Positions 1-64,000 of a DNA stretch of 64,000 bases are shown piece by piece; position 1 is the stretch's first letter; every line of letters begins with the position of its first letter. The DNA is from Convolutriloba macropyga (taxonomy: Eukaryota), in NCBI RefSeq assembly GCF_964194025.1, contig NC_134479.1, positions 2,356,001-2,420,000 on the forward strand, written 5' to 3'. The notes beneath the pieces are model-generated. The model saw only the letters and a list, made by a program, of their open reading frames with translations, did no database searches and was not told the DNA's origin. Both the position numbers and the translations under genes were made by a program.

Positions 1-340
1 TTTTCTAACCCTCCAATCAACATCTCCAGTATTTGAAAAAGTCAAGTGTGTGAAATAACAATGCGTAATTTTTCTTTTAGCAGTAAGTCATACAAAAAAA
101 AACACAACAGTATTTAAATATAAAAATTTTTCATGTAACAGGTATGTATCGTATAATTTTCGAATCTTTTTTGATTCCCCCACTCCCAGTTAAATTGGTA
201 TATGACTGCTACGCCGCGATTTAAATAAAGATTGTGAATTTGTTACGTGGGGGGGGGGGGGGGGGATAAACGTCACCCGAAAACTTGGCAGTGATAAGCA
301 AGACATTTTGACAGTATTTTGAGATGGGTTTTACGTTTAG

Positions 341-1044
341 GCACAGCAGACGTAGAGGGTAATGAGGTGGTTGCAGTTTGTGAAGAGAAGCCTCATGAAT
401 ATCTCTTCTCTCCTCTGTGTGTGTTGGATGAGGAACTGAAGGACGAAATGGACTCAAAGGAGTGGTCATCTAAATACAGAAAGGAAGTCTTCCACACTCA
501 GCAAGCAGCTCTTAATGACACTGCACGCAGCAAAGTTGCCATGCAGTTGAAGGCCGCAGCAGAGGACGGATCTGTGAACCAATTCTCAACCCAAGATATG
601 CAGAACCCACACATGGAGGATTGCGACACAAGTCAAGAGAGAGGAGGAGCCGACAACAAAATGGGAGAATCCGAACTGGAGAGACTTTTGGGAATATCTA
701 CCGAGTGTGAAATGGATTGGGCGAGACCCCGCGAGGAGTTTGTGGAAATCCCAGACGCAACTCCTTTCAACGCGTTGGCAGAGTCTCATGCCATCTCAGA
801 GCATGCTGTGAGAATGGGTCTGCCGGTGATCACCAGCGAACATGCCTGGCTCAGATCGAGAGAGACAGAGGTCAAATCTCACCACCCCTCTGAGGTTCCA
901 GGCGAGCAGTCGTCATTCGAGGCCAAGACACCCATTCTGTCCCAGAAGCCGAGGATCAAGGGCAAGTCGCTGACAGTGGACGACATGGTGTGGCGCAGGA
1001 CTCGTGAGAAGTACGAAGCGGAACCGGATGTTGCAGTAGAAGAG
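341..1044 (+). CDS. Titin-like gene, first exon visible in the window (gene is 5'-incomplete); carries WxRxRE motifs
   Basis: Acceptor ttacgtttAG|G at 340/341 (phase 1), open frame of ORF 319..1149, donor GAG|GTGAGT at 1044/1045 (phase 0) matching the phase-0 acceptor at 1411. Confidence 0.85.
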
Positions 1045-1410
1045 GTGAGTAGAGTTCAGAAGCTTAGAGGTCATTTAGTCATCTCTATTGTACATCGCAG
1101 GCCTGTATGCAAAAGTGAAATTGGTCGTCAAAGAATGGGGATTATTTAAGTCATAATTTTGATGTGATCGAATTTTCCTTTCCTATCTTTGTTTGATTGT
1201 TTACAACCTTTTTGATTATCAGTTGCTCCCAGTGGAGACATTTTTGAGCAAGCTTAGAAAAGTGTTTTTAGCGGCATTGGTAAAATACAATCATCATATG
1301 TACAATAAATAACTCAAATGGATATAAGGGTTGAAAGGATATATAAATGTTAAATGAAAAGCGTATGTTAGAATATCTGAGTTAATAATTAATTTCCTTT
1401 ATCTGTTCAG

Positions 1411-4400
1411 GTGCACACTGTGACTATTCTGTACGAGGAGTATGAAGAGACAGAGAATGAGTTGATAATGGGAGTGTGTAAGGAGGAAGAGGACTATCCT
1501 TTCATCACTCGTCTCAGAGAGAAAATTGCAGAGGAGATACTCGAAATGCCAGATCCTATCAACTGTCTTGCCCAGAGCATATTCAGTCGACTGGAAAAAG
1601 ACAAAGCCAGACTGGAACAGGAAACGATCGAAGGTGTAGCCAAAGACAAGACACTGGTCCATTCCTGGTTCGACAACCCTCTCTCTATGGATGAAATCGA
1701 GACAATCCTCAGTTCTGACTTTGCCCAGTACTTCCCGGAGGATGACAAACTGGCCGAAGTGTTGTTGTACAGAACCATTTGCATGCCAAAAGAGACTACC
1801 CAGAGCTGGATTCGAACGCGCGAGGACAAACATTTTGACACGTTCAACGCCAAGACAAGTCAAGTGTTCTCAAGTTTCGATGAGCTGAAGTATTTCCTAA
1901 CTGAAAAGGGATCCTGTTTGATTGGGAAAGCAGAGCAAAAGGACTGCGAGGAGAAATGGATGCGAACCAGACATCTGACTGACTACCAGAGAGGCAAGAA
2001 GGTCGACCAGACAGTGTACGAGTCCCTTGCCAGACATGTGGTTGCCTTGAACATGCTGAACGAACTTGCCAAGGCCAGAGAAACTGCAGTGAGCACCGGC
2101 CGAGTTCGAGACACAATCCAGGAGTCATTCACGATGGCCGAGCTGGCTTTGATCAATGAGTACATTGAGTTCCCGGAATTTGAGTCGGATAGCGCACCCC
2201 AAGAAGCAGACATAGTCTGTATGGGGGCTGAGGAGGTGCAAGAGTGGATCCGACTGCGAGAGAGCATCCGAGATACCTTCGTCAAACTGGCCATTGAGGT
2301 GAATGGACCGGGCGAATTCACTGACTTGGTGATCGAGTGCATCAATGACGTCCAGGGTTTGGGCAAAGAAGCTGTCTCACCCCAGATGCAGCTAGATTGG
2401 ATAAGACCTCGTGAGAAATACACCCTCAACCTCATCAAGTCTGGCACTGCCCGGGTTGTCCTGCTGGACATCTGGCAGAACTCGGAGGACGTCCAGGAGG
2501 ACACGCGAGGACTGAACGATGCAGACGTTCTTCAAGAGGACTGGGCCAGACCTCGTGAGTCATTGAAAGTATCATCGAGGAATAACAATGAACTGGATTC
2601 TATGCCTGAGAACAAAGTGACAGCGGATACTGTTGACGAACAGAACTTGGCCCGTGCAACTGAGGGTGACGTTGAAACACTCGAAACAGAAGATAAACCT
2701 CAAGATGAGGTCAAAAGGACGAGTGAAAAATGCAACGAACGAGCAGTTGAACAGTTGGTCAAGAGTGAGCCCAAATGCGAGGTTGTTCTCGCGTGCTCCA
2801 AGCTGGGCGAGGAGGAACAGGACACAGTTGAACTGGAAACAAAGGATACCAGAGACAACGTGTCCATCTCAGAGACTGAACAACCTCTGGAAGCCAAATG
2901 GTGCAAACTGCCCAAAATGGAGATCGAGAAACACGAATACAATCCAGAAGAAAAGGACACTTTGGACATTGTGATCACTCTGGACGAATTGGTTGCAGAT
3001 GATTCACAAATCACTTTCAAACGATTTCTGGAACCCCTTTCCAAGCTGCCCAGCGATGAGGTGGATAAATATGATGTCGAAATTGTTCCGAACCCTGAAA
3101 GCAACTCCACTGAGATCTATCTACACATTAAAGAGTGTAACCCCGAGACCATCGGAAACTTCGCTTGTTTCTACACGAAGCCAGACGAGACTCAAGTGGG
3201 ACTGGGTTTTGTGGTCTCCATCAATGAGGAGGAAAAGGTAGAACTGGACGACGCTGCGGAAGATGAGACCAAGGAATCAATGCAAGTTGAGGAGCCAGAA
3301 GAGGAAGTTAAGGAGGATGAGGAACAGCCGGAAGAAGCGGAGCCTGTTGAGGAGGGACAAATGGGAGAACCCGTGACAGAGGAAGATGTCAGTGACCAGG
3401 TGAAGGTTGATGATGAGGCACAGGAGCCAGAGGAAGATCTAAAAGAGACACTGGAAGATAAACAGGACGAAGAAACGAAAGAGGAGATGCAAGTTCCGGC
3501 AGACGAGGAGCCAGAACAATCCGAAGACGAGGAAGGAAAAGACGAGGAAGAAGGGAAAGACCAGCATGAGATTGAAGAAAAAACTGAAGATGTGGCTCAA
3601 GACCAGTTGGAGGTCAAAGAGGACGAGCAGGAAACACCCCCCGAAGAGGAGCCAAAGAAAGAAGAAGAACCAGAGGTAGATGACAGTGCAGTTGAAAAGG
3701 TGGAGGATACTTTCGAAGAAGAATCCAAGGAAAAGATGGAAGTTGAGGACAAGGAGAAAGAGGAAGCTCCTGAGGAGGAAACGCCAGAGGAAGCAAAAGA
3801 AGAATCGGCTCAAATGGAAGAAAAGGTGGACGAAGAAGATAAGGATGACCAGATTGCCGTGGAAGAGGAAGTCGAGGAAGAGGCGGGAAAAGACAAAGAG
3901 GAAGAGCCGGTAGAAGACAGAGTTGAAGTTGAGGACAAAGTTGATGAAGAAGAGAAAGTTGAAGAAATTGTCCAAGAGAAGCCTGAAGACGAGGAGGAGG
4001 AACCGATTGAAGACACTCCAGAGGAGGAAGTCAAAATGGAAGAAACGGTGGAAGAGGAGGAAAAAGCGGAAGAGAGAATTGAGGACGAAGAAAAGGCAGT
4101 AGAAGAACCTCAAGAAGAGGATGAGGAAATAGAAGAGGAGATCTCAGAACCCAAAGAAGAAGATACAAAAGAGGAGGAGCCAGCAAAGCCAGAAGAGGAA
4201 GAAGAAGTGGAAGAAGAAATTGAGGCTACTGAGAAACGAGAGGAGTACAGGGAACCCAAGCAGTGGCAGGAACCCCAATTGCAGCACCCACGTCACGAAG
4301 AGATTTTAGAAGATGTCAAGTCAGTCGCTTCGGAAGAAGTTGAGAACTTGATGTCAGTTGCGAGAACAGATTCGTTGAGTGAACATAGCTTTGATGAGTC

Positions 4401-7400
4401 GAAATTGTTGGAGCCAATTGATAGACCACTTCAAGTTCCAGTCAATGAAAAGCTCTACTTTGAAGGAGGTCACATTGCAGATCAGCAACTGGTCAACCCT
4501 CTTCGCCAGTTTGAGCCACAAGATGATGAGCAGACTGACTACTCTCAAGAACTGGTTGCGATACAGATCGATATTGATAATGATTCCAGACTGAAGCCAG
4601 GCAGGCTCACTCCCAGTGACGAGTTTGGTGCCAATGTTGTTCCCGAAGACACCTGGAGTTTTAGAGTGCTGGAACCAGTTGAACCGGTACCTACAGAGCC
4701 AGTGTTTTTGAAGCCGGAGCCTTGCGACTCTCCAGTTCCGGAGGTGATGAAGATTGATTTGAGAATTAGTGACGTCAACATCCCAGAGGACAAAATATTC
4801 TCAGAGGAATCTGTGCATATTAAGATTGCAGACATTCAGGGTCTGGACAAGAGTGTCGTGTCTGAGGAAAATGTGGACATCAAGGTGTTGGATCTGAGTC
4901 CAGTCGATCCGACAGTGACTGAGGAGACCAGAGTCCAGATCAAAGTGCAGGATCGCTCTCCAAGTGATCAGGTGGTGGTGCAGGTTGAAGAGGCAGAGTC
5001 TGCCAGTGTAATCACCGACGACTTGGTCACACTTACAATTCAGAGTCAAGAAGTTCTCAAGTCACCATCAGCTGATTCCTCCGTCAACTTGCAGATCCAT
5101 ACCAAGTCCTCGGATGCCAGGGGATCATTGGAACCAGTTCGCATCAGCATTGACACTGCAAGCGAGCACAGTCCACTGGACGACAAGAGTGCGACCTCTG
5201 ACTACGCAACAGTGTCTGTATACGAACCAGAAGAAAAGACACTGGATACATTCGACGAGTCTTTGGACCTTCTGGCTGTGCCTCGTGAGTCAATTTTGAT
5301 CAGTGTCGATTCTGAATCCTCGCAATTATCACCAAACAACGAACTGCAGGACATTGCATGTGTAAGTGTAACCGAGCCACAGACTGAGAAGTTGGACGGA
5401 ACTTCTTCCCAGAGTGGAAGCCAAGTGGAATTAGTGGCACTTCCTCAGGACGGAATCAGCATCGCTTTTGACCAGAAAGGTGACGAGCACTCAATTGAGA
5501 GTCGTCGAATGGCTTCTGTCGCTATCTCAGAGCAAGACAGTCGTTTGGATGTTCTGGGCGAAGAATTAACAGAACTCCGAGTGCTAAGCAAACCAAACGA
5601 TGCTGAAAACGTCAACATTTCGATTCTCACTGAAAACTTTGAGAACAAAATGTCCTCGAGCAGCCTTCCGCCCTCGGCAACTGTTACCACCAAAGACCAC
5701 CTCAATCTTTCCATTGACGAGAGGATCACAACCCTGGAAGTCTTAGGAAAAGCTTCTGAACAAGAAGAAAACGTTAATATTTCCATTTTGACCGAGAATT
5801 ATGACAGTGGAAACTTTTCACCTGTGAGTGCCACGGCTGCTCTCGCTAGTGTAGGAGGCAGTGAACAATTCGAAGTTGGAGTGGATGAACGAATCACAAC
5901 ATTGGAAGTTTTGGGGAAAGGTGCTGAACTTATGGAAAATGTTAGCATTTCAGTTTTGACTGAGAGCTTCGAGAATGGAGGTCCATATCCTGTGAACGCA
6001 ATGACGTCACGAGCCAGTGTTGGTGCCAGTGAACAGTTTGAGATGGGAGTTGAGGAGAGAATGACTACTTTGGAAGTACTGGGAAAAGGAGCAGAGAGGG
6101 AAGAATGTGTGAACATTTCCATTACGACTGAGAATGTTGATGATGAAAGAATTCGTGCTGCTTCTGCGACAGTTACAACCGAAGAGAAGTTCGATCTATC
6201 AATTGACGAGCAGATCACGTCTCTGCAAGTAATAGGGAAGCCTGCTTGTAAGCAGGAGGAGAACGTCAACATTTCCATACTTACTGAAGACTGTCTGGTA
6301 TCTACTAATAGATCGGACAGGGCCGTGGTCAGTGTCTCAGAGCCACAGTTCCAACAATTTTTCAACCAATCTCCATGTGAACAACAAGTACTGGCCACTT
6401 GCAAGCCAGTGGTGAACATTTCATTCCAACTGGAATCACTTTCTCACACTTCTTCTGTCGAGGAGGATTCTGAGTACAGCTTTTTGGACATAAGAAACTT
6501 CAAGCCAGAGAGACACCAGTCTATCAATGAGCAGGATGTCCACTCTCTAAGCAGAAGTTCTCTTGTTCTTCTGCCAAGAGAGGCAACTGAACACTTTCAG
6601 ATTATTCCAGTGCCTGAGTCCAGTGCCTCAGCAGCACCTGTCAATTTCACTCTAGCAAGAGTTGAGGTGGGCCAACAGCAGTCCACACTATTTTCGGAAC
6701 AGGTGATCAAAGCGAATGCCTGGATCACTGAGGAGACTGGCAGAAGGCAGGCTAACTCTCCTGTACAGGACAATAGGGTGCCTTCCCCAGTCCAACAACA
6801 GAATCGCAACAGTCGACCTGAGTCGCCGAATGTGCTGCCGTTTGTGGAAGCAACCGCTGCAGCCGAAACCCAAGCATGGCTCAGCTGTTTAGAACAGACA
6901 CCAAGTCCTCTGGCATCTGCCTCTAATGTGGACAGTGAGACCAGTCTGGAGGACAAGCGAGAGCATTTAAGAAATGTGTTGTACCATTCTGTGCAACAAG
7001 ACAGAACTCTGATGGGATCCCAAGCAACTGCACTGGATGCTGCTGTTTGGGCCAGTGCCGAAGACATCAACACTGCCAGTATCAAGCCACAGAGACCCAT
7101 TCACGGGTGCATGTTGAGCAGCAGATCAGCCATGGGATTCTACTGCGCAGTGGTTCTGAGGAACTACCTCCTCGGAAGACCAGCCGGAGAAACCAGCCAG
7201 TGGCAACAGGCTGCACTGGATGTGCTGGACATGGCCAAACCAGGTGTCAGCTCCACTATGGTTGTGCTCTCCTCAATTGTGTCTCAAATGGAGGGATCCA
7301 GTAATGTCGAGGTCGAGCAAGTGAGTTCTGATGTTGTGAACCAGTTGAACGAGCTTGCCTCTCAGCCAAGAACTCCTCCTCGTGCTGAAAGTCCAGGTGT

Positions 7401-10400
7401 GAGTGAAGATTCCGAACATGGAGTTGTGGATGAACAAGTTAACAGTGCAGCTCCTCCTGCCTCCTACCCCCCTGTGTTCACTTCACCGCCAATTGGCGAA
7501 GTGACTGTAAATGCGGGCGATGATTTCTCAGCAGAGCTCTTCGTGGACTGTCCTCCGAACAGAACCTCGATCCAGATTTTGAAAGACAACGCTAGATTCT
7601 ACGAACCCAGCAACGTGCATGTGGACATCAACTATGCTGGAGGAATCGAAGTGAAGATGCACTTCTTCGCCGTCACTCAAGACAACTGCGGAATTTACCA
7701 AGTGAAGGCAGTTAACATTGATGGGCAGGACTGTTCATCATTCTCACTCAGAATTAACCCAGATGCCACTGGCTTAGACAAAGTGGAGGTTAGGGAACCC
7801 ACAACTTCTGCCAAGGACGAGTTGCCACCTAATACTAAAGAAGACTTCACGTCAGGTCATTACGAGCCAGTTAAATTTGAGATGATCGACTCTCAGACTG
7901 AAGATGAAGATGATGGATTTGGCTTCGCAGACGACACGGATTCTGTTGTGACGGAGAATGCCCTGTCTCAAGTGTCCGAGGCCCCCACTCTTAACGAAGG
8001 GACAGTCAGTCAGCAAGACAGAGAAAAACAACTGGGATCTGTGGAATCATTCATTGAGTTCCCGCGACAATTGATGGGCGCTGAGATCAATGATGTGGAA
8101 ATTCCGGCCTCTTGTTTCTCATTTGCCACCAATTTATGCAAAGACTCGGTTGGTGATGCGTTTGATCTGATGAAGGAAATGGAAGCAATCACTTCTAGAA
8201 TCCAATCTCCAGTTGAACAACAGATGCTCTATAATCCACAAAGTGACAATGTGGTGGAAAAAGTCCACCTGGAGATCAAAACGGAAGCCACTCCCAAAGT
8301 TCAGAACTTGTCTTGGGAAGATCTCTTGTCACACGCAATCGAGCAGCGATATCTCTTCACGTCTCCTATCGAAGTGAGGAGAACCAGTGCTCTCAATAAC
8401 CTCAGCTCTTTTGGTAACCAAGTTGCCACCGAAGCTGTCGGGTCGAATTCGAAGCTGGTCGGGGTCGAAAGTACCAGCAAACTGACATCGTCAGGAGTTG
8501 TGTATCCAGTGGCAACTAGTTCAGCTTTGAATAGTATGAGACCAGGTTGTGTAATGAAGACCAAGACAGAATCACTGGCCTCGTCAAGCAGCAGTTCTGT
8601 CGCATTGCTCCAAGACGAAGTCTCGAGTGTGTTGGAAAGATACCTCGGATCCCCTTTGAATGTTGCGTCACCTACCCATGCAGAACTAGGGCAACTGGAC
8701 AGAAGCCAGTGCCACAGTCCAGTGTCCGAGAGCATGCCTGATGCCAAATTTGTGGACTGGTGTGATGTTCCAATTATGACTAGCCCGAAACCTCTCAGAA
8801 CATATTCCAGTGGGTCCACTTTCTCTTCCACAGAAAAAGTTCATGTGCTCATCCAGATTTCAGACCGGGTATATACTGGAGGCCAAATTACAGTTGATGA
8901 GTTGGGAAATGTCTGCAATGCCTCTATTAGAGCACCAAAATATCAGCCGGTGATCAAAGCTCAGAAGCCAGTTCTAAAAGGAAGCATCCAGTGGCCTTCG
9001 CCTGGGTACAACCCAGAAGTCGTTGTTGAGCACAAACCAGCGACTGTATTTAAACTGGCACCTCGTAAAGGTTTTGTGAAACGTCGCAGAGTGAACAAGG
9101 GATCTCTCGACGGAAGTAGCTGGAGTGTGTCAAGTGGCGATTCCTACGATATGGTTCCGAGTCACATGCTCAGCAACATGTCTCTCAATTCCCTACTGAG
9201 AGAGTATCCCAACTTGGAGGCACCCCCTGCTGTTCTCTCCCAGTACCCGTCCACAGTGGAGATTAGGGAAAACAATGACATCCGACTGAATGTGCGAGTT
9301 GCAGCTTCTGATGACTGCAGGTATCTCTGGTACAAGAATGGCCGACCTCTGCCTCGATTCAGTTCTAGATTGAGTGTTAACATCGCAGACCACAAAAATG
9401 GATCTAAGACTGCGTCGCTGCTGATCAAGAACTGTCAGCCTGAAGACCAAGGCAGCTACCTGTTGAGAAGTGTGAATGAATTTGGGGAGGAGCGAATCCA
9501 GACCAAGATCCAAGTCAATCTGAGTGACAGCAGGCCAGTTGCCGAAGAAGAGCAGACGTTTGTGTCTGAGATTGGAGTGGAACTTTCGGATGCTATGGCA
9601 AAAGCTAAACTGAACACTCTGATCAAAGTGATCTCCGTGGACTCTTTGAGTGATTTGGACAACGACGATGAACTGTTTTTCCCAATCAGAAGCATCGAAG
9701 ACATCTCACCAGTGAAAGCGGAGAGCATGTTGAGAAAGATTGACCAGACAAAGAAGAATTCCTGGACTAGCCAGAGTATCACTGCACTGATTGATGACTA
9801 CAGGAACCTCCCGGATGCAAAACCGGTGTTCCTATCGGAGCTTCCGGAGCAGAACTACTGCAGGACTGGCAACGATGTGCACATTGCAGTAAAAATTGCA
9901 GCCAATGCCAACAGCGAGTTGGTGTGGAAAAAAGACGGAGAAGAAATTGAGGTGGATTCCCAGAAGAATAAGTTCAGAGTGAATGACCAGCTCCAGTGGC
10001 AGAACCAGTACTCTTCTCTCGTTATCCTTGATGCCACTGAGGATGACAGTGGGAAGTACGAGTGCTTCGTCAGACCTCAAAACAACAACAATTTCATCAA
10101 CAACAACAATCTAATCAACTCAGTTTGTACTAATATCACAATCAACGCAAACGAGCACTGTGCGTTACCACAGGAGAGAATCTCAATCGGAACAGACATT
10201 TCTCGCAATGAGATTGTGAGACGAATCAGAGGCAATGTAAAGATTGTGATGGAATCCTTCGACCAGAGATGCAAGCCTCTCAAATCAGCATTGACCACGA
10301 GGGCATTTGACGAGATGAGTTGCTGCTCGAGCTCAATGGAGGACTGCATCGTATTGGCCAACATTTACGAATCCATCGAATGTCATCTGCCAAAGGAAGG

Positions 10401-13400
10401 AAAAGTTAAGGAGGGTCGCAAACCAGTGGAGCAGGCGTTCATTCGACCACCGAAAGAGATCCACCAGTCTTCTCTCAGTATCCCAGGAGAGAGAGATCCC
10501 TCTGACGAAGAGAACCTGGAAGAACAACACTCTGACTTAGTTGAGATGTTCTGCTCTGAGTTGAAGACTGAGTTGGAATTGACAAAAGAGAGCCTCGGTT
10601 ACTCTTCCAGACTTGACATTGCAAGGGAGGAGCTCATTACCCTGGAGAGGACACCCATTGAGGATAACAGTTTCTTTGTGAACCAAGTGAACTTTGCGAT
10701 GCAAGACACGACAGCAGCTGCGGAACACAATCTGGATGAAAAGTCAGAGTTCGAAACTGTAGTTCAGCCACCACTTCTACCACCCAGAAAGAAGTCGAGT
10801 GCCAGTGTGTTCATGGAGGAATTGGAGAAAGTGATGGAACAACTGAAGAATGAAACTGCAGAACAAGAAAAGGAACTGGAAACTGCCAGTCTGCAGAAAC
10901 AACCAGTTCAATCCCCAATTTCTCCCCCCTCCAGTGATGACTCATTGCTGGATGTCGTAGAAACTAATTTGACCAGTGAAATGACAAGTGATGTGAACGC
11001 AACAGGACATTTGCCTCTACCTGAGGAGGAATTCCTCGCTGGCGAAAAGGAAATGAAAGAGGTGAACAACCAATTGGATGATCTGAAAGACCAACCGGAG
11101 AAATTCGAGTTGGAAGTGACTCCTGTGACAACCCCAGTTGAGATCCAAGTGGATTCAGCCAGTAGTCCAGAGGAACCCAGTGCCGCTTCCTCATATGACA
11201 ATTTGGAAAACAACGAGGACAACTTCAGTCCGACAGGTGCTGTGAATCAACTCCCAATTGACGCTGACTTGTTGGCTGCAGGTGACCAGCTCATTAAACA
11301 ACAACAACATCAAACTCATCAGAACCAACTGCAACAACAACAGGCTAATATGGCCACTGGCCCACCACAATTGCTGCAATTGTGTCACTTGAGTCTGGAA
11401 ACTATTACGGAGGAGGAATTGGTATCCAGCAGAGACTCACTCAGTATGGTTTCCTTGGCAACCACCTCGGCAGCCACCACTGAGAATAACTTGATGCTCA
11501 GCAGCTGTGAGGATGTCAGTTCAATCAGTGAACAACAACCAGTCAATGTTGCGGTCACTGCTCCCCCTCCCACGCTCACTTGTGTTGCTCAAATTGCACA
11601 GCAAGAGCCACTCTCGCCCCTCGACGACACTGCACAGGATATCTCTGCCTACGACAATTTGGACAGTCCACTTTTGGAAACAACTGAGGACTGTTTTGTC
11701 GAAGAGCTTTCTGGTTGTGAAGATCTGGGCGATTCCGATTCCATCTTAGAGTCCAGAGTGTTGAGTGAGAGTCTTGGAGCGAGCGAGGAAGTTGCTGAAT
11801 TTAAAACGTGCGGCGAGACAGGACTGGATAGAGATGTTGTAACAAACCATTGCGAAGTAAATGTTTCAGAAAAGGTTCCTTTTGAGCAGAATGAAATGGT
11901 TGTACAGAAAGTAGTGAATGCTGCCGCATCGGAGGTTGATCATCAGGTAGTTTCGGTTGCGGCAGACGATTTGGATCTCTCAACTGTCAAAGAGAGCATA
12001 ATGATTGACTGTGAACCACCACTGGACAGAGAACAGCAAGTGAGAGTGACCGATGAGTCTGAACAGGTCCAGCTTCTTTTGGCGGACACTGACAATCATC
12101 TGGAGAATGTCTGTGAACCTGAGGATGTCAAAATCCAGGAAATGCTCAACATACCCACTGAAGAAGCCAGTGAAGTTGTGAAAGAAGATGAGAGAAATCT
12201 ATTGAAGCCAGCGAAGCAGGAACAAGCTGTGACCTCAGTTGACGAGGTCAAGATTATTGATTCGCCTCTACAGTCTTCAACTGAGAGCTTGCCTACTGAA
12301 CAGGTTCCAGTTGAAGAGACATTAGAACCAGTGGAACAGGAGGACGCTTCTCTGGAACCAATCCAAGAGAGCGCATTGGATCTGAGCCATGTTCTGGAAA
12401 CGGAGGAAGTCATCGAAGGTTCTGAGAAACTTTCACCCTCAAAAGATGAACTGGAACAGGTGGCAGAACCCACTTATCAAGAAGAAATGGAACAAGTTGA
12501 TTCCAGTTTGCCATCAGTTGTCCAGCAGTCTGTTGCATCTCTGGATCTTGAAAGCGAAGCTGATGCTCCATCTGAACAAGTCGAAGACATCATTGACAAC
12601 GTTGAACAATCTGAAAGTGCCACTGTCAAGGACGCAGAAGAACTTCTCGACAAAGATGTGGAACCAGTTGAAGAGGAACGGGCGAACTCCTTTGTGGATT
12701 CCTTGCCAGTTGACGACGATATGTGCCCGGAAGAGGAACTGAAAACTACTGCTGAGTTAGTTCCTGAAGTTGAACAGGAACCGGTCACTTTAGTGGCAGA
12801 TGATAGAGAATCTGTTGAGGACAAGTCAGTTGTGAGCAGTGTGCGAGGATCCATCTCGTCAATATCTGGGTCTCCAGTCGAGGACTTGTTCCTCACTCCG
12901 GAAGGAAAGACAGAAGTTTCCACTGTAGAGCCAGAGGCACTTCTCTCAGCTGTGGCTCAGTTGGCCGAAGACACTCCGGAAGATGAACTGGATCAAGACA
13001 AGTTGATTGCGGAGACTGCCGAGGTACTGGACCAGATTGAAGAGAGAGCAGAACCATTGCCAGTCAGTGAGGAGACATCTTCTTCAATGATGGTTGAAGT
13101 TGCGAAGGCCGCTGTTTCAACTTTGGTCAGTGGAACAGCAGCTGTGATAGAGAGTGTGACGCACATGCTGAAACCATCCGATGAAGAGATGAATGCTCTT
13201 TTAGCCAGAGAGGAACCAGTTGTTAATGTTGATCCTTTGCCATTACCTGAAGGTCCTAAAATGGATGAGGAATTAGCACCCGAAAAGGAGCCGATGATCG
13301 ATGAAGACGCTCTTGTTGAAGTCATTGAAGATGTCGAAAATGTGGCTGAACTTGAAGATGATGTACAAGAAGTGATTTCAGAACAGATCAAGGACACCGG

Positions 13401-14354
13401 TTCGTCCACCTCATCTGAGCAACTATTCGAAGATGCTCTTTCAGAAAGAAAGTCCGACGATTCCTCCGAGGACGCGTTCGAAAATGCAGATCAAGATAAA
13501 ACTCACTCTTCGGATGAAGAGAAAGAAAGCGAATGTGACGAAGTGGCCATGGACGAGAGACTTGACCGATCGGATGTGATGTCTGAACTGCCACTTGACG
13601 ACATGATCAGAGAGCCAGAGGTCCTGGCAGACGATGATCGCATCGCTCCAGTTGCAAAACCGATTGACGATGATGAAGATTTTGCCGAGATTGAAGAATC
13701 TGAGGAAGAGGCAATGGAAGACTTTGAACCGGTAGAACGTGAACAACTTCTGTCTTCACCCGAAGTGCCTCACAGCTTGTCCGAAAGCAGCGAGGGGGAA
13801 GTGAGTGACGATGATTTAGTGGGAAAAGAGATGCCGGAGAACGAGAAGGCATTCCTGCCTCCACATCTCTTACTGGATGCTCTGGAAAATGCAGCCAAGG
13901 TTCCAGCAGAAACCCCAGAAGAGAGAAAGCAGCCAGGAAGCAGTGCTCTGAACAGCAGCAGTGATTACAACGAACACTTCGACTTTGATGAACAGAACAA
14001 CAAACAACAACAACGAATTGGAAATTTTGCACCCATTGACACAATCAGCGAATTCCACGAGGGTCGCACAGACAGCTTGACCTGTCTTTCGAGTGGAACT
14101 TGCGACGCAGCCACATCTGCGTCTGGACTCGGAGAGGAGGCGAATAACCGTGGTCAGGTGATGATGGTTGAGGAACTGGCTGTTGGAAGGTGGGTGACTC
14201 CAGTGGACTCAGAGGCTGAGTCTCTCTCTGATTTGGAGAGATACATCTGCAAGGCCAGACAGCTCTACTCTGACTCAGAGATAGTCAACTGCTCTGACGA
14301 GAGAGTGGAAGTCACCACTTTCGAGGAGCAACTCGAGGAAAGCGACATTCAAAG
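1411..14354 (+). CDS. Giant 12,944-bp exon of titin-like protein (PEVK-like tract, 3-4 Ig domains, repeat regions)
   Basis: Uninterrupted 4315-aa ORF; acceptor ttcctttatctgttcAG at 1410 (the listed start is an acceptor-adjacent GTG); donor AAG|GTAGGT at 14354/14355, phase 2, matching the exon at 19097; Ig motifs such as PPVF..GIYQVKAVN, WYKNG..DQGSYLL.SVNEFG, WKKDG..DSGKYEC. Confidence 0.93.
2884..3225 (+). other. Divergent Ig-like domain
   Basis: ~110-aa beta-rich segment ending IYLHIKECNPETIGNFACF, resembling the I-set L.I......D.G.Y.C motif but lacking the conserved Trp. Confidence 0.45.
3226..4260 (+). other. PEVK-like (E/K/P/V/D-rich) low-complexity tract
   Basis: ~345 aa dominated by EEEP, EEKVE, KEEE; purine-rich GAA/GAG DNA. 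Confidence 0.8.
7468..7760 (+). other. I-set Ig domain
   Basis: PPVFTSPPIGEVTVNAGD...QDNCGIYQVKAVNIDGQDCSSFSLRI. Confidence 0.85.
9220..9520 (+). other. I-set Ig domain
   Basis: APPAVL...WYKNGRPL...SLLIKNCQPEDQGSYLLRSVNEFGE. Confidence 0.9.
9817..10147 (+). other. I-set Ig domain with Asn-rich loop insertion
   Basis: KPVFLSELP...WKKDGEEI...SLVILDATEDDSGKYECFV, then PQNNNNFINNNN. Confidence 0.88.
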
Positions 14355-14690
14355 GTAGGTTGGTTGTCAAAATAGGCCCAACCATCACAAAAAGAGCAGA
14401 TTGCTTTTTGTGTACCCTTATGACGGAAAAGGATGAGGACTGGCAGCGAGACAAATTTCAACTAGGACGAATTTTCACTTACTCAATGGACCCTGACAAT
14501 TAAAGAATCCTGAATGAGTATTTTAGTGTTAAACTGTCAGCTATTCGATTTAAACTTAAATTTAAAGCATCTTTTGTTATATGCCTTAAACTTTGTTTCA
14601 TTCATTGATCCCCTGCATTTGTGGTCCCGTAAGTACATTTTTTGTACCTCTGGACTACCGATTTTTTTTCTTTGATCAGTAATTTTGTGT

Positions 14691-15500
14691 TTAATAGCCG
14701 CGTCATCTTCCCAGTCGGCGTTTATTAGCTTCAATTACAATTCAAAGCATTTAATTAAATTGGGGCGCTGTATTTTTTACGACTTGAAGAGGAGTATTGG
14801 AGTTTGAGGGTTGAACAAAATTTGAGAATGGAGCCAAATGAGAGTGGTCTTTTTGCTGATACCGCTATTTTCGAGAGTAAGAAAATGGGGGCGAAAATAA
14901 GTTTTCTCTAAGCAAGCCAAATTTTTGTTGAAGAGTGTCTTTTTCAGATGTTTTTCAGAATAGCCACAAAGCGATAGCTGGGGATATTTTTGGCTTTCTC
15001 TTGATTTTTGTCATTTTGTCGTGGCACGATTTTTGTTACGAGCATATGACGTCACAAATAACTTGAAATCAGCTTTTTGTTCATTCGTTCATGAGATCTA
15101 AACTGAATTGCGTGCATGACGTCAAATTTTACTCTGAGTGAAGACTATTTTTGTTCCTTTGCATGGTTAAGTTTTTAGCCACACATGACTTACCTCACTC
15201 TCAAAAATGACTTCCTCAATCTGAAATTGTCTTTTCTTTACTTTAATTCAAGGGGATAAGGTCAAGTGAGCTGAAGGTTACTTGAGAGCAGCTAATAGAA
15301 ACAGCAATAAGTTCAAAATATTGTTAATCGAATCACACCATCTCAGCTTTTAATTAAGAGATGTTTCTTTTTTGGTCTGTCTTTTTGCTATCTTTTTGAT
15401 ACTGCAGATCTACGAATCTATTTTTTTAAATTTTTTTGTTTAAATTGACGTCTTTTGTTTAAAGGGTTTCAGCCGACTTTGGTCATAATAATCAGGTTGT
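14691..15500 (+). mobile_element. Diverged Helentron/DINE-1-like element, family A (3' end uncertain)
   Basis: Starts TTAATAGCCGC...TTACAATTCAAAG...TTGGGGCGCTGT; shares blocks with the 21535 copy (e.g. gatttttgttacga.cata..cgtcacaa). Confidence 0.5.
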
Positions 15501-17099
15501 TATGAGAGCGTATGAAAGTGTTTTGATAATTGAATTGAGTTTTCTGCTGATTTGGAGTTTGTTACCGGTTTCAGGATATTCGAGTGATCTATCGTTATTT
15601 TTTTTGTTTTTCTTTAAAAAGAGTTAAACGGACACCAATTGCTCGTGGGTAATTAGTGGTTTAATTACAAACTGATTGCAATTTTGCAGGAAAAAATAGT
15701 ATTTTAAATGAAAAATGGCAAAAATTTTAGAAATTTGTAATCTCTTTTATCTTTTTTTCACGGTTTATCTTAGTAGTAGTTTCTTCACAAGTAGGGACAT
15801 TTTTGCCACTAATATGGCTTCCACAGTATAAAGTGCGTATTTAACTTTTTCTCATTATCACAAGATAAAACCTATTGTTATTTGCAATTGTTTTATATAG
15901 AAAATTTGCCTTTTTTGTTAAATTTAGTTTTTGGCGATTTTCCCAGTTTTTTGCTTAAGATAGCTTTTCTGATTTTCGTCATTAGTTCTATCTGACAATA
16001 ATTTTTTTCAAATGGAAAGTTTTCAGTGAAGACGACTCTTCCGGTCGTTTCCGGAATTTTTGCAGTTATGTTTTTTTGGATAGGATGACACAATTTTATA
16101 ATTGTTGCAGTCAAATTGAAGTGATTATTTTGTCGCCGAAGCAGAAAGTGGAGACTAGAAGCGAGTGTGTTTGGGGCGTGATTTTTCCCCCTCTACTTTA
16201 AATTAGAGTAATAACACGAGGTTTGAAAAAATTGCTTTCTCTGTTGATTTTTCAATTATTTTGGTTAACTTGACTTCTGGTTTCACTTTTTTCGATTTTT
16301 TCTTGACTTTTTTTTCAAAATTCTTGCTTTTTCGAATCAATTGTCTAGGTGCTTATTTTTTGTTATGTCAAAAAGACATCATTGAATTGTAGTGCAGGAA
16401 TTGTCTTTCTATGTTTTTTACATCGTCAAGTAAAAACGTTACTATTTTTTGCGGCGTTTTCAACATTTTGCATGAAATATCTTTCACCTCTTTGACTCAG
16501 TTTATTTCTCCGCTCATTATACTCAATGAATTTTTTTGCAGCAGTAGCTATTAATTTCTTTGACATCAATCCCACGATCCTTTCATATCAGTTGGAAAGT
16601 TAAAGCGTGATCATTTTCCAGCAATCTGCCTGGTAGATTAATGAATAGCGGCATCAAATTCTCGGTCGGCTATTATTGCGCTCCTATTTTTTTACGCTCC
16701 AAGAAGTGGGTTGTATTGGGGCTCTGTCTTTTTTCGCACATTTTTCCAGGACTTCGATCTTCCAAAACAGGGTAAACATGTAATGCCCAGTGGGCATTAA
16801 GTTTAATTAGAGGCCTATAGCTGGCGTCAGTTGCACCTCAAGTGCGTACAGTGGTGCATCTGCTCGGAAGGCCTTACTTCAAGGTTAAACGCTCAATTTT
16901 AGTTTTTTGTCCAAAATGGTGCAATTTTCATTTTTTTTGGTCATTTTTTGAGGTTTTTTTCATCAGTCTTAAATTGGCGTTTATCAAAGTTGATAAAGGT
17001 CTTTTGCAGGACAATATTAACTTTCTTTGACCATATTGTGAGCAATGTATTTTGGTACTGCAAACATAAAAACGCAGAACGATGCTACTTTTTAAAAAA

Positions 17100-17830
17100 A
17101 AATGGTGTTATTTGGTTTAGTTTTTACAGCCCCAGGGGCTATTGCACCTCTTCTTGGGTTTAAGAACGGTTACTGCAATGTTTTTTTACGGCAATGTTTT
17201 GTCTTTAAAGATTTTATTATCACGAATTTTGGCCATTTTTTGATAAAATTTGCTCTTTTTTAATGAAGTTTTCAAGAAAATTTTGGTCGTTTTTTAAACT
17301 TATCTAGCCCCATGGGCGAGTAAACTCCTCTAAGGTTAGATAACGGGCTGATGTATAGTTGCTATGCTCAATGGAATGGTTTTCAACGTTTTAATATCAC
17401 GAATTTTTGCATGTTTTTGATTTAAAAAAATCGATGTTTATCAATCTTCATAGGCGATTAACCTTTATAGGCTTGCAAGTGGGTTACTGGATAGTTTTTG
17501 GAGTCAATTAAAGGGTTCTGAAGATGTTAGTATCACTAATATCAGCAAGATGTCAATAAAATTCGTAATTGTTTTCACTTTTTTCAACGTTATAGAATTT
17601 TTGGAGCTTTTCAATTTTTAAGGGCCAATGGAACGTTCTTAAGTCTTGCAGACGGGTTACTGAACAGATCTGAGAAACCAAAATTTGTTTTGAACTCATT
17701 AAAATTGCTAAGTTTAGAAAATTTTAATAAATTTGCTCTTCTAACTTTAGTGGCCAATAGACCCCTTTGAAGGCTTGTGCGTGGGTTAATGGGTATATCT
17801 AAGGTAATCAAAATCAGCCTTCAGGATTAA
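17100..17830. repeat. Degenerate tandem array with alternating ~175 and ~132-bp units
   Basis: GG(G)TTACTG-like anchors at 17167, 17344, 17480, 17653, 17782. Confidence 0.45.
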
Positions 17831-18264
17831 AGCCCCAATAGTTTTAGCGATAATTTTTTTGTTAGTTTGTTTGGTTATTCTAGTTTCGCTGCTTTTGAAA
17901 CTTCGTCCTTTTCGCTGGCATTGTTCAATTGATATGCTGGTCTGATACAGTAGTTCTACGTTTGTCATTCAATTCTGTGGATTGTATTTCAAGACTCGTC
18001 CTTCTATGTCTTTTTAAAACGTCGTACGAAAACAAATTTTTGTTCTACCTCCTTTTTCCGCTTTTTTTTGTCTTTTTGCATTAAATTGCGAATTTTTCGC
18101 TCATTCTGCTCAAAGAACTTTTAAACAGCAGTTGCTCAACTAATCAATCTAAAATGAACGAAGTCATAAAGAAATGAAATCAAAATTAAAAACCGGATAA
18201 ACCCAATTTTAGATGCCTGCTACTTGAACTTTTTTGTAAGTTTTAGTTACTCTCTCTTTGCTTA

Positions 18265-18693
18265 TTAATTGCTCTTGAACGCAGTTCATAGCAATTATTG
18301 TAAACGTGTGTGTCTTTTTTTTTCTGCAAAATTTTCGCTTGACGGTTTTGACTTTTTCGAGTGACTTTTACGCCCTTGACTTTTTGCATTTCGCGTGATC
18401 TAAAATTCTCTCTCAATCACAATTTCAAGCAGCTGAACTCAATTGGCGGCAATTTAATACTAAAAGTCAAATAAAAAGTGCGCCGAAACTGGTGTCATTT
18501 TTTAACTTTAAATCTTAATAGTGGTATATGTTAACCTCTAATATGGTTATTTGAAACCCACTATAGAACTTCTTAGTCCCATTTAGGCTACCCCTCCTCC
18601 CCCCCCCCCCCCCGACTGAAGCAGGCTGCAATTGATTAGAGCTCCCACTAGTCGTTCAAGAGCAATTCTTCCGACGTTTAGTCGGTTATGTTT
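18265..18693 (+). mobile_element. Helentron-associated non-autonomous element (HINE/DINE-1-like), family B
   Basis: 5' subTIR AATTGCTCTTGAACG (18267-18281) with a local inverted repeat; exact reverse complement at 18653-18667; 3' hairpin CCGAC-gttta-GTCGG; ends TTATGTTT. Confidence 0.75.
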
Positions 18694-19096
18694 GGTATTG
18701 ATACTAGCCCCTGAATCCTCCTATTAAGAAGCAGGATTATGTCTAAAAGTGATATGAAATCAAAATAGTTTAAAATGTTTTCGCACATCAATCAATTTTT
18801 TCCTTTGCTGCTGATCTGTCAATCCTAATCTGGGTTATGGAAATCAATGGCGGCTGTTGTTCGGCAGGGTATGTTTTGAGGAAGGACGATAAAAAAAAGT
18901 TCAAATGGATTCAAATTTGATTCTATCAGTTTGCCCGAAATATTTTTTTAAAACTCAGCTGCGTTCATTTGTGCTGTGTTTTGTTGCAAGTTAGCAATTT
19001 GTGAATAATTTTAATTTACTCGTTGAAAGATGCTTTGAAAATTCTGTTTGGGAATATTGAGAATTTTGTGCGATTAATATATGTGTTGGGTATTAG

Positions 19097-19352
19097 GATG
19101 ATCACACAGCCTGCGAGACCTCAGAGCTTCATCATAATAGAAGAGGAGATAGTGGAGAGGAGGACAAAGAGACACAAGAGACCTCCTCAGTTGGGAAAGA
19201 ACAAGAGTCACACTCTCCCTCCCTCCTCATTGGGGAGTGTTGTGTTCAGAGACTCAAAGAGGAGTGCCACTGTTAGAGACAGCATGAACATTGAGGTCGT
19301 CAGGAGTCTCTCTGAGGAAGAGATCCTTCGCAAACTATCAAGCAACGAAGAG
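19097..19352 (+). CDS. Titin-like gene exon
   Basis: tattAG|G acceptor completes AG+G = Arg from the giant exon; open frame of ORF 19023..19391; donor GAG|GTATGT, phase 0. Confidence 0.82.
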
Positions 19353-20018
19353 GTATGTACACCTGGCATGCATTTGTCCTATTTTGCGTAACACCCCCAG
19401 TCACCAATTGTACATTACGTCGTCTTCTTTAGAACGTGAATGTGTAAAAATAACACGCGCAATCGGCGAAGTAAAGACCGCACGGGAGGCGTAAACGTTT
19501 CATGCCCTCTAAGCTATGGAGTTGGGTGGTTGGGGGAGTGACTGGGGAGGAAGAGTAGAACAGATCTAGAATTTAAGGAAATGTTAATTCGATTCTACAG
19601 ATTACAGGCTCCTTTCTTTCACAAACTTGCCTGATACATTTGATAACAATACTTTTGTCATCATGAATGCTTGCTTACCTTTTTGTTACATTTTTTGGCG
19701 TTAATTATGTAATTATCTTATCATGGATTCTTCCTATCCTATTGTCACATCTTACAAGTGAAGTGTCTATTCAGCTGTGTTGTTTCTATCCAATAGTTTA
19801 GTCGACTTGGACGGTCGTAAGAAAAGGACAATTCAATTTTAGCTTCACGCTTCATTCTTGTTCACACTTTTTTAATCTATCGAATATATGCAAAAACTAT
19901 AATTTTGATAGTATTAACACTGGTAAGGTATGTAAATTTTTTTCTTATGATCTTTTTTATCTTTCGTAACATTTCATATCTGATCTTAGTTTGTTTGCTA
20001 AGGTTCCACAAAAAAATA

Positions 20019-20112
20019 GACTTAGTATGATAAGGAAAATATATGACTTCGTATGATTAGGAAAATATATGACTTAGTAAGATTAGGATTAAAAAACTAT
20101 ACGACTTAGTAT
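20019..20112. repeat. 26-bp minisatellite, about 3.5 copies
   Basis: GACTTAGTATGATAAGGAAAATATAT units. Confidence 0.8.
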
Positions 20113-20194
20113 ACATGAGATTTTATGCTGGCTAAAATTCTTGTATGCTGTTCATTTTGGGTTAGTATAATGTATTTATGTGTCTGTGTCTCAG

Positions 20195-20366
20195 GTATCA
20201 GAGTCTGTGGTACGCGTGGGTAGTGACAGTGGAGAAGAGGAGGAGGAAGACAGCTTCAGGACATGTGGGGAGTCTACTCCTAGTGTGAGTTACCAGACTG
20301 CGACGAGTGACAGTGTCTCTGCAGCTGCACTCCCCACTTCTGCACTCTCTGAGCCTGCTCTCAAAG
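20195..20366 (+). CDS. Titin-like gene exon (S/E-rich)
   Basis: tgtgtctcAG acceptor, phase 0; donor AAAG|GTACCA, phase 1. Confidence 0.78.
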
Positions 20367-21069
20367 GTACCACCTACTCTACCAATTAACACATCACCGG
20401 TTCAAGTCCCACCCGGGTCCATGTTTCTAGATAGCTAAGCCATGCTTACATCCGAATTTTGTTTCCTACAATTTTACTCTCTGAAAACTGTTAAAAAGTT
20501 GAAAGAGAACACCCAAATGTAAATTGTGCATAAGATAAGCCTGACATAGCTTGACAAGAAGCTCTACTTGTTCAACGTATACTTGGCTAGAGAAATGAAG
20601 CCTTGAGGAACAAGAAAAAATGTGAGAACGGGTTATAAGAGATGCCAAAGTTGGCAAGCTCAGCAACTGCTGGTGTAAAGGGTAAAGGGTACTTGACGAG
20701 TTAGTATGGGATGGTTGTTTGAATGCTGTAATGTTCCATTCTCGTAGTAGTTTCACCTGGGTAGACCCACTGACAAAAATATTAAAAACTACTTGAAATG
20801 TATATGTGTTGAATTCAACACTGGCCTATCCTTGGTCGTGTTCAGTCCTTTTTCCTTGCTTTCATGTTTATTTGTTGGTTTCCCATGTTTTGTTTCAGAT
20901 TATATTAAAAAACACATAACATCACTTCCGTTTTACATGACTTTACTTTTATCATTTTGTTAGCAATCATTAAACATGGCGCTTTACACAAATCAATAAA
21001 CAAATATGGCGACTTACATTGATTCAATGAAGAAGTTAATACTGGGCATTAACATGTGTGTTGTTGCAG

Positions 21070-21293
21070 AGGTAGGCGATGAGGGTGGAGAGCCAGAGTC
21101 AGTGTTGAGTAGTTATGTGACAGTGAGTAGTGACGTAGGAGGGGATGTTAGTCTGGATGATGTTGGGAGTATCAGTGAGTGCAGACATGCAGCCAGTGAT
21201 ACCAGTCTCCTCACCACATTCAGCGAACATGAGTCATCTCTCTCTGCTCTATCCGCCACCTCTTCCCTCTCCCCCACTGATAATGCACATCAG
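21070..21293 (+). CDS. Titin-like gene exon (S-rich), probable GC donor
   Basis: ttgttgcAG acceptor, phase 1; ends CAG|GCAAGT, phase 0, matching the exon at 23347. Confidence 0.75.
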
Positions 21294-21534
21294 GCAAGTT
21301 GCCCACTTGGGAATAAGCAATCCATAAGAAACCAAATGCAGTAATTAGACAATTTGGAGCTATTTACCAATAAAAATCCATCCGGAGAGAAAATGCAAAA
21401 AGAAAGTTAATAAAGGAAGGAAAAGTAATTAGCGAAATGGTTAAATTGCATGAACGTGTTCCAATAGATAGACAAGTAAAAGATTTTAGACATTGTTTCT
21501 GCTAATAGTCTAAGAACCAAACTATTTATGTTCA

Positions 21535-22606
21535 TTATAGCAGCGAAGCTATATTGCGGGGTTTTTTACAATTCAAAGAATTTGAGTTGTATTGGGGCGC
21601 GATCTTTTATTAAGATCTGTTCACACATTTTCATGATTTTTCAAATCAAATTGAAGTAGTTTTGCGGTGTTAAATTTTTCGCTCCAATTGTAAAATAGAG
21701 TGAGAAAATGGTGTTCGAACAAAGTCCGTTTTCTTGCAAGTGGTTTTTTGATAACATGTCCCATTTTGACATTGATTTGATTTTTTTTCAATTTTTTAAA
21801 TTTGGTTTTTCTCTAACTGGTTTTCCCAGTCCTTTCATAGTCCTCTTTAGGTCTTGTTTTTTGTTTATTCAATGAAAATTTTTCCAATTGTGTCATGACG
21901 TCTTGCGATGTGTTTTATTTAGTCGTCAAGATTTTTGTTACGACCATATTTCGTCACAATCACTTCAAATGCTTATTTTGTGCAAAGTTTCTCTGTGTTT
22001 TATCCATTTATTCTGTTAGTCAATTGTGTAGTTTTTCAAGGTTTTCATTCAATACTTTGGATTGCAGTTCAGGACTTGTCCTGGTATGTGTTTCGTTTCG
22101 TCGTCTGACGCTATTTTTCGTTTTACATTTGTTCACACAGCAAAGCTGAAAAGGTCAAAATTTCTTCGTCTCTGAATGACTTCTTCCTCTCAGTGACGGC
22201 ATTTGCGCGGGTGGCGTTATTTCTCACGCTCTCTAGCAAAATCTTTTAGGTCATTTGCGTGATTATATTTTAAACTTACGTTACTTAACTCACTCAATAA
22301 AATGACTTTTACACTTTAAAAAGTTTTAAAGTGCTTAAGTCATTTTATTGAGTGAGGTAAGTAACGTATGTTTAAACGTAAGCCTAATTTAATTTAAATC
22401 AATGACAAAGGAACTCTTGTGTGTAATAAAAGTCTCTAGTAAATAGGCTTCAGTGGAGTGAATTTTAACAATCCTTGTTAATGAATAGCTGAACGTTTTT
22501 ACATAATTTTTGACCGGCGTCGATAACTTTTTGAACTTATATCTGTTCGTATTATACGACACGCACGTCTATTTTGTAGCTGCTCCAGCAGTCTGCGGGC
22601 TATGTT
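21535..22606 (+). mobile_element. Helentron/DINE-1-like element, family A (decayed)
   Basis: Colinear with the 29179-30108 copy; starts ATAGCAGCGAAG, ends with a decayed hairpin and CTATGTT. Confidence 0.7.
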
Positions 22607-22963
22607 AAAGTGATTCTTAAAATGTAAATGTTTTGCGTTTACCTTTTAAGGCTTTAAAAAATTAAACAACAGAAATGGCAAAGCATTCTCCGCATGGTTG
22701 GATAAGGTGGTTATTGAACCACATGTAATTCAAGAACGCTTTGTCTTTCGGTTTAATCTTGTAATATATTGTCGAAAAGTGCATTTTTCAAACACGAGTT
22801 TCAACCCAAAACTATTTATCTTGGTTTTCTATTCTAAATTTCGGCTCATTACTCTAAATTTCAACCTTCTATTCCGCAGTTACAAAGGAATCACATTAAT
22901 CTCTATTCAAATCGTTGTTTAATTTGGACATTAATTAGTTGAAAGAGAAGAAACGATTTCAAA

Positions 22964-23268
22964 AGTGGCCGCCGTATTGGCCGACAGGGCGTTTAGCCGA
23001 CAACCAAAAAATGAGAAATTTAACCGACAATTTAAATAAAATGAGCAATAAAATTTATTCTGAAGCTGCGATTGGCCAATTTAGAACACTATTTCGTAAG
23101 CGGGACTTGATATGAATCTATCACAACCAAACTACTGATTTATGGACCAATGAGACTTTTATGACCAATTGAAGTAAAATTTATGACCAATTATGATAAA
23201 ACTGTCGGCTAAATTTCTCATTTTTTCCTTGTCGGCTAAACGCCCTGTCGGCCAATTTTCCTAGCACC
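22964..23268. mobile_element. MITE with ~60-bp TIRs and 9-bp TSD (Mutator-like)
   Basis: ATTGGCCGACAGGGCGTTTAGCCGACAA... and its reverse complement ending at 23256; GATTTCAAA at 22955-22963 and 23269-23277. Confidence 0.75.
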
Positions 23269-23346
23269 GATTTCAAAGTCACATATTTCTATCATTGCGA
23301 TAGATCCTTATAATAGGAAATTATCAATTGTTGTGAATTATGACAG

Positions 23347-23499
23347 GTGTCTACAGTACTGCGCAAGAACAGAGACACAGGAACTGCTTTCGATTTGCTA
23401 CCCAGAGCTAATATGCTTGATGACATGCTGTCGAGGAAAGCCAGTGACTTCAACACATTCTCAGACTTAGTCAGCAACCGAGAGGCCAAACAAATGGCG
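23347..23499 (+). CDS. Titin-like gene exon
   Basis: tgacAG|GTG acceptor, phase 0; VSTVLRKNRDTGTAFDLLPRANMLDDMLSRK...; donor GCG|GTTAGA, phase 0. Confidence 0.75.
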
Positions 23500-23549
23500 G
23501 TTAGAAAGATTGAAATATTACTATATACAAATGATTACTAGATAGAAAT

Positions 23550-23914
23550 ATTACTATATAGAAAGTAAGTAAAGTATGGTTGATTTTGATAATGGAAGGG
23601 GAAGTTAAATACATTTCTCCTGCTGTTAAAAGTGGTCATTTTTACATCCAGCTTTTATTAGGTAATTGTCACCTGCAGTTTGTTGAAGAAGACACTTGCA
23701 GTTTCTATTCAATTTAAAATTACTGTTTCATTCATTTTAAGTCATTTTAAATTGAATAGAAACGGCAAGTGTCTTCTTCAACAAACTGCAGGTGACAATT
23801 ACCTAATAAAAGTTGGATGTAAAAATGACCACTGTCAAATGCAAGAGCTAAGTATTTAACTTCCCCTTCTCTTATCAAAATAGACCATACTTCACTTACT
23901 TTCTATATTGTAAT
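23550..23914. repeat. Long foldback inverted repeat (~175-bp arms, short spacer), MITE-like
   Basis: Left arm ...GGTAATTGTCACCTGCAGTTTGTTGAAGAAGACACTTGC... pairs with right arm ...GCAAGTGTCTTCTTCAACAAACTGCAGGTGACAATTACC... Confidence 0.9.
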
Positions 23915-26815
23915 CACTTTCATCTCACCGCTTCTTGGAGAAAATGAGTTCTAAAGCCAAAAAGGGAGGTTCAGCAATGTGCGTGCGCATATAATGTTTG
24001 GACACCGCTCAACCACATGTCTGACATATTTGTCTACCATATAGGAAGAGATGTGAGTCTTTCAAAAGTTCACAAAATGTGCGAAAATAATTGGAGTATC
24101 GATTTAAAAAAATTGCTTAAATCTAAACCCACTGCACAAATTTAAAAACAAGTCAGAAGAGGGCCGATCATATCATTAAGGTGAGTGGAAGAGAAGACAA
24201 ACGACAAAATCAAATGAAAACAACAAGAATTTCTTACGATCAAAATTCAATGTCTATCAAAATTTTTTTAGAAAAAAAAACTTAATGAAAAAGTCAAAAT
24301 AGCATTAGATGAAAACTAAACTAAACCAATCGACTTGAAATATAGCAGAAGTGATCTGTTTTTACTGAGAATAAGTACCACGTAGGCGAAGAATAAAACA
24401 GCAAAGTTAAAAAATACATTAATATTTTTTGAAAACAATTAAACTCGAAGTCAAGAATTCGAGATATGGCGTTATCCAGAATGTCATACGACTACAAAAA
24501 AAACAGATACAGGCAAAAATCAAAAAGGCGATTCAATTTTGCGAGCGAACGGTGTCTTATATAATCTATAACCTTTAAATCATGTTCTATTCACTAAAAA
24601 TATAATCAATTGCGCCTTCTTTCGTTGCTATTAATAATTTGAAACTTGTCAATGAAATGGCATTAATTTGATAATCGGATAGTAGAGCGAAAGGGAGCCT
24701 CAGAATGTCAAAAAAACCTGTGAAAATTCCTAGTATCAAAGCCAAAAACCTGTTTGTTAATTGATAAAACAAGCGTAAAGACTACAATCTAAATATCCTG
24801 AAAGATAGATCGCCCTCTTTCCCTTTGATAGGATTATGTTAAAAGATGGCGGAGATAAGATTAGATTAGAAACTGCAAATCTTAATAAAACAATGATATT
24901 TTGAACAATTTTTTTAAAGCCATAAGTCATGACAACCATAAGCTTTCAATCAAAAAAGTAAAGAGATTAACTTTTTACTACATAGAAAGCCACTTGAATA
25001 TGTGATTTTTGAGACTTATTCGAAAGACTGCAAAATAACAACGAAACCGAGCGGAACTTAAATTTTGACCGACAGTTTTAAACAAACGGCGTTGAAGCCA
25101 TAAAGAAAACCATAATTTTTTGGCTAAAACAATTACACATGTTCCTTGACCTTCATCGGCAATTCTAACTTGTCAATAATTGAGCTGAGATTTGAAATCA
25201 TTTTCGTCTATAACTAACATTATAAAAACAAAGGCGAATTTCTTTTTCAAAAAAAGTACAACGCCCCATTACAATCCCAATAACTATTGAACAAATAAGT
25301 TTCACAAATTGAATAAACTCGATTTTTCTATAGCTGATTCAAGCAATACCAAAAGTTGATGTCCAATTTTCTGCGGCCAAAATTTAATATCTACTTTTTA
25401 AAGAAAAAACCTAATGAGAAAGTCAAATTTGCATTAGATAAATACTAAACTAAACCAATTGACCTGCACTTCAGCAGAAATGATAGGGGGCTTACCTTTA
25501 TTGAAAGTAATTAATCTTTGGGAGTAATCCATTTAATTGTTGCTAGTAATTCTCAAATTCAACCAAAAATATTCCTAATGTTTCCAAAATAGCTAATTTT
25601 AGCAAAAATTATATATCAAAAATAAATGATTAATTTTGAAAACTTATCGAGTTATATTGGCAAAGTCTTTTTGCATCAACCGAAAGCTTAAGCGAGGTTA
25701 TTTTGTGAATCCATAGATACCGAATTACAAATTTTATTTATTAGACTCAGTCATAAGATTACAGAATGCGCATCAAACGCTGAAATGTTGTCGAAAATTT
25801 TTTTTAAAAAAACTTACGGAAATTTGTTGGAGCCATAAAAACCATGAGCTATACTCAGATATGTTTTTATGGGACATTCTTTTGGCGCGAATGGGACCTC
25901 CTCTTAATTGAAGTTTTAAATGAAAACAGATTTGCCTGTAATTGGGATTAAAAAATGCAATAGTTTTTTTTGTAAAAGGACTGACGCAAAATACAATCTG
26001 CATCCTTTTTACTTTTACGATGAGACTAAAACTGGTTTTGTTTTTGCTAAGTTTCCGTTAAAATCCGCAAATATTTCACATAATTGCGTATGGCCTAACT
26101 AGGCAAATTGAACTAAAAACATATTTGATGCCATTTTAAAAAAAAGAATGCAAAATTTTATCATTAAACGTAAAACCAATGAGACAATCATCATCGAATT
26201 TTTCAAATTTTTGGCAATTATTTAACAAAATTTAAGCAAAAGTTACGAAAAATGGGATCAAAACAACGGAGTAAAGGCTAACCTTCACGAAATTTTAAAC
26301 CCCTGTAACTCCTTTGAAAAAGCAAAACTCAAAAAAAATCTTATTTAATTTGGATTTCTATACGCGTGACAAGCTTAGCTTTCTAACGATACCACAAAAA
26401 TCTGTACGATTATATCGGTCAGCGAAAATTGACTGAACCAATCGAAAATTGACTGAAAATTGAGCATATAGTTCTCCCCACTAGTATAGGTCGGAACAAT
26501 TATCTTTGCTCTCTCACTGGTCAGTTTAAAATGTATTGTATCAAACGCATTTTGAGCAACTTTTTAGTAAATAAAATAGCGTAATAAAATAGGTCTATCC
26601 TGGTCTATGGGGTGTTGTAGCCACGGAGAGGTCAAATGGATCGTAATCCAAACAACGCAAAACGCACAGCATAGATAATCAATCCACGACACTCGATTGG
26701 AACTCGCATTTGTTCCATTTATTGTACTTTATTTTAACCAATCAAATAGTTTGGACAATGCAAATTTTATATTTTTTTTTCTGAAAATATAGGCTGAAAC
26801 TTGATATTATTTAAG

Positions 26816-27805
26816 GTTGAGTCTGGCGTGTGCAATTTCTTCACCATGTCTTATGAGAGAGCATCAGTGAAAGACCAACTGAGACAGTTGACAGAAGAGG
26901 AGATGTTGGTCACCAGGTACTCCAGTGAGAGTGACACCAGCCCAGGAAGTCGAAACGATTCCCCATTCCATACTCCAAAGAGGGGAGTCTCGCCATTCAA
27001 GAGGGCAGTTTTGGTACCTTCGCCCCTGATCAACGACCCGAATGCCTGTGTGCCCCTATTTGAGAAGCGCCGTGTCACCATTAAAACCGATTCCACAGAC
27101 GAGGAACCCGAGAACCAGCAACAAGCCTGTGCGTGCCCAGAGGCGCCCATATGTAGCGCCATGTCAGAGCAATGTCTGGACTTGATTGATTCCAGCAGCA
27201 GCAACAGTGGTGGTGATGTGGGCAGTGGATCCAGCTGTAGTAGTCTGTACAGTGATAGTGGCTCCAGCCCATCTTTCGCATCGGCACAGCGGGTACCATC
27301 TCGAAAAATGAAAGGGGAGCGGGCACAGGCTACTACGTACAAGCCAGCTCTGCAACCACACGAAAGCGACAACTCAGACACTGGGTTGACCCTGGGTGAC
27401 CTTGAGGATGCGGGTGCCATTTCGAAGGACGTCGTCACCAGAGTCAGAAAGATCCAGCCGTCGTCATTGAAAAAGAGCAGTCCTTTATCCGGAGACAGAA
27501 AGAAGATCAAACACATGCGAATGACTCTCACATCTGAGAGTACAATCAGAAAGAGTTTCAGTTCCTCTTCCAGTTCAAGTGGATCTGGCGAGAGTATCCA
27601 GTCTGTGGAGAGGAGTGCATCCGCCTCCCTAACTGTGGAAGTTCCACCCAAGATCATTTCATCTTCGGTGGACGAGGGTGGAATGGAGTTGAGTGAGGGT
27701 GGAACAGCAGTGATCACAGTGTCGGCCATTGCACAGCCAAGTGGAACTTTCAAGTGGATGAAGGGCAACTTGGATGTGAAGGAGAGCAGAGATGGAAGAG
27801 TACAA
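26816..27805 (+). CDS. Titin-like gene exon: Ser-rich region plus N-terminal half of the last Ig domain
   Basis: tttAAG|GTT acceptor, phase 0; ORF 26801..27838; EVPPKII...EGGTAVITV...FKWMKG; donor CAA|GTTAGA. Confidence 0.85.
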
Positions 27806-27878
27806 GTTAGAAATGCTTACAAATATTGTTCCACTTAGTATCCAATACTGTATTTTCATCAACTCTCGTTAAAACTCT

Positions 27879-28049
27879 TGTAACAACCCCACTGTGGTAT
27901 TAGCTAACTCAATAAACTGCTAAGAATTAGAGCTTAGAGGACTCGAACCTACAATCTCCAGAACCACAGCCCGGCATGCTACCGTTGCACCAAAGCTCTG
28001 CGGAAGTATCAACTGTGTTAGCTTGATATACCACAGTTGGGTTGTTACA
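27879..28049 (-). mobile_element. 171-bp TGT...ACA inverted-repeat element carrying a tRNA-like gene (copy 1)
   Basis: ~30-bp TIRs TGTAACAACCC(C/A)ACTGTGGTAT..AGCTAAC at both ends; homologous copy at 55021-55183. Confidence 0.8.
27928..27999 (-). tRNA. tRNA-like cloverleaf, anticodon GTG (His); probably repeat-borne or pseudo-tRNA
   Basis: Minus strand agagctt tg gtgc aacggta gcat g ccggg ctGTGgt tctgg agatt gtagg ttcgagt cctct aagctct: perfect 7-bp acceptor stem, A box TGGTGCAACGG, B box GGTTCGAGTCC, one T-stem mismatch. Confidence 0.6.
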
Positions 28050-28138
28050 TTCTCTTTCGACCAAAAATGTGACGAAAGTGTGGGGAGAGTGTTAACTCAC
28101 TTGTAATATTAATCTGTATGCTGTTTTACTGTGTACAG

Positions 28139-28280
28139 GTGAAACATTCTGACTCCTATTCAACTCTGATGATGAGTCGACTGAGTAGACAAGACTGTGG
28201 CACTTACATGTGCAAAGTACAAAACTCTGCTGGCATCTCTTGGCAAACAATCCGAGTATCACAAGTCAACAACTCATCTG
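28139..28280 (+). CDS. Titin-like gene exon: C-terminal half of the last Ig domain (not in the ORF track)
   Basis: gtgtacAG acceptor; translates VKHSDSYSTLMMSRLSRQDCGTYMCKVQNSAGISWQTIRVSQVNNSS, completing the Ig fold; donor G|GTTTGT, phase 1. Confidence 0.88.
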
Positions 28281-28377
28281 GTTTGTAATCTCACCTCATC
28301 TCAACTGTTTATGAAGAGTCTCAAACTTTATCAAAATTGATTTAATTTCACGAAGTCCTGACTCAAGTTGCACCTTG

Positions 28378-28583
28378 CATAGGGAAACGTAGGTGTTAGA
28401 GTATACACTCTAGTAAGTAAGCTGTGTTGGCTCAGTGGAGAGCACAGGATTACAATCAATTAAGAGATTGTGGGGTCACAACCCACAAAGGCTCCAAACT
28501 TTACTCTCACTATAATGGTGTTGACATAGAATCAAGTAATGAAGTAATGTTTACTATTTGTTTGAGTTTAAACTGTCCCTATG
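28378..28583 (+). mobile_element. Short element with a degenerate tRNA-like core and short inverted ends
   Basis: A box TGGCTCAGTGG near 28428, T-arm-like TGTGGG...CCCACA; ends CATAGGGA / TCCCTATG. Confidence 0.4.
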
Positions 28584-28625
28584 AGAGTGTAGTGTTGTGA
28601 GTGATAATTTGTGTTGTTGTTTCAG

Positions 28626-28666
28626 GCACAGACAGCAGCAGTAGCAGACGATACAAAATTGAGAAA
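28626..28666 (+). CDS. 41-bp microexon (GTDSSSSRRYKIEK)
   Basis: ttgtttcAG acceptor, phase 1; donor AAA|GTGAGT, phase 0. Confidence 0.7.
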
Positions 28667-28860
28667 GTGAGTCATTAAGAAGACTAATTCATCATTGATG
28701 TTTGACTATTATTCTACTCAGATTTTGACGCTGTTTCTGACATTCACAGCTAAATTATGAGCATCCATAGTAGGGGGGATATACACTTGAGGCATCATGA
28801 TTCAGTGCCAATTGTCATGTTTCATTGTTGATTTATTCTGATCAGTGAATGTGTGTGTAG

Positions 28861-28926
28861 GTGAGTGAGGGACAGAAGATGCTGAGCAGTGCTGGACCAG
28901 GAGAGCCTTCCTTCTGGAGAAAGTAG
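28861..28926 (+). CDS. Probable last coding segment (VSEGQKMLSSAGPGEPSFWRK*)
   Basis: gtgtgtgtAG acceptor at 28860, phase 0; TAG at 28924-28926; exon appears to continue to donor CAG|GTATAC at 29020. Confidence 0.6.
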   Translation: MSEGQKMLSSAGPGEPSFWRK

Positions 28927-29178
28927 AGAGGAGGAACAACAAACAATCACAATCAAATCAATCAAAACAAACAAACAAAACAAAACTTATCAAAATTGAT
29001 CAAAACAACAAACAAAACAGGTATACTTCTATGCGTTAGCGACTGAATGGAAACTTAGACAACTGTTTTAGTTCCAAATGTAACCTCATTCAATACAGAC
29101 TAGTGAGCTAAAGATGTCTGTCAAAAATTTCTTTTGTAAACAAGTAAACAAAACGCCATCTATGTCACATTTCTTTCA

Positions 29179-30108
29179 TTATAGCTGCGAAGCTGTAAGC
29201 TGAGCGTAGCTATATTGCGGTGCTCTTGGTTTTTTACAATTCAAAGAATTTGAATTGTATTGGGGCGCTGTCTTTTTTTTAAGATCTGTTCACACATTTT
29301 CATGATTTTTGAAGTCAAATTGGAGTAGTGATTTTGGTCACGCCGAAACAGGAAGTGGAGCGAAAAAGCGAGTGGTTTTGCGGCGTGAATTGTTTTCGCT
29401 CCAAATTTAAAGTAGAGTGAGAAAATGGTGTTTGAACAAAAATTGGCTTTCTCGCTAGTGGTTTTTTGTTCACATGCGGCAATTTGACTTTGATGTTTAC
29501 TCTTTTTTCGTTTTTTTGGATCGGATTTTTTTCTAAATGGTTTTACCAATCCATTCATAGTCCGTTCTAGGTCTAATTTTCTGTTTAGTCAATGAAAATT
29601 CTTTGAATTGTACGTCAGGACTTGTCCTGCTATGTTTTTTTGTTTCGTCGTCTGACGCTCTTTTTTCGTTTTACATTTGTTCACACAGCAAAGCTGAAAA
29701 AGTCAAATTTTCTGAATGACTTCTTCCTCTCACTAACAACATTTGCGCGCGTGACGTCATTTCTCACTCGCTTTAGCGAAAGTTTTTAGGTTATTTGCGT
29801 GATTAGATTTTGATCATACGTGACTTACCTCACTCAATAAAATGACTTTTGCACTTTAAAACTTAGGTTTAACTTGAATTTGTTTAAGGTCAAAGGAACT
29901 CATATGTGCAGTAAAGGTCCCTAATAAGAGGCTTCTGTGGAATGAATTTTAACAAGCTTTATTGATTTATCATCGAATGTTTTTTAGCCTAGTTTTTTGA
30001 GCGGCGTCGATTTTTTTTCAATTTAGATCTGTATCTGTTTCTATCTCTATTATATGGCATGCAGGTCTATTCTTTCGCAGCTATTCCGACAATCTGCCGG
30101 CTATGTTT
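29179..30108 (+). mobile_element. Helentron/DINE-1-like element, family A
   Basis: SubTIRs ATAGCTGCGAA (29181) and TTCGCAGCTAT (30074); 3' hairpin CCGACAatcTGCCGG; ends CTATGTTTT; core shared with 21535, 31790 and 63856 copies. Confidence 0.8.
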
Positions 30109-30515
30109 TCAATTTTTGCTGCATTTATATTTTAATCGTAGTTTTCGAAATTTTCGAGGTAAAATATGCAACTTAGTTTTTGTATTATCGATAGTTCCTC
30201 GTGTTACAGCACTGGTTTTTTGAACAACGTGTTGTTCAAATTGTAACTGAATTGCCATAAATGTTACCTTGTCTGAATATTTTGATATTAACCATCGATA
30301 CAATAATACCCGGGCATTCTCTCTGGCGAGGGTCTCCAGTGATTTGTTAATGTTACAGATACGAAACGAAGACCTCCAAAAACGCCAAATGATAAAATTT
30401 ACCAACAATTCCGACTGAAAACTTGAGAACAGTTTCTGATACAATGGCTCAAAAACTCAATCAATCGATCGATCTATAAATGGTGCAATATACTAACTAC
30501 TCTACTATGTATTAG

Positions 30516-30772
30516 TACCACTCTATCTATTATCCATAACACGAGGAGAAGTGTGTGCGTGGGAGTGAGGCAGTGACCAATTAGAGGGGAAAGGGAAGCG
30601 AGTCAGGAGGCAGAGTCTGACGGAGTTGAGCCCCACAGTCGATCCGCTCAATCGGTCGATCGAGCCACAGACACACTCAACATGTACTTATACAGACACA
30701 ATCAATCGATCACTCCTACACAACCCCAGATAGACCAAAACCCATGCCAGTCCATCCCAATCTATTTTAAAG
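30516..30772 (+). other. Putative downstream exon (spliced 3' UTR or alternative C-terminus)
   Basis: TACTAAC branch point at 30491-30497, tattAG acceptor at 30515, donor AAG|GTGAAT at 30772/30773; exon-like composition between repeats. Confidence 0.55.
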
Positions 30773-31390
30773 GTGAATATTCAAGACTAGTTGAAGAATA
30801 GTTAAGAATTCAGGACAGAGTCGGGTAGCAATTACGGTATATAAAATTACGGTTACCACATCTTTGGAAGAAAGTTCACACGAGACTTATTCGTTGTGAT
30901 GCTTATGTCATTATAATCAGTTTTTGAAAGACTGGTTAATTAATATTTTAGGCGATTAATTCATTGTCAATTATGTGGTGATCAGAATGATTTTAGTTCC
31001 AGTCGATCTACAATAACCTAACTTCTCTATTTCAATCGACTCTATTTTGAATTGGAGAACAAAAACAAGCCAATAGTTTTTCTCGACAAAGCCACAGCGT
31101 TTGATCCAATCAATTCCAGATGATCTTCGTTAAATCTCTTGGTATGGTTTTGATGCAAACATTTGCTTCTCGTTTTAAAAATTGCATCATATATATAAGC
31201 AACAAAGGATGATTAAAAGTCTTGATCTCTCTACGCTGCACTAAGGTTCTTTAAATATCTGTGCTGCCTACACGCCTTCAAATTACAGCTTTGATCTAAG
31301 GCGACATGTTCAAATGGTGTGGGAAATGCAATTTGATGAGTAAATAAATAATGTAAGAATTCAAGGTGCATTGAAGTACCAGTTGGATGT

Positions 31391-31696
31391 TTAATCGCTC
31401 TCAAACGAAGTTTGTAGCAATTATATTAGTCCTGTCGGTCTTTTTTATGCGATTTTTTCGCTTGACCAATTTTTCGTCTGACGCATTTGACTTTTCATCC
31501 TCAAAAAACGGGATAAACAGATAGCGCCCAGCGGTCATTAAGTCCTATTATGCCTTTCAGGTCACTAATCTCCAAGTATGTGATTTACAGAAACTGTTTT
31601 GAAAACTTATATTTCTGGTGTAAAGGGCGGTTCTCAGAATTCCAACCGCGCGTCGGTCGTTTGAGAGCAATTCGCCCGACGTTGGTCGGTTATGTT
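31391..31696 (+). mobile_element. Helentron-associated element, family B
   Basis: SubTIRs AATCGCTCTCAAACGA and TCGTTTGAGAGCAATT (1 mismatch); hairpin CCGAC-gttg-GTCGG; ends TTATGTT. Confidence 0.75.
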
Positions 31697-31789
31697 AACA
31701 GATTCTGTCACATCCCATCCTTTTCCTTATAGTATAGGTGTACAAATAGTTTTCAATCCAAATGGTTTCATGAGGAGTAGTATTAGTTA

Positions 31790-32697
31790 TTAATAGCCGC
31801 CGTCAGCCTCTCAAACGGTTATTACTTAGGCGCTCTCCTTTTTACAATTCAAAGAATTTGAATTGTATTGGGGCGCTGTCTTTTTTTTTTAAGATCTGTT
31901 CACACATTTTCATGATTTTTGAAGTCAAATTGGAGTAGTGATTTTGGTCACGCCGAAACAGGAAGTGGAGCGAAAAAGCGAGTGGCTTTGCGGCGTGAAA
32001 TTTTTTTGCTCTAATTTTAAAGTAGAGTGAGAAAATGGTGTTTGAAGAAAAATTCGCTCTCTCGCTGGTGGTTTTTTGTTCACATGCGGCAATTTCACTT
32101 TTCTTTTTTTTTACTATTTTTTCGATTTTTTGGATCGGATTTTCTAAATGGTTTTCCCAATCCATTCATTGTCCGTTCTAGGTCTAGTTTTCTGTTTAGT
32201 CAATGAAAATTCTTTGAATTGTACGTCAGGACTTGTCCTGCTATGTTTTTTAATTCGCTTTACCTTTTGATCACGTTTTTCGTTTTACATAAGTTACGAT
32301 TTTCACGTTTGACTTACTTCACTTACTGTTTCATCTGAATGGATTTTAAATTTTTTCGTGCATTGAATTGCGCAATGCAGTGAATACGGTCAACGTCAAA
32401 AGAGCGAAATCAAAAGAGACGTGATAAACCGATAAAGCCCGGTCAATAATTCATTGAGAATTAGGTTATCAAAGTTCATTGGAGTGTTTGGTAGCTGATA
32501 TCCGTATTAAGCATATTAGCTTTCAGTTTAGAAGCTGAATTAAGTATAGTTTTAAAATTTAACTGAAACTGCATGCCAAATTAGAACACTTTTGACACTA
32601 AAAACAATTTTAAATTTGGTCAATTTAACTCTTCTACGCGGCGCGTCTTCAAGCGCGTCAACGGCGGCTATTTTCCGGCAATCTGCCGGTTATGTTT
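31790..32697 (+). mobile_element. Helentron/DINE-1-like element, family A
   Basis: Perfect subTIRs AATAGCCGCCGT (31792) and ACGGCGGCTATT (32661); perfect hairpin CCGGCA-atc-TGCCGG; ends TTATGTTT. Confidence 0.82.
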
Positions 32698-33182
32698 GAT
32701 GATTGCAAGACAACTAACTCTGCAGTAGTCATTTCTTGAGCAAGCTATCCAGATCAACAGGGGTAATAGCGATACAAGCAAAACCTTTTTCTTCGGGTAC
32801 CAAACACATGTAATTATTGCAAGTGATTATAAAATATAAAGAAAGGAAGAAAAACATGCTTTGTTTTTGTTCACACTGCTTATCAAAAACTCCAACGATT
32901 AGTTTTTTCGTTTGCAAAGAGTACGAATTACAGCAGTTCTCTTACTCAATTTAAACTTTCACTGTTAAACAGAGATAACAAAGGTAATATTTTGTGTCGT
33001 TCGTGTATTTCTCAAGAAATATAAGTTAAGCAATTTAAAATGAGGTCATAATGTTTTTTAGGCGATCTGGGCCGTTTTGACCTCAACAGTTAATAGGTAT
33101 TGTTTAAGGTAAGGTAAATTAAAATTCAGCCAGACAAAAGTACAATAATGTTTTAATTATAGTTCGTGTGCCCGTGTTGGCT

Positions 33183-33301
33183 TTTCTTAGAAACCATATC
33201 CAAGACCATACATGGTTCCATAGACGAAGATTGATTTCGTATATGATCTTTCTATGTTATCCAAGAAACCATAGATGGTCTTGGATATGGTTTCTAAGAA
33301 A
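33183..33301. repeat. Inverted repeat with 27-bp arms, MITE-like; partial third arm near 33405
   Basis: TTTCTTAGAAACCATATCCAAGACCAT and ATGGTCTTGGATATGGTTTCTAAGAAA. Confidence 0.75.
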
Positions 33302-33675
33302 CCGTAGTAAAAATTTTTTTCCTTATCCAAATGAAATTGTACATCAAGAGTCTCGTGCTACGACCCAAAAGACGTAGTTTCAGTTTACTTTCATTTTTTT
33401 CATTTTCTTGGATATGGTATCTAAGAAGGGTTTATGGTGGTCGGTGGTTTTTAAGCGAAAAATTGTATTTTTTTTACACGAAAAATTGGGTTTTTTTTCA
33501 CAATGAGATTGAGGCCGAGAAAATCGTGTAAAAATACACGATTTATCATGTAACTGGGCATTTTCTCGTGTCACTTTTTTCCCCGAAAAATCGTGTGACA
33601 ATAGACGATTTTTTGTGTGATTCACACGAGAAAAATTTAGTGTGTTCTGCTAATTTCAACCTGATCTGTTTCCAG

Positions 33676-34540
33676 AGTACAACATCACCAATATTGAGAG
33701 GGAAAAGGAACACTCAAAATGACGAGTGAGTGACCAGACAAACAAACAAACAATAACAGATGAGACATAGAGTGGCCTGTTCAGGCTCAGTACTATCCAC
33801 TACCACCATATATGGAAGTGTGTGTTGTCTATTTATGCATGAGGTAGACATACATACACCCACACTATTCATTACGAAAGAGGAGAAAGAGGATGATCTC
33901 AAAATGGATACAAATTGGGACATAGCAGTACGTGAGTTCTGTAATATGGACAACTGTGCAATTGTGTGTGATTGAAGGAGCGAATGAGTGTGACTTGAGA
34001 TTGCCGCCCTCTAGTCACACTCGTGTCACTACTTTTCACACACATTTCACACTCGACATTTGACAAACAAACTAATGAAGGAAAAAACAGAAGAAACTTA
34101 AAATATGTCAGAATAAACTCACATGTTGGCTATAGTAGATGTTATATTGATGGTGTTTTAGTGTTAGTCTCTGTAAATAGTAAATAACAACAACATAATC
34201 CATCATAACATTCTCCTCTCCCCACATCAACAACTTTGTCTCTTCATTGTAATGCCTCTACTCCGATCATGATCATGTATTCAATTTAACATTATCCCCC
34301 CCCCCTTCGTCTACCTGGACTGTGTGCACAGTGGTTTGTTTGTTTATTGTCTCTGTGTACTATTACATGTGTGTGTTTGTGTGTCTCTCTCGGTTGTAGC
34401 TGGAACCTGTGTTGAGCTCCTTCTCCTCTGTCTCTATTTGACACCTCCCCTCCCCTCTCCCACCCCCCAACATCGTCCCCACTAGCCCCTCTCATCCCCT
34501 TCTCTTCTATATTGTAGAACTCTATCATAAAATGCAATTC
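33676..34540 (+). other. Putative terminal exon / 3' UTR
   Basis: ctgtttccAG acceptor at 33675; simple-sequence-rich UTR-like tract; 3' end approximate. Confidence 0.45.
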
Positions 34541-35145
34541 AAAAAAATTACCAAAAGTCTTTTTAGTTGTGACAGATGTCCTCTGTTATTGGCCATTTGA
34601 CAATTATGCGAATCAGGAAAATTTAGACAAGGCTCAACCAAAAGCTTTTGTAACCTCAACCCAAAAAAACGTTCAACGCCAAATTATGTAATATCATTGC
34701 TAAAAAACTGATTTTTGGTTTTCAGAGCTGACACCTTGGCACGCGTTTCCGATCGCCAAATTGGCTGACAGGATAAACCGATATCCAAAAAACGAGAAAA
34801 AAATTTGACATCCAGGTTGCACACCAATTTTAAAGGGTGGACGAACTAGAATTAATTTTGACCAATTAAAATTTTCAACAAAAAATAATATGGAAAAGAG
34901 TATTGACCAATATTCCTAGCAATAACCAACGTTCACGAATACTTGAAAACAGCGCTAATGGAACTCTATTGATTTTGCAGTTACTCGAAGAGAGTATAGA
35001 GTAAAAAAAATTGAATTGAAAGCCTAAGTGCATTATAACTATAGTGTTAGATAAGCCCAATTTTTTAACAGAAACATACCACAACTAACGTTAGATTGGC
35101 GCTGGAAAATTGGGAAGCCCTTCAGTGCCGGAGTTAAAATCTATT

Positions 35146-35345
35146 NNNNNNNNNNNNNNNNNNNNNNNNNNNNNNNNNNNNNNNNNNNNNNNNNNNNNNN
35201 NNNNNNNNNNNNNNNNNNNNNNNNNNNNNNNNNNNNNNNNNNNNNNNNNNNNNNNNNNNNNNNNNNNNNNNNNNNNNNNNNNNNNNNNNNNNNNNNNNNN
35301 NNNNNNNNNNNNNNNNNNNNNNNNNNNNNNNNNNNNNNNNNNNNN
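35146..35345. other. Assembly gap (200 N)
   Basis: Run of exactly 200 N, typical of a fixed-size scaffolding gap. Confidence 0.99.
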
Positions 35346-36199
35346 AGAGAGAATGATAGAGAGAGCATAGATTTATACAAACATCAAATAAACTTTAAAT
35401 CTAAATGTTAAAACAGAAAAAATGTACAAAAAAGACATTAAAATTAAATATGACATTGAATCGAGGTACTGCGCCCCAACCCTGCAGTTACAGCTACAGT
35501 TATTTGGGAACCCATTAATCACTACCGAATGTTTTGTCATGGTACGGTCGCAGGATCGTTTTATTAATTTTCCAAATCGCTTTTTTCATTGAAATACTAA
35601 CAAACAACGAGTCCAAAATGGGTCATCTGCACAGAGCAACACTATTCGGTTCTAGTATTATTTATACGATGAATCGGCACTCGAACTAATATGTTTATAT
35701 AACTGTTGTATCCTGATTTTAAAGCCTAAGTGCGTTATAATGGTAGTGCTAGATAAACCCAAAACTTTTACCGAAATATTCTACAAATAGCGTTACAGAT
35801 TGGTGCTGGAAAAATGCGAAACCTTTTAGTGCCAGCAAGTTGCGGCAGTAGACTTAAAATCTTTTAGTCCAAATCTAATAGAGCAGAATTGATCCTCAAA
35901 ACATTTAAAACCTTTTTGAAAAATTTCAAGTTTTCTTTTAACAGGTCGAGAAGCAATGACGAGACAATTGTTGAAACCGTTTTTTTTACTACTCATAAAG
36001 CGGTATTGTGATCTTAGTTATCAATCCGTTGAGTGCGGGAGAGAAAAAAAGAGATAGAGTGTACATTAGAGAGAAGGAAAGATAGAGTAAACAACACCTA
36101 ATTTTTCAAACTTTATGTAAAGTTTAGAGGTATAGATGATAATAAATGGCCATCTTGAATTGATGCATCATCAACAGGCTCCGGGGATAGGAAACCCAT

Positions 36200-39100
36200 C
36201 ATCTAAACCAAAGAAGGGGTGAATGATGCAACCAAGAGACCAGAGGGTAGCTGGCGTTGACTAGATTTCCGTTCCGAGAAAAAAGTGAGCAAAAAACGGC
36301 TAATCAGCCGAAACACGTGCGAGACCGGCAACGGGTCGGACGTACGTACCGTAAGCTTGACAACGCATACAGATCCATCTTTTCCAGGCAACGTTGCCAC
36401 AATTCGTCCCAGAGGCCATATCCCACGCGGAGTGAGGTCTTTGAGGATCCACAGCAGGTCATTGACTTTCAACGAAGCACCCTGTTCGGACCATTTGCTT
36501 CGCTTCGTTAAAGTGGGAAGGTATTCTTTAACTAGGAGTCTCCAGACGTAGCTCATAAGCTGCTGCACGTTTTTCCGGAAATTGAAGGATGCTGGCATGG
36601 TTGATAAAAAATCTCCTGGTGGCAGTGAATTGTAAGGTCTCTGCACCAGAAAATGATTTGGGGTGATGGCTTCTTCATTGTCTGGTACGTCAGCCACATG
36701 AGTAAGTGGCCGAGAGTTCAGCATACTTTCGGTCTCAACCATGATGGTGTGGAGGACATCTGATGTAAGCCTCTGCTCATGAAAACGTAGCAGTATGCCA
36801 AGTAAGCTGTTCAAGGGATCTGATCACGTTAGGAGGTTGCTGTTCAATGACTGTCCTCGATACTTTGAAGCGGCATTTGACGCCCGTCGAGTTTTCCCGG
36901 TTTGTTTGGATTTTGAACAAGATGATGAGACCGGTACCAATTTCTTTTAGGTTCACGTTCTGTCATTTCGACTGGTTTTATGTAATTTTTCACTAAATCT
37001 GTTGAAAGCGTTTTATCGTATTTTTCTTGCAGCGTGGGATTATTACCTAGTCTTTTCTCCACGCACTGCAGTCGATTAAAAGCACAGTATTAGTTGTTCT
37101 CCAAAAGGCAAAGTGTTTTCCAGGGAAAATCAATTTCATATCGCTCAGAGTTATGTCAGATAGTTTTCGGAAAAACTTTTCAGGTCTTCATCTGAAAGAA
37201 CAGAACCGTTTTCATGGATTCCTTCATTTTCAATTTTCCAGAATTGCTCGACTAATTCACTTAAATGTGGTTCTTCCGTCTGCTGTCTTGAAACATGCTA
37301 AACGTATAGTTTGGTTGTTGTTGAGTGATGGTTAAATGTAGATTCTGAAGGATTGAGAGAAATTTCATACTCCCCAGCTAAAATTCATCCTAAGTTTGTT
37401 TTTACACCAAACGGTTGATTTATGTTTCCGGGTATTACTTCGATTGGATGAGTGTCAGCAAAAGTGTTTACACCTAAGAGGGCTCCAATTTTGCCACCAA
37501 CAACGTGAGGGAAATGGATTTGGCGGAGATTACTAAAAGTGTCACATATTTGATTCAACTCAAATATGTTGGCTGGTGTGACGTTCATTGCTGGCGTGCT
37601 GTATGCACATGATTTCTTTGGAGTTTAGTTGATGTTTACGCTTCGCATGGAAGTGCTAGAAAGTTTGTTATAGTGTCAAGCAAGAAAGTGAACGGGCTGC
37701 CATGATCTATGAGTGCATACGTATCAAAGGCATTGTTGCCCTTGACCAAAGACACCGGCATCAGCGGTAGTTGTTCAAGCCAGTCTTTCGGAGGAGACAG
37801 ATTTTTATTTACGCAGAGGCGTTGATTATTTGAAGGAGAATCGAGGTTACTCCTCTGAGTATTTGATTCTTTCGTTTTACCAAAAGATTGTCCATAGCAA
37901 CAGTGTTGTTGTTTGTTTTGGCTTGGTGACACTTCATTTGATGAATGCTTAGTAGGACTAAAGGAGCAGATTCTGTGGAGAATGCTGCTGGCGGTCCTTT
38001 CTTTTGTTTTGAAGGGTCGTCTAGGGTAGAATGATGTAGGCCGTTGCGGGACTGGCAGTTTTTTTGTGAAGAACAATTTTTTCTGAGGTGATTATTGCTC
38101 AAATATTTCGTGAATTCGTGCACAATTTGTTTTTGATAACGATTCTATATCAGTCTTGTGGTGATGGCTTTTGGTAGTCGGGACAAGTTGCCAAAAAATG
38201 GTTATTATTGCAATGGGGGCAATGTCGGTTGTTTTGCTGTTTTCCGTTGGTTTTCGTGTTGTTTGAGATCGTCACCGAGGATGACCACTCCCTATTAGAA
38301 GTGGTTATTTGTGGTTTAATTGCAGGCTGCAAATCAGCTTTAGATTTGTCTTTGCCAAATAGGGTTTGGTTACTTAATTGTGATGACGGTTTACAGTGAG
38401 CCATCGGAACACTAAAGTCTTTGACGTTGTCTATGTTGTTTTGTTGTTGTTTAAATGACGCAAAGATTTGCTCGCGATTGATGGTATCGTAGATTTGAGC
38501 ATGAAGTTCTAAAAATTGTTGAAAGGAACGAAGTGACGCTGGTTCAGCTGTTGTTAAGAGCCTATGTTCCGTCCATTTCAACAGAACATCATAAGGCACT
38601 TTTTCTTTCGCTTTTTTGAACAATGTGGAACTCTGGAAGCCAAGGTATTCAAATGTTTGAAATCAGCGCTTTAGAAAGTATGAGAATGCGACAAATGATT
38701 TTTTTATTATTTGAATCAGTGGCGTGCCATGACTCGCGTTGATTTATAAAGGCACCCACTACAACACTTGGGTCTCCAAAATGGTTCATCAGTTCATTTA
38801 GAGTTGTTTCATAATAAGCTGGTTTACAGGAGTACGACTCAATGATTTGTTTTGCTTTTCCAGAGACTGAGTTCTGGAGATACGTGATCCAATGTGTGTC
38901 AGTAATACCAGTACTATTATGAACCATAGAAAAAAAATTGTTAATTCATTCATGGTATCGCAGAGGGTTGCCATTGAAGTGCGGCAGTTACGGTGGTGGT
39001 AGTTTGATTGCTTGCTTGTTAGTTACAACGTTGTCGGCAATATAGCTTTTGCCTAGGTTGTCTGGAACTGGTGGTGGCAGAAATTTTGGTAAATGAGCCA

Positions 39101-40000
39101 AATGAGAAGGTTTTGGGTTGCTATTATCATTATAAATTGCAACTGTTGGACCAGGCAATTGGGAAATTTCTTTTTGGTAGTTATTGCTGTTGTTATAAAA
39201 CGTTGTGGCAGGGGTCTGTGGTTCATTTGTGAGTGATCTGTGTTCTTTTTGCCTGAATTTGGTTGACCTAGCAACTGCTTCACCGGTGCAGAATTACAAT
39301 CATTAATTGTTTTTGCCTTGTATTGTTGTACAAAATTATTTGGCTCGATGTTATTCTCAATCTCATGGTGTAAAATCTGCCATGACTTTGAGCTTCCAGC
39401 TGTCTGATCTTCTGTATTGAGCGCAATGTTCCTCGTTGCGACTGAGTTCACGATGTTAAAAGGATGGTTTAACAGCTCTCCATTTGCATCATATATATTG
39501 TTCCACTTTTCGTTTGACGTCATTCGGTTTTGCGAAGTACAAGGGTTTATTTGAGTATTCATTTGAGAATTGGACACCGGTACTTTGGGATAACTGTTCC
39601 CTACTTGAGAAGATATCGTAGTTTCCGCCATAGTACCAAGAGGAAACTGATAATTGTGAATCTTTTCTGTACTCATTGCGGTTTGCTGTACGTTTTGAGT
39701 TTGAATTTGACACACTTGCTCATTGAGACTTTGTACATTGATGTCAAAATCTCCAGAGTCATCTCGGGATTCATGAATTTTTGTTTTTGGTCTGACAACT
39801 GCCGGCACTGTATGTTAGCCACTTATATTATCTCTTGTAGTGGAAAGAACTTGCAATTCCGATTGATTCTGTGCAGTAAAAATTTCTAAACCGATCTGTG
39901 TTTCACGGTTTCTCAAAAAAACTTGATCAATTTGTTGCGCTTGAATTACTAAAAAGGGGTCCTGCGGTTGTTCATATGGCCGTGTTATCTGTTAAATGGC
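36200..40000 (-). mobile_element. Bel-Pao LTR retrotransposon remnant, frameshifted and internally deleted
   Basis: Gag (LPHFNGNP, YLQNSVSGKAK, CPHCNNNHFLATC), protease YALIDHGS, RT start HHLVQNPNKPGK, then directly the integrase end ESMLNSRPL...WRLLVKEYLPTL...PRGIWPLGRI; no LTR identified. Confidence 0.88.
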
Positions 40001-40012
40001 ACTAGGGGAGAT

Positions 40013-43000
40013 TGTTGTAAAAGTTGACATGTTGGAGTCAATGTTGATTGACAATCAACATAGAAAAGAAGAATTTATTATGAAAATAAAGTAAGACTGA
40101 AATACTCATTTCTGATTGTTTAAAAAAGTAGAAATACCTTTCCGTAAATGTTTACCAGTTTTCCCTTCCACTCTACCCCTTAGTTGGTACAGATCAGAGT
40201 CAGACCTGATATAATAATAAAATATATTTCTCTCGCTCTACTCCGCTCTTGTTTAGTTTTGAGATATACGTCAAACTTTAGCGTTGGGGCCCGTGCACTG
40301 TCTACTGAAGCTCAGATAGAAGAGTGACAGGCTAGAGATATAGAACTTTAGTTGGTCAGGTAAACCATAAGATTATCCAATAGTCTTGAGACACCATAAG
40401 ACCTCAATGGAGTAACCTCACAAGGTAACGCTACTCGAGACACTTCTTATCTGGTGCGACCAGTTGATCGCGTTCCGAACTAAAACAAACCAAACCAAAA
40501 ACTCTAAACCTCCATAACGGATTATTATTGATAATCAGATCACTTAACCAACATATAAAAAATACTTTAATGGCAACCAGCCATCAACAACAGATAACTA
40601 CCAGTCATTTCCTAACACCATTTACAATTGCTAACGACTGCCCGCAAAAAACCGCAAAGTTATTTATAGAATAATAATAATTTTGAAGAATAACCTCCTC
40701 AAAGAAACAAAACATATACAACAAATTAACATTCATAGAAATCGTTTGGCACACTACATCCCAACAATATTATTAGATAGAGATCAACTTAACAAACTTT
40801 ACACATTTACCTTAACAAACAAAAAAGCAAACAAAAAAATCTTCTATAACTTTCAGAATGAAACAACACTACCTAATATGTTCAAAACATTTTTAACAAC
40901 ACATGAAGAATCACAAGATAGAACAAAATTAACAGCAATACCAACTACAACATACGAAATATTACGAAATACAACAAATTATTTAACTAAAAAACAGAAG
41001 CCAATAACATCGGTAAATGACAAACACCGAATGGACATAATAAATTATAGCAAATGGTTAACAAAAATTATAGAACTCAAATCAGAACTGAACACAGCAA
41101 AAAATCAGATATAATAAGAATTATATCAGAATTCACATTCTTATTTTGGCTAGATAATTTTGAGCACATTAATGACAAAAGAATATAAATTGGAGAAACA
41201 TTTCAAGAAGAAATCGCTAATCTATGTGATGAACTCAAGAACCATTGGAACCGTGAGTACTATTCACCACACTTTGAAAGTACACTAAAAATAAGCTCAG
41301 ACAGTTTGAATTACATAGAGGGAATAGATAATTATGTAAAGATTAATGACCAAGGACAAACTGGAACTATATCATTTAATTTATCAAAAAGCCTAACATC
41401 AACGTCAACGCCAAAAGATGTTCAAGTAAATACAAGTCTACAGTCAAAACAAAAATCAGCAATAAAACCAGACAAACATCAAATCTATTCGGATATCAAA
41501 AGAGCACACCTGATGATGATATATACATTTCGGATACAGAAGACAAAGAACTTAAATTAGGAAAATGTCTACCACCATCAGTAAACCAAAGGGTAAGAGA
41601 AAAAGATCAAATTCAAACACAAAATCACTACAATGAAAATAATACTTACATTGGTTCATTGATTTATAACCGTGAACATCAAGATATGTACTTGGAACAC
41701 CAAAACCATAACTATAGAGAATTAAAGGACGAAATAACAGGAAAAGTAACAAATCATACAAACAAACTAATAGATAATTTAGAAAATAAATTAAGACAGA
41801 TACATGAAAACATAGAACGAAAACAAGAAGAAGCACTTGAAACAATGTTTAATAGACTCAATAGAACACTGGACGACATTAATAGACAAAATAATATAAG
41901 AACAGAAACCTGAAATTTAGAAAACAACAATATACAACATAAAAGAAAACCAGAAACTCAAACACGAAGAACTAATTCAACCATAACTGAAGAAAGAGAA
42001 ACAACAGTTACAGAACCTCCATTACCATTTCATAAACAATTGACATCAATGAGTATAAATGAAGAACCACAAATAGAACAAAACATAAGTAGTGGTTCAG
42101 TACCAAGAACAATAAGACCATTTGATGGTACCGACCCAGCAAACACTGTTGAAGAATACTTTAACAGTATTGTGGCAGCAATGATATTTATTAGCAGCAT
42201 AGAACCAGTAAACAAACCAGGACATCACCAATGGAAAGTAAAAAGAGCAGCTTTAATTCTACACACATTACAAGGACCTGGTCAAAAGTGGTATTCCACT
42301 CTTCCAAGTGAAACCAAATTGGATTGCAAAATACTCTGTAAAAAATTGTCAGACGTTCGACTCAGAAAAATCAAAACAACAAGCAAAAATAGTCTTGCAA
42401 CAACTACAAAAACACGAATGAATCGTTACGATCATTAGCATTGAGAATAGAAACACTCGTAAAGACAGCATATTCGCTCTTTACAGAAGATTATAGAAAT
42501 AGTGTAATGAATCAAATATTCATTAGATGTCTAGATAACGAATTAAAAACAGCAGCTTCGAAAAAACACGCAAACCATAAACAAACGGCAAGAGAACCCG
42601 AAATGACCTTTAAAACATTAGTTAATAAAATAGACCAAATGGACTTAACGAGAACGATAACAAATAATCACAAAAGCTTATATGAAGTCAATCAGATCAA
42701 CAGTCAATGAAGATCTAAAACAGATGAATGCAGCTTGTAATAATATCAACGATCTTAACCAAAAGGATTTGGAACATTTTGAAGGAACAATCTGTAACGT
42801 AATCAACGGAATTAGTAACACATGTGACAGAAAAAACTTTAAAGGAAAATCAAAGTTTGCACTCTTTTGCCGCTATTGCAGTTCACATAGACACACAAAA
42901 GGCAGATGCTTTAAAAGATCACGACAAGAAAGCATAACACGACCAAAAGATAAATCATTCTATGGACACATGAGAAATAACCAGAACTTACCAAACAGAA

Positions 43001-46000
43001 AAATTGACTCAAACAATGTCAATGGACGACAACTACCATCAACATCGCCCGTCTATAATAATTCACGGAGCAGAACACCATATAGATCACAATGACGGAA
43101 TGGGTACAACAATACTTCAAGTAGTAGAGATAACAGAAATTACCAAGGATATCGAAGATCTAATAACAATCACAACGATAGAAGCGAAAGTTACAATAGA
43201 AACGATTACAATAGAAGTACAAATAACAGTTACAATCGAAATAATCACTATAGACGATACAATAATAACAGATCAAACTCCAGATACACAAATCGCAGTA
43301 ATTCGAGACAGAACTCGCCATACAACAGAAATAATAATAATAACTATAAAAACAATAAATATAGCAGACAAAGACAATACAGCAAAGACTCAAACAGAAG
43401 TGATAAATACAGACAAAGATTAAACAGTAACAATAGACATTATTCGAACAGTGATAACAGAGATAATAGAAGAAGTTCATCGAACAGGGAACAGAACAAC
43501 AGATACCATTCAAGAGATCGAAGAACAGATGGGAATAATTACAACAATAACAATAAAAACAGAATAAGCAGCATAGAGGCACAAACGCAAAAAGATGACC
43601 CGCCAGGAATCGATGAAAACGACTACACATCAGAATCATCTAATGAATATCAAGAAATATTAGATAAATTCTACAATGCACACGAAGATACATGCAAAAC
43701 CGTAATAAATACACTAGAAAGTAACCCAACTTGGATACTACCAATGTACCAGTGTAACAGACTTTACAAAACAAAAACCAATATTGGAAAATGATTTCCT
43801 CTTAGGTTCAGGAGCAACATTAAACATCTTAAACGAAGATACATGGAATGAAATAAAATACAAAAATCCTGAAATACACCTCGAAAGAGCTCACAAAACA
43901 CTTAGAGCAGCCAATAATACAACTATAGAAACATTCGGAACAGTAACACTAAATTTAACTCCCGAAAAACATCAAAGAGCAGAAATAAATTCAATACAAT
44001 TTTAATATTTATTTCTATATAACACAATGCAATCATAATTTTCTCGTAACTTCATTCTTCAAAGAATATATAGAAACCACAAATGTAAATTCGAATAAGC
44101 TAACAATCAATACCAACACAATTTAGATAACAATATTATTTTCTTCATGAATAGCACAAAAGGGTATCCTTACTATTCTCGACTATATCCAATTTTTAAC
44201 AAAGAACCGATATATTTTGAACGGGACCAACATAAATGTATAACCTTTCCAATACCTATATTCAAACAAATGGAAAAATCAAGTGGAAAAACAGTTTACG
44301 GATCAATCCACTATTTTGAACCAATAAACAAATACCAAAATTTATAATTCGCACATATCAAAGATCTGTCACTAGAAAAAGAACACTTCATCGACATATT
44401 CTTAATCAATAATAACCAACATAAAATAACAATAAACGAAGGATTAATTGGTTTCATGTATCAAAACATCACATTCAAAAAACAAAACGAAGAAATGTAC
44501 CAGGCAAACTTGATAGATTTTTTTTCAGAATTGTATTATCTAACATATGAAAACGAAAATGACATCACTGAAGTATTGAATATACAAGAAAATGAAACAA
44601 TTGAACAAGTCGCAACGTTTGAAAGAAAACCTAATTTCAAATGTAATTTCAATATTAGTAAATATACAGAAACAGACAAAGAATTGATCCAAGTGTTCGA
44701 TTTCCAACATTCATACTTAACGCAAGAAGAATTTGAAAAAGTAATAACAATCAGGTTAACATATAAACAAGTTTACACAACGACAAAATTCGATGTCGGA
44801 AAAACAAAAGTGAAATTGAACCTTCCTATGAAAAAAGACGCCATATTCAAAAAACAAAGAATCAGTAAAGTTCCAATACACTTTAGAGGAAGAATCCAAA
44901 AACTTTAGACGTATTTAAAACAATACGACATCATTGCACCTGTCAATAAAGAACAACTATCAACGGGAAACACATTCACAAATCCAGTAATATTATTACG
45001 AAAATGAGAATCCTTAAAAATAGTATTAGACGCCAGATACCTGAATAGCATGATAGATGAATCAAAATGCAACTGGCCCATTGAACCTGTTGATGTAGCC
45101 CTAACACGAATAAATGGAACAATATTTAAAACAGCTGATCTTAATAGTGCGTACAACCAGATACCATTAGACGAACAATCAATGAGATACACTCATTTCA
45201 CAATTGGCAATGAACAATACTGCTTTAAACGTTAATACAAAAATGAAAGCACTCCAAAGAAACCTTGGAACAATAAACTTCCTTGCAAAATATGTCTATG
45301 GTATGCAACTAACACTACAACCATAGTATAATCTTCTACACAAAGAAAGTGATTTCAAATGGACAAAGGAATATCAAACAATCTTTGAAAAAAAGAAAAG
45401 AACAATAACACACAATTTAGAGATAACAATGCCTGATACTACAAATCCATTCTATACAATAACAGATGCTGCAGATACAGGCATCAGAGCAGCGTTATTA
45501 CAACAACATCCCACTGAGAGGAAAATGAGATTAGTGTCTGCAAATTCAAGACTATTTACACCCATAGAAATACGACTTTCCACACTAATTCGAGAATGCT
45601 CAGCAATAATCTTCGCTCTAACAGAATATGAGTTTTTACCAACAGGCTCAGGCCACCCAATTGAACTATTTACAGATCACAAACCAATCATTTTTCTTTT
45701 TACTCAGAAGATTAAACCAAATCACAGAGTTTACCGATTTCAATTAATACTGATGAAATTTCCTAACTTACACATTATTTGGACAGAGGGAAAGAACCTG
45801 GCCCTCCCTGATCTTTTGAGTAGAACATTTGATGAAGAACATTTTACAAAAACACGTGATATAACAGTGGAAATACTAGAAAACATAAAATTGTTTTTCG
45901 CAAAAACACCATTTGCAAACAACCTAGAATGCCAATACAGTATATGTAATAACACGAATGACGAAAAGTCAGAAAAAACACCTTACCCAGTATTAGCTAA

Positions 46001-49000
46001 CATACACAAAACTACTTTGAAATAAACATTGATAAGAACGAATATCACCCAATCTCATATGAGAAGTACAACACAGAAACTAAAACAAATTTGATACCAA
46101 GATATAAACCAAAAATAAAAAATTGGCAATCCCCAATTGTAGAAAAAGATGATCTCATTTTTGAGAAAAATCAGAAAAGACCATATACAACACATCACGA
46201 CGATGACTATCTCAGATTGATAAATACCATTAATAAACAACAAAAGATGGATTACGAAGATGCGAAAATATCAGATATCTTCGACGACGAAAAAACAAAA
46301 ATAACAAAAGAGTTAATTAAAGAAACACAAATTTTAGACCCTGTACTTCACAAATTAAAAATGTGGAAAAAAACATAACAATAAACCACAATGAGTAACA
46401 ATGGATATTCGTGGAAACAAAGGATTATTCGCCTACTTTAGAAAATTCAAATCAATCGTAATTGATGAAACATCTGGAATAATCAAAGTAGTCATAAATA
46501 TACGTAAGAAATCAATACAAAAAATCTGTTTAACAATAACACTGTTACTTTGTGTACCTTTTACGAAAATCATTGTTTTGACCTAGTTGGTCACAAAGGC
46601 CTTGAAAAAACAAAACGCAATATAATGGAAAAATACTATTTTCCATCCTTAACACTCGGATAAAAATATTAATAGCCGATTGCATACAATGCCAAACAAA
46701 CAAAATGTTTGCGAATACGAAATCAAAAAGCAAACAAGAACAACTAGCATCAACAAAAACATATTTCAACAAAATGATAATGATTGATACAAAAAGACCT
46801 ATAAAACCAACATCTGAGGGAAATAACTACATATTTGTCATAGTTGACGCTTTCTCACATTACGCAACGATAATGTGTGCACCAAAAAATAATGCACAAT
46901 ACGCATTTACAGCATTATTTGAATATTGGTTAATGAATTTCGGACTACCCGAAGAAATAGGATCAGATAACGGATCAGAATATCTTAACACAGAGTTAAC
47001 ACATCTATGTAATTACTTTGAGATAAAATTAAAACCAAGTATAACTTAAGCACCTTTGACAAACGAATTAGTAGAGGGAAGGAACAGAATAATTGGACAA
47101 TTCATTCGAACACTACTAAATAAAAGTTACAATAATTGGTCAAGAAAAACAAAATTCTCCCCCTATGCATACAATACAGAATACCAAACACGACTAGGCA
47201 TGTCACCATATGGAGTCGTTTTTAATCAAAAACCGCAAAAACCAACAAAGATAAAACTCGGAACAACAACAGACGAAATGGGAAACTGCAATCCAACTGA
47301 AACAAGTGCATGTAACACACAACCAACACACACTCACCTAGAGAAACAATTTAATCACTCAAAGATTGCGAAACTAAAGAAAGGAACATACGCCAAATGG
47401 TTCCCTGATAAAGAAAAACATTACAATGACACATATCAGACTATCACAAAAATTCTAAAAAACAGAGAAAAGTTAACAGATGAAATGAATCTCAGATTCA
47501 GAACAGCAAAACCACTTGAGAAAAATACTTTGTATTGATAACAAATCAACAACAAATTGATGGAGTTTCAAAGAAATTATTACCACTAAAAACAGTACCG
47601 TACCTCATTGTAGATAAACCTACGGAAACAACATACATATTAAAAAACCACAATAAAGAACATATAACAATACACAGAAATCATATTGTACCATAATATC
47701 CTAAAAAGAAACATATAAAATTAGAACTGCAAAACTACCTCCTCACAACAGAAGTTCCAACGTTAAAACAACCAAAATTAACTGATAAACGAAAATCAGA
47801 AATAAACCAACCCGACACAGGGACCACTCAACCATACAATCTCCGTAAAAGGAAAATAACATTAAAATAATTATAAGATAAAACTTTTTTATCATTTTCC
47901 AATAATCTCTCATTTTCCTTACATCACTATGCTATAATTTATAACATCTTATTCAAATTTTCGAATATTAACATTCACACCTTAATATGTATAATATTCA
48001 CACCTTACACCCCACTATGTGTATATGTTCATCGTACACTCATAGATAAACATTCAATTGTGTACACTGATATTCAGTTTTACATTTCGCATTTTACTAA
48101 TCAAACATTTATCCTTATGTACGACCACTCTTATGTACATTCAGTATTCTACATTTAGTGATACAGCCTCCTAACCCGACCCTTGCTGTGCATATCCCCA
48201 GAATATTAAAACAAAATGAAAAGACATATATATTAAAAGAAATCAAACAACAATAATATAATCAGTAAAAATAATGAACACCAAACTAGAAAGTGTTAAA
48301 ATACCTAACCACTCACCTCCAATACACTGTAAATGTAATACCTAAATACCTTCCTGATAACCTTGTTGAATAACTACCGGATTCATAAATAATACGGTTT
48401 AATGAACACTTTAACATCTACCCAAGAAACTGTTTTATAAAACATTAACACCTTCTAGCAATACAAAAATAATTTTTAAAACAATCATTTATCAGTTTTG
48501 CACTGCGAATTACAGATTAAGTAATCTTACGCACGACAGGGCGCAGCCATTAAATGACAACAAAAAACCATCTTCAGATAGACGTTTTCTGGAAAAAGCC
48601 TAAACCGGACTCTCCTCTTCAATGAGAAAAAGGTGAACACAATTCAAACTTGCTATATTAGCAAACAAAAGTATAATCTCAGACGCATTGTTTGTCCCGA
48701 AGTTCGAAAATTTTACGACTGCCATTGGAACCCTTCAAAAAAGAAACGATACCAGCATCATTTGAACATCAGAACGATATTGCAATGCGAGAAACGCGCA
48801 AAAAAATGAAGTGGTAAAACAAGTGTCAAATGCATAGCCAATAAATAATAGCTAATTTTTTTGTGTACGAAGCTATCAATCCAAAACTATTATTCAGAAG
48901 ATATTATCTCGAAATTTTGCTCAAAATTCGGGTCTCCTGGAATTTTTGTGATCCGCAGAATCGCGCTCAAGTTCTTAATTTCAAGCATAGATAACGAAAC

Positions 49001-49440
49001 TCAGTTTCGTTTGACGATACACAGTTCCCAAAACCGGGCACTTCTCCAAAAAATCACAACCAAATCCTCTTCGATTTTTATTACTTTCTTATCTTCTTCC
49101 TATTCTTCTTCAACCTCAATTAACAAATTATCAAACACAATATACTGTCCTTGTTAGACAAAAGAATTCATTGAAAAATGAGAGTGCTAAAACGAAGCCC
49201 ACTGAGAAATGTTTTTTCGGCTTCTAAAGAACAAATTAGGAAACATTAGACCACAATGAGCTTAATGAAACACACCAATGCGGGTGTTGTTGAAGAGTTC
49301 TTCAAGATCATTGATCGGGCAGACCAATTTCTGACCAATGGTGAAACCGGATAAGAGTAAAACCATTTGGATTTGAAGAGGCAGTGAAAATTATGAACAG
49401 TGAAAACTGATATTAGAACCTTTTATGTGAAAACTGCATA
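40013..49440 (+). mobile_element. Decayed Ty3/Gypsy LTR retrotransposon; putative 5' LTR 40013-~40450, no matching 3' LTR found; 3' boundary approximate
   Basis: TGT start, PBS-like TGGTGCGACC at 40452; Gag PFDGTDP and knuckle CRYCSSHRHTKGRC; protease FLLGSGAT; RT IVLDARYLN and DLNSAYNQI; RNase H TDAADTG..FTDHKP; integrase GHKG..CIQC, DNGSEY; PR-RT-RH-IN order; many stops and frameshifts; pol ends near 47870. Confidence 0.9.
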
Positions 49441-49451
49441 CAATTTGTATA

Positions 49452-50190
49452 TACCCCAGTTGAGAGGTCGACTTTGTGAAAAGACTTATAAAGTCGACAG
49501 GGGGGGTAATTTCCCTAACTTAAATACACGGTCGGCTTCCTTAGTGATATTCGACCTAAAGTCTTTTCATAAGTCAGCCAACGGTCTTTTCATATCCAAT
49601 ATTGGTCCACCAATACTCTGTTCATATCTGATATCGTCAACTTAAACTCTTTTCATAAGTCGACCAATGGTCTTTTCATATCCAGTACGGTCGACCTTAA
49701 GTCTGCTCATAGGGTTCAGGAGTACTTTAAACTGAGTGTTGAGTACCCCGTATGTACAAAGATAGCATCAGATGCACTAGAAACATGTCAATGATATGAA
49801 ATAGAAGGACAATATGTTGGCTCGAAAAAAGATTTGGAAAGAAAATATTTTTTGTCTTTGGCCATAGTTTTTTTTGCAAACTGAAATAAAACAATTAACA
49901 CCTGAAACAACATTATATGCAAAAACGTATTTGTCAAAACTCTAGGTCAACCATTGCCATATCGGTTGACCTAAAGTTGACTTTGACCATATCGGTCGAC
50001 CTAAAGCCGACCATGACCATTAGGGTTGACCTAAAGTCGACCATGAACATAAGGGCACACATAAAGTCGACCACGACTATTAGCGTCAACATAAAATCAT
50101 TTCATACCCAACATCGGTCGACCATTGTCTTTCTATACCCGATATTGGTCGACCACGGTCTTTTCATAATTCGACGTCTCAACTGGGGTA
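49452..50190. mobile_element. Non-autonomous TIR DNA transposon containing a 30-bp minisatellite
   Basis: TACCCCAGTTGAGAGGTCGA and TCGACGTCTCAACTGGGGTA (20 bp, 1 mismatch, TA outermost); about 5 units of GTCGACCATGACCATATCGGTCGACCTAAA at ~49945-50095. Confidence 0.8.
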
Positions 50191-51699
50191 ATAATTCGTT
50201 TATGTAACAAGAAATGTTTATAAAAGTTTTGGTTGACTTTTGGGTTGACGGTACACTCTTTTTTTTTTGCTAAGAGAGCGCAGTTTGAGTGTCACAAGTA
50301 TATAGAATAGTTGTAGTAAAAATTAAGGAGTTGAGGGTCATTAGTATAGATTAACACTAAATGCCAAGAAAATGAAATAGACGTTTGATTATACAAATTT
50401 TGGGTGTCCAGCAATATCAACGAAACTGACAATTCCTTGTTAACTTGGTTTATTTACCACGGTGATATAATAGATATTTGTTACTGACCAGATTAGGAGT
50501 TTTTTCCTTCATTGAACACAAATCTTTTATCCGCGCTGACCACTCTATTTAATCTTAATTTTATTTATTAATTTTGTATTCTGCATATGCGGATTATTCT
50601 TTCAACTTCTTCTTCGTATCTTCACAGAATACCACGCTTAATTCATTTCAAATAGAAATAAGATTGGGCATAAGCCGATGCTGTAGGTAGAGAACAGCGA
50701 GTAATATTTAATGAAGCTTGTTCGAATTGGACGATTGTGAGCAGCGAAACTTCTGAAGGTTCGGTCGTGGGCCTGTTTTACTTATCCTGTACATCAACTC
50801 AATGCCGCAAACAGTTAGGTTGTACACTCTGATTGACTCCGAAAGTGTTTGTTGGGCTCTTTACAGTTCTGGAACAACCTCATCTTGAATATTTAGCGGA
50901 AATTTAGAATGCATGGCTAAAAAAATTTAATTCCCTCAGAAAAGTTGCAAAGGAGAACATTACGGATTGTACGGTGAACCGTTTCTCTAAAGTATAAGGA
51001 AAAACTGAGGCACCTGAATTTTTCTATAGAATATACAACGAAGAATGTTTCGAATGATCCAGATATTGAAGATCTCGACAGAATTGATAGATACTGTTCA
51101 TAGCCAAAAGCCATAGGCGCCTTCTTCTAGTTGAAACGTACCTTAAGCCAAGTGAAATACAGTAGGTACATGAAGGTAAAGATATACAGTAGCTAAATGC
51201 ATGCAAACATTGTGCCTATACTGATATATGCCTCTCAAGCGTTAATGCCTCGTCGTACAAACATGACCAAAATTGAACGTTTACCTATAATAGCATCCAA
51301 ATGGATGCCTGCCTGTTCAGTGCCCTGCAAAGCACGACTCAAATTTCTCGCGTGGTTACCTTTTTATAGCTAAAAAAGTTAAAAATCGATTTTAAATTGC
51401 TTTATATCTCGAACGTTTTAGCAATGACTTGCATCATCAGGAGTTGAAAACTTGTCAACTTAAATTTTTACAAATGTTCATTATAGAGTAACGTTGCTTG
51501 ATTATCCATTTACATTTTGGAATTTTACTAAAACTCCGACAGGTTTTCACCTCAAAGTTTTTGAAAATGTTAATAGTACCTTAAACCTGTTAATATGAGT
51601 CCTTATCTTTCGAATTGTAGATTTTCGGTTTTCGGATCAAATTAACGTTGCTCGAATGCCATTTCGGAAAATTGTATAGGCATAACATGCTTTCGCACT

Positions 51700-53285
51700 T
51701 AATATTTCAGTGTTAAATACCTGCTCTTGTACTCGTCCCGCATTTTTAGTTGTGGCCTGCGTCTGCTAATGTGTAGAGCTTATATGGTCACAAATTTTTC
51801 GGTATCTTCGCAAGGATGTCTTGAAAGTCTTGAAGTTGGGTACCTTGAAAGTTGTTACAGCCCCACAGCATTCCACAACATGTTTCCAAAGGATGAAACA
51901 TTTTTTGACGCTCCGAATTTCTTGTGATCAAATATCGACAAGTTTGGCCGAAATAGTTGGACCTGCATCCACAACACTGAGTTTGTAGACCACACGATCT
52001 TTCAGATTGCTATGAAAAGTAGACTTCAGGGACCTTAAACAAGTTCTCAGCTTTCGCGTGGTAAAGATGGTTGTCAATTTACATTTTTTCAATTTTGGCT
52101 GCAATTGAAGACTAATGTTACCTCGGTACTGCGAGAAAAATAATTGTTTTTTTTTTGTATTTCAATGGTTTCTGCTTCCTCTGTTGTATTTTCCCGCCAC
52201 CACTATTCAGTTTAGATTTGAATAAGTGTTTTTGTTTGTAAAGCATCGTTGATTAGCCTGGAAGTCCATCCATAAGGGTATTGATTTTTAACCATTTTTT
52301 TCCTTTAGAGCTTTGTCAAAATTTTTACCAACTGCTGGTGCTTCTAAAAACGCGGCGAACACAATATTTCAACAATATTTTGTTATATTGGATTAATGTA
52401 CAGCTACGGAAATTCAAGAAAACTCCCGTATCATTTGATTTCTTGTACAACACACAATTGATTTCTTTACAGCTTTTTACATTGATGTTCAAGTCTAAAA
52501 ACGCTGAATTTCCGTTTTCGTCTGTCCTCTCCATTGTGAATTCCTTTTTTTATAAAGGGGGTCAAAGTTTCTGAATAACCTCACCAGTTCATCATTTACG
52601 GTAGAAAATATATCGTCTACTTAACTTTCGAACAATTTTCTTTTAGTTTCTGGTTTACTACCTAGCTTGTTAACTTTTTGACAATTAGAGCAATACAATA
52701 CCACTCCATGTACTGCACGTAAACGTAAAATTGATCATCAATACTGCGGATTTTTACATAAAACAAACTTTGTTTTTATCTCACATTCGACTGCTTTTCC
52801 TCTCTAAGTGGCTCAACGGTTGCATTCAGGGCAGGCTTCAAGATCAATTGTAGGCACTTATTAACGATATCTTTCGTTGACTTGATCTGATGTTAAAATG
52901 ATTTCATCCAAATTTTTGCAGGAGTTACTGCAAGTGAATCTGCCACCGCTAAGCCATCCACCTGACGAAACCATCGGTCATTACATTTAAAACAAACATT
53001 TGTCACAGCTAGCTCCAATAGTAATTTCAAAGTTGATCTTGATATCTGTGGGGCCTGGTCATCAATGTACAGGCTATTTGAAGCTATTTCAATTGATTCC
53101 TTAACTGGGACGTTTGCATATAGGCTAATCAAGTCCAAAAAACAATGCTCTCATCTGACACCAATTGGATGAATTCAAGATTCCGTGCATTGAGCGTCAA
53201 CGTCTCAATGATAGCACCCGGTACTCTATCAAAAAGTGGCCAGAGGAATTCCTTCAAATTGTAATAACTACTGCCTGGTGTACAC
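51700..53285 (-). mobile_element. Penelope-like retroelement remnant (RT and GIY-YIG endonuclease), interrupted at ~52650-52890
   Basis: DLISLYANVPV, FRQVDGLAVADSLA, AFLDLNI..YKKSNDTG; GIY-YIG-like RVVYKLS.CGCRSNYFGQTCRYL near 51910-52000. Confidence 0.85.
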
Positions 53286-53699
53286 TACATTTAAATTAAT
53301 ATATTTCATTTTTTTTAAAATAATATAAAAAAATATAATTTATTTTCAGAGCAAACTTTTTTCGTTCGAAGAAAAACAAAACTATTTTATTAGAAGAGAT
53401 ACAAAAAAATTTGCCGATGAAAAGTTCATAAGAAGTCCTCCTCTTGCAAATTGGAGAACAATTTATTAAAAAAACGGCAATGAAATGTTTGCAGAGTTTA
53501 ACAGAATTATTTAGACAATGCTCGAGAAAAACGCACCAACTGAGAAAAATTAAATTTCAGATATTAAAAAAAATTACTGCATATAGGCTTGATTGACAAA
53601 AGAAATTAAATGTTAGTTGCCGAGAATCATCGATACTTCAATAACTACAAATTGACACATTGTGTTGAATTATTTGTGTCATTAATAAAGTATCACAAC

Positions 53700-55020
53700 C
53701 TTGTAAGTTGAAAGTTAAAAGAAGCCGGAACCAATGTTCAGAGTATTTTATAAGAAAATCGAAACCTCATAAGAGATATGGAAATTCATTGACAAAAATT
53801 GAAAAAAAAACAGTCCAAACATCACTGAAATTGATGGAAAAGGTTAGAAAACGAAAAACAAAAAGTCAATTTGCAACGCTTTTAACAGAGTTCTCAACAA
53901 AAATGGCATCTACAAAGGGCAGATTATTCCATCAAACAATAGAACACAAAATTCAAGAGTTTAATTTTAGACTTTTTACTTTTAGGGAAATCAATAAGTT
54001 AATGACAATCATCAGCAACAAACGTGGGCATTGAAACCCGGAAATTATGCTTGCGGAACAAATCTTGAGATCATGTTTAACAATTGTATTAGAGAAAAAC
54101 AACTATTTGAACAATTAAAAAGGATGCAAACATCACATCAATTTTCACTGAAAGAGGTATATCAGTTTTAACTAATTATGGTACATTTTCCGTACCTTAA
54201 ATTTTGCGAAAGTTTTTGGAAGACTTACTTTATCATTTAGTGGACTTATTTAAAAAATACGCGCTTTTGAGCAAAGAGCAATTCAATTTCCAATCTAGAA
54301 AAATTTCTGCTGATGCTCTATGTTATTTTAATGGAAAAAAAGAAATAAGGAGGATAACAAGGACACAGTTGTGCTGTTTTCTTAGATATTTCAATTTCTA
54401 AAAGCTTTCAATTTAATTCCACATATGATCTTTATGAAGAAAGCTCAAAATTTCAATCTCTCTCAATCAAAATATTTAATTCTCAAATCTTTATTCGCAA
54501 ATTGAACACAATGCGTAATTGGGTATTGACTTATCAGACACAATGACCATTAATCATAGTGCTCCACAAGGAATTGTATTAGGGCCTCTTATTTTTCTTT
54601 TATAGGTCAACGATTTTTCTCAAAGAGAGAACGGTGAATTTTATGTTGTTCAATTTGCGGATGACAGTAGTATTATATGCAAAGTTGAAATTTTTGAAGT
54701 TATTCCACGAAAAATCGAAAAATAGACTTATAACTGACAGAGAATCAACTAACTTTAAAAGCCGATAAAACAGAGATGCTATTCTTTACCAATCATACTA
54801 ATTCGCATTCAGAGTTTACTTTCAAAATTGAAGTTATGAAACCAGCGCATGCTTGTCGGTATCTGGGAGTACAAATTGATTCAAACCAAACCTTTGTAGA
54901 TCACTAGAACTCAGTTTCAAATAAAATCGCTAATGCAATTCGTCCTCTGTACTTTGTAAGAAATCAAATTCTTTTAAAGTAAGAATTGATGTTTTCAAGT
55001 CAGTTGTACTCTCATCTTTC
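53700..55020 (+). mobile_element. Degenerate non-LTR (LINE, CR1/L2-like) RT fragment
   Basis: APQGIVLGPLIFLL near 54560, QFADDS near 54651, RYLGVQID near 54857; many stops. Confidence 0.8.
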
Positions 55021-55183
55021 TGTAATAACTCACCTTGTGGTATATCAGGCTAACATAAGCAGAGCTTTGGTTGAACAGTAGCATGCCTGACCCCGGTTCT
55101 GGAGATAGTAGTTTCGAGTCTTCCAAGCTCTAATACCTTAGCATTATATTCAGTAAGCTATTACCAGAGTTGGGCTGATGACT
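55021..55183 (+). mobile_element. tRNA-bearing inverted-repeat element (copy 2, more decayed)
   Basis: TGTAATAACTC..TGTGGTATATCAGGCTAAC, then agagctttgg...gtagcatgcc...ggttctggagat...ttcgagtc..aagctct (55061-55131). Confidence 0.75.
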
Positions 55184-55192
55184 TTTTTGCAC

Positions 55193-55394
55193 TGTTCAAT
55201 GTCAAAAGAACTTTCAAGGTCTGAACAAAATTGTAACCAAGAATTAACACGTGCCCTAACAAAGTCACAAGAAATGTAACTTTCAAAACGACAAGTTTGT
55301 TTCCGTTTGGATTCAAAAAGCTATACATAAGCGAAAAAAGCGTTGAAGCAGAGCTTCATTAGTAATCGAATATATTGAAATGAACTTGTATTCA
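55193..55394 (+). repeat. 5' LTR of Bel-Pao element
   Basis: TGTT...TTCA; 8 mismatches against the 3' LTR by manual alignment. Confidence 0.95.
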
Positions 55395-58300
55395 TTTCTG
55401 GTCCGCCGAATATAATCATAGGATATACCTTAGAATTAGTGTGAGTAAACGCACGCGCTTAGGAACAGCTCACATTAGACATTAGATTCTCTATCGGGGG
55501 AGGTACATAAGACTAAGATAGGCTAAGTTGGGGTATCAAAAATATACTAATCATAAAAAAACCGGATAACCACTAGATAACCATCCACCCTCAGTTCATT
55601 TAAGTTGATTAACTTAAATTTACTGACAGGTTGAATAACCCGGGTCCCGGAACAAGAGTTATCTAGTGGGGAAACAAATATATGTCAAGTGTTTTTTGAG
55701 TCAATTTTTTAAAACCAAGGAGGGCAAAACCGTCACGCTAGGTAGCATTAATCGTCCCCTCTGCGGTTCTAAGACTAATTGTGAAGTTTTTCGTGTGTTT
55801 TTCGGTTGTCTTATTGGTCGAGGGGACAGATAGTGGGGTTCTTTTTGGCTTTTTCTTTGTTTACATCTAGCAACAATCATCCGCATCAAAGACACCCAAA
55901 CCAAAGACCGACACAGCGAAAACAAAGACCCAGCAAAGACCAACACAGCAAAGACAAAGACACAGCAAAGAACAACAGAGCAAAGGCAACGACACAGCAA
56001 AGAAAAAGCAACTAATTAGTCACCAAAGCCACAGACAAAGGACAAATTGCCAAACAAAAGTCTTCAACAATGACAGAAAACCTCGAGAGATTGAAAAAGT
56101 CAAGAACAGCCCACCGCACCGTTGCAACCAGATTAAACAACGAAGCCAAAACAATTACAGAAAGACCTGGACAAAATGTCAGTGAAGAGGAGCTCATACG
56201 ACTGGAACAAATCTCGACATTGTTGAAAAAAACAGTTGTAACTGTCAGACATGAATCAGAAAATTCAAAACCTGATCGATGACACCGACAGACTCGACGA
56301 AGAAACCAAAGAATTGGAAGATTAAGACAAGATAGGATAACATGTTGATCTAATCAACCGCTTTGTCATGTGCAAAAAAAACCCAGCCAGAACTTCAACA
56401 CCACGATTCGCTACTGGACCACCGTCCATCACCAACGTGAAGCTGCCGAAGCTGGAATTGCCAACTTTTTGTGGAGACTACAAGGATTGGACGTCTTTCT
56501 TCGACCAGTTCAATGGAGCAGTGACAAGCAACAGCCAGATAAGAGACAGCCAAAAGTTGCAGTATCTAAAAACATCAGTGAAAGGAGACGTCGCAAAGCT
56601 TTTGACCTCTCTCCAAATCACAGACGCAAATTTCAGTACAGCATGCGACATCCTGAGGAACAGATACGCCAACAAACGTCTGATTCTACGAGCCCATGTT
56701 CAGGCAATAGTTTCACACAAGCCGGTAACAAATGAAAACCCAAAGGCACTTCGAGATCTCATGGAGACAATAGAATAACTAAAATTAGCGCTCAGCAACC
56801 TTGGACAGCCCGTGGACGATCAGGGCATCTTTTTCGTGTACCTCATTGCAGAGAAATTGCCCGCCAAAACGAGAAAATGTTGGGAATTTTCAACACCAGG
56901 AAGAAATCCCCAACGCTATCTTGATATGAAAAACTTCATGGAAGAAAGAAAACGCGCCCTTGAAGCAGGCGCACAGCAGTCAGCAACAGTCATTGACAAG
57001 AAGCCCACAAGCAGCCCACAGCTTCGAAGTTTTCATTCACATATAGCCAAATCAGCGACTACAACGTGTGAATGTTGCGACGAAAACCACAAAATTTATC
57101 AATGCCAAAGCTTCAAAGCACTTTCAGTACAGGACCGAGCTCAGTTGATCAAGACAAAAGGACTTTGCTTCAACTGCCTACGCCCTAGACATCGAGGTGA
57201 ACATTGCAATAGTTCAACTTGTAAGAAATTCAAACGAAAGCACAACAGTCTTTTACATTTGGAAGCCAATAACAACTCGAGGACAGCTTCAACAGCGCCA
57301 ACAGTTACAACTAGCAGCACGTCACCACAAGAAGCAAGCAATCAAGCAGGAAAAACAGTCAACAAAAACAAAGAAAAATTTACAGCCGCAGCACAGTCGC
57401 AGAATGAAGAAGAAGAAGAAGAAGAAGTATTTCTTCCCACCGCAATCGTTTTAGTTGACAACAACGGAAAAACAACCGATATTAGAGCAATTTTAGCCTC
57501 AGGATTCCATAGCAACCTCATCACGGAAGATGCAGTACAACGCCTTGGATTGAAAAAAGAAAAAGCCGACGGCCGAGTTTTTGGACTCGGAGTTCAAGAA
57601 GTCAACAAAAGCAAAAGATCAGTAAACTTGATTCTGAAAACGAAGGACGAAGACTTCATCAACATCAGAGCAACCATCTTAGCCAAATTGACCGGCAATC
57701 TGCCTTCACATCACGTGAATGTCAGCGGTTGGACAAGACTTCAGGACCTCAGTCTTGCGGACCCAAACTTCAAGCAGCCATCCACCTTTGACTTGATAAT
57801 TGGAGCAGGACACAATGAAGAACTGATGATTGGAGACAACAGAATAAAGGAGCCTCAAAAGCCAATTACCTACCGTCTATCTTGTTTTGGTGGGCTCGTG
57901 ATCGGACGTGAGAGCCCACTTGAAAAGAAGAGTACTCAACTTCAGTCTTTTTTCATTTGTTCAGAACCAGACAATTTACAGCAATTCTGGGAAATTGAAG
58001 AAATTCCGACAACAACACAAGGGACATCAGAAGAACAGAAATCCGACGATCACTTCAAAAGTACCACCCGACGCAACTCAGAGGAAGGTTTGTTGTGAAA
58101 CTCCCTTTCAAAGAAGACTCCAAAACCCTGGGTGACTCGTATCATCAAGCGAAAAGAAGACTACGGAGCCTCATCTTCCGACAAGAGAAACAACCTGATG
58201 TATACAACAGATATAGTCAGTTCATTCAGGAATTCATTCAACTTGGACACATGGAAGAAGTTCCCAGAAATAAAATTCAAATGCCTGCCACAAATTGTTT

Positions 58301-61300
58301 CTACTTGCCACATCCTTGTGTCATCAAGGACGCCAGCAGAACAACTGAACTCAGAGTCGTTTTTAATGCTTCAGCTGAGTCAGCTAGTGGAGTATCTTTA
58401 AACGACCCTTTCTTGGTTGGACCTCAACTTCAAAAGGATCTGTTTGGAATGCTGATTCGTTTTCGGTTCCGTCAAGTAGCACTATCTGCCGACATTGTCA
58501 AGATGTACCGACAAGTTCAGCTTGACGATGAAGACATGGATTTTACAGGGTTTTTGTGGAAAAATCCAAATGACACAGAGGTGAAAACATACAGAATGAC
58601 AAGAGTAACCTATGGAATAGCATCATCTTCCCACCACTCAATTAGAACTCTCAAAGCCTTAGCAGACAGTTGCACCAACAGCAACCTCCGCCTTGCAATC
58701 AATAACGACATGTATTTGGGCGATTTGCTAACAGGAGCCTCAGATGTTGAGCACGCAACTCAATTACAGGACAAAATCATCTCAACACTGAAAACAGTTT
58801 TTTTTGATATACAAAAATGGACATCAACTGTTTCGTCACTTGTTGAGCGATTGCGTTCCAGTTTTCGCGAAACTTCAGAAGAAATGATAATCAACAGCAA
58901 CGACTACGCAGTCAAAACCCTTGGAATAAAGTGGAGCCCTTTTCCAGATCGTTTCACCTGCACAGTTGCCTGGACAAGGATTTTCCCACTACAAAGAGGA
59001 AGTCACAGAGTTGTTTGACCCACTCGGATGGTTGTCACCAACAACAAATCAGTTGAAATCCTTCTTGCAAATACTTTGGATGGACAAGTTGACCTGGGAC
59101 GAAACCCTATCGTTAATCATCCTAGCACAATACGAAAGATTTCGGCTTCAACTCAAAGAACTGGAGAAGATCAAACTTGAGCGACGAGTTTTTGCAGCAC
59201 CTTTTTCGTCATCTTTGGAGCTTCATGTGTTTTGTGACGCCTCAACCACAGCCTATGCCGCAGTTGTCTACGTGCAAGTGCAAATGGACGATTGAGTGCA
59301 CACACAAATGCTGACAGCCAAAACACGCGTTGCCCCAATCAAAACTTTATGTGTCCCACGTTTAGAACTCTGTGCAGCACTTCTTGGAGCACAATTGTCT
59401 CGAGCAGTGAAAGAAGCCATCAATGGCAGCCGTTTTCCCAACCCCAAAGTCTTTGCTTGGACCGATTCACAAGTGACTCTCGCCTGGATTATAGACATCC
59501 CCAGGAAATGGAAGACTTTCGTTGCAAAACGAGTTGCCAAGATTAAGAGCATCATTCCTTAAGAGAATTGGAATTTTGTACCAACAGAAGACAATCCAGC
59601 TGACTGCGCATCACGAGGAATTTCAACCGACAATCTTCTTAATCACCAATTTTGGTGGAAAGGACCCAATTGGTTGCGTCAAGACGAGCAGTTTTGGCCT
59701 TCATGGGATGTTACACCTCTCTGTAACGCCTCAAATGACGCTTTAGCCGAAGTAAACTCATCAGCCCAACTATTTCTAGTAATGCAGCATCAGAAGCAAG
59801 ACAACAGAAAATTAGATCTTATCAGCAGAGAGGCTTCAATGTATCGACTTGTAAGAGTGTTCACTTACGTCAAACTATTCACTCAACGACTACAAGCAAG
59901 AAAAAAGAGAAGGTCAAGCAACAATCACAGTCAGTCGCTACCTGCAATTGATCATTCATGTACGTATCAAAAACCAAAACCAAAAGCATTTTCCAACAAA
60001 GAGCCGAACGGGAATCTTCAACCAAAATCTTCTGACAACGACCAAGATCATCAGCATCTAGAACACACGATTAAATCTCGAGACCGATCTTTAAACAATT
60101 TCACAGAAAAATTGTTTGTAACCAACCAGCAGGAAAACCCATGCGAAGATTCGGGTTTCTCCAGCAACAATCAAGACGCACCTCATCTGCAGAATATCTG
60201 CTGTCGAAACGATTCCCAACAACCACAGTCCCTTCTTCAGAGCAGCCATAAAGACCAATCCCTACAGCCAAACAATCATCACCGCAGTCAAAAAGCAGAA
60301 AATTTGTGCGCGCAGCACCCTCCTATCAAGCACACAAAAACAAGAGCAATCTACGCAATGTTTGAATCGACTTCAGCAAACAACCACTGAAATCCAGTCA
60401 ACACCGACAGACTTGGTTCCACCATCCAGCAATTTTCTTTCAACACCAGACGATCATCATGAATTGTGCAGCTTTCTTAACCCAAATGAACAACATATGC
60501 ACTTCAAAAAACAACGTCTTAATGAAAGGCAACAAATACAATACGAATCAATGGAGGACAAATCACAGAACTAATCTTTTTATGATCTACAGACGGATTT
60601 ATCAGCAAGTCTTTCATTGCCAACAAGCATTATATCAACAGATAAGAAGAAGAAACTACACATCACAGCAAAAAGACAAATTGGTGTTTGTCATCAATTT
60701 TCCCCATCAAATCTCCGCTCAGCGAGAATAGCGCTTTACAGCATCATGCAACAGCTCTTTCTGTCGGAATTCAGGTATATAAAAGGATCAACAACACCAG
60801 AAGACTCAACTTCAAACCTACCAGTTGAGTCATCCAAGCGTATCAAGAAAAACGGTCATCTACTCAGCCTCTCCCCATTCTTCGACGAAGACAACAACGT
60901 CATCCGCGTTGGTGGTCGTCTTGCAAATTCCCCGTATAGCGTGGACAAAAAGTTCCCCATAATAATTCCAAAAACATCTCCACTAGCCGAGTTACTCATC
61001 CGAGAAAGTCTTTTGAGAAACCTTCACAGTTGATCCCAGATGATCCTTTTTGCCCTCCGACAAACAGTTTGGATTCCTAGAGGAATTGCCAGTGTTAAGA
61101 AAGTTGTTCACAACTGTAAGCCCTGCATACGATTAGACGCCCGCATACGCCAGCCATTAATGGGAGATCTGCCAGCAGAACGAATAGTTGAATCTTTTGC
61201 CTTCAAATTCACTTGGATGAGGTATTGCGTTTTACACCGAAGATTCTTCACAAAAACTGCAAAAATCATACGCAGCTATATTCATCTGTTTCACCACAAA

Positions 61301-62340
61301 GGCGTTACACTTAGAGCCAGTGGAAAATCTAATCAAAGAAGATTGCCTCGATACCCTCAAGAGATTCACTGGAAGACGCAGTACTCCGCAAGCAATTTAC
61401 AATGACAATTTAGCAACGATCATTGGAGCCCGAGGGGAACTCGAATTCAGACGACTTCTTCGAGATGAAGAGTTCAAGGACCTCATTAACAATTTTGCGA
61501 GCCAAAACCACATCGATTGGTTTATAAAACCACCCAGGACGCCACATTTTGGAGGACTGTGGGAAGCAGCTGTTAAATCTATGAAGCGCCATCTTAACAG
61601 AACGGTTGGATCGACTAAGTTATCAACCAGTGCTTTCATAACTCTCCTGACACAAATTGAGGCCATCCTCAATTCTCGTCCTCTAACAGCACCGACATCA
61701 ATGATCCACTAGCTTTATCGCCTGGTCATTTCAACATCGGAAGACCCATCACAGCTATACCCGAGCCATCTTCACCAAAGATCAACACCTTATCGCGACA
61801 TTGGAGGAATATAGACAAAATGATTCGTCAGTTCTGGAAGAAATGGAGTGTCGAATACTTATCTTCATTGCAGCAGCGGAACAAATGGAGGACAGAAAAC
61901 GTACAACCAGCAGTGGACGATATTGTGATCATCAAAGAAGACAACACTCCCCCAATGTGTTGGCCGCTTGCTCGTATAATACAGACATTTAACGGTAATG
62001 ACAACATTATTCGTGTTGTTCAAGTGAAAACACAAACTGGAGTTTACATCAGACCAGTCAGTCGCCTCATTCCCCTTCATCGAGGAGAACCAGAAGATCG
62101 TGGAGCAGAATCATAAAGGACTAAACTTTGAGAAACACCCGAAGATTCTCAATTGGTTTGATCAAACCTTCGACAATATTTACAGAATCATTTTTGTATG
62201 AAATTGATAACATTTCTGACTATTTTCACAAAAACCAAGTTGTCAGTTTCAACAAAATCATCTTCTTTGTACCCTCAACTGTACTCGCAAGGTAATAACA
62301 AAGGATGTCACAATCGAACGAGTTCAAGGAGGCCGGGAAA

Positions 62341-62542
62341 TGTTCAAGGTCAAAAGAACTTTCAAGGTCTCAACAAAATTGTAACCAAGAATTACCACGT
62401 GCCCTAACAAAGTCTCAAGAATTGTAACTTTCAAAACGACAAGTTTGTTTCCGTTTGGATTCAAAAAGCTATACATAAGCGAAAAAAGCGTTGAAGCAGA
62501 GCTTCCTTAGTAATCGAATATATTGGATTGAACTTGTATTCA
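62341..62542 (+). repeat. 3' LTR of Bel-Pao element
   Basis: Direct repeat of 55193-55394, preceded by the PPT. Confidence 0.95.
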
Positions 62543-62547
62543 CGCAC

Positions 62548-62830
62548 TGTTGATGTCTTCTTCATACTTCAGAGCAATTTATCCCCAGCGCTATAAATTT
62601 CTTGAAACTGGGAGCAATCAAGAACTTTAGCCAGCTTTGTTTGATACGATTGCCTCTTCATCTCAGAAAATCCCATGCCTTTATCAAAAGGTGCAGCCAC
62701 GATGTCGTTATCTTTTAAAATTTTTGACACCTTCACAACACCTCTGTCGGCGGGTGTTCCGTTTACGTTTTTAGCGTACCATTTTGCAGAGGCTTCACCA
62801 TCACAGTTTTTCACCATTTTTGACTATCTA
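62548..62830 (-). mobile_element. Penelope-like element N-terminal RT fragment (DKG motif)
   Basis: LKDNDIVAAPFDKGMGFSEMKRQSYQTKL matches the Penelope DKG region. Confidence 0.75.
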
Positions 62831-63855
62831 TACAGGATTCGTAGAATCCAGATTCAACCAACATTGGACTGCGGGAAAATTTAAAACGTGATTTTGAGGG
62901 GGAAATGACCGCCCGACGAAAGAGCTGATACAGAGGCGGATGCCTAAAGATGAAAAATCTTGAACCTCAGAGACTCAAATTTAAGCTATTATGTTTAGAG
63001 GTCAAGTGTTTGCGAGATTGCGTGGAAGAGATTTGATCAAACTACCAGGAATCTGTTTTATTTAAGATTGCCATGATTTTTTGACGAGAACTGATGGATG
63101 AGCACGATAATGTTTATGATGCTGCTGATGAGTATCCGAGTCAGTACATTTCCATGGAAGGCAAACTTGAGTCATGGCAGGTTTTTCTCAAATGGATCCA
63201 ACAGCTCTTGACAAGGCTTTTAAAAAGCTTCCAGTCATCAGATATGAGGTTTGTTCACTCGTGACTCTAACAAATGAGCGTGTCGTAAAGTTACAAATGT
63301 CGGTACCTGAACTAAGTGTTTATAACGTTTATTGATTTTTGGGCCTTATTTTCTTCGTAAGTTTATTTTCTTGATTGCCTACCTTTTTAAGGGCTCCTTA
63401 GCTAATTGCTAGTAACTCTGGGGCAGAAAATTGTGAAATCGATCATTCCAATTAATCATTTTAATTATTTCAATAGTAGATTAATGCTCGCAATAATTTG
63501 GAGCAGGGTGTGACAATGAGGAACATAGAAATAATCAAAGCCAAATCGGGCAATCAACTTTGCTTAAACTGTCGTACAGTCCTAGCTGTAACACGGCAAT
63601 TCATTAGTGGCGAGCTCATACCATCTATAGTAAATCACTCAATGATTTTCCTAATTATAATGCATATTCAAGTCCTCCCAAATTCAAAAGCGAGGTCAGA
63701 ACAGTCTATTTGATTTAGCTACTTAGCTAAGAAGAAGTTTAAGTACAACTCATACCCATATGAGCGGACCGTGTTTAAGAGATGAAATTTAAGCCCCGTT
63801 AGAGACTTACTAAGCTTGGTGAAACAAAGTTTAGTGAAATTGATTATTATTATTA

Positions 63856-64000
63856 TTAATAGCCGCCCTCATCTTCTCAGCCGGCTGGCTATTATAGCGC
63901 TCCTATTTTTTACAATTCAAAGAATTTGAATTGTATTGGGGCGCTGTCTTTTTTTTAAGATCTGTTCACACATTTTCATGATTTTTGAAGTCAAATTGGA
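63856..64000 (+). mobile_element. 5' end of a Helentron/DINE-1-like element, family A (runs off the window)
   Basis: TTAATAGCCGCC...GGCTATT followed by the TTACAATTCAAAGAATTTGAATTGTATTGGGGCGCTG core shared with 29235 and 31843. Confidence 0.8.

Follow-up and report, generated by a model that had tools for sequence, protein, structure and literature searches.

A giant titin-like protein of the acoel Convolutriloba macropyga carries about 17 units of 43-55 aa (~49 aa), ten of them headed by a strict W-x-R-x-R-E motif and about seven by a degenerate form of it. The units make up a genuine repeat array that is selected at the protein level. The host gene is single-copy and the array is distributed over four of its exons. 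We describe here the part of the array encoded in a window of 64,000 nucleotides, its extension upstream, its conservation in orthologous proteins, and a second C. macropyga gene with the same motif.

The array in the window

We defined strict copies of the motif by the pattern W.R.R[EDH]. The first-pass annotation of this DNA had listed eleven sites, strict and degenerate, and all eleven have correct coordinates and lie in frame 1. The spacings it gave for the spliced product (43, 48, 49, 54, 47, 50, 46, 50, 51 and 48 aa) were reproduced. With the degenerate head at 463, the sites in the window are the following (positions are those of the window):

463-486, + strand: degenerate unit head W-S-S-K-Y-R-K-E, on the W lattice; W kept in four of four orthologues
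718-735, + strand: strict motif WARPRE; also WARPRE in four of four orthologues
847-864, + strand: strict motif WLRSRE; WIRPRE, WMRSRE, WLRSRE and WIRSRE in orthologues
991-1008, + strand: strict motif WRRTRE; WIRTRE, WMRPRE and WMRPRE in orthologues
1504-1521, + strand: degenerate motif ITRLRE, W lost; RLREKI invariant in four of four orthologues, W in none of the four
1666-1680, + strand: degenerate motif WFDNP; WFDxPL kept in four of four orthologues
1807-1824, + strand: strict motif WIRTRE, from frame position and orthologues
1957-1974, + strand: strict motif WMRTRH; final residue D or H across orthologues, never E
2095-2112, + strand: degenerate motif TGRVRD, W lost; RVR[DE] kept in four of four orthologues
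2245-2262, + strand: strict motif WIRLRE, from frame position and orthologues
2398-2415, + strand: strict motif WIRPRE, from frame position and orthologues
2542-2559, + strand: strict motif WARPRE, final unit of the array, from frame position and orthologues

No copies follow the WARPRE at 2542 in the remaining ~3,900 residues of its exon. In the other direction, the array had been expected to extend beyond the window, and it does: two strict WIRLRE copies are encoded at -5600 and -5444, i.e., 5.4-5.6 kb before the window start, within one of the gene's earlier exons. Between this pair and the window there are degenerate units.

The strict pattern occurs eight times in 550 aa, against a mean of 0.009 and a maximum of one in 20,000 residue shuffles. 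Shuffles had been named as a check on the motif, and they failed to reproduce it. A six-frame scan of 94 kb, made up of the window and the 30 kb before it, gave 10 matches in the frame of the gene and one elsewhere. Six of the nine gaps between strict copies measure 43-52 aa, and at least six of nine did so in five of 1,000,000 random placements. No DNA-level tandem repeat of ~147 nt was found. The arginines of the motif are encoded by a mixture of CGN and AGR codons, and since both codon families are used the constraint acts on the protein. The array could in principle be an artefact, i.e., a pattern due to chance or composition, a DNA-level repeat that happens to be in frame, or a non-coding stretch. 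Yet the frame scan, the shuffles and the conservation of the motif in five orthologous proteins from other assemblies refute this for practical purposes, and the length of the open frame carrying the array (12.9 kb), the mixed arginine codons and the lack of a tandem repeat also speak against it. We regard an artefact as barely conceivable.

The host gene

The gene was modelled from its orthologues. Ahead of the window, the model has joins at -5424/-5109 and -4734/341 and an exon at about -8160, to which Ig-like exons further upstream may be spliced. In the window it comprises the following parts:

341-1044, + strand: coding exon, the fifth of the orthologue-based gene model, with units 6-9 and the start of unit 10
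1045-1410, + strand: intron of 366 nt (GT..AG, phase 0, with in-frame stops), interrupting unit 10
1411-14354, + strand: giant coding exon of 4,314 codons plus two bases of a split codon, with an open frame from 1411
~19095-19418, + strand: downstream exon of the same gene, with approximate bounds (tblastn with residues 5856-5949 of the orthologue P0001)
26816-28267, + strand: last two coding exons, at about 26816-27832 and 28133-28267 (tblastn with P0001 residues 6063-6381)

The exon at 341-1044 is colinear with residues 719-961 of P0001 (60% identity) and is flanked by the acceptor tttag/GC at 340/341 and the donor GAG/gtgagt at 1044/1045. We infer a splice from 1044 to 1411. The register of the motif had been said to survive this intron, in agreement with the orthologue proteins, P0001 among them, which are continuous over the junction. 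Four DNA read runs of C. macropyga have even depth across the intron. The donor of the giant exon is caaag/gtaggt at 14354/14355.

In the giant exon, the final eight units of the array are followed by an acidic PEVK-like tract. Beyond it are five ENVNISILTE repeats of ~55 aa, three Ig domains of the I-set type and long stretches of low complexity. The three I-set domains were matched by Pfam (E 2e-24) and their best relatives in the PDB are Ig domains of the titin I-band (E 9e-11). The last two exons encode the C-terminal region and a split Ig domain, with a weak I-set match at the end of the exon at ~26816-27832. Pfam identified no kinase or FN3 domain in the window, and in the modelled part of the protein Ig domains are very few relative to its length. 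A profile search found no paralogue in the C. macropyga genome. The acidic PEVK-like tract and the titin-like Ig domains make a sarcomeric context plausible, while expression in muscle is assumed, from domain content only.

Conservation in orthologues

Conservation of the motif, which the first-pass annotation had named as a check, was found in all of the orthologues examined. The core is more strongly conserved than its surroundings: of the 40 W/R/R/E positions in four full-length orthologues (41-57% identity), 38 do not vary, compared with 28% of the other columns. A fifth orthologue, which is partial, keeps six copies with the same spacings. The distances between copies vary by at most 1 aa between species (43-44, 47-48, 149-150, 50-51, 95-96, 51-52 and 47-48 aa). 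When the 397-aa segment with the repeats was compared exhaustively by phmmer with 1.84 billion representatives, only two orthologue clusters and no distant relatives were returned.

Searches for a known family

The repeat had been described as of an unrecognised type, and this stood: it has no match in Pfam, in a PDB profile search or in the ESM Atlas. The repeat region remained blank when both window exons and P0001 were analysed with hmmscan against Pfam, as did the PDB sequences when searched with a profile of the orthologues. With a 22-column profile of the unit, the PDB search gave only a chance-level match to FRIGIDA (E 2.1). Feature searches of the ESM Atlas with this gene and with the second gene described below gave no usable match. 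A full-text search of the literature for the motif strings brought up unrelated papers, and among the matches listed none contained wxrxre, wirlre or wirtre.

Several known repeats were considered and rejected. The nebulin repeat (PF00880) has a different motif and period and was not matched by hmmscan up to E 1 in the window exons or P0001. The titin Z-repeat (PF09042) has no Pfam match here, and the PDB profile search was blank. The core of the RPEL repeat (PF02755) is RPxxxEL, with three residues between P and E; there is one such residue in our motif, and no Pfam match. Helical solenoids of the HEAT, ARM or TPR kind were not matched by Pfam either, and no similarity between units remained once the motif was removed, in what is a low-power test. 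Among short motifs, we set aside by their published consensus LIR (W-x-x-L), B56 (LxxIxE), kinesin W-acidic, furin, Akt (RxRxxS/T) and RPEL: the consensus does not fit, position +3 (counted from the W) is mostly P, T or S, and a constant acceptor is absent. As judged from its sequence, the W-x-R-x-R-E repeat is an undescribed family.

A second gene with the same motif

A second C. macropyga gene, on another chromosome (G000:C1:86603373-86608328), encodes 13 copies of the motif, with the core [WYF]xRxRE and a pitch of 47-49 aa. It contains five modules of ~206 aa, each with a pair of motifs exactly 49 aa apart, and a recognisable helical segment lies between the motif pairs. Few columns are invariant across eight modules from two species, and the residues of the motif form their core. 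The Pfam scan of the modules gave no match and no Ig domains were seen near the gene.

The two genes thus have the same core motif and pitch, and in both the motif is the most conserved element, whereas the second gene is built of ~206-aa super-repeats and homology outside the motif is weak. Alignment of the two with hhalign placed both motifs in register with units 8-9 over 141 columns (probability 17%, E 1.4e-3), and blastp gave 20-36% identity with marginal E-values. We scanned the whole genome for motif pairs with W as first residue and a separation of 47, 48, 49, 50 or 51 aa, and obtained totals similar to those of the reversed-pattern control. In these scans, pairs in long open reading frames were found in the titin-like gene and in the second gene only; open-frame matches on C2, on C9 and at C1:46.4 Mb were isolated chance matches in short ORFs. 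The presence of the same head and pitch in two otherwise dissimilar giant proteins suggests a shared partner or an ancestral unit.

What the units share and what the motif may do

Each unit starts with an acidic lead-in followed by W-hydrophobic-R-x-R-E. In a logo of 40 units, E is the commonest residue at -5, as are E or D at -4 and -3. Position +1 is I, A, M or L. At +3 the commonest residue is P (16 units; L is found in 11) and there is no constant acceptor residue, and position +7 is hydrophobic in 24 units. The motif with its acidic lead-in and the unit length are common to all units, and nothing else is. The spacers had been reported as diverged beyond recognition. Profile-profile alignments of the units bear this out, covering 8-29 columns around the motif, and when the six motif columns were removed every pair of units scored at most 2.5% probability, in alignments of four sequences that give this comparison low power.

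The R-x-R element might be a repeated site at which the protein is modified or processed, whether methylated by an arginine methyltransferase, phosphorylated by a basophilic kinase or cleaved behind basic residues by a protease. The invariance of both arginines speaks for this, as does an S or T at +3 or +6 in several units, but Ser/Thr follows the motif in some units only and no phospho-acceptor has a constant position. Convertase sites have the form R-x-x-R or R-x-K/R-R and arginine methylation sites the form RG/RGG, neither of which is the form of this motif. Modification would also leave unexplained the invariant W and E and the fixed pitch of ~49 aa. We consider it very unlikely.

A more serious alternative is that the motif is the structural keystone of a degenerate helical repeat, in which the ~49-aa unit would be a small helical module, e.g., a hairpin of two helices within a rod or solenoid. 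In such a unit the motif would form the joint to the next, the W packing on the neighbouring unit and the Arg and Glu residues forming salt bridges with the acidic lead-in. Folding and stiffness, and not a binding partner, would be the reason for its conservation, and its spacing would be the ordinary conservation of a domain length. We consider this somewhat less likely than not. The spacers are conserved between species (~28% of columns invariant), moderately hydrophobic (~30% of residues) and rarely affected by indels; spacers of this kind fit folded units as well as they fit a ruler. The hydrophobic residue at +7 in 24 of the 40 units would suit the beginning of an amphipathic helix. AlphaFold2 models of 806 aa of P0001 (five alignment rows, pLDDT 35) and of a module of the second gene (eight alignment rows, pLDDT 44) are mostly helical outside units 7-9, at a confidence too low for interpretation. 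Units also persist without the motif: seven lack the W or both arginines and are kept in this degenerate form across orthologues, so the motif is not needed by every unit.

Other observations fit the helical module less well. No hydrophobic pattern shared between units was left after removal of the motif (again with the low power of four-sequence alignments), and the helical-repeat families have no Pfam match. In structural repeats it is usually the hydrophobic core and the turns that are conserved, and not an uninterrupted charged W-R-R-E block. Units 7-9, which come out as coil in the low-confidence model, are rich in P, S, G and E, yet their motifs are perfect. Finally, Pro and Leu alternate at +3.

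We regard as the best reading that of a fixed-pitch docking array on a repetitive partner, which comes close to an even chance without reaching it, the structural keystone being nearly as likely. The units resemble each other in the motif only, a pattern that typifies short functional motifs and not repeats that determine a fold. The local setting of the motif also varies, from the P/S/G/E-rich units 7-9, modelled as coil, to other units in which it comes before amphipathic helices. They combine a short core with flanks that are unrelated from copy to copy, as short linear motifs do (alignments of the units with hhalign, and the logo). The motif would be the working contact of each unit. In an extended chain W, R and R, at i, i+2 and i+4, would fall on the same side, and the preference for Pro at +3 would fit an extended segment or the start of a helix. 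The three residues could then present one face, both aromatic and cationic, for docking into a complementary pocket. With ten or more of these contacts at fixed pitch, the region would be a multivalent ladder for a single partner present in many copies or for the successive subunits of a filament, and the spacers, diverged in sequence and conserved in length, would set the pitch. The SDxxYK modules of nebulin work likewise, without the array being a relative of nebulin. The acidic lead-in lies beside the putative cationic face and could equally serve contacts within or between units.

Comparison with known systems and significance

Nebulin simple repeats carry SDxxYK about every 35 aa. Like the array, they belong to a giant muscle-type protein, have a motif of 5-6 residues as nearly the sole shared element, and are of tightly constrained length. 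They differ in motif, lineage and period (~35 against ~49 aa), and the spacers of the array are acidic and only partly helical. Titin Z-repeats, which are ~45 aa long and bind the EF-hands of alpha-actinin by a hydrophobic helix, are similar in unit length and of the same order in unit number. They too lie towards the N-terminus of their protein, which likewise contains Ig domains and a PEVK-like tract. They are however defined by the hydrophobic helix and not by W-x-R-x-R-E, and show no match to the array in sequence or in Pfam. The invertebrate titin-like proteins Sallimus/kettin, TTN-1 and twitchin resemble the host protein in being giant, with I-set Ig domains, long acidic spring-like tracts, lineage-specific tandem repeats and very large exons. 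In contrast to them, the modelled part of the host has very few Ig domains per length, and no kinase or FN3 domain was found in the window. We know of no counterpart of the W-x-R-x-R-E array in these three.

A more specific proposal, which we hold to be improbable, is that the ~49-aa units are an acoel-specific ruler module by which two or more giant proteins dock at a fixed pitch along one periodic filament, functionally analogous to nebulin and of independent origin. As helices, units of 49 residues would be ~7.3 nm long, which is half of the 14.3-14.5 nm axial repeat of myosin and paramyosin; this is a matter of arithmetic only.

The repeat links two giant C. macropyga genes that are otherwise unannotatable, and their orthologues. 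The motif also provides a handle, since a six-residue peptide with three obvious point mutants could be used to fish for partners. Should it be only the structural joint of a lineage-specific helical repeat, the gain would be a modest one in annotation. The measuring and organising of filaments by periodic short motifs of giant muscle proteins is known mainly from vertebrate examples (nebulin and titin). Acoels lie near the base of the bilaterians and their muscle proteins are poorly characterised. An independent motif-and-pitch system in this group, if true, would show how such rulers or ladders arise.

The motif array and its gene

The window corresponds to G000:C12:2356001-2420000. Translation of window positions 1-3600 in frame 1 places a unit head at each of the eleven sites of the first-pass annotation (718, 847, 991, 1504, 1666, 1807, 1957, 2095, 2245, 2398 and 2542). 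Without the 1045-1410 intron, these sites are spaced by 43, 48, 49, 54, 47, 50, 46, 50, 51 and 48 aa, the same values as it had reported. Eight of the eleven fit the strict pattern W.R.R[EDH]; the others are degenerate, having lost the W or both Arg. Short contigs of lower depth in all four DNA runs connect window positions 526 and 735, leaving out 208 nt, a length not divisible by 3, and match just 24-29 nt per side; they probably derive from a similar stretch at another genomic site rather than from an allele. The contig of run X2 differs by a single G in the poly-G run at 248-265, just upstream of the exon acceptor.

Chance is excluded as the origin of the array. Residue shuffles of the same 550 aa do not reproduce the motif (mean 0.009 strict copies, at most one), and across all six frames of the window and 30 kb upstream the pattern has ten matches in the frame of this gene and one elsewhere. 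Gaps of 43-52 aa separate strict copies in six of nine cases, which was reached in 5 of 1,000,000 random placements; the other three gaps (96, 150 and 258 aa) are occupied by degenerate units. Nearly all Trp of the repeat region lie on the ~49-aa lattice. Tandem Repeats Finder detected no ~147-nt DNA repeat and the Arg codons across the ten motifs are a mixture of CGA, CGC, CGT, AGA and AGG. Hence, the constraint acts on the protein, not on the DNA.

We modelled the gene by tblastn of its orthologue P0001 against the window and the upstream DNA.

Exons of the tblastn model (window coordinates; negative values lie upstream of the window)
about -8160 to -8047, plus strand, exon 1
-7641 to -7354, plus strand, exon 2
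-6914 to -5424, plus strand, exon 3
-5109 to -4734, plus strand, exon 4
341 to 1044, plus strand, exon 5
1411 to 14354, plus strand, exon 6 (giant exon)
about 19095 to 19418, plus strand, exon 7
26816 to 27832, plus strand, exon 8
28133 to 28267, plus strand, exon 9

The array begins upstream of the window, as had been anticipated, with two WIRLRE copies in the third exon (-5600 and -5444), followed by degenerate heads (WMNPEY, the GERAKE position and WSSKYRKE). It totals about 17 units across roughly 840 residues, and the rest of the giant exon (~3,900 residues) contains no further units. The 1044/1411 splice is predicted from GT..AG boundaries, phase 0, in-frame intron stops and colinear orthologues. 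The tract right behind the array (about 3230-4260) is long, PEVK-like (E, K, P, V, D) and rich in Glu, and contains short imperfect DNA repeats. Further along the giant exon (5605-6290) are five tandem repeats of ~52-56 aa marked by E[NC]V[NS]IS[IV][LT]TE and preceded by DERITTLEVLGK-like segments.

The gene probably extends further upstream than its first modelled exon. This exon has a polypyrimidine tract and an AG acceptor, the residues ahead of its first Met are conserved in the orthologues, and a split Ig-like domain with a weak I-set match (E 0.002) lies 1 kb upstream (L002:487-777 and L002:1002-1319, window -9513 to -8680). Public-style gene models are therefore probably cut short at the N-terminus, and the array may thus be internal to an even larger protein.

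Three upstream DNA pieces (L004, L003 and L002; G000:C12:2326001-2356000, window -30000 to -9000) contain at least seven pairs of alternating plus-strand exons, each coding for a ~100-aa domain of type A (EPLEPIVTSEEV...ITVDVGRQQY.HKL.VSV) or type B (VEP.E..SD...LPF.VDKE...DWTVS.VDKESETCVLSCSLSVDTDKLYKMKELPVV). One representative of each type matched no Pfam family, and a PDB search with type A was blank. By appearance the pairs form a beta-rich super-repeat of two domains in a titin-like gene, which may be the one described here. Downstream, the window contains an assembly gap and three retroelement remnants (DUF5641, RT-associated RNase H and a weak reverse-transcriptase match).

Features downstream of the gene
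35146 to 35345, assembly gap of 200 N
36206 to 36814, minus strand, retroelement remnant
45429 to 46022, plus strand, retroelement remnant
58095 to 59015, plus strand, retroelement remnant

Conservation of the motif and of its pitch

An exhaustive HMMER search with a 397-aa segment retrieved two clusters only, P0001 (6,418 aa, 57% identity) and P0002 (5,988 aa, 41% identity); word-based searches additionally found P0005 (5,799 aa) and the fragment P0007 (933 aa). The motif is conserved: every orthologue in the four-way alignment has all ten strict copies at homologous places, and 38 of the 40 W, R, R and E/D positions are invariant, versus 28% of the other 742 columns. Spacing differs between species by at most one residue, and P0007 retains six copies spaced by 48, 150, 50, 96 and 52 aa. 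Selection holds the pitch to within one residue. Degenerate forms are also kept in all four (RLREKI without W, WFDxPL, RVR[DE] and QQWMxP); their divergence therefore predates the separation of these species, and they are under constraint themselves.

In a logo of 40 units, position -5 is E in 21, and E/D are the commonest residues at -4 and -3 (16/40 and 19/40). W stands at 0, one of I, A, M or L follows at +1, both +2 and +4 are R, and +3 is P in 16 units, L in 11, T in 8 and S in 4. Position +5 is E in 34 units, D in 5 and H in 1, and +7 is hydrophobic in 24 of 40. The spacers have indeed diverged beyond recognition between units: profile-profile comparison of unit sub-alignments aligns just 8-29 columns centred on the motif, and deletion of the six motif columns leaves every unit pair at a probability of 2.5% or less. 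Spacers are net acidic, about 30% hydrophobic, and hold unit-specific blocks conserved across species (VPGEQSSFE, GADNKMGE, YEEYEET, FTDLVIE, LLDIW..DTRG). Pro, Ser, Gly and Glu abound in units 7-9; later units appear amphipathic-helical. The acidic lead-in plus W-hydrophobic-R-x-R-E is the one feature that units share, and the most conserved one.

Relation to known repeats and possible function

Pfam had no match on the repeat region and found only three Ig I-set domains in the giant exon, whose best solved relatives are titin I-band Ig domains. PDB searches with a profile of the region or a 22-column unit profile, and ESM Atlas, were blank or at chance level; AlphaFold2 (806 aa, five alignment rows) gave a pLDDT of 35. 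These Pfam, PDB and ESM Atlas tests thus set the array apart from nebulin, titin Z, RPEL and known helical-solenoid repeats. The repeat family is undescribed and apparently lineage-restricted. Of the first-pass interpretation, the upstream extension and the unrecognised repeat type hold, and the motifs are putative sites for binding filaments or partners.

The sequence suggests a functional docking motif more than a fold core, because the invariant block is contiguous (one aromatic and three charged residues), Pro is frequent at +3, local contexts differ greatly between units, and the units have no common hydrophobic pattern. An extended segment would bring W, R and R (i, i+2 and i+4) to the same face. 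Given these features we tentatively favour, at less than even confidence, a multivalent ladder that would dock repeatedly on one candidate partner or periodic filament, with the spacers setting its pitch. The proposed mode of working resembles that of nebulin, although the array is not a member of that family. The main rival, nearly as likely, has the motif join neighbouring units of a degenerate helical repeat; in its favour, the spacers are conserved, indel-poor and moderately hydrophobic, and motif-less units persist. A role as a modification or cleavage site is unlikely.

A second gene with the motif

A DNA pattern search of the 1,175,981,408-base genome, followed by reading of the locus, located a second gene (G000:C1:86603373-86608328, L017/L018) with an open frame of 1,652 codons and 13 [WYF]xRxRE copies. 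Its first copies (WIRLRE, WARPRE, WKRLRE) are spaced by 48 and 47 aa and precede five ~206-aa modules, in which W.R[LP]REM is followed exactly 49 aa on by [YF].R.RE. The orthologue of this gene, P0006, retains the pairs at 49-51 aa. Among eight such modules hardly any columns other than those of the two motifs are invariant; AlphaFold2 gave one module a pLDDT of 44. The modules also have a conserved F.FI.W.KVDP segment 55 aa ahead of the W.RLRE head, which may represent a further unit of this lattice, the third, in degenerate form (cf. WFDNP and WMNPE of the first gene). Apart from the motif, the two genes have little in common (blastp, 20% identity with marginal E-values; hhalign, 17% probability, although both motifs line up in register with units 8-9 of the first gene).

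When the genome was scanned for motif pairs with a leading W and a spacing of 47-51 aa, no third gene stood out from the control level. Motif and pitch together thus define a small family of units, apparently confined to acoels, that occurs in at least two giant proteins. Periodic arrays of short motifs in giant Ig/spring proteins, the general kind to which it belongs, are already known; a periodic partner, if one exists, would make the family far more interesting.
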